Assembly (NCBI GenBank): GCA_002269645.1
Contig: NIVC01000346.1
Coordinates: 186,001-250,000, forward strand
Direction of reading: 5' to 3'
Length of the DNA stretch: 64,000 nucleotides
Source of the DNA: Macrostomum lignano
Taxonomy: Eukaryota
Positions 1 through 64,000 of the stretch are shown here, one piece after another (position 1 is the first letter of the stretch; every line of letters starts with the position of its first letter). The notes under the pieces were generated by a model. That model was not told the origin of the DNA. It made no database searches and saw nothing but the letters and a program-made list of their open reading frames with translations. The translations under genes were made by a program, and so were the position numbers.

Positions 1-1040
1 TGGCCGTGGCCAGAGGCGGATTTGATTTGGGACCCGGCAGCGAACCAGTGAATTTCACAGAGTTGTCAGCTTCTCCCTGCCTCGTGGAGTGGTGGAATGC
101 TGGTTTTCAATTCAAGCAGAGGGCGGAGCTTGAACAGGATTCTGTCCAAAAGGGTCAGAAGGCCCTCCCGTAGCTTCTAGGTCTCTCAGGTTGAGGTCGC
201 CGTGCGGCCGGAGGTTCCATTTTCTGAGGGGGAACTGCTTCTGGGTGAGAACACCCGCGTCACGCAGTCTTTAGTCACAGACAAAGAAGTCCAGGGGCCG
301 GGGAAGGTCCATGAAGGAGTTCACGCCAGCGAATGGCGTAGAGGGAGTCGCGCTCATGATGCCATGCGGCTTTAACTTACACCCTGTTGAGAGCATCAAG
401 AACCCATTTTACCTCTAGGGCACTGTTCGGGGTTGAGGCCCAGGTAGCGTCGAAAGCTCTGCGGATCTGCGCGAGAGTCGCGAGAGCTTTGCGGACTTTG
501 ATTTGGACGTGCGGGGTCCAGCTCAACCTGTGGTTGAGGGTGACGCCCAGACATCTGGTTTGTTTCTTCATGGTAACAGATTTGCCACAGAGAAAATCAT
601 CCAATTTTGGTGGCTGGTCTTTGGTGGTGAACACGGTGGTCACGGTTTTAGACTCAGAGCTTAAGGCCGCAGCTGTGTGCCCAGCGCTTAGCACGGTGAA
701 TGAAGGCTTGGAAGAGGTCTCTTAGGACCACGGGTGATGTTCCAGCCACACTAGCGGTATAACATCATCCACATAGCCGATGTACCGGGTCCGGATATGG
801 TCTGCTGAGTCATTAGTCCATGACCAAGTTCCAGAGAATCTGGCTAAGGACTCCACCTTTCTGAAGCGCCACAGAGCGGGACTGTCCGAGGAGATACTGG
901 GATCAGGTGGCAGTCTGAAGTATCTACGTGTAAATTTCGCCTTTGTTGACTCGCCGGGGAAGAATTTCCCGTTGGATTTCCCCCTTCAGCGTTCTCTCCA
1001 GCAATCACTGCTGCAACCCAGAAAGTTGATGAAAAAGTGG
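1..1040 (-). mobile_element. Degenerate non-LTR retrotransposon (R1/LOA/I-like) RT plus start of RNase H; runs off the window start
   Basis: Minus strand gives LQKGGVLSQILWNLVMD* (about 816-866, RT motif B), YVDD at 764-775, thumb motif CLGVTLNHRLSWTPHV (ORF 377-694) and WFAAGSQIKSASGHG near 1-50 (resembles RNase H YTDGSK..G.G). Stops and frameshifts are present. Confidence 0.8.
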
Positions 1041-1776
1041 CATCGTTAATAGCCGTTCAACGATGCCGATTTGTGAGCTAGGAAAGCTTTCAGTAGTGAA
1101 GAATTAAGCTTTTTAGCTCTTTTGTTTTTCGCACAGTTTCCCGGGGCTTTTGAATTATTGATTGAATGAAGCAGAATCGCCGGTTTTCTCTTTACAATGA
1201 ATTTCTTTTTTGATTGAATCGATCGAGTTGGCTTCCCGTAAGCAATTTGTCTCTTAGTCTCCCGCACATTTTACGAGCGTAGATCGCAACACTTTTTTCA
1301 GGCTCCAAAGTCAGTCATCAATGTAAAAAGAATGCGCGGAGTGCGTCCTAAAAACGAAGTTTTTTACGGAAATTCAACGCAAAAAGCTGTACCGGTAGGA
1401 TAGTATAGAATAGACTGATGATCTCCATTCTGTACGACATCTAAAGTTTAAAGCAAAAAAATCGGAGCTGCAACTGCGTTCCGCTTGCAGAATGCTTCTT
1501 TTCCTAAAATAATGAGCTTCAAACTACTTGCTGAGAGACATGGAGAGAGACGGCTGAAGCGTGAAAGCGTGAACACGCAATCGGGCACACGCAAAGGCGG
1601 CCAAAGCGGGTCGTAACGTTGACCTCCGCCTTGTCAATTTTGAGAAGAACCCTATAGCTATCGTTTAGTCGCTAAATATTTTTAAGCTCGTGAGTTTTCT
1701 CCAGTTTCACACATTTGCGATGCAGACATTCACGCGAAAATTACACACTTTCAAACACATTTACCACACGCAGTAT

Positions 1777-3259
1777 TGTAGTAGGGGGGTTTAGTTCAAG
1801 CAGTTTTGCTAAGGGCGTTTGCCAAGGTTTCCGATTCGTCGAGTCAATTATTTTAGTAGCATGAATTCTAGAATAAGCAGTTTTGCTTTTGTTGTTAAAA
1901 CGAGGTGCCGTCGAAACCGGCGCGGGTCAGTTCCGAAGAACTCTGCCGCAGTTATATTTTGTATTTGATCGAAAGAATTAAAAATATTTACAAGATTTCG
2001 ATTTGAATATTTAATACGAATATTGAAATTAAAAATATACATATATAAAACTATTTTTCAATATTTTGCAGTATTTTGCACGCATTTGGGGATAAAAAAG
2101 AGGGGAGGGAAATCCCACACAAAGAAGGGATCTAATAAAAACAGGACATCTAAAAAATACGTGCTAGATATTTGAAGGCCTATTGAGAATAAAAGCAAGA
2201 CATTTAAGTAAAAAAAATAGAGATTAAAAATGCAATAGCGCATATTTGAATTTAGTTGTAAAAATAGAATGAATAGTAAAGGTGTAAAAAAGCAATTAGT
2301 GATATTTGTAGAGCAGTTGGGTAAAAAACACAGTTGGGAAAATTGTAAAAAGAAACGCGAGGAGACATAGAGATTACCTAAACAGTCCTAATGACTGATC
2401 AACCGATCTCTGTCTCAGGCAGCAAGTTTAGTTTTATTAGTTGCGTTTCAGAGCGTGGTCACTTCCGGTTTGGAAGGCTGGTAGCCAGCCTAACCCTGGG
2501 GTGGGAATCCCCTGTTTCTTTCCCGACGCCTCATGGCATCCCAGAGGACATTGAGGACGGGGGTTCGGCCCGGAGCCCGAGGGGCTTCCGGCTCAATGTG
2601 GAAGCTGTGGAGCTTGGCTGCCCTCATCTTGAGCAGCCAAGCCACCCCCAGCTGCTTGACTCTGTCTGCGAGCATCGGCATACCTGCCAGCTTGTGCAGG
2701 TATTCAATGCTGATGTAGGATGGCACACCATAGCAGATACGGAAAAAAAAAAAAAAAAAATTCAAAAAGCAGTTTTGCTTTTACGCTACTATTAGTAGTT
2801 CACCTTCGGGAAAATATCTGAAGTTATGGAAATTCGAGTCTTAGCGGGTTTCTCTATTAGTAAAAGGCTGTTTGGCCTCGGGAAAAGCATCCTGTTCAGG
2901 ACCATCCATTGGACAACGTTTGTAAGAGATCTAAGTCTCAAATAAGCCAGACTAAGGGAGTCTCCCCTTTATAAAATAAAAAGAATATATATAAGAAAGT
3001 ATAAAAGGTAAGATCGGGGTAAAATAGGGAGACTAAGAGGAGTCTACCGCTTAGTCAAAAACGGAGTCTACCGAGAATAGGAATTAGTATAGTCAAGTTA
3101 GATAGAAGTACGGGAAAGGAACCAGGAGTCTACCGGTTCTAATAACGTAGTAATAATAGTGCTTAAATCTTTGCATATTTGGTTCAATAATATCATTTTC
3201 TTTTGTTTGTTTATTCCAATAATCTTCCATGAAGTCGACTCTTGTCTCACTTATTTTAA
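1777..3259 (+). repeat. 5' LTR, first two pieces (1777-1890 and 2783-3259)
   Basis: Match 3' LTR 24651-24764 and 24765-25241 with no differences seen by eye. Confidence 0.95.
1891..2766 (-). mobile_element. 5'-truncated LINE (Jockey/I-like 3' end) inserted in the LTR
   Basis: 16-bp TSD AAGCAGTTTTGCTTTT at 1875-1890 and 2767-2782. Minus-strand remnant ICYGVPSYISIEYLHKLAGMPMLADRVKQLG resembles LINE ORF2 C-termini, followed by an AT-rich 3' UTR ending AACAAC. The target reads TTTT/A. Confidence 0.8.
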
Positions 3260-4786
3260 TCCTCTGTATATACTAAAGTTGGTGCGATGTTTGTGTGTTT
3301 GTTTGTCTGTTGCATAACTCCTCCTAGAATACTTGCAACTCAGCGTTGAAACTTATATTGGAAAACTGCAAATTTACCGAGGATGGCTTTAGGCTATTTT
3401 AATGTTGCATTTTTACATTTTAAGATCCCTAAAAAAGCAGAAAACGGTGGTCTTGACCTTTGATAATCTTAATTGTCCCCTCTTCCTGCTTGGAGCTGAA
3501 AATTTGCATGAATTTTGAGTGATTGCGCCACAACTGTCTCCTATCTCTACAGTGTATTTTCTCTCCAGTGGGGGGATGGTCGCATTCTCAGTGGCTGCGT
3601 GTGTACAATCGGACCCTAGCTCACTGGCTGATTGTATAGATAGACAATTGCGCAACGATTTGTGTTCTGATTTTCAATAGGCTGCCCTGTGTAGTTTTGG
3701 ACAGTTAAATTCAATGAATAAACTTGCGAGCCTCCCTCTGCTGCAGGCAGTGAACGTACACTCGATATTTCAATGCTTTAAATCAGAAAGTTTCAAACGC
3801 TAACTGTTGCTCGATTTTTGAACTTTGAGAGACGAGACTTTTATTGCTGGAAAGAGCCTGCAGCGCTGAGTTCGGGGATATAAGTTGTTTGCTTTAAATA
3901 TGATAATAACTAAAAATACAGCATTCAAAAAACGATTTCCATACTTTTGCAAAGATTGTACTTATTTTTGCGACAGGTCAGAGATAAAGTTGGGGGGTTC
4001 AACGTCTACTTGCCACTGCGTATTGGAAGGGGGGGCGGTCGCTGTGTATTGGATGGTTGATTTAAATTGCGCAATCATTTTGCTAACTTGAACTGAGACT
4101 GATACTGGCTGACTGAGAAATCGATTGCTCAATCTGTTGCTTTAAATAGTTCAATTTTTTATTATTGGTGCCTTTCAACACGCAGCTGTGTGTAACTCTA
4201 ACCCTAACCCTAACCCTAGCCACTGAATCCTGAGAGTTGAGTTCTGTCTGACGAAGTAAATTTCGATTGAGTCCAGTTTCACGGAGAGGATCTTTTGTCT
4301 TCGGAGAGGACTTGGATGATGGAACTCGGGTCATGGAATTCAGCTAATGAAGTTCAGGGAATTGAATTCTGGTGATAGGAGTTCTTCCAATGGGAGAGAA
4401 AAGAGAGTAGATATGAGAGAGGAGAGATTAGAGATGACATACGGGAGAGGAGAGAAGAGGGAGAGATAAGAGACAGGAGACAGGAGACAGAAGAGGGTAC
4501 AGACGAAAGACGAGGGAGAAGAGACAAATAAGGGAGTAGGGGTAGAGATGAGATGAGAGAGAGGAGAGAGAAGAGAGTCACGATATCAGTGAAGAGAGGA
4601 GAGAGGAGATATGAGAGACTTGAGAGTCTTTGAGCTATGGTCTTTGAAAGGTTTTGTAAAGAATTTGGAGACGATTTGGAAGATAGGGTTCAAGACATGG
4701 AATGTCAGTTGATGGATATTTCAGGGAATGGAATTCCGGTGATGGGAGTTCTTCCCCTTTCTCCTCCGAAGGAGGAGTTCCACTCG
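3260..4786 (+). repeat. Array unit type A, copy 1 (about 1.52 kb)
   Basis: Near-identical to 9891-11410 and 11411-12930; the same spurious ORFs recur at offsets 6624/6625 and 1523. Ends after hairpin CTCCTCC-GAA-GGAGGAG (4761-4777). Confidence 0.9.
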
Positions 4787-6162
4787 TCTATCTTCTATAT
4801 ATACTAAAGTTGACGTGTTGTTTGTCTGTCTGTCTGTCATTTCGACAACTCCTCCTTGAATAGTGCCAACTCAGCGTTGAAACTTATATGGGAAGATTGG
4901 AAATTATCCGAGGTCGGCTATAGGCTATTTTAATTCTGAAATTTTAATTTCTAAGATCCTCAAAAAAGCAGAAAACGGCGGTCTTGACCTTTGATAATCT
5001 TAATTGTCCCCTCTTTCTGCTTGGAGCTGAAAATTTGCATGAATTTCAAGGGATTGCGCCACAACTTTTCCCTATCTCTGCAGTGTATTTTCTCTCCAGT
5101 GGGGGGATGGGGCGTTCTAAATGGCTGCCTGTGTACAATCGGACCCTGGCTCACCAGCTGACTGTATAGACAATTGCGCAAAGATTTGTGTTCTAATTTT
5201 CAATAGGCAGCCCTGTGATTTTGTTGAACCTTGAAATTCAATGCATAAACTTGCGGGCCTCTTTAGCAGGCAGTGAACGTACAATCGATATTTCAATGCT
5301 TTAAATCAGAAAGTTTCAAACGCAAACTGTTGCTCGAGTTTTTAACTTTGAGAGAAAAAATTTATATTGCTGGAAAGAACTTGCAAAGCTGATTTCATGG
5401 ATATAAATTGTTTGCTTCAAATATGAAAACTAAAAGCTCTGCATTGCAAAAACTATTTCCATACTTTAAACTTTCTGCAAAGATTGTACTCATTTTGGCG
5501 AGAGGTGAGAGATAAAGTTGGGGGTTTCGACTTCTAACTGGCGCTGTGTATAGGAAGGGGGTCAGTTGCTTTGTATTGGAGGGTTGATTAGATTGCGCAA
5601 ACTTTTTGTTAACTTTAACTGAGACTTATACTGACTAACACAGAAATATATTGCGCAATCAATTGATTCAATTGGTTAGCTTTTTTATTATCGGCCCTGT
5701 GTATTAGCTTGGCAGTGAAATTCAATGTACAAAATTGCGAGCCTCTCAGGCAAGCAGTCGGGAAATCGGTAAATTTCAAACGCTAACTGCTCCTTGAGTT
5801 TTAAACTTTGAGAGGAGAGACTTATATTGCTGGAAAGATCTTGCAACGCTGAGTTTAGGGATATAAGTTGTTTGCTTTAAATATGAAAAGAAAAAGCACC
5901 GCATTTAAAAAACTATTTCCATACTTTTAACTTTCTGCAAAAATTGTACTCAGTTTTGCGAGACGTAATAGATAAAGTTGGGGGGAGGGTTCAACTTCTC
6001 ACTGCTGCTGTGTATTGGAGGGTTGATTTAGATTGCGCAATGTTTTTGTTAACTTTAACTGAGACTGATACTGACTGACTGTGAAATCGGTTGCGCAATG
6101 AATTGATTCAATTAATTCAATATTTTTATCAGTGCCTTTTAACACGAAGCTGTGCGTAGTTC

Positions 6163-6197
6163 TAACCCTAACCCTAACCCTAACCCTAACCCTAACC
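6163..6197 (-). repeat. Interstitial telomeric repeat (TAACCC)5 plus partial; shorter copies near 4199, 8603, 10823, 12346
   Basis: Direct reading of TAACCC units at the same position in each A/B unit. Confidence 0.9.
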
Positions 6198-6544
6198 AAT
6201 GAATCCGGAGTTGAGTTGTTTGACGGAAAAAATTCGATTGAGTCCAGTTTAGCGGAGACGATTTCAATGTTTTAATTTTGACGGAGAGAATTTCTGTTTC
6301 GTGGAGAGGATTTCGATGGTGTTCAGTTTCACGGAGAGGATTTCGATGATGTTCAGCTTCACGGAGAGGATTTCTGTTTCGCGGAGATAATTATGATTGA
6401 TTTCTGTTTTATGGAGACCATTTTGATGGATTTAAGTTTCAAGGAGAGGATTTCGAAGGAGTCCAGTTTCACGGAGAGGATTTCGATGGTTTTCATTTGC
6501 ACGGACAGGATTTCTGCTTCGCGGAGAGGATCTTGATGGATTTG

Positions 6545-7500
6545 GCATCTTCAATAAGTCAGAGAAGAGAGTAAAGAGAAGAATGAAAAGAGAAGAGAGA
6601 AGAGATGATAGAAAACAGAGTAGAAATGAGTGGAGAGATTAGACATGACAGATGGGAGAGAAGAGGGGAGTAAGGCGGGAACAAAGGAGAGAGAAGAGAA
6701 GAGGAGAGAGGAGATGAAGGGAGAGGATATGAGAGAGGAGATATGAGATAGCAGAGAGGAGACAGGAGAGAAAAAAAGGAGGGATAAGAGCGTACAGAGG
6801 CAATAGAAGAGAGGCAAGAGAGGAGAGAGGTGAGAGAAGAGAGATGAAAGATCAGAGATCAGAGATTTAAGAGAAGAAAGTAGTGAGGAGAAAGAAGAGG
6901 GTAAAGATGAGAGTGCAGAGAGGAGAGAAACGAGAGGAGACAGGTAGTAGAAAGGAGTGTAAAAAACAGGAGATAAGAAAGGAGAGGGTGAGTGTGAGAG
7001 CATATAGGAAAGTGTAAAAGGGGAGCAGAGGAGAGAGAATAGATAAGTGAGTAGAGAGGAGATATGAGGGAGAAGAGATTAGAGATTAGATAAGAGATGA
7101 GGGTAGATGAGAGGAGAGAAGAGAGAATGGAGAGGAGAAAAAAGAGAGGAGAGGAGACAGGTGATGCAGTAGAAAGGAGGGAAGAAAAATGGGAGATAAG
7201 AAAGGAGAGGTTGAGAGCGTATATGAGATATGAGAAATGAGAGCAGAGAGAAGAGAGAAAAGGGAAGAGAGAAAGTAGAGCGGAGACGATAGATAAGTGA
7301 TTAGAGATGAGATATGAGAGAGGAGAGAAAAGGGGAGAGATAAGATAGAAGATAGGAGAGTAGACAGGAGAGGGAGAATAAATAAGGGATAAATAAGGGA
7401 GTAGAGATAAATAAGAGAGTAGGGGTAGAGATGAGATGAGAGAGAGGAGAGAGAAGCGAGTCACGATAATAGCGAAGAGAGGAGAGAGTAGATATGAGAG
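6545..7500 (+). repeat. GA-rich low-complexity tract; similar tracts at 8830-9680 and in each A unit
   Basis: Purine-rich strand; produces spurious Ser/Leu-rich minus-strand ORFs. Confidence 0.9.
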
Positions 7501-9890
7501 ACGTAAGAGTCTTTGAGCTATGGTCTTTGAAAGGTTTTGTAAAGAATTTGGAGACGATTTGGAAGATGGGGTTCAAGACATGGAATTTCAGTTGATGGAT
7601 AATTCAGGGAATGGAATTCCGGTGATGCGAGTTCTTCCCCTTTCTCCTCCGAAGGAGGAGTTCCACTCGTATATACTAAAGTTGACGCGTTGTTTGTCTG
7701 TCTGTATGTCTGTCTGTATGTCTGTCTGTATGTCTGTCTGTCATTTCGACAACTCCTCCTTGAATAGTGCCAACTCAGCGTTGAAACTTATATGGGAAGA
7801 TTGGAAATTATCCGAGGTCGGCTATAGGCTATTTTAATTCTGAAATTTTAATTTCTAAGATCCTCAAAAAAGCAGAAAACTTGAATCTTGACCTTTGATA
7901 ATCTTAATTGTCCCCTCTTTCTGCTTGGAGCTGAAAAATGCATGAATTTTTAGTGATTGCGCCACAACTTTTCCCTATCTCTGTAGTGTATTTTCTTTCC
8001 AGTGGGGGTTGGGAGCGTTCTCAGTGGCTGCGTGTGTACACTTGGACCCTGGCTCACTGGCTGACTGTATAGATAATTGCGCAATGATATGGCTACTGAT
8101 AAGTTTTCCTGCCTTTCAATGGGCAGCCCTGTGTATTTGTTGGACATTGAAATTCAATGCATCAACTTGCAAGCAGGCAGTCAACGTACACTCGATACTT
8201 CAATGCAATAAATCAGACAGTTTTAAACGCTAACTGTTCCTCGAGTTTTAAACTTTGATAGGAGAAACTGATATTGCTGGAAAGATCTTGCAACGCTGAG
8301 TTCGGGGATATAAGTTGTTTGCTTTAAATATGAAAAGAAAAAGCACAGCATTTGAAAAACTATTTCCATACTTTTAACTTGCTGCAAAGATTGTACTCAG
8401 TTTTGCGAGACGTAATAGATAAAGCTGGGGGGAGGGTTCAACTTCTCACTGCTGCTGTGTATTGGAGGGTTGATTTAGATTGCGCAATGCTTTTGTTAAC
8501 TTTAACTGAGACTGATACTGACTGACTGTGAAATCGGTTGCGCAATGAATTGATTCAATTAGTTCAATCAGTTGTCTTTTAACACGATGCTGTGCGTAGT
8601 TCTAACCCTAACCCTAACCCTAACCAATGAATCCGGAGAGTTAAGTTGTTTGACGGAAAAAATTCGATTAAGTCCAGTTTAGCGGAGACGATTTCAATAG
8701 TTTAATTTTGACGGAGAGGATTTCTGTTTCGTGGAGAGGATTTCGATGGTGTTCAGTTTCACGGAGAGGATTTCGATGGTTTTCAGTTGCACGGGCAGGA
8801 TTTCTGCTTCGCGGAGAGGATCTTGATGGATTTGGCATCTTCAATCAGTCAGAGAAAAGAGTAAAGAGAAGAATGAAAGCAGAAGAGAGATGAGATGATA
8901 GAAAACAGAGTAGAAATGAGTGGAGAGATTAGACATGACAGATGGGAGAGAAGAGGGGAGTAAGGCGGGAACGAAGGAGAGAGAAGAGAAGAGGAGAGAG
9001 GAGATGAAGGAAGAGGATATGAGAGAGAAGATATGAGATAGAAGAGAGGAGACAGGACAGAGAAGAAAAGAGGGATAAGAGCGCACAGAGGCAATAGAAG
9101 AGAGGAAAGAGAGGAGAGAGGTGAGAGTTGAGAGGAGAGAGATGAAAGATCAGAGATCAGAGATTTGAGAGAAGAAAGTAGTGAGGAGAAAGAAGAGGGT
9201 AAAGATGAGAGTGCAGAGAGGAGAGAAACGAGAGGAGACAGGTGGTAGAAAGGAGTGTAAAAACAGGAGATAAGAAAGGAGAGAGTGAGAGTGAGAGCAT
9301 ATAGGAAAGTGTAAAAGGGGAGCAGAGTAGAGAGAATAGATAAGTGAGTAGAGAAGAGATATGAGAGAGGAGAGACGAGGGGAGAGAGGAGACAGGAGAG
9401 AGTAAATTTGAAAGACCTGGGAGAAGAGATAAATAAGATAGTACAGATGAGAGGAGAGAGATGAGAGATGCAAATAGAAAAGAGATAAGTGAGAAAAGAG
9501 AGAGAGAGAGATTTGAGAAGAGAGGGGAAAAGATGAGAGGAGAAAGGAAAGGGGAGAAGAAAAAATGGAGAGGAGAGAAAAGAAAGGTGACAAGAGACGG
9601 TAGTAAGGAGGGCAGAAAGATGGAAGATAAGAAAGGAGAGGGTGATATGAAAGATATGAGATATGAGAAATGAGAGCAGAGACATGAGAGTCCGAGTCTG
9701 GACAATGCCAGTGAGTTTTTGCAAATAGGGAAAACAAGATATCCGGTAATTGAAATGCATTGTAGAGGATTTGGAGATGATTTGGAAGATGGGATTCAAG
9801 TCATGGAATTTCAGCTGATGGGAGTTCTTCCCCTTCAGAATTCCAGTGATGGGAGTTCTTCCCCTTTCTCCTCCAGAGGAGGAGTTCCAC

Positions 9891-12800
9891 TTATATACTA
9901 AAGTTGGTGCGATGTTTGTGTGTTTGTTTGTCTGTTGCATAACTCCTCCTAGAATACTTGCAACTCAGCGTTGAAACTTATATTGGAAAACTGCAAATTT
10001 ACCGAGGATGGCTTTAGGCTATTTTAATGTTGCATTTTTACATTTTAAGATCCCTAAAAAAGCAGAAAACGGTGGTCTTGACCTTTGATAATCTTAATTG
10101 TCCCCTCTTCCTGCTTGGAGCTGAAAATTTGCATGAATTTTGAGTGATTGCGCCACAACTGTCTCCTATCTCTACAGTGTATTTTCTCTCCAGTGGGGGG
10201 ATGGTCGCATTCTCAGTGGCTGCGTGTGTACAATCGGACCCTAGCTCACTGGCTGATTGTATAGATAGACAATTGCGCAACGATTTGTGTTCTGATTTTC
10301 AATAGGCTGCCCTGTGTAGTTTTGGACAGTTAAATTCAATGAATAAACTTGCGAGCCTCCCTCTGCTGCAGGCAGTGAACGTACACTCGATATTTCAATG
10401 CTTTAAATCAGAAAGTTTCAAACGCTAACTGTTGCTCGATTTTTGAACTTTGAGAGACGAGACTTTTATTGCTGGAAAGAGCCTGCAGCGCTGAGTTCGG
10501 GGATATAAGTTGTTTGCTTTAAATATGATAATAACTAAAAATACAGCATTCAAAAAACGATTTCCATACTTTTGCAAAGATTGTACTTATTTTTGCGACA
10601 GGTCAGAGATAAAGTTGGGGGGTTCAACGTCTACTTGCCACTGCGTATTGGAAGGGGGGCGGTCGCTGTGTATTGGATGGTTGATTTAAATTGCGCAATC
10701 ATTTTGCTAACTTGAACTGAGACTGATACTGGCTGACTGAGAAATCGATTGCTCAATCTGTTGCTTTAAATAGTTCAATTTTTTATTATTGGTGCCTTTC
10801 AACACGCAGCTGTGTGTAACTCTAACCCTAACCCTAACCCTAGCCACTGAATCCTGAGAGTTGAGTTCTGTCTGACGAAGTAAATTTCGATTGAGTCCAG
10901 TTTCACGGAGAGGATCTTTTGTCTTCGGAGAGGACTTGGATGATGGAACTCGGGTCATGGAATTCAGCTAATGAAGTTCAGGGAATTGAATTCTGGTGAT
11001 AGGAGTTCTTCCAATGGGAGAGAAAAGAGAGTAGATATGAGAGAGGAGAGATTAGAGATGACATACGGGAGAGGAGAGAAGAGGGAGAGATAAGAGACAG
11101 GAGACAGGAGACAGAAGAGGGTACAGACGAAAGACGAGGGAGAAGAGACAAATAAGGGAGTAGGGGTAGAGATGAGATGAGAGAGAGGAGAGAGAAGAGA
11201 GTCACGATATCAGTGAAGAGAGGAGAGAGGAGATATGAGAGACTTGAGAGTCTTTGAGCTATGGTCTTTGAAAGGTTTTGTAAAGAATTTGGAGACGATT
11301 TGGAAGATAGGGTTCAAGACATGGAATGTCAGTTGATGGATATTTCAGGGAATGGAATTCCGGTGATGGGAGTTCTTCCCCTTTCTCCTCCGAAGGAGGA
11401 GTTCCACTCGTCTGTATATACTAAAGTTGGTGCGATGTTTGTGTGTTTGTTTGTCTGTTGCATAACTCCTCCTAGAATACTTGCAACTCAGCGTTGAAAC
11501 TTATATTGGAAAACTGCAAATTTACCGAGGATGGCTTTAGGCTATTTTAATGTTGCATTTTTACATTTTAAGATCCCTAAAAAAGCAGAAAACGGTGGTC
11601 TTGACCTTTGATAATCTTAATTGTCCCCTCTTCCTGCTTGGAGCTGAAAATTTGCATGAATTTTGAGTGATTGCGCCACAACTGTCTCCTATCTCTACAG
11701 TGTATTTTCTCTCCAGTGGGGGGATGGTCGCATTCTCAGTGGCTGCGTGTGTACAATCGGACCCTAGCTCACTGGCTGATTGTATAGATAGACAATTGCG
11801 CAACGATTTGTGTTCTGATTTTCAATAGGCTGCCCTGTGTAGTTTTGGACAGTTAAATTCAATGAATAAACTTGCGAGCCTCCCTCTGCTGCAGGCAGTG
11901 AACGTACACTCGATATTTCAATGCTTTAAATCAGAAAGTTTCAAACGCTAACTGTTGCTCGATTTTTGAACTTTGAGAGACGAGACTTTTATTGCTGGAA
12001 AGAGCCTGCAGCGCTGAGTTCGGGGATATAAGTTGTTTGCTTTAAATATGATAATAACTAAAAATACAGCATTCAAAAAACGATTTCCATACTTTTGCAA
12101 AGATTGTACTTATTTTTGCGACAGGTCAGAGATAAAGTTGGGGGGTTCAACGTCTACTTGCCACTGCGTATTGGAAGGGGGGGCGGTCGCTGTGTATTGG
12201 ATGGTTGATTTAAATTGCGCAATCATTTTGCTAACTTGAACTGAGACTGATACTGGCTGACTGAGAAATCGATTGCTCAATCTGTTGCTTTAAATAGTTC
12301 AATTTTTTATTATTGGTGCCTTTCAACACGCAGCTGTGTGTAACTCTAACCCTAACCCTAACCCTAGCCACTGAATCCTGAGAGTTGAGTTCTGTCTGAC
12401 GAAGTAAATTTCGATTGAGTCCAGTTTCACGGAGAGGATCTTTTGTCTTCGGAGAGGACTTGGATGATGGAACTCGGTCATGGAATTCAGCTAATGAAGT
12501 TCAGGGAATTGAATTCTGGTGATAGGAGTTCTTCCAATGGGAGAGAAAAGAGAGTAGATATGAGAGAGGAGAGATTAGAGATGACATACGGGAGAGGAGA
12601 GAAGAGGGAGAGATAAGAGACAGGAGACAGGAGACAGAAGAGGGTACAGACGAAAGACGAGGGAGAAGAGACAAATAAGGGAGTAGGGGTAGAGATGAGA
12701 TGAGAGAGAGGAGAGAGAAGAGAGTCACGATATCAGTGAAGAGAGGAGAGAGGAGATATGAGAGACTTGAGAGTCTTTGAGCTATGGTCTTTGAAAGGTT

Positions 12801-12930
12801 TTGTAAAGAATTTGGAGACGATTTGGAAGATAGGGTTCAAGACATGGAATGTCAGTTGATGGATATTTCAGGGAATGGAATTCCGGTGATGGGAGTTCTT
12901 CCCCTTTCTCCTCCGAAGGAGGAGTTCCAC
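9891..12930 (+). repeat. Array unit type A, copies 2 and 3 in tandem
   Basis: Period 1523 bp (10038 vs 11561); differences seen are single-base indels in G runs; hairpins at 11385-11401 and 12908-12924. Confidence 0.9.
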
Positions 12931-13534
12931 TCTATATACTAAAAATGAGTTGTTTGTTTGTACGCAATCGATTAGAGAAAAAATGGCTGGACCGATTTTC
13001 TTCGAACTTGCACTGTTCGATCAGAAATTTTCCTGGGACGGTACATGCATCTTGGCTAAGAAATTGCTCCATGTTAAAGCGATTAAATATTCGAAAAACA
13101 TGCTTTTTTGCAAAGGTCAAGCAAACTTTTCGACTTGAAATGCATTGTAAGAATGCTAGAGAAAAAACTGACTGGTTGAATTCTGATTCTGAAATAGATT
13201 ACATCATAACTGAATTGTAACTCCGACTTGAATTGCGTCACAGTATTGAAAATGCAGTGTGGAAGCGTAGCACCAGACTTGATTTAGATTGCGCAACAAT
13301 ATTGTTAACTGATACTGACTGACTGAGAAATTGATTATGTAATAACTGCCTCGTGTGATTTACTCTATGCTTGGAGTTTTGAAACTTATAATTATAAGTG
13401 CTGAATTCATGTTATCAAAACGATGAGAGCTAGCCTAGAGGTAAACAGACTGAACTGCTAAATGCAGAAACGATGGTTCGAATTTTTAGAGAGTAGAGTT
13501 TTTTTAATTAAAGCTCTTTAACGCCAAGAAAACT

Positions 13535-16185
13535 AAAAAAATCATAAAAGCGTCATGTAAAAAATCATAGAAGCGTCATGTAAAAAATCGTGGAAGTGTC
13601 ATGTAAAAAATCGTGGAAGCATCATGTAAAAAGCATAGAAGCGTCATGTAAAAAATCATAGAAGCGTCATGTAAACAATCATAGAAGCGTCATGCAAACA
13701 ATCATAGAAGCGTCATGTAAACAATCATAGAAGCGTAATGTAAAAATCATAGTAGCGTCATGTAAAAAATCATAGAAGCGTCATGTAAACAATCATAGAA
13801 GCGTCATGCAAACAATCATAGAAGCGTCATGTAAACAATCATAGAAGCGTCATGTAAACAATCATAAAAGCATCGTGTAAACAATCATAGAAGCGTCATT
13901 TAAAAAATCATAGAGGCGTCATATAAAAATCAAAAAAACGTCATGTAAAAAATCATAGAAGCGTCATGTAAAAATCATAGAGGTGTCATGTAAAAATCAT
14001 TGAAGCGTCCTGCAGAAATCGTAGAAGCGTCATGAAATAATCATAGAAGCGTCATGTAAAAAATCATAGAAGCGTCATGTAAAAAATCATAGAAGCGTCA
14101 TGTAAAAAATCATAGAAGCATCGTGTAAACAATCATAGAAGCGTCATGTAAAAAATCGTAGAAGCGTCATGTAAAAAATCATAGAAGCGTCATATAAACA
14201 ATCATAGAAGCGTCATGTAAACAATCATAGAAGCGTCATGTAAAAATCATAGAAGCGTCATGTAAAAATCATAGAAGCGTCATGTAAAAAATCATAGAAG
14301 CGTCATATAAAAATCAAAAAAACGTCATGTAAAAAATCATAGAAGCGTCATGTAAAAATCATAGAGGTGTCTTGTAAAAATCATTGAAGCGTCCTGCAGA
14401 AATCGTAGAAGCGTCATGAAATAATCATAGAAGCGTCATGTAAAAAATCATAGAAGCGTCATGTAAAAAATCATAGAAGCGTCATGTAAAAAATCATAGA
14501 AGCATCGTGTAAACAATCATAGAAGCGTCATGTAAAAAATCATAGAAGCGTCATGTAAAAAATCATAGAAGCGTCATATAAACAATCATAGAAGCGTCAT
14601 GTAAACAATCATAGAAGCGTCATGTAAAAATCATAGAAGCGTCATGTAAAAATCATAAAAGCGTCATGTAAAAAATCATAGAAGCGTCATGTAAAAAATC
14701 ATAGAAGCATCGTGTAAACAATCATAGAAGCGTCATGTAAAAATCATAGAAGCGTCATGTAAAAAATCATAGAAGCGTCATCTAAAACATCATAAAAGCG
14801 TCATGTAAAAAATCGTAGAAGCGTCATTTAAAAAATCATAGAAGTGTCATGTAAAAAATCGTGGAAGCATCATGTAAAAAGCATAGTGTCATGTAAAAAA
14901 TCATAGAAGCGTCATGTAAACAATCATAGAAGCGTCATGTAAAAAATCGTGGAAGCATCATGTAAAAAGCATAGAAGTGTCATGTAAAAAATCATAGAAG
15001 CGTCATGTAAACAATCATAGAAGCGTCATGCAAACAATCATAGAAGCGTCATGTAAACAATCATAGAAGCTTCTTGTAAAAAATCGTAGAAGCGTCATGA
15101 AAAAATCATTAAAGCGTCATGTAAAAATCATAGAAGAGTCATGTAAAAAATCGTAAGAGCGTAATATAAAAATCATAGAAGCGTCATTTAAAAAATCATA
15201 GAGGCGTCATATAAAAATCAAAAAAACGTCATTTAAAAATCATAGAAGCGTCATGTAAACAATCATAGAAGCGTCATGTAAACAATCATGGAAGCGTCAT
15301 GTAAAAAATCATAGAAGCGTCATGTAAACAATCATGGAAGCGTCATGTAAACAATCATAGAAGCGTAATGTAAAAATCATAGTAGCGTCATGTAAAAAAT
15401 CATAGAAGCGTCATGTAAAAAGCATAGAAGCGTCATATAAACAATCATAGAAGCGTCATGCAAACAATCATAGAAGCGTCATGTAAAAATCATAGAAGCG
15501 TCATGTAAAAATCATTGAAGCGTCCTGCAGAAATCGTAGAAGCGTCATGAAATAATCATAGAAGCGTCATGTAAAAAATCATAGAAGCGTCATGTAAAAA
15601 ATCATAGAAGCATCGTGTAAACAATCATAGAAGCGTCATGTAAAAAATCATAGAAGCGTCATGTAAAAAATCATAGAAGCGTCATATAAACAATCATAGA
15701 AGCGTCATGTAAACAATCATAGAAGCGTCATGTAAAAATCATAGAAGCGTCATGTAAAAATCATAGAAGCGTCATGTAAAAAATCATAGAAGCGTCATGA
15801 AAAAAATCATAGAAGCATCGTGTAAACAATCATAGAAGCGTCATGTAAAAAATCATAGAAGCGTCATATAAACAATCATAGAAGCGTCATGTAAACAATC
15901 ATAGAAGCGCCATGTAAAAATCATAAAAGCGTTATGTAAACAATCATAGAAGCGTCATTTAAAAAATCATAGAAGCGTCATTTTAAAAATCATAGAAGCG
16001 TCATATAAACAATCATAGAAGCGTCATGTAAACAATCATAGAAGCGTCATGAAAAAATCATAGAAGCGTCATGTTAAAATCATAGAAGCGTCATGAAAAA
16101 ATCATAGAAGCGTCATTTAAAAACTAATGAAAGTGTCATTTAAAAAATTAAGAAGCATCATAGTAGAATAAAAGAAGCGTCATGT
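13535..16185 (+). repeat. 22-23-bp minisatellite AAAAAATCATAGAAGCGTCATGT, roughly 115 copies
   Basis: Direct reading; recurring variants AAACAATC and CCTGCAG. Confidence 0.95.
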
Positions 16186-17015
16186 CAGACATGAAAGGTG
16201 TCATGGAAAAATTAAATGCAGCTATAATGCTGTGCTGGGGAGAAAAACTGAGACGTCAAGGCTCTCAGAGAATAACTGAGATTACGGGGGGGGGGTTTGA
16301 GATGTCAAAGCAAAAGTCAGAAGCTAATTCAAAGTTCATGTACTTTACTCAATTTTTTTTATTGCATTCTTTGTTGGCTCGCCACGGGAGGCGCTGATAG
16401 AAGAAGAGTCATGTAAAAAATAAAAGTAGCACTATATATACATAAAAGAAAAGTCATGTCGAAGTTAAAAGATTCATTTGGGAATTGCTACGATGTCAAA
16501 GCTAGGTGGAAATCGTTATAGTGCTGTGATTCTTAAAGAAGGAATCACTAAAATGTCAAGGCTTAGGGGAGAAGAATTGCTGAGATTTCAAGGCTTTATG
16601 TTGGGTTAAAGTTAGGTTTAGGTCAGGTGTGGGTTGAGGGTTATATTTTATCGAGTTTCAAGGTTAGCAGGGGATTTTTCAGATTTCAAGGTTTATGGGC
16701 GCCATCGCTGACATGTTAAGGCTTACGGGGGGAATAGCTGAGATGTCAAGGCTCACGGGGGTATAAATGAGATTTCAAGGCTAAAGTCAGAAGCTACATG
16801 TAGTTTATTGAAAACTTTTTATTACATTATTTGATGCCTCCTTAGGGAGGGATCGCTGATTAAAAAAGCGTAATGTAAAAAATAAAAGAAGCTTCATGTC
16901 GAAGTTAAGATATTCATTTGGGAATCCCTACGATGTCGAGGCTTGCAGGGAATCGCTATAATGCTGTAGTAGTGCTATAATGACTCTTAGAGAGAATTAC
17001 TGAAATTTCAATGCT

Positions 17016-17042
17016 TTAGGGTTAGGTTAGGGTTAGGGTTAG
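17016..17042 (+). repeat. Interstitial (TTAGGG)n, opposite orientation to the copies in the A/B units
   Basis: TTAGGG TTAGG TTAGGG TTAGGG TTAG. Confidence 0.85.
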
Positions 17043-17265
17043 AAGGTTGACAGATATTTTTAGATTTCCAAGGCTTATTGGGGGCATGGCTGAGATGTCA
17101 AGGGGGGAAGTTGATATGTTAAAGCTTGTGGGGGGGAATTACTGACATGTCAAGGCTTACAAGGTTTGATAGGAGATTTTTTAAGATTTCAAGGATACAT
17201 GTAGCTTATTAAAAAAACGTGTATTGCATTTCTTTGGCTCCCCAACGGGGGGCGTAGATTGCTAT

Positions 17266-17396
17266 TCTAAAACTATTATTATAAGGGACATTAGTCTGGT
17301 GGCAGCAACCTACCAAATTAGAGTACAGGATAACAGAAGTAATAATAGAAAACAGAATAAACCAGTAGCCTAAACCACAGGTACCACGCTTGTCCA
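17266..17396 (+). repeat. 5' LTR, last piece (131 bp)
   Basis: Matches 25242-25372; the three pieces sum to 114+477+131 = 722 bp, equal to the 3' LTR. Confidence 0.95.
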
Positions 17397-17398
17397 AT

Positions 17399-17408
17399 TG
17401 GTGGCAGC
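17399..17408 (+). promoter_or_regulatory. Primer-binding site TGGTGGCAGC (tRNA-Leu type)
   Basis: 2 nt after the LTR-terminal CA; complementary to GCTGCCA-CCA, the 3' end of eukaryotic tRNA-Leu isoacceptors. Confidence 0.75.
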
Positions 17409-17813
17409 TTAGGGGATTAGTAAACCCGAGAAACGCAAAAAAAGTTAAAGACTGGTGCAAACTAAAAATTAGTAAAATATATAACCTGCAAAATAAAAAC
17501 GTTTCGGAAAGTCAGAATCGGGAGAGAAGGTAATCTAAATACTGAAACTAATGCGATAATCCTAAATCCTAGGATTAACGAATTAAAGAACGAATTAACG
17601 CTTCTATTGAGCTAGCAGTTCAAAAATTGATAGCAAGGTCATAAAATTGACCCAAATAAAGTGAAGAGATCACGCAGTCTAGCAGTTCTGTTCACAATTA
17701 GAAATAACCAATTAAAAACTAGTTAAATAGATCAGTGACTCAGGAGTCTCCCAGTTTCACTGAATTCAATTAATAGTAAGTATCAGAAGCGATAATTCGT
17801 AATCAGAAATCTA

Positions 17814-18824
17814 ATGGACGCTAATGACGTAGTAGAAGCTTTGGCTGAAGGCATTAGAGACAGGCTAGACATCAGGAAGCACATTAGGATCCAAAAGTAC
17901 ACGCCTAATCAAGATATAGACGTATGGATTCAGGCTTTTGAGCAAAGGTGTATCGCAGATGAGATACCTGCAGCCGATTGGAAAAATGAACTACTATCTA
18001 ATCTAGATGTCCAATCAGCGTTTGCTATTGTGACAAGGCTGAATTTAGACCCTAATCTACCGTATGCTGAATTCAAGGATAGGCTCATCGAACGATTCAC
18101 GCATGCGGGTAGTGCTCAAGAAGCTAGAGAAGAATTCCGTAGCAGATACCAATCTAAGACAGAGAGCTCTGACGACTATGCGGAGAAGCTGACAGAGTTA
18201 GCCTATAGGGCATTTCCCCACCTTACTAATGACCAAAGACAGGAAGAAGTGGTGGAACAATTTATTAGAGGTGTTAGGATAACCCCAGAGGCTAAGGAAA
18301 AGCTACTGCTAGCACAGGCGAACACACTCCAAGAGATACGTCGAGTCTTGCGACGTATCGAAATGGCGTATACCATGTCTCGCCGAGGGAGAGATCCAGC
18401 TCAGTGCAAGGCAACTGGAGGAGATGAGGCTGAGAGTAGCTTGAGGGAGTTAGTCCGCAAGCAAGGTGAGACACTAGAAAGCCAGCAGAGGGTACTCCAG
18501 GAGTTGCTTCGACACCAGCAGAGTGCTGAGCAGAAGGCTAGGCAGAAGCCGTACCAAGGCCAGCAACAGGGCCAAGGTCAGAAGCAGCCAGTAAAGTGCT
18601 TCAAGTGTGGGAAAAGCGGTCACATAGCTAAGCATTGCCAGCAGCAGCAGAATCAGCCGCAGTTTCCGCAGCAGCAGTTTCCACAACCACCACAGTTTAT
18701 TCCGTACCAGCCGCAGTACCCGCCGCCGCAGTTCCCGCAGCAGCAGTTCCCGCAGCAGTACCAGAATAAGAATCAGGGAAACGGAGTAGCCGGAAGCGTA
18801 GGAGGCAACGCTTTCCAGAAGTAG
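17814..18824 (+). CDS. gag: Gag (336 aa) with CCHC zinc knuckle
   Basis: W...FE..C gag motif, zinc knuckle CFKCGKSGHIAKHC, Q/P-rich tail. Confidence 0.92.
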   Translation: MDANDVVEALAEGIRDRLDIRKHIRIQKYTPNQDIDVWIQAFEQRCIADEIPAADWKNELLSNLDVQSAFAIVTRLNLDPNLPYAEFKDRLIERFTHAGSAQEAREEFRSRYQSKTESSDDYAEKLTELAYRAFPHLTNDQRQEEVVEQFIRGVRITPEAKEKLLLAQANTLQEIRRVLRRIEMAYTMSRRGRDPAQCKATGGDEAESSLRELVRKQGETLESQQRVLQELLRHQQSAEQKARQKPYQGQQQGQGQKQPVKCFKCGKSGHIAKHCQQQQNQPQFPQQQFPQPPQFIPYQPQYPPPQFPQQQFPQQYQNKNQGNGVAGSVGGNAFQK

Positions 18825-21800
18825 ACAGCCAGCAGTCTGTAGCCTCGCAACCTGTAAATAGCAGCGATAGTTTTTCTGTAAATAGTGAATTGAATTCTTT
18901 GTATAACAGTAGACATGCGCAACCATTTAATCAATCATTTAATCAACCAAATATTTATTCTCAGCACTTTTCACACGCACCACAGCAACAACCTTGTTCT
19001 AGTAAGCAGCAAATTAAACCACAAAATTTAAGCGAACCAACTAAGAAGCAAAATTACGATCCGTATATTACTGGCAGCATTCTAAATAAGGAGGTAGTTT
19101 ATCTATTAGACACTGGCAGCAATAGGAACATTCTAGGACGTGAAACCTGGAAACACTTGTTCACTGGCAAGAATAGTCACTTAATTAAACAATGGAACAA
19201 TAGAATCGTATCGTTCACAGAAGAGCCGATTCCAATTAAGGGCTCCGTAGTTATTAAAGCAACATTCGGTGATTTTGAAGAAGAAATAGAGTTTCTCTTA
19301 TGTGACGCAGAAGTAGACAATGTAATAGGCGTGACGTTTGTCCAACAATATTGTAATGCTATCGACTTTGAGACAGGAATGCTAACTATGAAGCAGGGAA
19401 CCAGAATTCCACTTCGTTCTACCAGAGCTAAGCCTCAGGTTAAGAGAATCTATGTTGCAGAAAAGACGACAGTTCCAGCTAATAGTTCAGGATTAGTCAA
19501 GGTTAGATTAGCCACAGGTAGTGAATCCAATTTCGGAGTGCCGTCAGTTGTTGAGCCACTCAAATCAGGATTGAAGACTAGAGCAGAGAAGGTAACTGTA
19601 GTGCCAAGTCTAGTAACTTTGAGACAAGGAGAAGCTTATCTGGAAGTGATTAACACCAGCTCACAGGAAGCTAGAGTGCCAGCAGCAGCACTAGTAGGAA
19701 TGGCTAAGCCACTTTTAGCTAGTGAATTAAACTATCTTAAAGATCAACCAGAGAAAGAGCAGTTATGCCAGAATAAGAACACGCAGTTTTGCGAAAACAT
19801 CAGACAGGTTCAAGACAAGTCAGAAGACTGGATTAGTGAGATTAACATAGGAAATGAACTGACTCAGGAGCAGAGACAGAAGGTGATTGAGGTCGTCAAG
19901 GAGCATTCAGCAGCTTTCTCGCAGCACGAGTTAGACTTAGGCAGAACGCATTTAGTCACACATGAGATTATCTTGAAGGACAACAACCCAGTTCAGATAC
20001 CAGCTAGAAAGATTCCACCTCATTGGATCAAGGAGGTAGATGAGCAGTTAGATCTCATGTTGGCTAGAGGCATCATTAGGCCTAGTTACTCGCAGTACTC
20101 GACTCCATTAGTCATAGTACCTAAGAAAGATGGTTCGCTGAGATTAGTTAACGACTATCGAGCACTAAACAACAAATCGGAGTACTTTCCGTATCCAATA
20201 ACTAATATTAATGAAACATTCTCATGTCTCCATGGAGCCAGTCAATTTTCTACGTTAGATCTATTCTCAGGATATTATCAGATAGCTCTTAGGGAAGAAG
20301 ATAAATGCAAAACTAGTTTTCCAACTTTACATCGAGGCTCGTTTGAGTACGAAGTTTTGCCAATGGGATTGCAAGGAGCTCCAGGAACTTTCCAAAGGTG
20401 CATGAACTTAGTTCTTAAGGACATTGCACAGAAGTTCGCCATAGCTTACTTAGACGATGTAATAGTTTATAGTACAGACTTTGAATCTCACTTAGAACAC
20501 CTGAAAGAAGTGCTCAAAAGACTAATCCAAGCTAATATGAAACTAAAAGCGAAGAAATGTCACCTTTTCAAATCAGAACTGCAATATCTAGGACACGTCA
20601 TAGGCAAATCAGGAATTAAAAGGGATGCGTCAAAGTTAGAAACGATTAGGAACTGGCCAAAACCTAAATCTGTGACAGAGCTTCGAAGTTTTCTCGGACT
20701 CTGTAACTATTATCGAAAGTTTGTTAGAGATTTCGCCGAGGTAGCAGCACCACTCTGTGAGCTAACGAAGAAGAACATCAAGTGTATCCAGGACAAATGG
20801 ACCAGGATTCATGATGAATGCTTCGAGCTGTTGAAGGAACGGATGTGTTCCGAAGAAGTGCTTGCTTACCCAGAGTTTAATACAGACCCCCAAGTTTATT
20901 TTGTGTTAGACACTGATGCATCGGATGTCAGAATTGGGGCGGTCTTAAATCAAGTGCAGAGCGACGGAGTTGAGAGACCGATCGCGTATTATAGTCGAAA
21001 AATGAGGCAGTCAGAAAGTAGATACCCGATTACGAGGAAGGAGCTTCTAGCGATTGTTGACTCGCTGAAGTACTTCAGGTTTTACCTCGTAGGGAAACGT
21101 TTTAAGGTGCGCACTGATCACAATGCCCTAACCTGGTTGCTTCGCCAGACCGAACAGACAGGCATTTTAGGTCGTTGGATCGAGAGACTTAGTGAATTTG
21201 ATTTTGAGATTGAGCATAGAAGTGGCCCTAAGCATGTGAATGCTGATGCTCTATCCAGGATCCCGGATCCTCAACAGGATGAGTCATCCCCATATGCCAG
21301 GTCGCTTAGCTGTAGGGCAACTGTGAACACAGACCCAGCATCAGCTGTTACTGTGAGCTCAGGCAATTCCGCGCAAGCCGAAACCTGTAGTCTACACAGT
21401 GGAGTTACGTCATGCTGTTCGCCGCAGAATATGGCGCCGAACCGACACAATACTCCGAGTTTTAGTAGCAGGTTGCTAAGCAAAAGGCAAGAACAGGAGC
21501 CTAAGGAAAGGCACCCGCTTGTTTGCAATGCACTGCTGAGTGATTACCTTCGTAGCCCGGTGCGTCGCGAAAATTTGGTCGCAGCTCAGCTAGCTGACCC
21601 CGCACTAAGCTATGTCAGGAATCTGATTGAGTCTGACTTGCCGAAACCGAACTTTCAAGAAAGACTAGAATTGTCTCACGAGATTAGAAATCTGCTAGGT
21701 TATTATGAACTCTTCAGGATAGAAGACGGTGTTCTCCGAATAGACTTAAATTTAGGGCGGACCGAATCTAAAGTGGTGTTGCCCAAGTCTTTGGATGGTG

Positions 21801-22813
21801 AAGTTTTTCACGAATTCCACGATTCACCGTTAGCAGGTCATCTAGGAAGAGATAAAACTTATCAGCGAGTTAAGGAAAGATTTTGGAGAGTAGGATTAGC
21901 TACAGCAGTCGAAAAGTACGTCGCCAAGTGCAAATCTTGTTTAGAAAGTAAATCAAGAAAGCGATGCAAGGCACCAGTGCAGAATTTTCCTATTGTCGAG
22001 CCATTCTCACGCCTTCACATTGATTTGATAGGTCCGATCAGTCAGACTAGCAAATCTGGTAACAAATATGTCTTGTCAGTTATTGACAACACTAGCAAAT
22101 TTCCGTTTGCGTTTGCAATTAAAAATCAGAAGGCTAAGACAGTAATCAAAATTCTGCAGGAGCGAGTTTTCGCCGACTTTGGAATACCTCAGTGGATTCA
22201 CACAGATCAGGGAACACAATTTACAGGGAGAGCATTTAGGAAATTTCTAGACCTCTATGGGATTAGGCACACTAGGACAACAAGCTATCATCCACAAAGC
22301 AATGGGCTAGTAGAAAATTTAAACAAACAAATTAAGTCAATTCTTACCTGTTTGCTCGAGAAAGAACATGCGAACTGGGATGTTCTTTTGCCCGGTTGTA
22401 TAACCGCATTGCGCACCAGCACGCATACAGCCACAGGTTTCAGCCCGCATTATCTTGTGTTTGGAAGAGAGGCCCGGATGCCGAGTGACAATGTGTTCCA
22501 GCAGCCAAAGGCGTTCGCCGATCTGCCTGCTTATGTTCAAGAGCACTTGACTCACCTGCAAGAGGGGCAAGAACTCGCCAAACAGCGGCTCAAATTAATA
22601 CAACGTAAGCGTGAGCAGCACTATTCTAACAAACCTAAACAACCAGACTTACCTATAGGGAGCTTAGTTTTCATTAACAACCCAGTCATCACACAGACAG
22701 AAGCCAACAAGTTCCACAGGAAGAGAAGAGCAGTCTACGAGGTCATAGAACAGTTATCAGAAGTAGTTTACAGGATTAGATTATTAAACAAAAGGCTAGA
22801 AAAGAGGAATTAG
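18770..22813 (+). CDS. pol: Pol polyprotein (protease, RT, RNase H, integrase)
   Basis: LLDTGS, YYQI/YLDD, LDTDASD, HDSPLAGH..C..C, HIDL/TDQG/ENLNK. The listed ORF 18890-22813 starts at TTG, but the frame is open from 18770. Confidence 0.97.
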   Translation, partial: ESGKRSSRKRRRQRFPEVDSQQSVASQPVNSSDSFSVNSELNSLYNSRHAQPFNQSFNQPNIYSQHFSHAPQQQPCSSKQQIKPQNLSEPTKKQNYDPYITGSILNKEVVYLLDTGSNRNILGRETWKHLFTGKNSHLIKQWNNRIVSFTEEPIPIKGSVVIKATFGDFEEEIEFLLCDAEVDNVIGVTFVQQYCNAIDFETGMLTMKQGTRIPLRSTRAKPQVKRIYVAEKTTVPANSSGLVKVRLATGSESNFGVPSVVEPLKSGLKTRAEKVTVVPSLVTLRQGEAYLEVINTSSQEARVPAAALVGMAKPLLASELNYLKDQPEKEQLCQNKNTQFCENIRQVQDKSEDWISEINIGNELTQEQRQKVIEVVKEHSAAFSQHELDLGRTHLVTHEIILKDNNPVQIPARKIPPHWIKEVDEQLDLMLARGIIRPSYSQYSTPLVIVPKKDGSLRLVNDYRALNNKSEYFPYPITNINETFSCLHGASQFSTLDLFSGYYQIALREEDKCKTSFPTLHRGSFEYEVLPMGLQGAPGTFQRCMNLVLKDIAQKFAIAYLDDVIVYSTDFESHLEHLKEVLKRLIQANMKLKAKKCHLFKSELQYLGHVIGKSGIKRDASKLETIRNWPKPKSVTELRSFLGLCNYYRKFVRDFAEVAAPLCELTKKNIKCIQDKWTRIHDECFELLKERMCSEEVLAYPEFNTDPQVYFVLDTDASDVRIGAVLNQVQSDGVERPIAYYSRKMRQSESRYPITRKELLAIVDSLKYFRFYLVGKRFKVRTDHNALTWLLRQTEQTGILGRWIERLSEFDFEIEHRSGPKHVNADALSRIPDPQQDESSPYARSLSCRATVNTDPASAVTVSSGNSAQAETCSLHSGVTSCCSPQNMAPNRHNTPSFSSRLLSKRQEQEPKERHPLVCNALLSDYLRSPVRRENLVAAQLADPALSYVRNLIESDLPKPNFQERLELSHEIRNLLGYYELFRIEDGVLRIDLNLGRTESKVVLPKSLDGEVFHEFHDSPLAGHLGRDKTYQRVKERFWRVGLATAVEKYVAKCKSCLESKSRKRCKAPVQNFPIVEPFSRLHIDLIGPISQTSKSGNKYVLSVIDNTSKFPFAFAIKNQKAKTVIKILQERVFADFGIPQWIHTDQGTQFTGRAFRKFLDLYGIRHTRTTSYHPQSNGLVENLNKQIKSILTCLLEKEHANWDVLLPGCITALRTSTHTATGFSPHYLVFGREARMPSDNVFQQPKAFADLPAYVQEHLTHLQEGQELAKQRLKLIQRKREQHYSNKPKQPDLPIGSLVFINNPVITQTEANKFHRKRRAVYEVIEQLSEVVYRIRLLNKRLEKRN
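18776..18846 (+). promoter_or_regulatory. -1 ribosomal frameshift signal (G GGA AAC plus stem-loop or pseudoknot)
   Basis: Heptamer at 18776-18782 in gag phase; the pol frame opens after TAA 18767-18769. Stem GGAAGCGT (18792-18799) pairs with ACGCTTTCC (18808-18816); loop GAGGC can pair with GCCTC (18842-18846). Confidence 0.8.
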
Positions 22814-22815
22814 TC

Positions 22816-23223
22816 ATGCATAGGGATAATTTACTACCCGTACCAACAGCCGATTACGTTAGTGAGGAAGAAAAGCCAGAAAGCAGTTGTGCCAGGCGAC
22901 CGAAACTTCGAGAAAATGTACCGCTTAATCCGATGTACGAAGCAGCCGACAGTGAGAGTGAACATGAAGATGAAGTGCAGTTTGTGCCAGTGCAGAGTCA
23001 GAATAATGTTCCAGTATCAGTGCAGGATATGCCAGTGCAGGTTATGCCAGTACAAGAAGATAATCTACCAGTGCAAAATAATAATGAGCAGCCAGCAATC
23101 GAAACTAGACCAGTTAGAGATAGACGGGAGCCGAGTAGATTAGCGATAGACCCAGGCCGGAAGAGCTATGTGCAAAAGGTAACGGAGTTGTTTAACCCCT
23201 ACCTGCTCTTCCAGCTCGAATAG
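22816..23223 (+). CDS. Probable C-terminal continuation of Pol after a 1-nt frameshift
   Basis: Adding one A in AGGAAT at about 22808 gives LEKRKLVMHRDNLLP, the usual end of the Gypsy integrase C-terminal (GPY/F-type) module. Confidence 0.7.
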   Translation: MHRDNLLPVPTADYVSEEEKPESSCARRPKLRENVPLNPMYEAADSESEHEDEVQFVPVQSQNNVPVSVQDMPVQVMPVQEDNLPVQNNNEQPAIETRPVRDRREPSRLAIDPGRKSYVQKVTELFNPYLLFQLE

Positions 23224-23227
23224 CATT

Positions 23228-24064
23228 ATGGCTGACGCCCCGGAGCGGGTATACCCAGTCAAGACAATTTACTCGGGAAAGAAAAGAAGAAGAAGTAGCC
23301 CCGATGAAAACGAACAGCCACAAGTACGATCGGTACGAGCAAGAGAAGCAACTGAGAAGCCCATAGAAGTTCAGCAGCGAGAGGAAGTGGACAAGGATAA
23401 AGAGGCTGGAGAGTTGGTTGTAGATCTGAATGGAGTAGACCTGGAGGAGGCAACGAGAAGGCATGATGAGGAGGTGCGGCGAGAACAGGAGGAATTCATG
23501 GCAGCTCTACTGGGAGTAGAATTACCTGAACTCGAGGAAGAGCTCAGCCCGAAGAACGACGCCCCAGCAGAAGTATCGGAACCGCAAGAAGTGCCGGAAC
23601 CTAAGGAAGCGCCGGAGGCGAGGCCGACGACTAATGAGACTCCGGTCGATGTAGCTATCTTCTTCAGGGCCGACACACCGCAGCCACAAGACCTTGCTGA
23701 AAGCAACGAGCAGCCAGGAGCAAGCCCACGAAGTTTCAGGAAGAGTACCAAGGCGCTCAAAAAGTGGCTGCTAAGAACAGGCAGCACTGGCCACTACGAC
23801 CCGGCGGTGCCGCCAGAGTGTACTCGATTTCTGGCCCAGGCCACCGCTGAGCAGAAAGTCCAGTGTATGGAAGTCGCCTGCACGTACGCCCTCCAATATG
23901 CTGAGGATAGGGCTAGGGGACCATTGTCGCCCTTCCAAGTAAGTGAGCATCTCCGGGCCATGGTCGAATTATTCGACCCAAAGGACAGGCGAACCCCCGC
24001 GACTGGCCTCCTTTACCAGTGCTCTCAGCGCGCGCCAACTTGCCGACCGATAGGGCAACTCTAA
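23228..24064 (+). CDS. Extra ORF3 (278 aa) of the retrotransposon, not env-like, function unknown
   Basis: ATG 4 nt after the previous stop; KKRRR, acidic/Pro-rich middle, Cys-containing C-terminal region; no signal peptide or TM segment; lies inside the element before the PPT. Confidence 0.7.
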   Translation: MADAPERVYPVKTIYSGKKRRRSSPDENEQPQVRSVRAREATEKPIEVQQREEVDKDKEAGELVVDLNGVDLEEATRRHDEEVRREQEEFMAALLGVELPELEEELSPKNDAPAEVSEPQEVPEPKEAPEARPTTNETPVDVAIFFRADTPQPQDLAESNEQPGASPRSFRKSTKALKKWLLRTGSTGHYDPAVPPECTRFLAQATAEQKVQCMEVACTYALQYAEDRARGPLSPFQVSEHLRAMVELFDPKDRRTPATGLLYQCSQRAPTCRPIGQL

Positions 24065-24637
24065 TAATAGACAAGGATTAACATTTCAGCTTTATTAACC
24101 TTTTTCTACACAATTAAACAAGCTTTAATTTTTTCTTCTTCTTCGATGTTGTATGCATTTTTTTACACAGTGCCATAGTGCCATTTATTTTATTTTTTTC
24201 TCAAAATTACTGCACCGCTTCTTTGCCTTACATATATATTTACATATCGACATTATTCAGGAAAGTAAGCCTATATGTTTAGTATTTGCTTAATATTAAT
24301 CATGCTCTTCAACCCTTACTGGTTATTAATCATTACTCAAAATTTATTGCTCAATTAATATTGTTATGTATTGCTCAATTATTATTACTATTGCTCACTG
24401 CTCAATATTATTGCTCAATTAATATTGCTATGTATTACTCAATTATTATTGCTCGCTTCATTAACCATGCTATCATTGCTCAATTATTAATGCTCATTCT
24501 TACTTGTAATCCATTAATCATGCTCAATTAATATCGCTCGCATGCCATTACTCAACGAAACTAATATTGTCTGCATCACTTTACTTGAAATAAACCCGAT
24601 AATAACTAAATATGCAAAGGGGTTTGCACATTTTTTT

Positions 24638-24650
24638 AGTGGGGGGTAAG
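24638..24650 (+). promoter_or_regulatory. Polypurine tract
   Basis: AGTGGGGGGTAAG immediately before the 3' LTR TGTA. Confidence 0.75.
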
Positions 24651-25372
24651 TGTAGTAGGGGGGTTTAGTTCAAGCAGTTTTGCTAAGGGCGTTTGCCAAG
24701 GTTTCCGATTCGTCGAGTCAATTATTTTAGTAGCATGAATTCTAGAATAAGCAGTTTTGCTTTTACGCTACTATTAGTAGTTCACCTTCGGGAAAATATC
24801 TGAAGTTATGGAAATTCGAGTCTTAGCGGGTTTCTCTATTAGTAAAAGGCTGTTTGGCCTCGGGAAAAGCATCCTGTTCAGGACCATCCATTGGACAACG
24901 TTTGTAAGAGATCTAAGTCTCAAATAAGCCAGACTAAGGGAGTCTCCCCTTTATAAAATAAAAAGAATATATATAAGAAAGTATAAAAGGTAAGATCGGG
25001 GTAAAATAGGGAGACTAAGAGGAGTCTACCGCTTAGTCAAAAACGGAGTCTACCGAGAATAGGAATTAGTATAGTCAAGTTAGATAGAAGTACGGGAAAG
25101 GAACCAGGAGTCTACCGGTTCTAATAACGTAGTAATAATAGTGCTTAAATCTTTGCATATTTGGTTCAATAATATCATTTTCTTTTGTTTGTTTATTCCA
25201 ATAATCTTCCATGAAGTCGACTCTTGTCTCACTTATTTTAATCTAAAACTATTATTATAAGGGACATTAGTCTGGTGGCAGCAACCTACCAAATTAGAGT
25301 ACAGGATAACAGAAGTAATAATAGAAAACAGAATAAACCAGTAGCCTAAACCACAGGTACCACGCTTGTCCA
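24651..25372 (+). repeat. 3' LTR (722 bp)
   Basis: TG...CA termini, followed by TSD GTAT. Confidence 0.95.
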
Positions 25373-27367
25373 GTATTAATAAAACTTTAAAGGATATTTA
25401 AGCAAATCATTCCACAAATTACTTAAGCAAATTACTCAAAACCTTACGAAATCATTATCATTTTGAACGGTACTAAAACTATATACGCGCTCCACATTAA
25501 AGACAGGACGAGAGCCTCATCTGCGGGCGGTCCAAGTTACAACACAATCCGGATTCAGGATTAAGCTGCTTGAGTTATGAACTCGTTAACAACACTTAAA
25601 CAAAAGTGGACGGCAATGCTGATCTGTTTGTTGAGAAATCAGCAAGCGAAAGATAAGTATACTCAGCAACATTAAAAAGTCGCCACCCGGTGCCCCAATG
25701 AGCAGTGTCTTTCGACCAGTGTCTATCACCTGGCCAACCATTTTGATATAAAAAAATGCTTGCAGAAACAATGAAAACCGGGTGAAGCTCTTCAATCCAT
25801 CCAATCTTCGTCCTCCGCTCTTCCCAATCCCTCCTCACCCAGCCCAACTCTGCGTGTGGCGCAAGTTGCGTCACTCAAAAGTCAATACTGAGCTAGAATT
25901 CACTGCGCACTCTCAAAAGTGGCGACTTCTTAATGTTGTTGAGTATAGATGAATGTAGACTCAATTTAATCCAATTAATGACAAAATCGATGGGGATTAC
26001 TTAAGAGCTGGAAAAGTTACATGTGATGGGTTTCGGCCTTTTCGGCCCCTTTCTGAAAGCCTTCAATATAGCCTTCAATAAGCAAATAAATCAATTAGAG
26101 TCCTGGCCCCCCACCTGTCAGATGGTCAGCCCCATGGTAGCTTGATCGTGTGGCGAGCAGTCTAGGTCCATAGCTAAGAGAGGGACAGCGAGAGACAAGC
26201 ACGGAGAATTTTGAAGGTAGAGATCAGCTAATCCGCAGATTAACTAACCCGCTGCCACCAGCCCGTGTGTCCTGCCTCACCAAACCAGAATTTTCGAAAT
26301 CGGGCTTCCGACTAGAGAGGGCTTAGCGCACTTACCTGCCAACTAGTGTCTTTTTGCTGTCAATCTCGAAGTCATAGCCGATTATAAGGGACACTGCTGG
26401 GACTTGATCGCATTGGCCATGCAGGTACAGAGGGGACTTGTGAAGGGGATTCTTGCAGTGGCGAGACTGTGGGGTAGCTACATGTACTATTACATTGCTA
26501 AATACGAGAAATCGTACTTTTGGCCTTCAACGCGCCAACCAGCCTCTCCTAGCGCTGATGATAGGCTAACTCGAACATCGGAGACCGCAGGATTCATTAC
26601 CCGAGCCGCTTGGCGAACCTAGAGTGCACAGAAGTACATCTCTGGCGCCGATTCTGCACTATTGGCAATTTTGCTCACTGATTTGATAGATTGATCGACT
26701 GAGAACTGCCTTGCCATTGGTCCACTGCGACCGGCGCCTACTAGCTTAGCTACTCATCTAAGCCATCGGCGAACACAGAAATAAAACCGATAAAAATAAC
26801 TGTCAGATTTAACCTTCTCAATGAATCACTTCACACCTCAGATTAAATGGAGCTTCAGACTACTAGCAGTATTATTGAATGATTTCTGCCTCAGTAACAG
26901 CACTACTGAACAAAATGAGCAAAAGTCTGCGCCTAATCCAGCTACTGAAATAGGGGACAGGTAAGGAATCACCCGATCAAGCAAGTCTAGGTAGCCTCTC
27001 ACCCAACCAATCAGAAACTTAACAACCGGAGACCAGGTAATCCACAGTGACCGAATCGCGGCTTAGTGCTTCGCAGCTGTAGGCCCGGGATGATGCTGAT
27101 GTCACAATCTTCGCAGATAGCTAGCAGGTGATGTTCTTAATCTTGATGTTCGCTGCTGACGACCGGGGGGATTCGTCCTTGATGATGATGAGGAGAGTCG
27201 CGATCCGGGGATCAAGAGACGACGGTCGGGCTCCGGGAGGTCTAAGTTAGGCCAAAGTCCCAGGAGGCGGAGCAGGCGGTTGAGTCCGAGCGGGCCAAAA
27301 ACACCGGTTTAAATAGCCGCCAACTGGACCGCAATTTGTAGGCCCGGGCTAACCAGGTCTCGCTCGA

Positions 27368-27921
27368 TAAAGACTGGGATCCTGTTGTGCCCGGGTGCAC
27401 TTGCACCGCTGGGTGAGTGCGTTGGGGAATTTTCGATTGGCTCGGATAGATTTTGTCACACCTTCGTCGTCGTTTCACACATACTGCATCACTGCATCCT
27501 TGGTGCAGATTTTTTCCGTTGCCAAGCAGCCAAGTTGGATTTTGCCAACTTTCAGATCGTCACTTCAGTAGGAACTTTTCCTTTTCGTATGTCTTCTGGG
27601 CGACCACTTCTCTGCCGGATAGTCATTTCGAAATCGGAAACAGTTCCTGCAAATCGGTCTCAAACCATTCGAGCTAAGCTGAGTCGGAGAGGAGTGAAGA
27701 AGGAATTTCGGTTCTTAGGAATAGCAGAGACCCGCTCCCAGACTGAAGGCCACGTGATGCTAGCTAGGTCAATTGTCGTGCCCTCTGCTGATGGTACCGT
27801 CCCTGTCAAGATTACGAATGTGTCGGGAGAACCTGTAGTACTGACAAAAGGAAAGCAGATTGGCTGGTTCTCGCCCGTCCATGGCAGCCAACCAAATCAT
27901 GATGAAGCACCCAAGGCACAA
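27368..27921 (+). pseudogene. Isolated Gypsy pol fragment (protease C-half plus pre-RT spacer) of a second family
   Basis: HHCILGADFF and VMLARSIVVPSADGTVPVKITNVSGEPVVLTKGKQIG; flanked by a 20-bp direct repeat GCTAACCAGGTCTCGCTCGA (27348-27367, 27922-27941). Confidence 0.7.
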
Positions 27922-30900
27922 GCTAACCAGGTCTCGCTCGACAATTGTCACCTTGTCAATTGGTGATTGGCCAACAAGTTGGTTGTTGATAATGCTGTCT
28001 GGCGGGAGACCCTAGGGCTTACGCTAGGCAGCCTAAATAAATAGAGAAATGCTGGCGGTGGGCAGGGTGAGCGTGTGCCCGTTGACACCTGACACTAGAC
28101 TTTACAGAATCAACAAACTTCAATATCGAAATCTCAATACTACTAATTGACGAACTCGCTGCCTTGCTCACCGCCGTGCCGATTGGAAGTCAAAGTAAGA
28201 CTCACGTCTGTGTTCATTAATCATTTGGGTCTCGAGCAAAGAGGGTACCGTACGCTCTAGGGACGGACTGACTGCCTTACCTCGACGCGATCCCACGCTC
28301 AGTAGCGGAGTTAGTCCGGTCAGTGGGCTGACGCCATCTCCAGGCTCGTTCGCTGCAGAACAATCTTAGGGAGCTGTTCGATCACGTGTAGTGACACATC
28401 AGTTATAATGGAACACCTCGACGCTGATTGGCTGAGCCGATTTGTTATAACGCACGTCGAATTTTCTGTTTGGCTGAGCTTCTTGCCACCCAAACTCACG
28501 TGACCAGAAGATCCTATCAGTTCCCTCGGGGCCATAAAAATACGACAGGTGCGGTCATAAATCACTCAAAATCAATGATTTATGACCCAAAAGCCGCACC
28601 TATGTTTTTATAACTACGAGTACTAGTATAGCAAAATCATATAACTAGTATGAATTCTAGGAAAATTACATAAAGAGAAGAAAAAAGGCCCATAGCCTGT
28701 TGTTAGTATATAGTAGGCTAGTAAGTTTGAAGCCCATGTGCGAGCGTGAAGTTTGGAAAAAAGTGCATCCTCATCACATGTAAGCAAGGCAGGGATCGAG
28801 TAGCCGGGGAAGAAAAAAATCAAAGAAAGAAAATGCTCTCGTCTTTTGAAATATTGTACAACAACAGCAGCAAAACACATTGTCAATTACGGTTTTTAGA
28901 AGGCTGCAGCATCATAGCGCGCCTCTGGGCCAGGTCGCGAATGCAGGCCACGCGGCCGACCGAATCCGAGGCGCCGGCGCCAGCAGGCAGATAACGAAAT
29001 GCCCAGTGCGGACGACAGGACTGCCCTCACAGAACGAAAGGTAGCCGAGTCAATACCGCGGCGATGCGGCAGATCCTCGCGGACGCCGGTAACCAGACCG
29101 TCGAGGCAGATGAACTTAGACTGGCAACGCGCACAGAAGCTCCCATCGCCTAGCCTGCAATTTTGTGCCGAGGTGCAAGATAGACAGGCCTGTCATACAT
29201 GTATGTGTCATATTACATGTCGTTCGGCAAGCAGAGGCAGCAGAGCACGACTGGGGTCCAACAACCAGGCCGACATTGATCGCCGCAACAGCAACCAGCT
29301 TTTTAGTCGTCGCTGGGCGCGCTCTCGAGGCGAAGATCGTCGGCTTAGGACGTCAAGTACGCTGATCGCGGGCCTCTTCGGTTGTCGGCGACCCAGAAAG
29401 CCGCAGAAAGTCTTCGTTTGTAGGAAGAGAGAATTATTCACACCACAAAGTCAAGCACAAGAACAAACAATTAAAAGTATCCTGAACTTGAACCCTTTGA
29501 ATCTCTGCCATTGAGTAAAGATCTATAGGTGCATGTGTACGTTACATGTATACTACCGCGGTAGATCTGATCTTCCGCAAACATTTCACAGAAAACAATG
29601 CATTAGCTTTTTTATCGAATTTCAAGCGTCTACAGCCATCACCCTTACTCAGAGGGTCAGCCGACCACCTTACTCCCATATTCACCATTAGTCTGAATAA
29701 AACACTTTCCTCTGTGTTCACTTCTGTCCTGAACTCTGTTTGTTGCCTGGTCTCTTGTCTTTTGAAAAAAATTGAATTCTCTCGTAGCCACAAGAAATTT
29801 CAAAAGTTTATAAACAAAAAAGACAGAATTATTTTATGTGGAATTTTTGCTAGCTACTACACGAGCTAAAAGTCCTGTAATTCGGTTGCAAAGTTATGCT
29901 TTTCACAATAAGCCATCTGTAACGTTTTGTTAGTTAGAAGTAAGTTTAATCCTTATATTTAAATTCAATTTTTTAGACCTTAACTTTGCGCAAGTTCATT
30001 AGCATTTTTTGATAAATACCAAATGTTGGTTTGTTAAAATTGAATAACTTCCAAGAAATTTTATTCATATTTGAACATGTAACTTAAAGTATTTTTGCTT
30101 AATTAGCTACTACTTTAATTACTTTGTGTAACCTCCGACCATGCAGGCCGGTCTTGGTTGGAGGATCAGCCTTCATACGAATGCGACGTCGTTATGTGTA
30201 ATATTAACAAATGAAATTTCCTCCAGCATAACCGTAGCAACCTTTGCTAAGTAAATATATGCTATTGCCATAATTCCAAAGAGAAAGTAGTAGTTTAAAC
30301 TTTAAAGCAACTAAATGTAACTGTAGTTAGTAGAAGCAATCACTCCAATCTACAATGTAATTCAATCAGTGATTGTAGTCACATAAATGGCTTAATTGAC
30401 AGTAAAAATAGGCCTTTACTCATTAGTAGTAGAACTCTTATGAGGGTAGGCCTATAAAAATCAGTGAAACTTTTAATTTGAAAATTATGAACTTAGTTTG
30501 CTAAACAAAAAAGAACATTATGATACTATCTGAACTGAATGCTGACTGTCTTAACTGAATGTCTGACTGTCTAAATATATTATATACTTTGCATTAAAAA
30601 GTTAAACTATATTTTGATAGTTAAAATAGACCTAGTCCTAGGTTTATTATAATATACAGTCTGAATATTCATAACAAGTCATAAATATTTTCTTTGTCTA
30701 TGATATGACTATCATAGACAATAAATACCATCTTAGTTTCTTAAAGCAACTAATAAATTTGGCATCATTTTCAAATAAAGTACATTTAACAGAGAAAAAT
30801 GTTGGCTTTAGACCTAATTTTAGTATATAGGATCTAGATTATTAGGCCTAAGTTTAATCATTTTTGTTTAAAAAAATTTTTTAACTTAAATGTTTTTAAT

Positions 30901-30975
30901 TCTGTTTTATTATCATAATATAGGCCTAATATACCTATAGTAAAGGCATTTATTCTGTTTATGACTAGGCCTATA

Positions 30976-33074
30976 CCAGGTTGCGGATGGCCACCCAGTC
31001 ACCCTAAGTGGATGAACAAAACAGCCACCCTAAGTCCTTGGCATACACAATTGGCGTACATAACCCTTGGCAAACTTTGTTGGCGTACACTATTGGTATA
31101 CACAAGTAACATAGCCACGCATACTTTTTTGGCATATAAATTTTGGTGAATAAGTTCATGCCATACATGAAAATTATAATGTAAATTAACGTTTTTACGT
31201 AAGGTAATAGAAAATTTGTATTGTCAGTAAAAAAAATTTTGCTTCTTTGAAATTAACAGTAGGCCCCTAAATAAAATTAGTGTAAATTTTTGCTAAGAGT
31301 ATCAATTTTTTTGCATCCCTTTTGGAATAAGTTTAAAAAACCTGTGGACACGCGACATGGGTATCAAAATTGTGCCCTCAAAAGTGCAACACAATACCAA
31401 ATTTTGTTGACTGGGGGACGGCGACGCACAATGAAACACCGATGTCTGTTGACTGAATGACCAGGGGTGCATTCTGCTATTCACTCCCAATACTAAGACC
31501 ATGGGGTGAAGGACAAGAGTATTCCTTTCAATTTTATAGAAAAAGAAATGAAATTAAAAAACAATAAACAGTGAAACAACAAAGGTACAACACTTTAGTG
31601 TTCCGCCGTAATTACGGCTACGGCTATGGCAAATTACGGCTACGACACTTTTGAAGCCGTATTTTCATTACAGATTACGGTTACGGACATATTTTGAGCT
31701 TACGGTTACGGTTACGGATTACGGAGATTTTTCTAGACTTGCCGTAATTGGTAGCCGTAACAAAAAATATCTATTTTTAACTGTTTAGTGTTATAAAAGA
31801 AATTTTTTTTATATCAACTTCAACCAGTTTTCATTTTGTTTTACTAGTTATTATTATTTTTTACATTTGTTAAGTTTCTAAATATCTACGAAACTTTTTG
31901 AAAACGAAAAATGATTTTTTTCACAAATTTTCTCATTAGGCATCCGGCATAGCATAGCATAGCGATAGCATGATAGCAGCGAGACAGAGAGAGCCAGTCA
32001 AAGCCTGCAAGAGACTAAGAATCTGGCATTCTTATTTCTTAGCCATATGTAGCATTTAGCTCCTTGGCATATTGTAGCGAAACAAAACAGAATCACAACA
32101 CAGAAAACTGAAAAAGGCACCAAGCACACAATTGCATACAACAATGCTATAGAATACTTAGATAAAGATATTATATTTACGAAAAAAATAAATTAATATT
32201 AATGCATGAACGAACAACAAGTACGTTTTATTGCTATCCTTTTATCCTTTTTATCTGTCCTTTTCTGTCTGCCCCACTTTTCATGCAAAAATATCAATTT
32301 TTGTTATACATTACGGCTACGGTTACGGCAAATTACGGTTACGGACTTTTTTAGCCCGTAATGACGGCAAAATTCGGCTACGGAAGTTGCTTCTTTCTTA
32401 CGGCTACGGTTACGGTTACGGAGGTCAAAACTCGCGGCGGCGGAACACTACAACACTTAGAAAAATAGCGCATGCATTGTAACTAACAAGTAATATTTCT
32501 AAAAATTATATTTAAAGCATTAGTTACTTTACTGTCAAAATAATAAAAAAACAATTCAAGAACTAGTTATTATCAAACATGTTTGAAACGTTTAAATACC
32601 AAAAAACAACCAGGAATATATAACAATGAAACATAGTTTGTGAGGTTTTGGTTACAGATCCAGGCCACAATGCATCACATGACGACGCCAGTCACCAAGT
32701 TGCCACTGTCGCGTCACGCGATGCGACACATGACGACACCAGGTTTCCACAGTTTTGCACGACGCGACACCACTTGACACCACTGTCGCGCTACGTGACA
32801 CCAGGAGAATCCAAAAATGCGACGGACGGTCATCCAAATTTTGTCAACTTATTCCAATAGGGTTTTGCATCATATTATTTGTAGGTATTAATATTTTCAT
32901 CATAGTGTTTTTCATAATATTTTAAAAACACTTTTCATACAGAAGCCTTTCTTAGAAAACTCTACTTGTGAAAAACCGTATTACCTTTTAGGAATTTTTG
33001 GTGTACATTGGCATACAAAGTCCTTGATGCCCACATTTGGTCCGGCGTACACGGATACATGATCCGCACGCTGG
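30976..33074. mobile_element. Non-autonomous hAT-like DNA transposon (outer)
   Basis: 8-bp TSD GGCCTATA (30968-30975, 33075-33082); imperfect 13-bp TIRs CCAGGTTGCGGAT / ATCCGCACGCTGG; subterminal GGCRTACA repeats. Confidence 0.75.
31596..32450. mobile_element. Non-autonomous hAT-like element (855 bp) nested in the previous one
   Basis: 8-bp TSD CAACACTT (31588-31595, 32451-32458); perfect 13-bp TIR TAGTGTTCCGCCG; subterminal (TTACGG/CTACGG)n. Confidence 0.85.
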
Positions 33075-33991
33075 GGCCTATAGAGAATATTTGCTTCTAT
33101 AGGCCATAGATAGGAAAATGGCATATATGCTAAAAATTTCTAGGTTAGGCCTTATACTTTAAAAATTGGCATACATATTAGGGTATAAAACCAAGATGGC
33201 CATAGCTGGGATAGGGTTCACAGAAAATGACAACTGGTTTACTATTAGATAGTGAGGTGGGGGGTGGAGAAAGAAAAATAAAATTTGAAGTTAGGTTTTC
33301 TTCAAAACCAGTCAGCGTTGCATTTGCACAAGTAAATCTAGAAAATCATGCAGACAAATCACAATTGATATAGTATACTATATCAATCTTCAATAGCCCC
33401 TCTGTTAATTTAACAACAGATAGTATAATTCTTTACCTCATATAGCTCTTTATAACCTATAATTTCCTTTTTAAACTAAGACTAAAACAAGCTTTCCTTG
33501 AAGTTTGCTTCTAGAAGACTAAAGACAAAAAATTAATGTATCAAAAGATTGTAAGTATCTACCACTGAATTCATTTTTGAAAAGATATAACAAATAAAAT
33601 TAAGTGACAAAAAGAAATAACTAAGAAAAATGATAAGATTGGAATGGAATCATTGTGGAATGGAATAAAAAAGGTATAGATTAGAGCAATGTTAAATCTT
33701 TGCTCAATAGTCAAACTTTCAAGCCATAGACTCAAGGCAGCAGTTGTCTTGAGTATAGCACTCTGCCACTCTGAATTAACTCAATTGCTCATCAACTCAA
33801 ACTGACTTCATAAAGCTGTGTTATATTATGATTTTTTGTTAAAATTACTTATTACAAAACAAGTTGAAACCCATCTCACAATCAAGTTTTTTTTTCAATT
33901 CTCAATGTATATTTGTCTGAGATCTTACACTAAGTATGAGTTAGCTTTGATTTATTGGCACTCAATTGATTTATTGCTGCTTGATTTCCAG

Positions 33992-36371
33992 CTGGTCCCA
34001 GAGAAGCAGCAACGCCAGGCAGTTGCAAGCTTGCTGCACTGGCTGGCCAGCTGCTATCAGCTTGATGAGGCAACTCTGACTGAAACAGCTGGTCAGCTCT
34101 CCAGTCTGTCAGATGGTCAGCTTCGCGACCTGTTGGCTGCAGCGACTGCTGCTAATGAAGTCTGTTTGGACTCTGTGCCACCATCCATACCCACCAGTTC
34201 ATGCTGCATTCCACTGCCTATCAATCTTAAACCGCGACTGCTGGTTTGTCGCCTGCGTAGATGGACAGATTTGGATGACAATTCAGAGGAACTGTTACGA
34301 GTTTGTCGATGCAGTGTAGAAAATGGGAATGCCAATGGTAACTCTTCAAGCGAGCCTGCTACTGAGAGTACTAGCGTAGGTGCTGGATTTGATGTCTTTT
34401 GTTGGTAAGTTGAATATCAACTTTCCAAGAATATCAAGAATAGCCCATGCCCTTGCTATGTTTTGGCCGTCTCAAAAGTTTACTCAAGTAGCCTATTTAG
34501 CTTTGTACTAACCGAGGCCATCTCTGCTTAACTTTTGCCCAAATCAGGTTTCATCAGGAAGATTGTAAAGTCTATGAAAGTACTGTATATTTGCAAGTTT
34601 TTTAGAGCATATCCTAATCATACTACTTTTGTGGCCCATGCAGTCAGTAGTCTGGGTGGTTTCGTTTGAATCATGGTGTCATTTGGTATCCCAGGCCTAA
34701 AACCTCAGTGTTAAAATGAAGTTTGGTGGATATCAGTGCCATATTTCGAGCTCCAATGGGGGTTGTAGTCTTAGTGGTGAGAGCGTCGGACTCCCGGCTG
34801 AAAGGTCGGGGGTTCGATTCCCGATCCCTGTCCAAACAATTTGTGTCCTTGAGCAAGACACTTAACTCTGCATTGCTTCAGTTCACCCAGCTGTAAAATG
34901 GGTGCCAGCATCAGCTGGGGTAATTGAGGGTGTGTGGCGACCCCCCCCCCAGTTCTTGGACTGAACAGCCGTACGCAGCCTTTTCATTTTCGCTAAGGCA
35001 GGTAATACGGCATATTGGCAGTAGTATAGTGTGCGTTGAACAGTAGTGAATTTATTTTTTCCAATCAACTGCACTGCAGCGCCAATCCCATGCACTACAC
35101 TCGCCGGGTCTGGTGCACGGCTTTCTATTACGAACTGAATAATCGGGTTGGCGATGCCTTCAAGGCGAGCGAGCCCTGCCTGCGCATTGACGGCGGCGGT
35201 GGCGGCAGCTTTGATCGGGTCGGTCGCCGAAGGTTTTGCCTGGCGCCGCTGTGGAATGCCGACAGACCGGCGGCGGCCCATGCGGTGCGCCGGTGCATTG
35301 GTCAGGGCCTGCTGCTTCAGCTGTGCCGCGGTGGCACCGTCTACCTGCAGTGTCGATCGCCAGTGCCCGTGAGCGCCTTTATTGTTAGTTGCTAATGTAT
35401 TCGTGTTGCTAAACTTTACGTTTTACGGTTTAAAGGGTTCTAATTTGGGTTTTTACTGAGTTCTAATTGGGGTTTTACTGGATTTTAATTAAGGTTTTAC
35501 TGGATTCTAATAGTGGTTTTTCCTGGGTTCTAATTGGGGTTTTGCTGGATTCTAATTGTGGTTTTACTGGGTTCTAATTGGGGCTTTAGTGGGTTCTAAT
35601 TGGGGCTTTACTGGGTTCTAATTGGGCTTTTACTGGGTTCTAATTGGGGCTTAAAAGGTTCTAATTTGGGTTTTTACTGAGTTCTAATTGGGGTTTTACT
35701 AGGTTCTAATTGAAATTTTATTGGGTTCGAATTGGGGTTTAAATGGTTTTAATTTGGGTTTTTACTGAATTCTAATTGGGACTTTAGTGGGTTCTAATTG
35801 GGGTTTTTACTGGGTTCTAATTAAGGTTTTACTGGGTTCTAATTGGGGTTTTGCTGGATTCTAATTGTGATTTTATTGGGTTAAATCTAAACCAAATTTT
35901 GGTTTAGATTAGGTTCATGTAGTTAGAATTTACTGGGGATAGACTTAATGATTCCCATTTTTATTGAATGGCTTCTAAATTCTATGAATCCATGATCTAT
36001 ATGGGCTGATTCACTAACTGCATCAATCAACCCACTCCGTCCACTCCAACCCTCAGGTCTTTGTCCAGTCGCCCAACGCCAGTCTGCAGCGCGGCTGGCA
36101 CCCCGCCACGGTTTGCCGGGTGCCCCCCGGTGGCAGCCTGTGCGTGTTCTCCGACCAGCTCTTCCTCCAGCACCTGTCCGACTGTAGGCGCTTTGAAGAT
36201 GCCTACAGCTTGATCAGAATGTGCTCGATTCGGATTTCATTTGCCAAAGGTTGGGGCAGCGACTATCGTAGGCAGAGGATCACTGCCACGCCTTGTTGGC
36301 TGGAGATTGTGCTGGCTAGGCCGCTTGTTTGGCTTGACCGAGTTTTAGTTGCTATGGGCGGGCCCAACTGA
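33992..36371 (+). CDS. smad: Divergent R-Smad-like gene; exons 33992-34404, 35080-35368, 36057-36371 (338 aa visible; start exon not found)
   Basis: MH1-like AVASLL..GQLRDLL..CCIPLP..PRLLVCRLRRWTDL..FCCANPMHY. MH2 WCTAFYYELNNRVG, FVQSPN..GWHPATVCRVPP, KGWGSDYRRQ..TPCWLEI..PLVWLDRVL. GT-AG sites with matching phases. Confidence 0.85.
34758..35030 (+). mobile_element. tRNA-derived CORE-SINE in Smad intron
   Basis: A-box-like GTCTTAGTGG, B-box GGTTCGATTCC (34811-34821), CORE-like TGTGTCCTTGAGCAAGACACTTAAC...CTGTAAAATGGG. The 3' end is approximate. Confidence 0.75.
35437..35885 (+). repeat. About 22-bp minisatellite TTCTAATTGGGGTTTTACTGGG in Smad intron
   Basis: Direct reading, about 20 diverged copies. 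Confidence 0.9.
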
Positions 36372-37458
36372 CGGGCTATTATGGTTCTACTACTGTTAAT
36401 AACGCTAATAGCACCGCAGACACGATTCTGGGGAGCATGCATGTTTCATATATGAATATGAAACTCTATGCTCTATGAATATCAACAGAGCTATTAAGCA
36501 AGGCACAACAAATCAAAATATAAAAATTGGGTCGTCTTACACCACAAAAAAGTTCCGTGAAAATTTTCAATTCTAATTTACAAAATCCAGGGATGCTATG
36601 GTGTGTGTGAGTGTGCTATGTCAAAACACAATGATTGTGTTATTAACACATTTGTTTTTTTTGCAATATTACACTTTCGTTTTATTTGTCCTACTTTGTA
36701 GTAGCATCTAATGCTTGACTTTTAATTTGCAATTATTTACTTTGTTTTAATTAGTTACAATTTACTTCGAGTACATGTAATTGACTAATTTTTCGGCTGC
36801 ATTGAATGCAACTCTGTATAAACATATCTGCACATGTATGCTTCGATCATGTATTACCTGAAGTGGCTGTCTGCATTTCCCTTGAATCAGCTTACTCTCG
36901 GCTCAATATTCGTCTTTTCCCACGAGTCTTTTGCCAATCTGCTTGTTTTTCTCTCACAACTCGTTGCGCCATCGCAAGATTTCTACTTTTATCAGTCCAA
37001 TGATTTTATTGTGGGTTTTAATAACGAAATAAATGACGCCTTAAATGCATACGTTTTTAATGTATATATATGCTTGCAAGCTTTCCAGTCTTTGTATTTC
37101 CATAAGTAATATTCAAAATGATATAATCTTAGCATATTTTAGTTTTTTAAAACTGTGCAAGTTGTAGCTGTTGAAGAAATTTCTTGAACAAACCGGAACT
37201 GTATTACAGTAGGCCTAGCGCAAAGAGATAGTGAATATCGTTGATGAGAGGGATAATTATTGAATAGCATAATTTTGCTACACAGCTCTTCAATGTAATT
37301 TTTTTTTAAAACCTGTTTTGTTTAAAGCATATTTACCACATATTATTGCAATCAAGGACTTACTCAAGTAGGACGGCAGACTGTTTCTTGCAAAATTTTC
37401 GGAGGCAGTTGGTAGAATAAAAAAAAACCTTAGAATCCCAACTTTCTAAATAAATAAA

Positions 37459-37612
37459 GCTTTATGAATATCAATAGAGCTATAAGAAAGGCACAACATA
37501 TCCAAAGATGAACATAGGGTCTGCCTCCTATCTAAAGCAATTACAATTTTTGTGCTGAAGAAAATGAAAACGTCCCATTTCCGTAGTGTGTTTTTTCGAG
37601 AAAAATCTGCCA
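37459..37612. repeat. Dispersed repeat (probable non-autonomous element segment); related copies at about 36470-36570 and 54856-55000
   Basis: Shared ATAGAGC..AAGGCACAAC..AAAGATGAAC..GGTCTGCCTCCTATC..CAATTTTTGTGCTGAA..TTTCCGTAGTGT. Confidence 0.65.
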
Positions 37613-37684
37613 TAGTAAACACTATTATGCAATAGAAATCCTAATTAGAAGTCTCATCTCGCCTCTTTAGTATCTTTAATTTAT

Positions 37685-40262
37685 CTATATAGTTACGAGC
37701 GTATCCTTAGAATTGTCGAAATCATTCAGCTGTTTCTTGCTCCATTGACCCTGAACAATGCCAAAGCATTCGATCCATCTTTTCAAGCAGTTTTCTTTCG
37801 TCGATCCGCAGTCTCCAACAATGAGGCATTGGAAAGATTGGCTGCTGCTGCTGCTTTGATGTCGGCTTTGATTTTTTAGCGGCGCCAAACTTAGTGTTCC
37901 ATTTGCGTAAAACAACACCTGTGAGCCTTGTTGGGTAAATCCGTATCCCATATCTGACGGAAGTGAACCAACAGGAAAACTGCCCTTGGTTCCGAAGTAA
38001 TTGTACCTTTGCGGAGCAGCTGCCGGCATGTAACGGTACCACAGTTTTCGGTTGCGCGGTCTGGCAACCAACCTGCATCCCAATTGTCCACTTTCACCAC
38101 AGTCTCTGATGCAAAAAAATGGCGTTGCTGGTGTCACTAAAATTTTACGTTGAAATTTGCAGTTAAGTTAGACTTTCTACAGCTGCATACGGATTAATCT
38201 AGAATCTTTATTCTCTTTTACAATCACTTACTTCTCGTGCAAAAATAGTCTGGCTCGCATGAACACGGTCACATTTGGCTCGGGCACAAACAGAACCTCG
38301 ATTCCGTCAGCCGTGCTCACACCGATGAAGGAGCCAGACTCTCCCGTCACGAACGCGACCACAGACCGGTTGAGCACAGCCGACACGAGCACCGGAGTGT
38401 GCGGATTCCGGTGCACAGACGCCAGGTTGAACGAGCCCACACGGAAGTGGTACAGAATCCGCAGCGAGCTCACCGCGATGCTGCTGGGCAGGTCGGTCGT
38501 GTGAGCTGCAATTCGATAACGATGTAACGATATGAGCACAGCTGCAGTCACACACTGCATGGGCACAGCTGCAGTCACACACTGCATGGGCACAGCTGCA
38601 GTCACACACTGCATGGGCACAGCTGCAGTCACGCACTGCATGGGCACAGCTGCAGTCACACACTGCATGGACACAGCTGCAGTCACGCACTGCATAGGCA
38701 CAGCTGCAGTCACGCACTGCATGGGCACAGCTGCAGTCACACACTGCATGGGCACAGCTGCAGTCACGCACTGCATGGGCACAGCTGCAGTCACACACTG
38801 CATGGGCACAGCTACAGTCACGCACTGCATGGGCACAGCTGCAGTCACGCACTGCATGGGCACAGCTGCAGTCACGCACTGCATGGGCACAGCTGCAGTC
38901 ACGCACTGCATGGGCACAGCTGCAGTCACGCACTGCATGGGCACAGCTGCAGTCACACACTGCATGGGCACAGCTGCAGTCACACACTGCATGGGCACAG
39001 CTGCAGTCACACACTGCATGGGCACAGCTGCAGTCACGCACTGCATGGGCACAGCTGCAGTCACACACTGCATGGACACAGCTGCAGTCACGCACTGCAT
39101 GGGCACAGCTGCAGTCACGCACTGCATGGGCACAGCTGCAGTCACACACTGCATGGGCACAGCTGCAGTCACGCACTGCATGGGCACAGCTACAGTCACG
39201 CACTGCATGGGCACAGCTGCAGTCACGCACTGCATGGGCACAGCTGCAGTCACGCACTGCATGGGCACAGCTGCAGTCACGCACTGCATAGGCACAGCTG
39301 CAGTCACGCACTTCATGGGCACAGCTGCAGTCACGCACTGCATGGGCACAGCTGCAGTCACGCACTGCATGGGCACAGCTGCACTCACGCACTGCATGGG
39401 CACAGCTACAGTCACGCACTGCATGGGCACAGCTGCAGTCACGCACTGCATGGGCACAGCTGCAGTCACACACTGCATGGGCACAGCTGCAGTCACGCAC
39501 TGCATGGGCACAGCTGCAGTCACGCACTGCATGGGCACAGCTGCAGTCACTCACTGCATGGGCACAGCTGCAGTCACGCACTGCATGGGCACAGCTGCAG
39601 TCACGCACTGCATGGGCACAGCTGCAGTCACGCACTGCATGGGCACAGCTGCAGTCACGCACTGCATGGGCACAGCTGCAGTCACGCACTGCATGGGCAC
39701 AGCTGCAGTCACGCACTGCATGGGCAAAGCTGCAGTCACGCACTGCATGGGCACAGCTGCAGTCACGCACTTCATGGGCACAGCTGCAGTCACGCACTGC
39801 ATGGGCACAGCTGCAGTCACGCACTTCATGGGCACAGCTGCAGTCACGCACTGCATGGGCACAGCTGCAGTCACGCACTGCATGGGCACAGCTGCATTCA
39901 CTCGTGACTTCTTACCCTGCTGGAACTTTGCCAGCCTCCGCCTGTTCACAAACGAGTCGCATTGGCCGTGTCCGTACAGCCATGCAGTGAGGAAGGCCTC
40001 GGCAGTCGCCAGCAGACACCAGCGATGCTCACCGACCATGCTGGCAGCTGCACAGCTCTCTGTTGTGTGACAGCTCAGCACGCAGCCAGCGATGCTACTG
40101 TCAAGCAGTTGATGAAGCGCCAGCCTCCTTACTCCTCCAGTAATAGAGAGCAAGAGACGGACAGGCGCGCAGTCTTTCGTAGTCAGTTATGCCTATGGTA
40201 TCCGCCGAAGAGCCAGAGAGGTAGCAGCAGCAAAGGGCGAAGTATGCAATGAGATTTTTCAT
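37685..40262 (-). CDS. Secreted protein gene with PAN/apple-like N-terminus; exons 40262-39916, 38505-38232, 38105-37685; frame break in exon 1
   Basis: Signal-peptide-like MKNLIAYFALCCCYLSGSSA at 40262; SIAGCVLSCHTTESCAAAS..CLL in the +1 frame. GTAAG donors at 39915 and 38231, CAG acceptors, phases 1 and 2 consistent to TAG at 37685. Confidence 0.6.
38536..39899 (+). repeat. 27-bp minisatellite GCACAGCTGCAGTCACGCACTGCATGG, about 50 copies, filling an intron
   Basis: Direct reading; lies between donor 39915 and acceptor 38506 of the minus-strand gene. Confidence 0.95.
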
Positions 40263-41269
40263 TTACTATGGAGTTCTTTGAGTCCAGGTATTTTTCTCTG
40301 CTGCTTGTTAAGCTGGTTCGTTGTCTATTATATATAGATTATACTAGCTCTCGCGCGTCAGTTAAGTGTTTGAAGGTTTTGACAACAATGCGATCACTGT
40401 AGGAAATAGTGTCGCTTGAGCAGCCAAGGGAACAGGGCGCAGCTGTTTCAGGCATGAAAGAAAGGAGCTCCCTGAGGCTTTTGACGATAGCTGTCTGGCT
40501 CACATGTATCGGGTGTCTTTTTCCACAGGCTACATGCAAACAATGTAGATGCAGCTGACTGCAGCTGGATTCTGCCTTTAAACACGCTTGTCAATAATAG
40601 TCGTTGAACTATATTCTATTCAAGCTTCTTACCTGCTGTATTCATACACATTCATACACATCATACACTGCAACTGAGTACCTGTGTTTCATGAAGACAG
40701 TTTGAAGTTCCCATGCCTAGTAGTAGCTATGAGCTAGAAAATCCGGGTGCTTAGTGAATTCAATCTCGCTTTTTCAAAGCCAAATTTATGCTATGACTCG
40801 AGGCGGTTACTAGCCTTTTAGGCATGTGATATAATATGTGGAAGTCAATTAGAATAAGGAAGTGAATCGAAATCAGGATTAGCTCGTACGAGCTACGCGT
40901 CGAAATTAAGGTCTATTCCATGTCCGTGCGCGGCCCAGCATTCATTTGGGGCTTTCTGTACGCTAGTCTAGTTAGCTGTGCATCCCCCTTGTGCTTTCGC
41001 TGGACCCTTCCCCCTTTTTGCTCTCTCGTTCAGTTTATGGCCGCCCGTTAGCGGAGCCCATCCCACGCTAAAAATAGCCCGTTAGCGGGGTCCGCCCCAG
41101 AGTGGGCATGGGCTCCCTTAGCGCGGGCCAGCCCACAATGGTTGGGATATGCCATTGTGGGGCTGTGGAGAAGCAGACGCCAGAACTTGACTCGCATCTG
41201 TTGGCAAGATACATGGCACTAATTCAAAAAAAATTTTTCCGCGTGAGCGCTAATTGCATTGACCTTGCC

Positions 41270-41735
41270 AGGGCGCTAAAATAGGCGCCGAGAAGCTGAA
41301 ATTGGCGCCGGAATATTGAAATTGGCACCGGAATATTGAAAGTGGCGCCAAGAAGTAGCAAACTGATATACGCTGCCCCTTGTGCGCTGTTCACGCTGAT
41401 TTGGGGATCCTGGCGCCAAATTTGGGGATCCTGGCGCTTATTTAGGGATCCTGGCGCGGATTTGGCTTCTGGCGCCAATTTGAGTTTTCCCTCGCCAATT
41501 TTAGCTTCCAGCGCTGGTTTGGGCCTTTTGGCGCTGATTTGGGGATCCTGGCGCTAATTTTGCTTTTGGCGCCAATTCAAGCTTTCCCGCGCCAATTTGA
41601 GATTTCCGGCGCTGATTTGTGCTTTCTAGCGCTGGTTTTGGCTTTTGGCGCTGCATTCAGCATTCCGGCGCTGATTTGGGGATCCTGGCGCCAAATTTGG
41701 GTTCCGACGTCAATTCGAGTTTTCCCGCGCCCTTG
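41270..41735. repeat. GGCGCC-rich degenerate repeat, possibly MITE-like
   Basis: Many GGCGCC/GGCGCT motifs and TTTGGGGATCCTGGCGC repeats; CAGGGCGC at the left end and GCGCCCTTG at the right end. Confidence 0.5.
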
Positions 41736-42093
41736 GATAAGCATAAGTTATTATTCATTTGATAGAGAGCAAGGTCTCCTAAATACAAACCTATGGCAAA
41801 GTGTACAACAGTCTATAAATTGTCACCATGTGAGGCCACTTGTACATTTTGTCATCTTCACGAAAATCAACAATGATGCGACCGAATGTTCCACCGAAAC
41901 GAACTTGCTGACCTGAGCACGAGGAGTTCACATGCCCTTGGTTAGGATACTAGCTGATTCATTAAAACGTTTAATACGCTCGTAATTGATCCAAAAGATA
42001 GTGCACGTGAATTTGTTAAAGCTGGCCTTAGAAAGCATCCTATGTTCGTCTTAATACTATCTACTAGAGCTCGCACAATATAAAACCACTGAC

Positions 42094-42405
42094 CGGGGAC
42101 GAATCCGCGATAGTTTGGCAGCTGCCAGCAGATGAAGTCGCAGCATCGCGGTTGTTCACGTCATCCACACTTTTCTCAGCCGTCCATCGACGCCTAGCAT
42201 CGAAGATAGCGAGTGCGTTGTGCGTCACCATGGGGTAGCCGGCTCCGTACTGGAACCGGGCCTGCGGCACATGACCAGTGAAACCGGACATGAAATAGCG
42301 GACTGGACTGTCTCTGGGCAGGCTGTAGGGCAACCAGTTGAGACCGTGCAGCTCGTGACTTGAACTTTGGTTGCTGCTGCTGGTAGCGAAACTTGGCGTG
42401 TGCTT
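42094..42405 (-). CDS. FAM166B: Exon of a FAM166B/CIMIP2-like ciliary microtubule inner protein
   Basis: LPYSLPRDSPVRYFMSGFTGHVPQARFQYGAGYPMVTHNALAIF matches the family repeat motif; TAG acceptor at 42406 and GTCAGT donor at 42093 (or read-through to stop 42064). Other exons were not identified. Confidence 0.7.
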
Positions 42406-44024
42406 CTATCGGTGTGGGACACTTTAAGAAGAAGATATGTTTCAATATAGCTTCGACCCCTTAGTAGATTTTTAGATTTTGGATTGCTACTTCAAGTATA
42501 TTATATTACAAGTATATTACGAGTACAAGTCTACTTTTCTGTGAAATTCGATAGAAACTCAAAAGTTGACATGGCTATCATATTTTTTTATATTTCCACA
42601 ATGCATGTTATAGAAAATTTCAACTTAACGAATCGAAACAATTCTTGTTTAAGCGCTCTCATAAAACCTGTAAAAAGCCACAAGTCACTGGCATCGAGTC
42701 ACTCAGCGGAAAAACAGACACCTGAAATAAGTTTACAAAAAATATTAGCAGCAAACCGTTTCTGGAGTAAAAAAGCATGTGCTCAAAGGAGCAGTAGGTA
42801 AAATTGCATATTACGGCGCGAATAGCTTATACTCATAGTTAGGCTGTTTACGAGCAAACGCCATTAATTGTCTTCATCAATAACATATAGCTAGTGCATT
42901 ATAGTTGCACGCTCACTTCATGGTCACTTGAGTGTTTTTATGCATTTGCCTCAGTTGGTCGCAGGCAGGGGTCCTGAGCCATGGCCTGGTTCAGCTTGAG
43001 TCGCACTAATTGGCTATTTCTTCTGGCCAAACTTCTACTAGGACTTTGGGGTCAGCAATGCAGAGTGCCAAGCGAAAATAAAATGCAACATACACGTGAG
43101 TTTACGATAAGCGACGCAAAGATAGAAAAGCAATTTAGTGGTGTAGCTAGCTGTATATTTTGACCCAGAAACACATACTGTATGGTTGATGAGTTTCCTC
43201 TCTAAAGAGTGTGGCCTCTCTTTAGGGCCGGCAAGCTTGGCCTCTCGACAGCTTCAAGAAGTGCAACTTTGTCACGGACACGGTGTGATGGGCAAAGCAA
43301 TCAACATGAGAATTAGCTAAGTGTTCACGTGTTTTTCGTAAGAAATTATAATAGCTGTTTTGAGGGCAGCTATAATTGCATGCCAATTATGCTAAGCTCC
43401 TTGGTTGAAGGTGCTGTTGAGCCACGGCAGCTTAGCTTGCAGTCCCTCAAAGCTACGAGTATATAAGCTGCTTTTAGAATCACACTGCTTGAAACTTACC
43501 ATGCATTGATGGCGAGGCGAAATTTCTAGCTTCATTCCAGTTAGCTATTGCAAGAATTATCCATCTGCTTTTTGTCAATCGAGTAAGATGTGCTTTTGCT
43601 TAAAACAGCCAAATGTGCGGTTTTTGTTTCAATACCAATTCTTTATTATCTTCATGGTGCTGACGTCACTTGAGTTGTGTCGGCGCAGAGTTAGTTGGCG
43701 ACCAATAATAGTTTGCTTAATATATTTTGATGCGCGAATTCTATATGTTGAATTTGCTACTTATAGTAGCTTGTATAAACAATAAAATAATTAAGCTCGT
43801 AGAAAACTGTTTTTGAATGCTTCTAGTTAACTCCTATGTATGGCTTAATGATGATTATAGTCGATAGCACTGATACATTAGCGATGTTACACTTTTGTTG
43901 TCAGCTTAAGAATTACCCACTCGTAAAAAGGCTCACGGAGGGAACTATTTGTCCAAATAGATGCACAAAGCATCCGTAAAAAACTTTTTATCAAGTTAAA
44001 TCAAACATCAATAAAAAAATCAGC

Positions 44025-44801
44025 TCAGTCGAATGGCGCCACGCACAGGCACAGCACGGCAGTGGCGCGACTGTCAGAGCTCGGGAGATCAGTAAGCCGC
44101 TCCGGTCTGTCCTTGAAGATGGCGATTGCGTTATCAGAGTTATAGTTATCTGGCTGACCATCGGCCCACAGTTTGGTGGCTACCGGATGGCCACAGGTGA
44201 CCCACGTCCATCCGCCTGACGGCTCCGCACTGCCGGGCTGCTGCAGACCGCCGAGCCACACGGAGGTCTGCGGCGACAGCAACTCGCTACGCACCCGGTC
44301 CAGGTGGCTCAGCTCGGCGAGGTCAGCAGCGTCGGCCATGACGACGAGACCGGGCTCGGACTCGCACCTCAGTCGGCTCTGCTCCCAGTTCCCGGAGCCG
44401 CTGTACGCCATGTACTTTACTCCGCACCGGCCGTGGCCGAAGCTGTTCGGACACAGCGAGCCGGACGTCAGACCCGACCGCTGCTTGACGAACAGCCGGC
44501 CGCGCTGCGAGCAGCCGCAGTCCGAGCGCACCGACCGGCTGCGGGCGTTGAACACGAACAGCCGGCAGGCAGTGGAGCCGCCGTCCGGAGCCCCGAACGC
44601 CTGGCAGCGCGGGTTGCGGCTGCAGAGAGCAGCGCACTTGAAGGCGCTCTGGACTGCCGGATGCGTCTCGACAAACTCGTTACCCACGCACAGGACGGCT
44701 TCGATGGCTTTGTAATTGCTGCTGATGTCGGTAGCGCAGACGAACAGCAAGCCGACTGGCAGTGAGGCAAGCAGGCACTGTGGCAGCACAAGCTTGCGCA
44801 T
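44025..44801 (-). CDS. Single-exon secreted PAN/apple plus C-type lectin protein (258 aa)
   Basis: Hydrophobic N-terminus; SAFKCAALCSRNPRCQAF..CRLF (PAN); WEQSRLRC..VWLGG..WTW..WADGQPDN (CTLD). Confidence 0.85.
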   Translation of the reverse strand: MRKLVLPQCLLASLPVGLLFVCATDISSNYKAIEAVLCVGNEFVETHPAVQSAFKCAALCSRNPRCQAFGAPDGGSTACRLFVFNARSRSVRSDCGCSQRGRLFVKQRSGLTSGSLCPNSFGHGRCGVKYMAYSGSGNWEQSRLRCESEPGLVVMADAADLAELSHLDRVRSELLSPQTSVWLGGLQQPGSAEPSGGWTWVTCGHPVATKLWADGQPDNYNSDNAIAIFKDRPERLTDLPSSDSRATAVLCLCVAPFD

Positions 44802-45338
44802 GCTGGCTCAAATCGTGCTTGATTAGTACAGAAGAATAGCTAAGCAAGCATACGAGAGTAGCTATAGTTTTCGATTGGGATGGATTTATGAAATATATAT
44901 GGTTCGCAAAGCTTTCAAAATTTTGACAGTAGATTGACATGATTTCATATTTGGTAGGATTTCCTACAGCTCTACATATCCCTGCCTTCAGCGAGAAAAG
45001 CTCTGTGACAATTATGCGTACTTCAGGGCTTAAATCGACTGAAGAGAGCGTTTTGAGTCGTTTTGAGGCACTCATTTATAGTCACTGGTTTGAGCTGCTC
45101 AGGTGTCAGAGAACTGAGGGTTCATTTGACGAGGAAAGTGCTACTTCAATGCTCTTCAGTAGGAACTCACGGCAGCTACTTAATATCGTAAAACCTTTTG
45201 GCAAAAATCCAACATGCCATTAGGAAATCAATTAAATATAGGATTCCACCTTCAAAAATTACATCGTTTAAATAATAAACTGAAAGGTCTCGAAAAATAC
45301 GACTAAATTTTTAGAATTTTGAGAATCGTGTTGTCAGC

Positions 45339-46080
45339 GCTCATTTTAGCGCCGCAGGCACTCATTTTGGCGCCACAGGCACTCATTTTGGCGCCGCAGG
45401 CACTCATTTTAGCGCCGCAGGCACTCATTTTCGCGCCGCAGGCACTCATTTTAGCGCCGCAGACAACTCATTTTAGCGCCGCAGGCACTCATTTTAGCGC
45501 CGCAGGCACTCATTTTAGCGCCGCAGGCACTCACTTTACCCCCACAGGCACTCATTTTGGCGCCGCAGGCACTCATTTTAGCGCCGCAGGCACTCATTTT
45601 GGCGCCGCAGGCACTCATTTTAGCGCCGCAGACAACTCATTTTAGCGCCGCAGGCACTCATTTTAGCGCCGCAGACAACTCATTTTAGCGCCGCAGACAA
45701 CTCATTTTAGCGCCGCAGACAACTCATTTTAGCGCCGCAGGCACTCATTTTAGCGCCGCAGGCACTCATTTTAGCGCCGCAGGCACTCACTTTACCCCCA
45801 CAGGCACTCATTTTGGCGCCGCAGGCACTCATTTTAGCGCCGCAGGCACTCATTTTGGCGCCGCAGGCACTCATTTTAGCGCCGCAGACAACTCATTTTA
45901 GCGCCGCAGGCACTCATTTTAGCGCCGCAGACAACTCATTTTAGCGCCGCAGACAACTCATTTTAGCGCCGCAGACAACTCATTTTAGCGCCGCAGGCAC
46001 TCATTTTAGCGCCGCAGGCACTCATTTTAGCGCCGCAGGCACTCATTTTAGCGCCGCAGGCACTCATTTTGGCGCCGAAG
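45339..46080 (+). repeat. 21-bp minisatellite GCACTCATTTTAGCGCCGCAG, about 35 copies
   Basis: Direct reading with recurring GACAACTC and TTTACCCCCACAG variants. Confidence 0.95.
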
Positions 46081-47208
46081 GCGCTATATATTGGCGCCCT
46101 GAAGAAAAATTATTGATTACTACAACGAGCCACAAGGTGGGGTGGGGGGACAAAGCATTGGCATGTCCCCCCCAGAGCTTTTACTGGAGGGAAATGTCCC
46201 GCCCCCCCCCCGGTGACGACGCGCCTGCTTACACCTAGAATACCGGGGAAGAAACCACCTGCATGTAGAGAACATTTACATACAAGATTAGATCCACACA
46301 CGGGCAGATTTTCGTATAAGGGTAGAATATACATTCTTGCAGTTATCTTTAAACGATCCAAGTTTTTCAAACTTTAAAAAAATTCCTGTTTTTGCTTCTG
46401 ATATGCTGGAGATAATTCAGCTCTACCAAAAAGCAGTGAAATGCTCTCCTAGAAAAATCTTTTATTAGCATTTAAACCCCAAAAGGTTAAAGAAAGCTTT
46501 TATGCACTGGAGTTTAATTTTTTTGCAACTTAGTTAATGGACTAGAGCGTTATGGACAAGCAAGCATACAAATATTAGAGATTTAGTATATTTAGATATT
46601 CAAAGAATATTCCATGTTCTGCCGTCATATTCTATTTACGGTCTGCTTTCTTCTCCAAGCCTCTTTGTGTGCTCAGTGCTCACTTTGCGACCCCCCTGGC
46701 TAGTACAAGCTTTCCTTTTGTGTAATGTGTAAACCCTCTTAAGTTCGAAGGCGGCAATCTCATTCTGTCTGCCAGCCCACGTACAGCCCTTGAGTACATT
46801 GACAGCCAAATAAGAACTTAGCCCCTGACCTTTCATTGTACTGTGGCTATCAACTTTCTAATAAATTAAATTGGTCTCGTTTGAGTTTCATAGTTGCGTT
46901 TTTTAAAGCATTTGTCCTATGCTAATGTGGATTGGCTTTAGTCAAGGGCTCAAGTAAAGAAAAGTTGGTCCGCGAGCGCAAACCCACCCCCAGGTTGAGG
47001 GGGGGAGGGTGCTCTGGTGTGGCAGGGCTCAGTCAGAATAATAGAATACACCGCTCTACTTTCATTCCATTTGCACAGTGGAAATTTCCGGGAAACCTTC
47101 CACTGTAGACGGCCAACGCGGGACAAGTTAATATATGTATATAACCAGACTAGAAACTGGAATTCTTATTTTATAGGGTGCTACGGAACTCAGTGAGGCC
47201 CGCCAGCC

Positions 47209-50200
47209 ATGGCAGTGAGTTACGCAGCCAAGATCTATACGAAAGATCGGCTATTCTTCATCAAGTTGCTGTTCCGCTGGGCCGGCAGTGTTTGGCAGTT
47301 GTTGTGGGTTGACTTCCTGGTGTTCGTCGCTTTGTACGTATCACTGGCGGTGCTGTACCAGCTAATCCTGTACAATGACGCCAAGATGAAGGCTACATTC
47401 GAGGTCACAGTGAGCTGGTTGAAAACTGTCAGCACATCCGTGCCGCTTTCGTTCATGCTCGGCTTTTTTGTATCGTCCGTTGTGCAACGGTGAGTTGCTT
47501 TATATTTAATTTTTAAATATATATTCTCGTAATATCGATGAATGTAGGAGATATTTGAAACAGCTTTTGTGCTTTGAATTGTTTTATTTTTATGTTAATT
47601 CTAGATCTCATAACCTACTGTAATATTGGATCGAACCTTGACAGCTTTTAAGGTCAATATAAAAAAGAAGATACTGCATATTTTGTTTTACTTGACACTT
47701 AAACATTTTTGTGCACTGAAGGGTCACATGACCGCTTCATGAATAAGTTGTGCATAAATATAAATATTTTTATATTCTAAGTGATTTATGCTATTCACAA
47801 TGCTTAATTAGCCAAACTGCATGCCCCAGTGACCCAGTTGAAATGGTAAAAAAAAGTTATAAGAAATACACAAAGGTCGCATGCTCTAATGGATTTTATG
47901 AAAGTAATCCCGATTGCTCCGTAGAATAAAGTATATATAAAATGAAAGGTTCCTCCAGTTAATTTCGGCGCGTAAGTTCACATACCCTCAATAATTAAAA
48001 TATAACAATATCCGCTTGATTGAACACCCCTTCAACAGCTGGTGGTCCGTCTGCATGTCCATACCATGGGTGCAGACTCCTTCATTCTACTGTCAGGCCC
48101 TCCTGGACAGCCCGAAAGCCAGTAGGAGCGATCTGGCCAGAAAGTTGCGAATCACCGTGCTGAGGTACCTGAACCTGGCCTGGATCCTCATGATGGCTCG
48201 GGTGTCGCTTCACATCAGAGAACGATTTGGTTATTTCGAACCGAAAAGCAAAACTAAGAAGTTCAAGCACACGTGGAAACGGCGTCTAAAAATGGTCAAC
48301 TCGGACATTAAAGTGCAGAAATATTTTGGCCAGCTGGTTACGGACAATGAGGTGCTGGCATTCGGCCGATCTGCTCAATTGTCAAGCGAGAACAAGCATT
48401 CTTACGACCCGGAGTACTGGCTGCCGCTGGTGTGGGCCACCCGGCTTATTCGCAGGGCTAGGAACTTGGGTGAGTTTTTGTGTTTAGTTCTGTGACAACC
48501 TTAATGTCAGCTAATGTTTTAGCCGATTAGGTCTGGACTCGCATTGTTCAAATTTTAGCATCAAAAACGGTACATTTCTTGTCACAGTAGTGTACAAGTG
48601 CATTTTAGGGTCTCAAGGAGGTAGTAGCACTTTTTGGGATGCTTGGATTGTGGTTGTGGGACTGACACTTCTGGTTCTGCGACTGACACTTTGGGTTTAG
48701 GGACTGGCACGTTGGGTTGTGGGACTGATACTTTCGGTTCTGGGACTGACACTTTGGTTGCTTGGACTGACACTTTGGGTGCTTGGACTGACACTTAGGG
48801 TGCTTGGACTGACACTTAGGGTGCTTGGACTGACACTTAGGGTGCTTGGACTGACACTTAGGGTGCTTGGACTGACACTTTGGGTTCTGGGACTGACACT
48901 TTGGGTTCTGGGACTGACGCTCTAGGTGCTGGGGGCGCATCGATAACTAGTGTGTTTGGTTGTCACGGCCACCAATTCTGTGATGAGGCCTACCATTCCC
49001 TACCCCTCATCCAATCAAGGCAGAACAGCATTTTTGTCCTAAGATACGTTCTGCTTGAACAGAAACACAAGTGATATTTTAATATGTATTCATCCGTCAG
49101 ATTGCATTGCTAACGAAAGACACTGCCTGTGGCTGATGGACATTGTCCAGAAGTTTCGGTTTGATCTACAAAAGATATGGATGTACTCAGAGTTCAACAT
49201 CCCGCTAGTGTACACTCAAGTGGCTGTTACTGCCGTCTACCTTTACCTAGCGTGTACCATTGTCTCAACCCAGCTGATGGACTCCGACATTGTGCAGAGC
49301 AGCACCGCCACTTTCAACGTAAATGGCACTTACAGTCGTACCACGGGACAGCAGGTTCTTGCCTTCATTCCCCTGCTTGGAGGACTCGAATTTATTTTCT
49401 ACCTCGGTGAGTAAAAATTATGGAGGCCTTGTGAGAGCTAGAACTCGTTTAAGTCTCACGAAAAAAACCACGTATCGACGCATTAATTTGGGGTTTGCGC
49501 ATGAAAACCGGTCCAAAGGCTGTCGTGCTCGTAAAGGCAAACGTGCGATGCGCAGAGCATGTACATTGTCATGAGCTTAAGGATGAGAAACTTAGGACGC
49601 CTGTGTACGTAACTGTGTGCTTGTGTGTTCTCAGGGCTCAGCAGAATGACCTTACCATGACTGCTTGACCTGCCCGTTGAAAATGTTATCGTGACAAGGG
49701 TTGCTAGAGTCGTTGCAAACAGCTCAAAGTAGTGACTCTAGCGAGCCTGGGTCGACTATTGTGACTTTTTAATTACTAAAACGGCTGTAATGCTTCGGAG
49801 AGGCGAATGTTGAGTCACGAGCGCATTAAGTGAGTTGTAGAATCCCAAAAGAGTCTCGGAAAAAGTCGTCCAAGTGTGGTTGTGTTCGCGATTAACTTTC
49901 TACTGACTCAAGCACACTGAATATGGTTGTTATAGGAAGCAAAAATGCGAAATGCGATTCAAATTCATGGAGTGACGCAGATGCAACTCAGTGAATCTAA
50001 AGCGATTATAGCACGCCTGAGATACGATTCTACGACCCATTCTAGAAGCGCAGGCAACAAAACGCCTCAACTGACTCTTAGATGACTCTGACGACTTTTT
50101 GTGACTTGTACCGTGATATTTCTGAGCCTGCAACGACTCTGAATTGACTTTAGGGCGACGCAAGTGACTCTGGGTTGCTTCTTGGCCTAGGTTCTGTTAT

Positions 50201-51771
50201 CATTGAGCTGACGTTTGACTGTACGCAAACACAGTGACTAGCTGTAACACAATGGCAGAAATTTGCACAAGCAAGTTAAGTATAGTAAATTTGGCACGCT
50301 TGGCTTATGTCGGTTGTTTGATTCGCAAACAACGTGGATAATTTTCATACTTTCAGGCTGGTTCAAAATCGGCATGTGCCTCTTAAACCCAATGGGCAAG
50401 GACGAGGCCGACATCCCCATGTCCGACATACTCAACTCAAATCTGAAGGGGGCCATCAAGATGGGCGGAGCTGAGGACAGCATTTTTCCACGAGGCCTGA
50501 CTGACAGCGGCGAAGCGGAGGAAGCTCAGGTGAAAATTTGCATTTAAGTTTGCTCCAATCACTCCATTTCCAGACACGAGAGCTGGCTAGAGATGTGCCT
50601 GTAGGAAACCCCTTGAAAAAGACATAGTGCGTCGATATTTTGTAATCAATAACTCATTGACAGAAGAAACTACTCAAGTCTATGCCATGAGCAATTTCTT
50701 GAAAGTCCTTCAGTGCAGACTTGCACATTTCATTTGTGACTCGTGCACAAATATTGAGGAGTTTATCTTCCCTGTACGCCAGGGGTTCGGTGTAGCCTCT
50801 CTATCCGGCCCTCGATCGGGTCCTTTGAATCAATCTGGCCCGCTCAACGTTTGAGTCTCTTCTTAGCTCCCCTCTCTCGATCTAATCTCTCTCCTCTCTC
50901 TCATCTTATCTCATCTTCTCTCCTCTTCTCTCCCTTTCCTTTCCTCCCTCTCCTTTATTCCCTCACCTCCTTTCTCCTATCTCTCTTCTCTCTTCTATAT
51001 TCTCTCTCCTCTCTCTCCTCCTCTGGCCAGCAGTCATGCGATAGGTTCTCTTGACTTAAAAAAATTGCCTACCCTGCTGCACGCCGTTTGTTTTTGCGTA
51101 CCTGTCCTCCAGCATCTGCGACTTTGTGTGCTCAAGGGTCAACACAATAGACATTATTAAGCGATCTTCTTGAGCCAACAATCTTAAGCCTCGTGTTCTC
51201 TTCAATAGAATTTCTAGTTCCTACTAAAAGATTTCATCAAGTCCAACGCAACTTGTCCTAGGTGGCCGATTTCCTTGGCTGTTTCGATTTCTCGCAAGTT
51301 CACGCGCACGACAAATTCGGCAGCGCTGAGCAGACTGAACGGCAGCTCAACAAGGCCATGCTGAAGCGGATGCGGGATCGAGGCAAGCAGCTGGCCAGCA
51401 CGCACGGAGGCGGTCATGGTAGCCACGGCAGCCACAGGGACGGCACGCACTCCGCTGGCTCCCTAGCCGTCCCAAAGTCCGCGCAGTCTTCGGAGAGAAG
51501 CTCCATCCGGAAGAAGAAAGGTCGAAAGTTTAACGACGACAATCAGCTGACGGTCGGATCCAATGGCGACACGGTGCACTCGGCGACATCGCTTGGCGGC
51601 ATCAGCGGCTGGAAACTGCGGGCAGCCGTGGCCAAGTCGCAGAAGCTTCGATCGGGCAAAGCTGAGAGCAGCCTGAACGAAGAGCCAACACAGATCACGT
51701 TTGTTCGGGCAGCAGGTAACGTCCCGGCGGTTGCTGTGGTCGATGCTGACAGCGGAACAGATGTGAAGTGA
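47209..51771 (+). CDS. BEST: Bestrophin family chloride channel (566 aa); exons 47209-47489, 48039-48469, 49101-49406, 50357-50529, 51262-51771
   Basis: F.KLLFRWAGSVW, VPLSFMLGFFVSSVVQRWW, LRYLNL, IPLVYTQV, LLNPMGKDEAD. All introns are GT-AG with matching phases; CDS is 1701 nt. Confidence 0.92.
48650..48925 (+). repeat. 21-bp minisatellite GACTGACACTTTGGGTTCTGG in bestrophin intron 2
   Basis: About 13 copies, direct reading. Confidence 0.9.
50855..51025 (-). repeat. CT-rich tract resembling the reverse complement of the array's GA-rich segments, in bestrophin intron 4
   Basis: TCTCCTCTCTCTCATCTTATCTCATCTTCTCTCCTCTTCTCTCCC mirrors GATGAGATGAGAGAGAGGAGAG motifs. Confidence 0.55.
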
Positions 51772-52474
51772 ACTAACTGAGTTTGTCCTGTTTGATATCA
51801 AATAGTATAGTATTTTTATTTCGTATATTGCGAGCTACTCCACTAAGAACTGCACCCACCAATCAAGCAAAAATGGCCGTCCATATTTTACAAACAAATA
51901 AAGCCGAGACCCGTTGAAGCACTATTTAGAAACGCAGTATTTGTATTTCATTATATTCTGTGAATCTCTGCTCCAGTGTATTTTACTAATTTCTGTAGTA
52001 TTTCCGTATATGTAATTCTTTATAGTATGCTTAAAACTTGATAAGTTGCGCTTGTTTTAAAATACTCTTATTTTGTACTGCGATTATAAGTTCTACAGAT
52101 ACGATTGTAATTTAATTTTGGTTCATTTTGTGCGTGGCTTTGCAGGGAATATACAGTATTGTGCATATGCGTATTACCAGTCTGTATATTATATCAGTAA
52201 AATTAGACTTTTGCTTTGTGCAAATCTCAATTGTGAACAGATTTGAAATCGTATTGTCAACTTATCATAGAGTTTCATGAAATTATTAATGCCGATTCGG
52301 TGCTCCAATTTATATGTCAATCCGATTACTGTACGTTGACCGGGGATTAGCGATCTCTTGTTTTTTCAGTGTCACAAGTTGCTCATGATCTACTTGATGA
52401 GTGACCTAGGTTATGATCTATAAGACACTTTGGGACAAGTACAAATTAAGGCCATGATCCATCAGATGAGACAC

Positions 52475-52545
52475 GGGCCGCAGCCCAGTGGTGTATCGCG
52501 GTGCTCTGATGTGCCAGCGGCCCAGGCTCGATTCCAAGTGCAGTC
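52475..52545 (+). mobile_element. Degraded tRNA-derived SINE head
   Basis: A-box-like CAGCCCAGTGG and B-box-like GGCTCGATTCC at tRNA-like spacing. Confidence 0.35.
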
Positions 52546-53281
52546 ACATTAATTTGGGGCTAAATTGGAATCTCACGAGTCGCATCTTGAAAAATTGAAA
52601 GACCGGTGTCCTATTACAGTTTTATATGAGTCTAAGTGAAGTGCAAGTTTACATATATAGGTCTATTTAGCCTCGGTGCATCAAGTATCAGACATCGATT
52701 ATTCTAAGTCACCTACTTATACGACTGCTAATCCTAAATGTAGCTTTGCAAATATCGATAATCCAAAACGTAACACTGCTGGTCCTGTCAAAATCGCGCC
52801 CCTCGAAGTTTTCGTCAGATGAATATAAACCCCAAAGTATTCTGGGAGAAGCAAACTGAGTGGCTGGTGGAATTTGCAGGCTTTGAATTTGAATACATTA
52901 TTAGTCTGAGCCAAGTTGCCCTCTGAGTAAAAGTAGACTATCGTATTTGCCATTCAGACACGTTAGAAAGGCATTTAGGAGTTTATTGCTATACTACAAA
53001 AGCTTTTCATTGACGACCTGGAAACCCGAACTGTACTGGCACAAATTTCCGCATCGAGCTGAAGATTAACTCCAATGAGACATCTCCGATACCGTTTAGG
53101 ACTAGATTCATCACGATCTCATGTTCTAAACTTCAAATAAAGAAGCATTCTCGGTCGAAGCTCGTAAGTGCAAAAATGATTTACCCTTAGTTGCAAGTTC
53201 GTAGTGCAGAGTAAATGCTTGATTTCCAGACAAAAGCTTCTTAAATGAAAAATATTTTTAATGAGGCCTAGAGTTAAACTA

Positions 53282-54599
53282 CGAGGGGTGATCAAAAAGT
53301 TCTGCAACCTTTTGTTATAGCTTTTAGTTATAGAATCGGGAAAAGCCAAAAACTTACACATATGCAGCTGTATCTGTTTGCTATATTTATATGCAGTTTT
53401 GGCTTCCAAATGTGCTCCAGTAAAATTTCACAGCCATATATTTTCCAAGTGTTTTCAGTAGCTGATGGAAACAACAAAAGACAGTGTTCGCTTCTATATC
53501 TTTATGTGCATGCAACTTGGTTGCAAAGTGACTGAGATTCACACCGATCTGGTGAATGTTTTAGCTGACTCTGCTCCATCATTTGACATGGTTGCCCGCT
53601 GGCTGCACCATTTCTTGGAAGGCTGGGACAGCTTCAACGATGAACCGAGGTCTGGCTGACCCCGGACATCCGTGACCGAAGATGTCGTGGCCCATGCCGA
53701 TGCAATAATTCGTGAGGATTGGAGCATTATGCTAAGATTCATTGCCTATGAGCTTGGTGTCAGCTGTGGAAGTGCTCATAACATCATGCATGAGCAACTA
53801 GGCCGCACAAAGACCTGCGCTCGGTGGGTACCCCATCTTCTCACTCCGGAGCAGCAAGCAGAGAGGGTGCGCATCTGTCGCTTGTGGCTGCAAATTTTTG
53901 AGCCCCACGGCCCACGACGACTGTCGGATGTCATCACAGGAGACGAATGTTGGATCTCCTTCTTTTACCATGAAGGATAAGCAGTCCAACATGGTCTGGC
54001 TGGCAGAAGATGAGCCAAGGCCTGAGGTGCTGAAGACCGGATTCCGCAGTCGGAAGCGGATGTTCACCATTTTTTTCAACTCTCAGGGTGTTGTATCGGT
54101 GAACATCCTTCCAGCGGGTGCCACAGTGACTGCCAGGTACTACACAGACACTGTTCTGCCAGGCGTGCTGCAGGAGCGGCAGGAACGTGCGCGAACCAGG
54201 CATGGACCTCGACTCCTGCTGCACCATGACAATGCGGCACCGCACAGAGCGGCATCAACCATGGCGTACCTGGAGCAGCAGGGGGTCCGGCTGCTGCCCC
54301 ATCCACCCTACTCTCCAGACCTAGCACCTTGCGACTTTTGGCTGTTCCGAGGATCAAATCCGTCATTTCTGGGAGGCCGTTTTCACGCATGCAAGACCTT
54401 GCCCAAGCGGTACATTCAGCTCTACAGGGCATACCAACTTCGGAGTACCAGGACTGCTTTCAGACATGGTGCACACGGATGCGACGGTGCATAGATAGTG
54501 GTGGAAAGTACTTTTAGGGAATGTGACACTGATTAGACGCCTCGGCTGCTGTAGCACAGAGTTGTGAGGTCACTTGCAGAACTTTTTGATCACCCCTCG
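53282..54599 (+). mobile_element. Full-length defective mariner (DD34D) transposon, 1318 bp
   Basis: TA TSD; 26-bp TIR CGAGGGGTGATCAAAAAGTTCTGCAA; WVPHLL, ITGDECW, HHDNAAPH, HPPYSPDLAPCDF; stop at 53657-53659 and two frameshifts. Confidence 0.95.
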
Positions 54600-57402
54600 T
54601 ACGTGCGTGGAGACATTATTCTTGGCACGTGCACGAAAATTGTGCTCTTCTTGTCCAGGATTAGCTAGCTCCCAAGGCACAACTTCCTTGTGCGTGTATC
54701 CCTTGTAAATCTTTTATCTTACATCTTCAGGTCAGCTGGTATCTGCACAAATGCCGTCAGAGCAGCGATGTATTTCAAGCACAAGACGCGTGAAAATATA
54801 CGTAGAATAAAAAATTAACATAGAAATCTAATTTTCTGAACAAAATTTTTATAAATATCGATAGAGCAATAAAAAAGGCACAACAGATCAAAAGATGAAC
54901 ACTGGATCTGCCTCCTATCAAAAGTAATAGCAATTTTTGTGCTGAAAAAATGAAGATTTCCTATCTCCGTAGTGTATTTTTTCGGGAAAAAGTGCCTTCA
55001 AAAATTTTCTAAGAAACGAGGCTTCCCGTCCTTCTACTTGAGTCGTCCTTGCTTAAAACGTCCTCAAGACTTTATTTCTGTATCTATACTGTAACCGTAC
55101 GTACATTGATTGCATTGTGTAAGGAGAAAAGAAGTTAAGCAGGATTCTTGCAGCAGAGTCGGAAAGACAAAAACATAAGTGATAAACAGGCAGAGCGAAA
55201 GAAAACAGTACTATGAGCAAATAAGCAGGAAGTAATATAGCAAACATGTCAAGTGATAGAGGAGAGGAGTCATAGGCTCGATCGCCAGAAGAATATCTAA
55301 AAATTCATGAAGATTATTGTTCTGTGCAACCGATTCCGCACAGATAGACCATGAAGCTCGTCGCGACTAGCCTTTTCGATGTGTTTAGAACGCAGGAGGA
55401 AAAAGAATTCGGCAAAGAAGGAAATTAGCTGCGGTCCGTGGTTGTTGCTTAAACTGTTGCAGGTCAGTGAGTCAATGAGTTGCAAGTCCATTGCCAGCGC
55501 GAAAGAAGATTTATATTTACTGAGAACATTTTTATCGACGACGGCAACTGAGTCTGGTGGCTGAGCGATTTTGTCTTGCTTATAGTTGATACATGCATTT
55601 TCTAAGTGTGATATGTCTTATATTTCTGAGCATCGGCTTTGTACACCATTCTAGCCACAACTTGTGCCATAGATTAAAAAGCTTGGTGACCGGAGGGGGT
55701 GGGTGGATTCTAAAAATCGGCTTCAGATTTTCATCCTTATCGGCACTCTATACTAGGCGACCTCAATACTCTTTGGGAGCAACCAATTTGAGAATTTTGG
55801 CGCGCTATTAATCCTTTCCACAGTTGTGCAAGCCTTAGACAATAGAAAATAACAGATTTCATTAGACAGACAGATATGGCAAACGAAGAATTTAGCGAGC
55901 AGAGCAGTGACGAAAGTTTTGCTATAGCCCAAGGTGCAGTGGATGAGCATCGTGAGAGACACGATTGTTCTCGGCTTATACTGTATGCCATGGTTTTGCC
56001 TTTGCCTGTTTTGATTGGTTTCTCAGAAATCAAAGTGTTAATGTCAATAGTTTTTTGATATGCCATCTATTTGCAGACGTTATTTCAGTGAACTTATTCG
56101 TAAAAGATATACGAGCACTGTGAAAGGGATTAATTGTGCGCCCAGATTCTCAGATTGGTTGCTCCATAGACCCCCTTTTGGGCCATAGACAATGGATAAA
56201 TAATCAGAGGTCCCAGTGCGTGACAACGATTGTCTGCCGAGCGCCGGTAGGCGCGAGCCATAGACAAATCGTTGTCACGTGCTGCGATCGCTGATTCTTT
56301 GCATTGTTATGCTGCTTGACGATCCTACACACAGTGCATTGTTTGTAGTAATATATTTTTCTGCATAAAAAATGTGAATAATGATCATCAAAGGCAACAG
56401 CTAATAAAACTAAAATACAAGCTACACGAAATGAGTTCGTGATAAATTATGTCGCAGTGCACTTAGTCAGTTTTTAGTCGAAATTTGACGATGTAATAAT
56501 CAATTTCTCACCCAAAGCGGTAGTTCTCAAAGATGCTCGACACTTTAGACTCATGATTTAGCACTGCAAAGAGGAATGCGGCAGTTCCGGTATGTCTTCA
56601 TTATTGCCTTGGTCGTTCTCCAGCCAATGAAGGAATTCAGACAATAGCGTTGCTGCTAAATAAACTTTCTGTATGTCGAGTAAGTCTGCCCATTTTGCAC
56701 TGATGTTATTGAAGTTACTTGTGACATCTGAATTGATCCGAGGTTCTTTGCCATAGACACTTATTGGCACTCGGCTGGCGAGCTGAATGCATGCGTTTCT
56801 GCTATGCATGACAGATTTGAAGTTACTTTTCACCGACTTGAAGTGGAAAGGTATATTTTATGCTCCAAAAACTTCAACAGATATTAAAAATTTGATATCG
56901 GAGAGAGACATGTATAAATAATTTATTGCTCAATTTTTTCTCATTCAAAAAGTAGAATTGTCAGTAGAGCTACCAAAAAGGGACTTTATAGTTAAATAAA
57001 CTACATGTACACAACATGGTAGCAACTTTGTCACCTGGTGCCAGTGTTGAAGCTCCAGAAGCTCTGCCTGAGTAAAGGCCAGTGACCAACAAAGTCAGAG
57101 CTGATGCAGACACGTGGTCGACGTTCTGATGAAACTTGGAGGCTCGGCGAGGCCAGGTTGAGACGCAGTGCTGATTGGCGCACAGGGGTGTACTAAATAC
57201 ACTAGCGCGCAAAAATCCGAACTTCTGGAAGAATTTTTGAATATCTCGACGTGATTCTTGATGAAAAGGTGCGCAACAAAAGATCTAACCGTGTTTTTGG
57301 ATTTCGTGTGCCTGCGATGCTCCGCTCCGGTGCAGAAAAATTGTCACGGGGGAATTTCCTCTCAGGGTATCTGATGGCGTCTGAGCAAATCTCTCTTCTC
57401 CC

Positions 57403-57518
57403 TGAGCATATGGCATCCGAGCATGTGATATCTAAGCATTTGGGATCTGAGCATATGGTAATCTGAGAATATGGTATCTGAGCATATGGTATCTGAGCAT
57501 ATGGTATCTGAGCATATG
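57403..57518 (+). repeat. 15-bp minisatellite ATCTGAGCATATGGT
   Basis: About 7 copies, direct reading. Confidence 0.85.
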
Positions 57519-58134
57519 AACAGAAGAGTATAATAAAAATGTGCATGCAAACACGATAAAAAATAAATAACATAGGTTCAAACTGGTTTCAGCTCACACA
57601 GTTAATCTATAAACCAAGCGACCCTGAAAGTTGTTAAATAAGTTTTTAAGTAGACAGTTTGCGAACACGCCCAAGTCCAAAAGTGGCATTGAACTCTACT
57701 GCGAACTCTTATAGCAATTTCAGTTGAGAACAAAAGAGCCTGCTGCTCATTACTCCCAAGACCAGCTAGCGCCACTGGGCACGTTGCGACTCAAACCAGC
57801 GCAATTTTAGCTATTGTCCTCAAACTACTTGAGAAGCTCAATAAGTGCTATCTACTCGTATAATACATTGCATGCAGGCAACAAATTCAATGCAAAGCTG
57901 AGCTACTCTCAAATGGACTGTCAAAGAATAAGGCCAATGCAGTAGCATTCAAGTTCAATTCCCTTAGGGCCTTGGCAATGAGTGAAGAATGGACAATAAA
58001 GCTAATATATGGCTAGGACAGTCGGGGTTGGGGGTTTAACCATTGAAGGAAATTTTTAAAGACCGGAGCACGTGAAGGGGACACAGTGGACCCCCCGCGT
58101 TCCAACGACCGGAAAAACGTGCTGATTTCTACAC

Positions 58135-58142
58135 TATAAATA
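58135..58142 (+). promoter_or_regulatory. TATA box of the peptide precursor gene
   Basis: TATAAATA about 100 nt upstream of ATG 58240; AATAAA downstream at 58836-58841. Confidence 0.65.
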
Positions 58143-58239
58143 CAGGGCCCTTGGATGCCCAGCGGACAACCAAGCAGCCAAGGCTAGATAACTCTACTCC
58201 AGCTTCTCAGCTTCATCAGGCTACAGCTACAAGTTCATC

Positions 58240-58476
58240 ATGAGGTGGCAGTTTGTTCTCGGACTCCTGCTGTGCGCAGCTCTGGCCGCCGCCAGGCCCA
58301 GCAGCCAGGAGATGTCGGAGGAGGACACCAAAGCGATGGCGGCGCTGGAGGCTCTGGCTGACTTGGACGAGCCGGAGATGACGGACGAGAGGGCCGCTCA
58401 GCTGCAGAAGAAATTCCGCATCAGAATCAGGTGGGGGAGGGTTGCCAGAAATGTGTTAAGGCTCCTTGGCAAGTAA
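58240..58476 (+). CDS. Prepropeptide, candidate amidated cationic antimicrobial peptide (78 aa)
   Basis: Signal peptide (aa 1-18), acidic propiece, KK site, FRIRIRWGRVARNVLRLL then G-K-stop; good Kozak context (TTCATCATGA); GC-rich codons. Confidence 0.8.
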   Translation: MRWQFVLGLLLCAALAAARPSSQEMSEEDTKAMAALEALADLDEPEMTDERAAQLQKKFRIRIRWGRVARNVLRLLGK

Positions 58477-59179
58477 GTAGACTGCAGTCAGGTACTCCGC
58501 TGCACCCACTGACCTCGGACACGGACCGGACACCGCCCATGATTGCCGGATTTCAACTCTGGGACTCAATCTGAATATTTGTAGTTGCTAACTATGTACT
58601 TTATTGTTGGCTGAAATATATAATATTAACTGCACTGGAATTAATTTTGTACCTGAACAAATTACTACCGACAAAAACTTAAATCTTTTTCGAGTTTTGA
58701 GTTCAAATTTTTTAATTCATTAGCATTGGTATATGCGGTCTAGAGACCCGCAGCTTTGATACATTCAAGCTGAGCAATTTACTCAGCTTTTCAAGTACTC
58801 ATTTACTAAGGCAAAACATTTGCATTGCAGCAAGCAATAAAATTTACATCCATTTTTTTATAACATCAGTGCAAAATGGGAAGACTTACTCGACATACAG
58901 AAAGTTTATTTAGCAGCAACGCTAAAATCGAAGGCTCATTTTAGGTATGGATCCAGCTAGTCACAAAATGACTCAGTAAAATCATGAGCTGGTGTGTAAA
59001 CTAATGAATAACAATTAGTGTTAGTGAAGTGAATTCTAGCTTTAAAAAACATGATCGAAAAAATGCATTTAATGGGAAGGGAGTAATACATTCCACACAA
59101 TTTAATAGTCTCTGATTGATGGAAAATGACAGAAGTCTCGCATCATGATTAAAACTTTCATTATACAAAACAAACGGAA

Positions 59180-59549
59180 ATGCACATGCGGCTCGCCTAT
59201 TTACATTGCCTCGCAACTAGGCCATCATGCTGTGTTTAATTTACTCTTAAAAGCGCAAGCAAACGTTAATCTGCAAACTGACACGAGGCTGTCTCCGCTC
59301 TTTATTGCGTCACAGAATGGTTACCATGAGCTGGTTGACTCACTCATAAACGCTCAAGCTGAAGTCAATGTCAAAGACTCCGAAGGCTGCACGCCAATCT
59401 ACATTGCGTCGCAGAACGGTCACTATGGCGTGGTGTTGTCCCTCGTCAGGGCTCATGCTGACTTTGAAGCGAGAACTGTTACGGGTGAGACTCCCCTTCT
59501 AATTGCAAGCGTCAATGGACATCACCGAGTTGCTGCCTTGCTTGAATAA
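59180..59549 (+). pseudogene. Ankyrin-repeat fragment (about 4 repeats), no clear start
   Basis: SPIYIASQLGH, SPLFIASQNGY, TPIYIASQNGH, TPLLIASVNGH at 33-aa spacing; stop inside the fourth repeat. Confidence 0.7.
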
Positions 59550-60489
59550 ACTATTCAGACACTGAACCAATTTACTGCCAAGTGCTACCGCTACAATTCC
59601 GCCTCTACAACATTTATTTGTCTTCGTTCGCTCTCGAGGCCACTACGACAACATCGTCACAATTTCCAGTTCTGGAACTCAAACCCCTGTCCCTCTTGTG
59701 TATGATCTGTGCACTATGTACTCTTTTTAGTGTACGATAATTTCTCTCCTTCTAGACAATTTTTTTTCACTCTCGTTTTTATCTGTATTTTTCCAATAAG
59801 CTCAATTATGTCTTTTTATCTCGCTCGATGCATTCTCTCATCTTTTAGCTGTTATTTTTATAGTTTAGGAATGAACTAATGGCCAAGGCGAGCCTCCACG
59901 CTGGCTCGCACAGAGGCCAGTATGGCCTTCTCCATCTCGTCAGCCTCACGAGCTGCACTGATTCCGGCACATCTGGTTGCCATGGGAACCGGGTTTGGAA
60001 TAATAGCTTAGTGTTCGAGGCTACAGGACAGTATACTGAAACACAAAGAATATTCAAGTTGCGATGTGCGAATTATGGCTTTTATTTGTCAAAATATTTC
60101 CGAATATTTGCATATTAAATAATGATACATTTACAGAGGCAGACTGTAGATTTAAAAAAAATTTACAGACAAAACTGATAAAATATTAACACTTGTATGG
60201 ATAAAAAATCCAACGATTTAGTCAAATTTAGTTTCTATTTTGATATGAGGTCACAGTATCATCAGAAAAACAACACTAGTCTAAATTTTATTTTACACAC
60301 TAGCTAACACAAACTTATTGGTAAAACTACTGATCAGTAATAATAAAGTTTATAATTAGATAAACAAGGAATGAAAGATGTGCAAGTGATAGATTCATGT
60401 TAAAAATTGTTTGTTAATGCAGTACTTCATGTATTTCATTGAAAAGTATTTTTTATTAGCAATTTCCATGCAAAATCGAAAATAACTTT

Positions 60490-60589
60490 ATTAAAACTTT
60501 TATTATACAAAAAACGGAAATGCACACGCGGCTCGCCTATTTACATTGCCTCGCAACTAGGCCATCATGCTGTGTTTAATTTACTCTTT
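60490..60589 (+). repeat. About 100-bp duplicate of 59148-59249
   Basis: TAAAACTTT..CGGAAATGCAC.CGCGGCTCGCCTATTTACATTGCCTCGCAACTAGGCCATCATGCTGTGTTTAATTTACTCTT at both sites. Confidence 0.85.
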
Positions 60590-62450
60590 ACTCTTAACTT
60601 TAAAATACATGTCAATGAAGAAAATAAAATACTAATGAGAGTCAATATTTAATAGAAGTTGAGAACAATATTATACAAATATAAAATACAGTGATGCAAA
60701 AACAGTTGCATAAATACAGCAAATACTATAATTTTAAAAAAACTTTAAAAGCCTAACAGATTGGCAAAACGATTTATTTTTAACCCCATATTTCCAGCGA
60801 AGTCAAAAAGCCGCCCATTATTTGCTTTACTAGCTATGCATTAAAACAAAAAGAAAAGCTATTAAATACCTTTATTCTTGTAGAACAAACTGTTTATCGC
60901 TCTCGTTTATTGAGATAAATAGGCAATTCTTTTCGTAAAATAAACACTACCCCTTCTCTCCATGTTTTTACGATTTATCAAACATCTCGTAATAGCTAAT
61001 GCTAGTCTGGTAGAATGCTTGATTTTCAAGTTCGAAATAATTTGTGATGCAGCCATGGAGGCCCAGGCTATCGCCCTATAATTCCATATTATTTTTCCTT
61101 TTTTTCTTCACTTTTTTATAGTTGGTGCTTTCCGGAAAAATCCTTGCACCTGAATAATATCTATTTGGAGATTAGGGGGGGGGGGTGTTGTTGGCTTGTC
61201 CATTCGGCAGATATCGATTTAAGACGGCTCGAACATTTTTATCACCAGCCTAATAGCACGGAGGGACTTTTTATGTTCGAATGTTCAAGGAAATATCCTG
61301 TATTAATTACTTCAGGGCATTGTGAGTCGTTCATGCACATGGTACATGTACATATGGTACATGCATACACGTAGCCAGCCACTATGTAAAAAAATCAACT
61401 AAAATTATGTTTAGATACGCTAGCTACCAAACGCTATTTTTAGCTCTTTTACTATATGTGCCTGGAAAATACATGGTAAAATAAACTGGCCTGATCCTAC
61501 CCGTAGCTATAGCTACACTACCATTGTAACTGTGTGTATCAAGTCTTTGTTAAAAATATTCTTTCACAGCAACGCCTGACAGTATTGCCATGCATAATTA
61601 TAGTATTGTGGCGGCCAGTATGTACGCGACCGGCAAGCACCAGTGCAGCCGCACTTGAAACCCCCAACCTCTGTCTATAGCTGACATGGGGGGTGGGTGC
61701 ACCAGATTACTCGTACATGCAGCCGGCTCGGTAAGCCGGGCAGGGGTTGGCGAAGTTTGTCACGCCATCTTTTCGCACCTCCCTAGGCCCCTCAATCTCG
61801 CGCTGTTTGTAAATATATAAATATACGCGCAAAGCTGCACAAAATCTTCGCTGCCATTCCATCTATTAAAATTAAAGGTCTTCCGCCTCACATTATGCAT
61901 AAATGCAGCAAAATTTTTATTCCCAATTTTAAACATTTACGTCGTACGCACATATAGTGTGCTGCAATCCCAGACAGTATGCATCATAGTTTATCGGCAG
62001 CTTTTAGCTCGCATGCAATAAAAGTTCGGTATTCAACAAATTAGTGCAGTATACATGTAGATGCCACGCACTTGGGCTACTTTCCCATTGCTTCGATCGT
62101 GCCTGCACAAAAAGGTCGCAGTTGCTGTGTGCGACAAAGTGCTTGCAAAAAAGCAAGGATGAAGGCTACATGTACATTTCCTGTAATGCTGATGTTTCCT
62201 TTCTGTCTTTCTCCGGAAAATTTGCCGCATCGCTGCGTAGAAAGCACTCTTCCAGCCTGCATCAGCACTTGCGAACAGGAAATAGAATTTTTGTTTTTTG
62301 GCTGTATATGAGTGGTAGCTGACTTGCCTTGGCTGCGGTATGGAGACCTGAACTAGAGGAAAAAGCATACGATTGCAAGGCAGCAACCTTCCCAGCGTTT
62401 AGTAACAGCAAAACAAAAACTAAAGCTGAAACAATGGTCTACGTTCTATA

Positions 62451-62631
62451 CGAGGGGTGTCCAAAAAGTAGTTCTGGGTATAACTTTTGTTTTCTGGTAT
62501 CAATTTTTAAAATTCAAAAAGCAGTCTGCAGAAGAAATTTTTCGCTATCAGTTCATAAAATTTTAAATCACAGGAAGCTTTAGAACGAGAGCTACGGTTA
62601 AAAGTATCACTACTTTTTGGACACCCGCTCG
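62451..62631. mobile_element. Mariner-derived MITE (181 bp)
   Basis: TA TSD; TIR CGAGGGGTGTCCAAAAAGTAG / CTACTTTTTGGACACCCGCTCG (1-nt insertion). Confidence 0.8.
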
Positions 62632-64000
62632 TAGCTCTAGCTTGCGGAGTCCATCAATTTCGGTTAGCCCGATGCGAGTGAATGCTAGAGAGGAATTGGG
62701 AATTCACTGGACAGTTTCAGCTGTTCCAAAACGAGCAGCGGCCCCATTGCTATTACACCCAATGTATAATATCATGATCATTATTCAATATCCAAAATGG
62801 TCAGACTACTGATGCAGACACGGCTGGATTTTGGACAAGGGCCAAAATAATCGGTCAAAATATCTTCATATATTCGTTCTCAGATTCCATGGCAAAAAGG
62901 AGTAAGAAAAGGCAGCAGGCAGTGAAACAGTAAGCATAAATTTAGAGTGAGAGCAGCCGGCTAGGAACGGGGTGCTGCGACAAGCAACTGTCAATCAGTC
63001 TACGTCCAGAATTCGGGACAGCCGTCGGCAACAAGGGTGATGCCAAGCAAATACCAGTAGTTTTAAATAAGCGCCTCGACATATTTTAGCTTGTTACAGC
63101 CCCCCCCCGTAGCCTATTTTAATAAGGTGGCTCAATACTGTGTTAAGTAGAGTCATAGTAATTTTATTGGGTTGCATTATATTACACTAAGTAACTATTT
63201 TTCTTAACTAAAGTCTAGTTTTGTCTAAGTAAAATTGCAGCAGCTTTAAAAAACCGTCAGCAAATACTCGCCGTTGGTCCTTATTCCTCAATCATACTGA
63301 AGTTCAGAATTTGCATACAAACATTTATAGCTGCAAATTCTGCGCCGAGAAAAAGTGCAATTGCTTGCAATTGATCCAAATCAAACCATTTTGTGACGTG
63401 AAAATCTAGAGAACAATCTTTAGTACATTTCGTTCTTTTCAGCGTCCTAAAATGAAAAAATGTAAATGATGGAACCAGCGCTTCGTTCCTAATCGAGGTT
63501 TGCATATATCGTTAGCGAAGACTAACATGTACGAAGTAAAAAAGTAACATGTACAAAGTGAACTCCAGCCAGCGGAAGCAGCTGTTTGAGAGAGAGCTCA
63601 GACAGACTTTATTGACACGGAAAATGGGATGATAGTAATCGGCAGTGTACAGCAATGTTTTTAGTACAACCGGTTGGTAGGCGATAGTCCCTGTGTCAGC
63701 GCAAACATAATAAATTTTGGCTTTAGAAATAATTATTATGAACGCAAATTTATAGTCATTTGCGATGCTGAGAATTTACGCGACTTTTAGCACTTTGGAG
63801 AAATGCGGCCAGCTCTGTACTTTTTTATATGCACGAGCAGGTGGTAGATCGATTTCTGAATATTCTCTTTTATGTCTGTCTCGGCAAGGACCAATCTAAC
63901 CACAGGTCTCTGAATAATTTAGACCCCTGCTACACCCTACAGATGTATTGAGTCATCGGATTAAGGGAAAAGATGAAATTCTTTATATGCGAGAGCATAG

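Follow-up and report, generated by a model that had tools for sequence, protein, structure and literature searches.

The window analysed here, 64,000 nucleotides of Macrostomum lignano DNA (contig NIVC01000346.1), contains a gene for a Smad-like protein on its forward strand. Its product is identical, with 100% identity over 100% of the length, to GenBank entry PAA85125.1, annotated as "hypothetical protein BOX15_Mlig013894g2, partial". Three exons with GT-AG splice sites (33992-34404, 35080-35368, and 36057-36371) yield a single open frame of 338 codons plus a stop. A first-pass annotation, made from the letters alone, had the start and end of the gene exactly right, but was about one base off at the starts of exons 2 and 3; all that it states on the sequence itself could be reproduced. 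Exon 1 lies between the acceptor AG at 33990-91 and the donor TG/GTAAGT, and holds codons 1-137 plus 2 nt, which encode three predicted helices followed by a degenerate MH1 remnant. Intron 1 (34405-35079, GT..AG, phase 2) harbors a tRNA-like SINE head at ∼34756-34835. Exon 2 (acceptor CTGCAG/C, donor CCC/GTGAGC) encodes the end of MH1 (CANPMHYTRRV), which is joined straight to the start of MH2. Intron 2 (35369-36056, GT..AG, phase 0) contains a 22-nt tandem repeat at 35435-35882. Exon 3, from the acceptor CCTCAG/G to the TGA stop at 36369-36371, encodes the second half of MH2 with the motif GWHPATVC, the L3 loop GSDYRRQRITATP, and helix 5 PLVWLDRVLVAMGGPN. The MH2 domain thus spans 35108-36371 (residues 148-338) and is split by intron 2. 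The probable 3' UTR (36372-37033) runs to the sole AATAAA within 1 kb (37028-37033), a signal scan that makes the poly(A) site putative. No match to the introns was returned by Rfam or ARAGORN, and an antisense ORF at 34883-35281 was set aside as a by-product of the GC-rich exon.

The Mlig_3_7 annotation was built from RNA-seq using StringTie/TACO, with gene ends cut where spliced leader (SL) sites map (PMC5730564). Because it rests on RNA-seq, there is a spliced transcript behind the public gene model, which carries the identical 338-aa product. The spliced transcript that the first-pass annotation called for is thereby supported, and the gene is a real, expressed M. lignano gene. The name Mlig013894 is absent from the papers and M. 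lignano supplements that we searched.

Origin of the start codon

The open frame has no in-frame ATG for 141 codons. The first one is codon 142, which comes after 11 out-of-frame ATGs. In all three copies of the gene (described below), the annotated 5'-partial CDS begins at the base after the hexamer TTCCAG. In the window, this hexamer occupies positions 33986-33991 of the forward strand, directly adjoining the CDS start, and is a candidate SL trans-splice acceptor, as it fits the M. lignano acceptor motif [T/C]TNCAG (PMC8629364). The M. lignano SL (CGGTCTCTTACTGCGAAGACTCAATTTATTGCATG) is 35 nt long and has a terminal ATG, which is in frame with the CDS start (CTG GTC...). In flatworms, the SL AUG serves as initiator (PMC9851317). 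Since the frame has no ATG of its own at its start and the terminal ATG of the SL is in frame, the SL is the probable donor of the initiator Met; we infer trans-splicing at this site from the annotated start and the acceptor motif. The mRNA would start at the TTCCAG acceptor (33991), with a predicted junction in which ...TTATTGCATG is joined to CTGGTCCCAGAG at 33992, and the AUG of the leader, abutting CTG GTC..., would give a 339-aa protein (M-LVPEKQQ...GGPN). Words resembling the SL at 33950-33977, upstream of the acceptor, were rejected, since they occur at the level expected by chance in this AT-rich window. The start at a trans-splice acceptor, with an ATG probably supplied by the SL, is new beyond the first-pass annotation, which overlooked the missing start codon. 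The gene would then be a clear case of a "partial" label in GenBank that is due only to a start codon coming from the SL, and such labels would represent a systematic annotation issue for the M. lignano genome.

MH2 domain and relationship to other Smads

The Pfam MH2 profile (PF03166) matches residues 148-320 with E=3.7e-48, well beyond a chance match, covering profile positions 2-173 of 174, and AlphaFold2 (AF2) predicts the domain with a pLDDT >90 except in the L3 loop. As assessed by phmmer against the PDB, the R-Smad character proposed in the first-pass annotation stands, with scores of 204 bits for Smad2/3, 189 for Smad1, and 175 for Mad versus 100 for Smad4, which is matched only in two stretches, and 62 for Smad7. 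The MH2-only protein 4r9p was also matched (E=7e-4). In pairwise comparisons, the MH2 is 51% identical to both M. lignano Smad2/3 paralogues (Mlig017485 and Mlig016086), 49% to SMAD3, and 48% to SMAD1, versus 39% to SMAD6, 36% to SMAD4, and 30% to SMAD7. Similarly, in a database search with the window protein, SMAD6 matches come at 1e-19, against 1e-58. The motifs GWHPATVC, YRRQ, PLVWLDRVL, and YYELN are all present. The L3 loop has an AR-type Arg at the position of Smad2 R427, and its second determinant is changed from T to R. The protein has helix 5 (PLVWLDRVLVAMG) and keeps both the basic phosphoserine pocket (R255, K298, Y304, and R306) and the trimer-interface residues D175, R189, and D328, where Smad6/7 show a gap or Gly. 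On the other hand, it departs from the canonical AR- and BR-Smads sampled at 27 of the 95 positions that are invariant among them, including the second L3 determinant and the equivalents of the Smad2 cofactor-surface residues Y366/N381, which suggests that binding partners may differ from those of Smad2/3.

In neighbor-joining (NJ) trees of 32-33 taxa, the I-Smads were monophyletic to the exclusion of the window protein in 100% of 1000 bootstraps, so that the earlier claim of an origin outside the Smad6/7 clade survives phylogenetic analysis. The protein fell inside the R-Smads in 78% of bootstraps, on a long branch (length 0.49), and joined the two M. lignano Smad2/3 paralogues as their sister in just 5-8%. 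An NJ tree of 200 Smads was set aside because it grouped long-branch sequences with zero support. The Smad6/7-like motifs pointed out in the first-pass annotation need qualification. SIRISFAKGWG, IGQGLLL (residues 211-217), and CWLE are letter-for-letter identical to vertebrate SMAD6, but exclusive residue matches number 14 with SMAD6, 13 with M. lignano Smad2/3, and 12 with Fasciola, i.e. the sharing is not above the chance level seen with divergent Smads. By sequence, the protein is thus a fast-evolving R-Smad paralogue that is closest to Smad2/3. Like Smad2/3 and Smox, with which its MH2 is 49-51% identical, it combines the YRRQ loop, GWHPATVC, helix 5, the trimer-interface and basic-pocket residues, and Cys/His at the MH1 zinc-ligand positions, and it is encoded by three coding exons. 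When compared with Mlig017485, the position of intron 1 is 11 nt apart and intron 2 lies at a different site.

Missing linker, tail, and MH1 elements

The end of MH1 and the start of MH2 form an unbroken stretch, ...CCANPMHYTRRV-WCTAFYYELNNRVG, within exon 2 (35081-35152), where NPMHYTRRV is directly followed by WCTAFYYEL. Because of this contiguity no linker can be spliced in, as the first-pass annotation had argued. The protein has thus lost its entire Pro-rich linker, with the PY and SP/TP sites, by a deletion within the exon. In the canonical paralogue Mlig017485, a linker of ∼95 residues is found inside the single corresponding exon (exon 2), in which it is flanked by a 10-nt direct repeat, GCACTACACC. 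Deletion of the linker through this microhomology is attractive, but was not retained: in the window gene, HYT is followed by RRV, which resembles the MH1 side, so that the breakpoints are not fixable. At the other end, the protein terminates with ...LVAMGGPN, whereas aligned R-Smads run seven residues further (e.g. TYVCSSMS), and the SSXS tail is accordingly absent, again as first described.

The MH1 domain is recognizable in its C-terminal half alone, having lost helix 1 and the DNA-binding β-hairpin. The Pfam MH1 profile scores 24.5 bits (cut-off 25) over profile positions 54-101 only, residues 79-146 align in hhalign with positions 82-129 of the MH1 profile (95% probability, E=2e-8), and the phmmer search of the PDB gave no MH1 match. 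AF2 gives residues 1-57 a pLDDT of 64-72 and residues 54-145 one of <50. Cys/His at the MH1 zinc-ligand positions are retained. Alignment supports the earlier description of a short INLKP stretch where R-Smads have the hairpin RSLDGRLQVSHRKG, and of LHWLAS at the KKLKK position. However, hairpin loss is not a peculiarity of this gene, as had been implied, since the hairpin is also lacking from the two canonical Smad2/3 paralogues of M. lignano, whose tails are SSMS/SSIS. The absence of the hairpin is therefore not discriminating in M. lignano, and what sets the window protein apart from Smad2/3 is the lack of SSXS, linker, and MH1 helix 1, together with the changes at invariant R-Smad positions.

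Predicted role and alternative explanations

Having no SSXS, the window protein could not be phosphorylated at its C terminus by a type I receptor. Its AR-type L3 loop, basic pocket, and trimer-interface residues are all retained, so it is probably still able to dock on activated activin/TGF-β-type receptors and/or to take a subunit place beside phosphorylated R-Smads and Smad4. In the absence of hairpin, linker, and tail, the resulting complexes would be non-productive or altered. The protein would thus be a constitutive, non-activatable competitor or modulator whose origin is independent of Smad6/7. We infer this role from the trimer-interface and phosphoserine-pocket residues that have been kept, which make it plausible. 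Taken as a whole, the reading of an R-Smad paralogue with an SL-supplied start that acts as a non-activatable competitor/modulator is, in our judgment, evenly poised. There is a precedent in Smad8B, a natural SSXS-less dominant inhibitor of BMP signaling (PMC10167241). Smad8B, as well as engineered tail-less or 3S-to-A R-Smads, resembles the window protein in having an R-Smad MH2 without the receptor phosphorylation site. However, Smad8B is a splice isoform in which 47 MH2 residues are deleted, whereas the window gene is a diverged locus of its own that encodes a full MH2. Its putatively inhibitory product is also devoid of the linker and of most of MH1.

Alternatively, the gene could be a transcribed but decaying R-Smad duplicate, which has lost linker and tail by deletion and is drifting, with a protein that has no selected role. 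Two near-identical copies, g1 and g3, exist elsewhere in the same assembly. In all three, the 1017-nt frame is intact, free of stops and frameshifts although it is ∼50% diverged from any relative, and exons have no indels, whereas introns do. Intron 1 is 97.4-99.3% identical between copies with indels, g1 differs by 68 nt in intron 2, and the probable 3' UTR is 98.7-99.4% identical. The three copies share the stop, which follows a last residue that is N or S (GGPS in g1 and g3). With nine non-synonymous and six synonymous differences, dN/dS among the copies is indistinguishable from 1 (p=0.17-0.31), although 15 substitutions provide no power and neutrality is simply not rejected. We therefore used a test of the conservativeness of replacements in place of dN/dS between copies, which showed that all nine amino-acid differences are conservative (P=0.0013 under neutrality). 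GC3 is 0.71-0.73 in the MH2 exons and 0.43 in exon 1, which is background level (intron GC is 0.36-0.45). Together with the low AF2 confidence, this suggests that constraint on the N-terminal part may be weak. An exhaustive phmmer search of 1.84 billion representatives found nothing nearer than 48-51% identity, in MH2 alone. A control search of the same database with a canonical Smad2/3 found no congeneric sequences either, so that the missing orthologue carries no information and gives no basis for a claim of lineage restriction. Decay would fit the 27 altered invariant positions, a mostly unrecognizable MH1 that is predicted to be disordered, the background GC3 of exon 1, a genomic frame without a start codon, and the dN/dS value. 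It is at odds with the maintenance of the frame in every copy, the restriction of indels to introns, the conservative replacements, the high GC3 of the MH2 exons, and an MH2 that AF2 folds with confidence and in which the core, trimer interface, and basic pocket are retained, as are the Cys/His at the MH1 zinc-ligand positions. We therefore consider decay unlikely, in line with the first-pass annotation, which had argued against a pseudogene.

An MH2 adaptor that acts positively or independently of the pathway, rather than as an inhibitor, either a Smad4-like receiver of phospho-tails or a protein similar to Drosophila Expansion or nematode DAF-14-type Smads, appears distinctly unlikely. Smad4/Medea is also tail-less, its pocket could accept R-Smad phospho-tails, and its D351, R361, and D537 have conserved equivalents in the window protein, where the pocket and trimer-interface residues required of a Smad4-like partner are kept. 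In addition, Echinococcus SmadA/SmadC, flatworm AR-Smads which have no MH1 and are established signal transducers, and DAF-14-type Smads are receptor-activated and resemble the window protein in a lineage-specific reduction of the N-terminal half, and the PDB match to 4r9p is to an MH2-only protein. However, R-Smads are far nearer than Smad4 in bit score, and the alignment reveals neither the Smad4-specific MH2 insertion nor an activation region, while the intact hairpin-bearing MH1 of Smad4/Medea is also missing. Although their MH2 is ∼50% identical to that of the window protein, Echinococcus SmadA/SmadC and DAF-14-type proteins keep a C-terminal phospho-acceptor (...CTSVS) and a long N-terminal/linker region, which the window protein does not. 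The sequence itself does not discriminate between a positive and a negative role.

That the model is an incomplete version of an ordinary R-Smad, which further 5' exons (helix 1, Met) or alternative ones would turn into a canonical protein, is improbable. The "partial" label at the 5' end in GenBank and the lack of an in-frame ATG before codon 142 would be accounted for, but because the linker gap lies within one exon and the stop directly follows GGPN, extra exons cannot repair either linker or tail. Moreover, no Smad-like exon, such as one encoding an N terminus, was found in ∼14 kb upstream, where only noise matches occur, and no ORF ending in [STC][ST]xS-stop was found in 9.9 kb downstream, which answers the possibility raised in the first-pass annotation of an alternative last exon restoring SSXS. 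In each of the three copies, the CDS start also coincides with a consensus trans-splice acceptor, with the SL AUG in frame. Finally, an ordinary M. lignano Smad6/7 orthologue is very improbable, since the features shared with Smad6, Smad7, and Dad (no SSXS, a degenerate hairpin-less MH1, presumed non-activatability, and the few SMAD6-identical motifs) are outweighed by an MH2 only 30-39% identical to theirs that lies outside their clade in every bootstrap and matches Smad2/3 far better, by helix 5, GWHPATV, YYELN, and the oligomerization residues (D258/R268/D408 equivalents), which are kept here and missing from I-Smads, by the absence of both the PY motif for Smurf recruitment and the long N-terminal region, and by exclusive SMAD6 matches no more numerous than those of other divergent Smads.

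Returning to the non-activatable competitor/modulator, a bolder version is possible, although we put it forward tentatively. In this version, a new inhibitory/modulatory Smad would have been made directly from an R-Smad by an in-exon linker deletion and truncation of the tail, independently of Smad6/7. Its translation would depend wholly on the SL AUG, and its mode of action, unlike the Smurf recruitment of Smad7, would be to poison Smad trimers or to trap the type I receptor. If the protein is made and inhibitory, the dominant-negative tail-less R-Smads constructed in the laboratory would have a natural, gene-encoded counterpart, and inhibitory Smads would have arisen by a second, independent evolutionary path. 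The decoy idea is directly testable in M. lignano, a regeneration model amenable to transgenesis and RNAi. More generally, all three AR-type Smads of M. lignano are devoid of the DNA-binding hairpin. Together with Echinococcus SmadA/C, these proteins add evidence that flatworm activin/TGF-β Smads may work without direct contact between MH1 and DNA.

Locus, gene model and copies

The window is eukaryotic and carries, on contig NIVC01000346.1 (assembly GCA_002269645.1), a three-exon Smad paralogue named BOX15_Mlig013894g2 in GenBank. In silico splicing of exon 1 (33992-34404), exon 2 (35080-35368) and exon 3 (36057-36371), all on the + strand with GT-AG introns, gives a single open frame of 338 codons with a TGA stop, whose product is 100% identical to GenBank PAA85125.1 across the full 338 residues. 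Two further copies, g1 and g3, sit on other contigs, in keeping with the redundancy and polyploidy of the Mlig_3_7 assembly (PMC5730564). A 566-aa bestrophin gene lies ∼12 kb downstream of the Smad gene in g1 and g3 also, which points to a segmental or genomic duplication and not to a retrocopy. In the window, an exon of this chloride-channel gene (∼46-52 kb) is found at 48016-48495 (+; Pfam 2e-13).

Intron 1 contains a tRNA-like sequence (34756-34835) in which motifs resembling the A and B boxes are present (…TAGTGGTGAGAG…GGTTCGATTCCCG…); it is probably the head of a SINE and is called by neither ARAGORN nor Rfam. Intron 2 contains about 20 copies of a 22-nt tandem repeat, GGGTTCTAATTGGGGTTTTACT (35435-35882), differing in length by 68 nt in g1. 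An apparently intact Ty3/Gypsy-type LTR retrotransposon (17814-24064, +) encodes a zinc-knuckle gag (17814-18824), a pol of 1307 aa that includes RT, RNase H and integrase (18890-22813) and two more ORFs with no Pfam matches (22816-24064), and another retroelement-like ORF lies at 27385-27966. There are three satellite arrays, a 23-mer ×117 (13536-16185), a 27-mer ×51 (38532-39901) and a 21-mer ×35 (45340-46082); several frames of the 27-mer array are open on both strands, generating spurious ORFs of 440-523 aa. Recurring short tandem-repeat blocks (4393-4480, 11017-11104 and 12540-12627; 6233-6543 and 8675-8829) and strong GC skew at 6-10 kb indicate that the first 13 kb is a locally duplicated, purine-rich repeat region. 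Other features are a mariner/DDE transposase relic (53898-54494, +), an ankyrin-repeat ORF (Ank_2, 3e-38; 59145-59549, +) and a Cys-rich 258-aa ORF without Pfam match (44025-44801, -).

Domain architecture and putative function

The first-pass annotation had described a stripped-down R-Smad and candidate decoy; its account of the sequence is confirmed, and all the motifs that it quoted are found in the protein. The end of MH1 (CCANPMHYTRRV) and the start of MH2 (WCTAFYYELNNRVG) are indeed contiguous within exon 2, as read and spliced in silico, and the protein ends at …PLVWLDRVLVAMGGPN*, whereas aligned R-Smads run seven residues further, SSXS included. The alignment also reproduces the reported replacements, with a short INLKP stretch at the position of the β-hairpin RSLDGRLQVSHRKG and LHWLAS at that of KKLKK. 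MH2 is recognized by Pfam at E=3.7e-48; MH1 scores 24.5 bits, below the cut-off of 25, with its C-terminal half only, the same half alone being recognized by hhalign (residues 79-146, 95% probability), and the Cys/His at zinc-ligand positions are retained in the alignment. As predicted by AF2 from a 38-sequence alignment, residues 150-338 have pLDDT >90 except for the L3 loop, residues 1-57 form three helices at moderate confidence, and nothing in 54-145 is confident. We have high confidence in this identity and architecture.

The missing hairpin, although correctly noted, is not peculiar to this gene. Both canonical Smad2/3-type (AR-Smad) paralogues of M. lignano, Mlig017485 (6001-8457 of its locus, L004) and Mlig016086 (protein P0224), have normal linkers and SSMS/SSIS tails and also lack the MH1 DNA-binding β-hairpin (CVTAAVAQGDPEPGHVTACRLWRWPDL), so that its loss belongs to the AR-type Smads of this species; this is reminiscent of the Echinococcus AR-Smads, which have no MH1. 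Mlig017485 is likewise split into three coding exons, the second of which includes its entire linker, and our exon 2 looks like that exon minus the linker. The intron positions differ between the two genes, by 11 nt for intron 1, and intron 2 is at another site. In exon 2 of Mlig017485 (L004 about 6790-7080), identical copies of a 10-nt direct repeat, GCACTACACC (HYT…HYT), stand on either side of the linker, a possible but unproven substrate for a clean in-frame linker deletion.

Functional residues were compared in SMAD3 numbering, with roles assigned from the Smad structural literature. D258 and R268, the equivalents of Smad4 D351 and R361, are retained, as are D408 and W406 in helix 5. Smad6/7 lack these equivalents and helix 5, so the protein looks capable of R- or Co-Smad-type oligomerization. 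Also retained are the basic pocket (K333(R), K378, Y384 and R386) and the AR-type L3 Arg (R385); the second L3 determinant is altered from T to R, and the cofactor-surface positions Y324 and N339 are also altered. This R-Smad MH2 is not open to tail phosphorylation, and its receptor-facing L3 loop, phosphoserine pocket and trimer interface are intact. With hairpin, linker and NLS-like KKLKK all missing, the protein is most readily interpreted as a constitutive competitor or modulator of activin/TGF-β-type signaling that cannot itself be activated and would act by receptor trapping and/or entry into non-productive trimers. Engineered tail-less R-Smads behave as dominant negatives, and Smad8B is a natural precedent. 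A decoy function is a reasonable hypothesis from sequence, and an inhibitory role has, on our analysis, a little less than an even chance.

It is unlikely that the gene is instead a near-neutral expressed relic. The exons of the three copies are 98.3-99.5% identical and the introns 97.3-99.9%, and the differences (nine replacement, six silent) are not significantly non-neutral (p=0.17-0.31). Each of the nine replacements is conservative (BLOSUM62 ≥ 0), an outcome with P=0.0013 if the Smad CDS mutated at random, and the introns carry indels but the exons none. GC3 is 0.71-0.73 in the MH2 exons (2-3), compared with 0.855 in Mlig017485 and an intron GC of 0.36-0.45; in exon 1 it is 0.43, the background level, and this exon may be less constrained. 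A frame open at ∼50% divergence from all relatives, a well-formed MH2 and the GC3 of its exons argue for long-term constraint, and the earlier argument from the intact frame against a pseudogene holds. A Co-Smad-like or other adaptor role, which the oligomerization surfaces could also serve, is slightly less likely again.

Transcript and start codon

The Mlig_3_7 gene set was assembled from RNA-seq by StringTie/TACO, not ab initio, with gene boundaries placed at spliced-leader and poly(A) sites that had been mapped by experiment (TBONE) and ORFs called by TransDecoder (PMC5730564). It contains exactly the same three-exon CDS in all three copies, which indirectly supports a spliced mRNA; the gene name is absent from the searched papers and supplements.

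The public CDS is 5′-partial, the first in-frame ATG of the mature mRNA is codon 142, and 11 out-of-frame ATGs precede it, as might be expected of an incomplete gene model. This explanation is nevertheless improbable. A search upstream for a Smad-like N-terminal exon detected none, and the first base of the CDS directly follows TTCCAG (33986-33991), which agrees with the [T/C]TNCAG motif at M. lignano trans-splice junctions (PMC8629364). When the spliced leader, CGGTCTCTTACTGCGAAGACTCAATTTATTGCATG (PMC8629364), is joined at 33992, its terminal ATG reads in frame into CTG GTC CCA…, giving a complete 339-aa protein. A flatworm leader AUG is documented as an initiator in a passage of PMC9851317 citing Cheng et al. 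2006. The leader-donated AUG is thus probably the start of this protein, which would account for an intact Smad frame without a start codon of its own. Three short words that match parts of the leader exactly (ATTTATTG, ACTCAATT and ATTTATTGC) lie close together a little 5′ of the acceptor (33950-33977), each individually at chance level in this AT-rich window.

Mlig017485 is likewise annotated as 5′-partial. Within L004 5980-6001, a CAG acceptor that precedes its annotated start by 12 nt would put the leader ATG in frame as M-SLASLIGGAPHSSSVKRL, where another database model of the sister gene begins. Many 'partial' M. lignano CDSs may be complete ORFs that use the leader's AUG (slORFs).

Smad class

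Searched against solved structures, the protein matches the Smad2/3 MH2 best (204 bits), followed by Smad1 (189), Mad (175), Smad4 (100) and Smad7 (62). Database matches beyond M. lignano are Smad2/3-type, with ∼50% identity across MH2, SMAD6 appearing only at 1e-19. MH2 identity is 51% to each canonical paralogue, 49% to SMAD3, 48% to SMAD1, 39% to SMAD6, 36% to SMAD4 and 30% to SMAD7. In neighbor-joining trees built on 191 columns with 1000 bootstraps, the three copies share a long branch (0.49), which about 78-81% of replicates place on the R-Smad side; just 5-8% join it to the Smad2/3 pair of M. lignano, settling no sister group. A larger tree of 200 taxa gave no information, since its long branches clustered together. 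Searches of 5.8 billion clustered proteins and of 1.84 billion representatives yielded no orthologue. A canonical Smad2/3 control query found no congeneric sequence either (next best, arthropod Smads at 46-51%), indicating that these databases lack close M. lignano relatives, and we make no claim of species restriction.

The Smad6/7-like motifs singled out earlier are real, SIRISFAKGWG, IGQGLLL and CWLE being identical to SMAD6, but exclusively shared residues are no more numerous with SMAD6 (14) than with M. lignano Smad2/3 (13) or Fasciola Smad2 (12), and SIRISFAKGWG is one substitution from the flatworm R-Smad pattern SIRISFVKGWG. We regard these motifs as the product of chance or mild convergence and not of ancestry. 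I-Smads (Smad6/7) are monophyletic excluding this gene in 100% of replicates, which, with the low Smad7 score and 30-39% MH2 identity, indicates that the gene is no Smad6/7 orthologue, supports the proposed independence from Smad6/7 and makes an ordinary I-Smad very unlikely. By sequence, the gene is R-Smad-derived or R-Smad-like. It is real and already annotated, yet uncharacterized, and is a new structural variant inside the Smad family, not a new type of system.

Follow-up and report, generated by a model that had tools for sequence, protein, structure and literature searches.

Known precursors with a conserved prepro region

In amphibian skin precursors of the dermaseptin/brevinin superfamily, the signal peptide is followed by an acidic propiece, a dibasic site and one C-terminal cationic peptide, often with Gly(-Lys) behind it; their coding region is split across exons. 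In these frog multigene families the prepro part is conserved while the mature part is sharply diverged, and synonymous change is raised there too. Hydra arminins and periculins are lineage-restricted and combine anionic N-terminal with cationic C-terminal parts; arminins yield Lys/Arg-rich peptides of about 30 residues, and periculin is Cys-rich. Designed β-sheet-forming amphiphiles such as (IRIK)2-NH2 and (XR)n amides are synthetic, and their activity has been measured.

Here we analyzed a 64,000-nt stretch of contig NIVC01000346.1 (assembly Mlig_3_7) of the flatworm Macrostomum lignano, referred to as the window, which encodes a prepropeptide of 78 amino acids on the forward strand at positions 58240-58476. 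The open reading frame (ORF) has the layout of the amphibian skin precursors by analogy and not by membership: the sequence is unrelated (Pfam), the dibasic site is KK instead of KR, one exon holds the whole coding region, and the Macrostomum peptides are Arg- rather than Lys-rich, some of them being just 6-10 residues long. Cathelicidins likewise join very different cationic C-terminal peptides to one conserved pro-region; the window protein, however, has no cathelin domain (Pfam) and no cysteine in the propiece, and thus lacks the four-Cys signature of cathelin. In contrast to cathelicidins, its propiece is a 38-residue acidic spacer, the peptide is predicted to be amidated, and release is probably brought about by a convertase and not by elastase. 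With the designed amphiphiles a short Macrostomum subfamily and the start of the window peptide share an alternating hydrophobic/cationic, C-amidated design, here in gene-encoded predicted peptides. The genes represent a new, lineage-restricted family built on a known host-defence-peptide plan.

The gene and its prepropeptide

The ORF encodes, in this order, MRWQFVLGLLLCAALAAA, RPSSQEMSEEDTKAMAALEALADLDEPEMTDERAAQLQ, KK, FRIRIRWGRVARNVLRLL, GK and a stop (Table 1). A first-pass annotation had proposed a compact secreted-prepropeptide gene with the layout of a host-defence peptide. Its signal peptide, propiece with 11 acidic residues, KK, 18-mer and Gly-Lys-stop were all recovered at the positions it gave, and the annotated coding sequence (CDS) is intact. 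Signal peptidase is expected to cut after Ala18, as judged from the -3/-1 rule. The propiece carries the family motif AMAALEALAD-LDEPE; the 18-mer contains six arginines and neither acidic residues nor cysteines.

In the NCBI annotation the gene appears as a single-exon, unbroken 237-nt CDS named "hypothetical protein", and the gene set deposited there was derived solely from RNA-seq transcripts and TransDecoder (PMC5730564). GC content is 0.61 for the CDS (GC3 0.79) and 0.33-0.48 for the flanks. The frame is kept in paralogues elsewhere in the genome, where indels are multiples of three. The contrast with the flanks, the frame-preserving paralogues and the periodicity of the encoded peptide place the ORF far beyond chance; it is a real, transcribed gene.

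Table 1. Features of the prepropeptide gene (window positions; identities refer to the closest paralogue, L001/L002).
Feature	Position	Strand	Remarks
Upstream region	57936..58108	+	84% identical
Family-wide promoter motif CCGGAAAAACGTGC	58109..58122	+	consensus CGGAA-A[AC]ACGTG[CG]C; 100% identical
TATA box TATAAATA	58135..58142	+	105 nt upstream of ATG (58240)
5' leader including predicted transcription start	58143..58239	+	94.7% identical
Signal peptide MRWQFVLGLLLCAALAAA	58240..58293	+	DNA 100% identical
Acidic propiece RPSS...AAQLQ	58294..58407	+	38 aa, 11 D/E, net charge -8
Lys-Lys, predicted convertase site	58408..58413	+	second Lys nearly invariant across the family
Predicted mature peptide FRIRIRWGRVARNVLRLL	58414..58467	+	18-mer, charge +6, no internal dibasic pair
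Gly-Lys, amide donor plus basic residue for trimming	58468..58473	+	paralogue endings G, GK or GKR
Stop codon TAA	58474..58476	+	overlaps donor-like GTAAGT (58473-58478)
Conserved 3' UTR	58477..58620	+	92% identical; ends at AATATA (58615-58620)
AATAAA, candidate alternative poly(A) signal	58836..58841	+	360 nt past the stop, beyond the paralogue-conserved block

The TATA box claimed in the first-pass annotation is confirmed, and those of the paralogues lie 98-107 nt upstream of the ATG. The placement of the transcription start follows from the TATA position. A core-promoter module, comprising the family-wide motif and then [CT]ATAAAT, is matched by the window and is present in all 13 aligned copies, members of both subfamilies included, with the motif situated 12-16 nt 5' of the TATA box. 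This shared module could serve as a reporter for the pathway that controls the family. Farther upstream, a CACGTG E-box is found at 58069-58074. At the 3' end, similarity to L001/L002 stops at ∼58620, and this paralogue has AATAAA where the window reads AATATA. The downstream AATAAA that had been counted into the compact unit is present, but it lies outside the part conserved between the paralogues.

The stop codon and the overlapping donor motif

It had been cautioned that the ORF might not be the final product because a perfect GTAAGT overlaps the stop, in which case splicing at 58472 would lead into a longer protein. We also considered a chance reading frame. In support of a longer product, the older MAKER model P0004 (634 aa) joins a family member to a Sushi-domain protein, but this fusion is a product of ab initio annotation on an older assembly. 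The donor-like motif itself is an automatic by-product of the sequence AAG-TAA-GTA. All paralogues keep the position of the stop, which in nearly all members comes directly after G, GK or GKR, whereas other copies read GTAGGT, GTAGGC or CGCTGA at the donor site; the transcript-based annotation shows an uninterrupted CDS; and the GC3 value and the frame-keeping indels described above argue against a chance frame. Finally, the primers used for in situ hybridization (ISH) of one paralogue, between which the stop is located, are separated by 364 bp in the genomic sequence as well as in the transcript. As judged from this spacing, the mRNA of that paralogue is colinear with the genome across the stop. 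The caveat is therefore set aside, and we regard a different final product as extremely improbable.

A tandemly amplified family in Macrostomum

The first-pass annotation had proposed searching for paralogues with conserved prepro and variable mature regions, and the outcome was clearly positive: at least 25 related M. lignano gene models exist, arranged in tandem clusters that include pseudogenes. One cluster holds five copies in 27 kb (two of them broken), and another has five copies and one fragment within 20 kb. When the 64-kb window was searched with the locus by tblastn and blastn, no second copy was detected. Common to the members are the signal peptide, the acidic propiece, the KK site and the core-promoter module. 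The window protein is recognized by the family profile with an E-value of 1.1e-30 and conforms to the signal-peptide pattern M[KR]WQ[LFI][AV]LGLLLC[AV]ALA, to the propiece core A-x-x-A/V-L-E-A/T-L ending in KK, and to the Arg-rich, acid-free C-terminal peptide followed by G/GK/GKR and a stop, an ending seen in 20 of the 24 distinct peptides. In a comparison of 20 members, M1, Q4, L7 and G8-L11 are invariant, and L36, E37, L39, K57 and K58 vary little or not at all.

Profile searches (10 representatives plus 23 clusters) yielded M. lignano hypothetical proteins throughout, with the exception of the Logan contig SRR31628392. Among 1.84 billion proteins, no relative could be assigned outside Macrostomum, SRR31628392 being the sole match without an organism. 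Within the sequences searched, the family is confined to Macrostomum and hence lineage-restricted.

Among known families, Pfam gave chance-level matches only (DUF5324 at E=0.029), and sequences in the PDB gave none at E<=10. The search for the amphibian skin precursor family PF03032 was negative both with the window protein (E<=1) and with 20 members (E<=0.1). The model PF22991 ("Lock_Gag1-like") aligned with 17 propiece residues in 10 of 20 members and reached its cut-off in only one member, which has a duplicated segment; we rejected it as a low-complexity artefact. The earlier statement that the peptide matches no family thus stands with respect to known antimicrobial families (Pfam, PDB), but the gene does belong to a large, unnamed Macrostomum family.

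Searches of literature text retrieved no paper containing the window peptide, its signal peptide or any of eight paralogue gene identifiers, and those on Macrostomum together with antimicrobial peptides or neuropeptides brought up no account of the family. The paralogue gene identifiers are likewise absent from the supplements of Wudarski 2017, Grudniewska 2018 and Mouton 2018. Among the entries listed in the supplementary antimicrobial-peptide list of Irvine et al. 2023 there are at least three paralogues, BOX15_Mlig001477g4, Mlig008283g1 and Mlig025063g1, which 72.7-90.9% of the tools flagged as antimicrobial-like (PMC10414684). In that list of more than 16,000 items they are labelled "ungrouped" or "same genome", and no assay was made of any of the three; the entries listed do not include the window peptide, and the main text does not mention Macrostomum (PMC10414684). 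In contrast to our assignment, the peptide boundaries in the listed entries were cut at internal RR sites, and the shared prepro cassette was not recognized there (PMC10414684). The novelty claimed by the first-pass annotation accordingly holds against antimicrobial families and is qualified by the existing annotation as a hypothetical protein and by the three paralogues in this computational list of 2023.

Divergence of the mature segment

Relative to the closest paralogue, identity is 100% in the signal peptide, ∼95% in the leader, 92% in the 3' UTR and 84% in the propiece. The mature segment has the lowest identity, 76%, with 33 gap columns in addition; no other part of the transcription unit is as diverged. 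Nonsynonymous divergence amounts to 0.28-0.36 in the mature part and to 0.05-0.085 in the prepro part. The dN/dS ratio of the mature segment is raised to 0.40-0.84 without exceeding 1, and synonymous divergence is raised as well. Pairwise Nei-Gojobori values for this segment among long members span 0.35-1.11 on 17-34 codons only, and we do not claim positive selection (dN/dS above 1). Relaxed constraint would fit as well, and so would gene conversion that leaves the mature segment untouched. A conserved prepro cassette can be studied here beside a fast-changing mature segment within one genome; frog skin peptides, conotoxins and cathelicidins raise the same question.

Chemistry and predicted structure of the peptides

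The 24 distinct predicted C-terminal peptides of the family range from 6 to 46 residues, contain 34% Arg on average and remain arginine-rich and hydrophobic throughout; acidic residues account for 2 of their 456 positions. They comprise helical-looking, strand-like alternating, Pro/Arg-repeat (P0005: FLRVRLPRVRMPRVRLPRVRLPRLRVRFRW...) and aromatic/Arg-rich types, and extremely Arg-rich members such as LFFRRRRRRHYFVYHSRRRYYRRR... also occur. A short subfamily consists of predicted amides of 6-10 residues, for example FVRVRVRL-NH2, IFRVRVRI-NH2 and WLRVRARVRI-NH2. This subfamily and the initial FRIRIRW of the window peptide alternate between hydrophobic and cationic residues (alternation index 0.86-0.89).

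The window peptide is cationic (+6) and amphipathic. A periodicity of the strand type is seen in its FRIRIRW segment (moment of 1.68 at 170 degrees; p=0.006 relative to shuffles) and one of the helix type in GRVARNVLRLL (moment of 0.96 at 100 degrees; p=0.001 relative to shuffles). Both periodicities are in line with the proposed combination of a strand with an amphipathic helix, but AlphaFold2, run with a 20-sequence alignment, folds the 18-mer into one helix at a confidence too weak to discriminate between the two forms (pLDDT 64, pTM 0.25).

Proposed processing and host-defence function

The locus is an intronless secreted-prepropeptide gene of a Macrostomum-restricted, tandemly amplified family, and we propose that the released peptide would act as a host-defence effector; we give this explanation as a whole an even chance. 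In the proposed sequence of events, signal peptidase would cut after Ala18, the anionic propiece (net charge -8) would mask the cationic peptide in transit, an enzyme of the prohormone-convertase type would cut after Lys57-Lys58, a carboxypeptidase would trim Lys78, and peptidylglycine amidating enzymes would act on Gly77 to give FRIRIRWGRVARNVLRLL-NH2. The amphipathic polycation could then bind anionic surfaces such as microbial membranes and serve as an antimicrobial, membrane-active effector, and the family would form a diversified library of peptides, much as cathelicidins or frog skin peptides do. The antimicrobial predictors that flagged the three paralogues among the entries listed lend independent support to host defence (PMC10414684). 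The KK and C-terminal Gly processing, which is equally typical of neuropeptides, counts against it. So does the choice of dibasic pair, as KK is a rarer convertase site than KR or RR.

The marks shared with neuropeptides raise a second possibility, namely a precursor of a neuropeptide or peptide hormone whose amidated C-terminal peptide would signal via a receptor. Such precursors as a rule combine a signal peptide and a dibasic site with a C-terminal Gly as amide donor; the flatworm npp genes have signal peptide, basic sites and C-terminal Gly in common with the window gene and presumably use the same processing enzymes. The 6-10-residue amides of the short subfamily, such as FVRVRVRL-NH2, are moreover of neuropeptide size, and we take them to recall loosely the flatworm (A/G)FVR(I/L)amide peptides. 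However, the pattern of conservation is reversed, with the prepro part kept and a peptide of anywhere between 6 and 46 residues; unlike npp genes, the Macrostomum family has an unconserved mature peptide without orthologues in other flatworms (profile search) and is greatly expanded, with more than 24 distinct peptides, tandem arrays and pseudogenes in one genome. The failure of the search of 1.84 billion proteins to assign a relative outside Macrostomum, and the ISH record discussed below, also speak against a signalling peptide, which we consider very unlikely.

We regard as quite unlikely, too, that the product is some other extracellular polycation: a digestive or prey-lysing peptide of the gut or pharyngeal glands directed at diatoms or bacteria, a deterrent toxin, or a counter-ion by which anionic material for secretion is condensed. 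The extreme Arg content of members such as LFFRRRRRRHYFVYHSRRRYYRRR... and the presence of paralogue transcripts in a head-only fragment would suit such roles, and the architecture by itself indicates just a secreted cationic peptide. A membrane-lytic digestive or deterrent role would, however, overlap with the host-defence mechanism.

Under the host-defence reading, a farther-reaching interpretation is that the family represents the first gene-encoded antimicrobial family recognized in Platyhelminthes, a genus-restricted cassette with a library of amidated Arg-rich peptides, (hydrophobic-Arg)n forms included, whose mature segment diversifies by focal hypermutation or selection. We offer this tentatively, at somewhat less than an even chance. 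One module of promoter, signal peptide and acidic propiece would then drive a radiating library of natural 6-10-residue (hydrophobic-Arg)n amides and of helical, Pro/Arg-repeat and Tyr/His/Arg-rich forms, and the natural (hydrophobic-Arg)n amides would anticipate the designed minimal β-sheet antimicrobials. About two dozen short, Cys-free, cheaply synthesized peptides with predicted amidation, some of only 8 residues, are available as testable material in a model flatworm with working RNAi, in situ hybridization and transgenesis.

Expression of a close paralogue and a possible reproductive role

Table S11 of Brand 2020 records the ISH pattern "gonads" for the transcript RNA815_1838.3 and credits it to work on socially sensitive genes (Ramm et al. 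2019). The primers of this probe match the paralogue L005a exactly. The window gene shares 89.7% identity with the probe along 174 nt and may therefore be detected by it as well. In positional RNA-seq, expression of RNA815_1838.3 is modest and without regional bias, the head-only fragment being as abundant in transcript as the gonad-bearing fragments (class [0,0,0]). The tabulated ISH pattern and the positional RNA-seq thus conflict for this close paralogue. With regard to neuronal expression, the evidence concerns the paralogue, for which the sole ISH record in the table names the gonads rather than the nervous system and the transcript is found in the head-only fragment too.

The "gonads" record would also fit a reproductive role, in which a peptide secreted from or near the gonads acts on gametes, eggs or the partner and evolves fast by sexual selection instead of microbial pressure. 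The fast divergence of the mature part and the restriction to one genus are consistent with this, and reproduction-related genes are known to evolve rapidly in Macrostomum (PMC7336406). The equal abundance of the transcript in the head-only fragment argues against it, and gonad expression is compatible with host defence. Germline or egg-protecting antimicrobial peptides exist elsewhere, as in Hydra periculin and in insect andropin and ceratotoxins, and the maternal and germline expression of periculin provides a precedent for a gonad signal. Furthermore, charge and hydrophobicity are conserved and the specific sequence is not, which suggests a physicochemical target rather than a specific receptor. 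On balance we consider a reproductive function unlikely; should it apply, the peptides would constitute a novel, fast-evolving class of reproductive peptides in a hermaphroditic animal.

Sequence surrounding the gene

A 65-nt inverted repeat flanks the gene on both sides. It is missing from the paralogous loci, and we therefore rejected transposon capture as the route by which the family spread. Positions 1-727 of L001 match 58479-59187 of the window at 74%; as judged from this match, another copy of the gene is probably located immediately 5' of the L001 start.

Gene structure and annotation

The ORF encodes, in order, a signal peptide MRWQFVLGLLLCAALAAA, a propiece RPSSQEMSEEDTKAMAALEALADLDEPEMTDERAAQLQ (net charge -8, 11 acidic residues), Lys-Lys, the peptide FRIRIRWGRVARNVLRLL, which contains six Arg but neither acidic residues nor Cys, and Gly-Lys followed by TAA. 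These elements, together with the TATA box and a GTAAGT at the stop, lie exactly where the first-pass annotation had placed them. The composition of the CDS stands out, with a GC of 0.61 and a GC3 of 0.79 against 0.33-0.48 in the surroundings. Compared with shuffled sequences, FRIRIRW displays amphipathic-strand periodicity (moment 1.68 at 170 degrees; p=0.006) and GRVARNVLRLL amphipathic-helix periodicity (moment 0.96 at 100 degrees; p=0.001). The AlphaFold2 model of the window protein (helices 3-18, 28-41 and 52-76) is of low confidence (pLDDT 64) and neither supports nor refutes the proposed strand-plus-helix design.

Features of the peptide gene and of the remainder of the window
Feature	Position	Strand	Basis or description
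TATA box TATAAATA	58135-58142	+	sequence read
ORF	58240-58476	+	sequence read; 78 aa
Predicted mature 18-mer FRIRIRWGRVARNVLRLL	58414-58467	+	sequence read
GTAAGT overlapping stop	58473-58478	+	sequence read
AATAAA	58836-58841	+	sequence read
Region of strong GC skew	6001-10000		skew 0.45-0.50; minus-strand ORFs without Pfam match
Repeat units in this region	6233-6543; 8675-829		80-110 bp
Large minisatellite	13536-16185		23 bp x 117
LTR-retrotransposon ORFs	17814-22813	+	intact in appearance
gag ORF	17814-18824		zinc knuckle
pol ORF	18890-22813		1307 aa; reverse transcriptase, RNase H, integrase domains
Large minisatellite	38532-39901		27 bp x 51, 96% matches; gives ORFs >400 aa on both strands
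Large minisatellite	45340-46082		21 bp x 35
Bestrophin gene model	48240-51771		upstream of peptide gene
Probable transposon remnant (ORF)	53898-54494	+	partial mariner-type transposase / DDE domains
Inverted-repeat arms	56645-56709; 58860-58924		65 nt, 98% complementary
15-bp minisatellite	57402-57518		~0.8 kb upstream of peptide gene
Dispersed repeat	58634-59187		directly downstream of peptide gene
Ankyrin-repeat ORF	59145-59549	+	starts ~670 nt downstream of peptide gene; Ank_2 E=2.9e-38

An exact-sequence look-up identified the window protein as a called gene of GCA_002269645.1, with an unbroken 237-nt CDS on the 301-kb contig NIVC01000346.1. The Mlig_3_7 GenBank annotation draws exclusively on RNA-seq transcripts, assembled both de novo and with genome guidance, that were split at trans-splice and poly(A) sites mapped by experiment before TransDecoder was applied (PMC5730564); the existence of this gene model therefore implies that the gene is transcribed. 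In several paralogue models, labelled "partial", the N-terminal part of the protein is translated 5' leader, the signature of transcript-derived ORFs. The window ORF is almost certainly a real secreted-prepropeptide gene of the family described below.

The gene family

Within the 64-kb window, no second copy of the gene was found. A first search yielded one paralogue, P0002 (89 aa, BOX15_Mlig030644g1), whose prepro region (signal peptide and propiece) is 86% identical to that of the window protein and whose C-terminal peptide, WLLRRIRIRWRRVLRVASRVYRIYRYLPI-GK, is different and longer. An HMMER profile of the two proteins gave 10 hits among 1.84 billion representative proteins; a second profile built from these hits gave 23 clusters at 90% identity. 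With the exception of a 929-nt Logan contig, all named members are from M. lignano and are "hypothetical proteins" or older mis-fused models.

Every member has the signal peptide M[KR]WQ[LFI][AV]LGLLLC[AV]ALA, followed by an acidic propiece whose core is of the ALEAL type, by a Lys-Lys site and by a C-terminal peptide that, in nearly all of them, ends in G, GK or GKR immediately before the stop. Across the 24 distinct predicted peptides, Arg accounts for 34% of residues and acidic residues for 2 of 456. The window gene belongs to a long "RIRIRW" group, in which its peptide is the shortest and the only one free of internal dibasic pairs; a short group comprises alternating peptides of 6-10 residues (e.g. 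FVRVRVRL-G, IFRVRVRI-G, WLRVRARVRI-G, FIHIHF-G). Outliers are a Tyr/His/Arg-rich 46-mer, found via the literature, and a Pro/Arg-repeat peptide, FLRVRLPRVRMPRVRLPRVRLPRLRVRFRWSKK. The latter is encoded at 541-813 of the Logan contig (SRR31628392), which also carries the family promoter module and represents a divergent copy from M. lignano or else a different Macrostomum species.

The genes are clustered in tandem and lie in either orientation. Five long-group copies share a stretch of 27 kb; one of these lacks an ATG and contains a premature stop, and another is frameshifted in the signal peptide. A 20-kb stretch holds five short-group copies and a fragment. Tandem clusters with broken copies are the birth-and-death pattern of effector families. 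The paralogue search proposed earlier thus revealed many genomic copies with a conserved prepro part and varied mature peptides.

The annotated model BOX15_Mlig001477g4 (P0013, 139 aa) is chimeric: spliced over 27 kb of NIVC01001664.1 (locus L005, 10001-37330), it fuses the beginning of one family copy with another copy that is complete. Additional 5'-leader copies lie at 33495 and 35138 of this locus.

Divergence and promoter

Similarity between the window and the closest paralogue spans 57936 to 58620 and ends there. Identity is 84% upstream (57936-58108), 100% in the promoter motif and TATA box, 94.7% in the 5' leader, 100% in the signal peptide, 84% in the propiece, 76% in the mature peptide (plus 33 gap columns, every gap a multiple of three) and 92% in the 3' UTR; beyond 58620 the sequences are unrelated (42%). 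Divergence is thus greater in the stretch coding for the peptide than in the untranslated segments. Nonsynonymous change amounts to 0.28-0.36 in the mature part versus 0.05-0.085 in the prepro part, and synonymous divergence is also greater (0.37-0.57 versus 0.18-0.23). With a dN/dS of 0.40-0.84 versus 0.26-0.40, we make no claim of positive selection; diversifying selection, focal hypermutation, or gene conversion sparing the mature part would each be compatible with the pattern.

The module CGGAA-A[AC]ACGTG[CG]C stands 12-16 nt 5' of [CT]ATAAAT in 13/13 copies compared, which represent the two groups and include the Logan contig (window 58109-58142; loci L001, L004, L005 and L006). In it an ACGTG core adjoins a GGAA that can be described as ETS-like, a label that assigns no factor. 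Its conservation suggests that the family may be under common regulation.

Stop codon and 3' end

The GTAAGT had raised the possibility of splicing at the stop. AAG-TAA followed by GTA gives this hexamer automatically, and other copies stop at the same place with AAG-TAG-GTA, AAG-TAG-GCC or AAG-CGC-TGA; the conserved feature is the stop, not the donor motif. Moreover, the primers for the in situ hybridisation (ISH) of RNA815_1838.3, the transcript of a paralogue, for which a probe of 364 nt is predicted at the transcript level (Brand 2020 Table S11, PMC7336406), match L005 at 9977-10000 and 10320-10340, exactly 364 bp of genome covering the 5' leader, the entire CDS and 73 nt beyond the stop. 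The two distances agree, so this paralogue mRNA is unspliced there; together with the conserved stop, this answers the splice-donor caveat.

The AATAAA assigned to the compact unit is present, but lies 360 nt beyond the stop and past 58620, where paralogue similarity ends. An AATATA at 58615-58620 is homologous in position to the AATAAA of L001/L002, the loci of the closest paralogue, and a 501-nt paralogue transcript is consistent with a short 3' UTR.

Processing and function

By established secretory-peptide processing, signal peptidase would cut after AAA18, the propiece (net -8) would neutralise the peptide (+6), a convertase would cleave following Lys-Lys, a carboxypeptidase would trim Lys78, and Gly77 would become the C-terminal amide, leaving an 18-residue amphipathic polycation. 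The family conserves general traits (charge, hydrophobicity, a lack of acidic residues, predicted amidation) and not a specific sequence; this argues for a target that would be physicochemical (anionic membranes, polyanions) rather than a specific receptor, and hence makes host defence the best reading, to which we give about an even chance for the window peptide. For a neuropeptide, the conservation pattern is opposite to expectation and the search of 1.84 billion representative proteins gave no relatives assignable to other species; this role is a weaker rival than a reproductive one.

Expression is the weak part of the evidence, as the tissue data concern only the paralogue L005a. Its ISH pattern is listed as "gonads" in Table S11 (PMC7336406, citing Ramm et al. 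2019), but in positional RNA-seq its transcript had read counts of 93, 94, 49 and 176 for fragments A to D (class [0,0,0]; PMC4490696), the head-only fragment being as rich as the others. Over 174 nt the window gene and the probe share 89.7% identity, and RSEM divided the reads among paralogues, so neither method is paralogue-specific; a role in reproduction must therefore be taken seriously as a rival to host defence.

By function, the design matches that of the precursors of frog skin peptides and, conceptually, of cathelicidins: a conserved prepro part and a hypervariable cationic C-terminus. The gene belongs to neither family: its coding region is a single exon, it lacks a cathelin domain, and it gave no sequence match in Pfam, PDB or elsewhere. 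Designed amphiphiles offer another parallel, since the FRIRIRW head and the short members resemble (hydrophobic-basic)n designs of this kind, namely designed (hydrophobic-basic)n amide antimicrobials. The earlier statement that the peptide matches no family holds for Pfam and PDB, but it belongs to a multi-copy M. lignano family.

In the existing annotation the window gene is a hypothetical protein, and at least three relatives appear in the accessible portion of a supplementary list of computational antimicrobial peptide (AMP) candidates, positive with 72.7-90.9% of tools (PMC10414684). That screen cut the paralogue peptides at internal RR sites and left them ungrouped; for these paralogues the predictors independently reached the same call as the host-defence reading. 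In the literature searched, we found no published description of the family (shared cassette, promoter, clusters, amidation ends) or of the window peptide, and a recent survey calls the AMP repertoire of flatworms undescribed.

Surroundings of the gene

The inverted-repeat arms, which both begin with TA at their outer ends and are absent at the paralogous loci, enclose a 2.15-kb segment with the 15-bp minisatellite and the entire peptide gene; they could have arisen by local inverted duplication or represent MITE-like terminal repeats. The dispersed repeat is 72-74% identical to L001 1-727, L001 19278-19830 and L002 12495-13047. Because the first of these matches begins immediately past a stop codon position, it suggests a putative third gene copy upstream of L001. 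The 15-bp minisatellite is common to the paralogous loci and is greatly enlarged, to about 1.1 kb, at L001 7950-9100 and L002 1170-2320.
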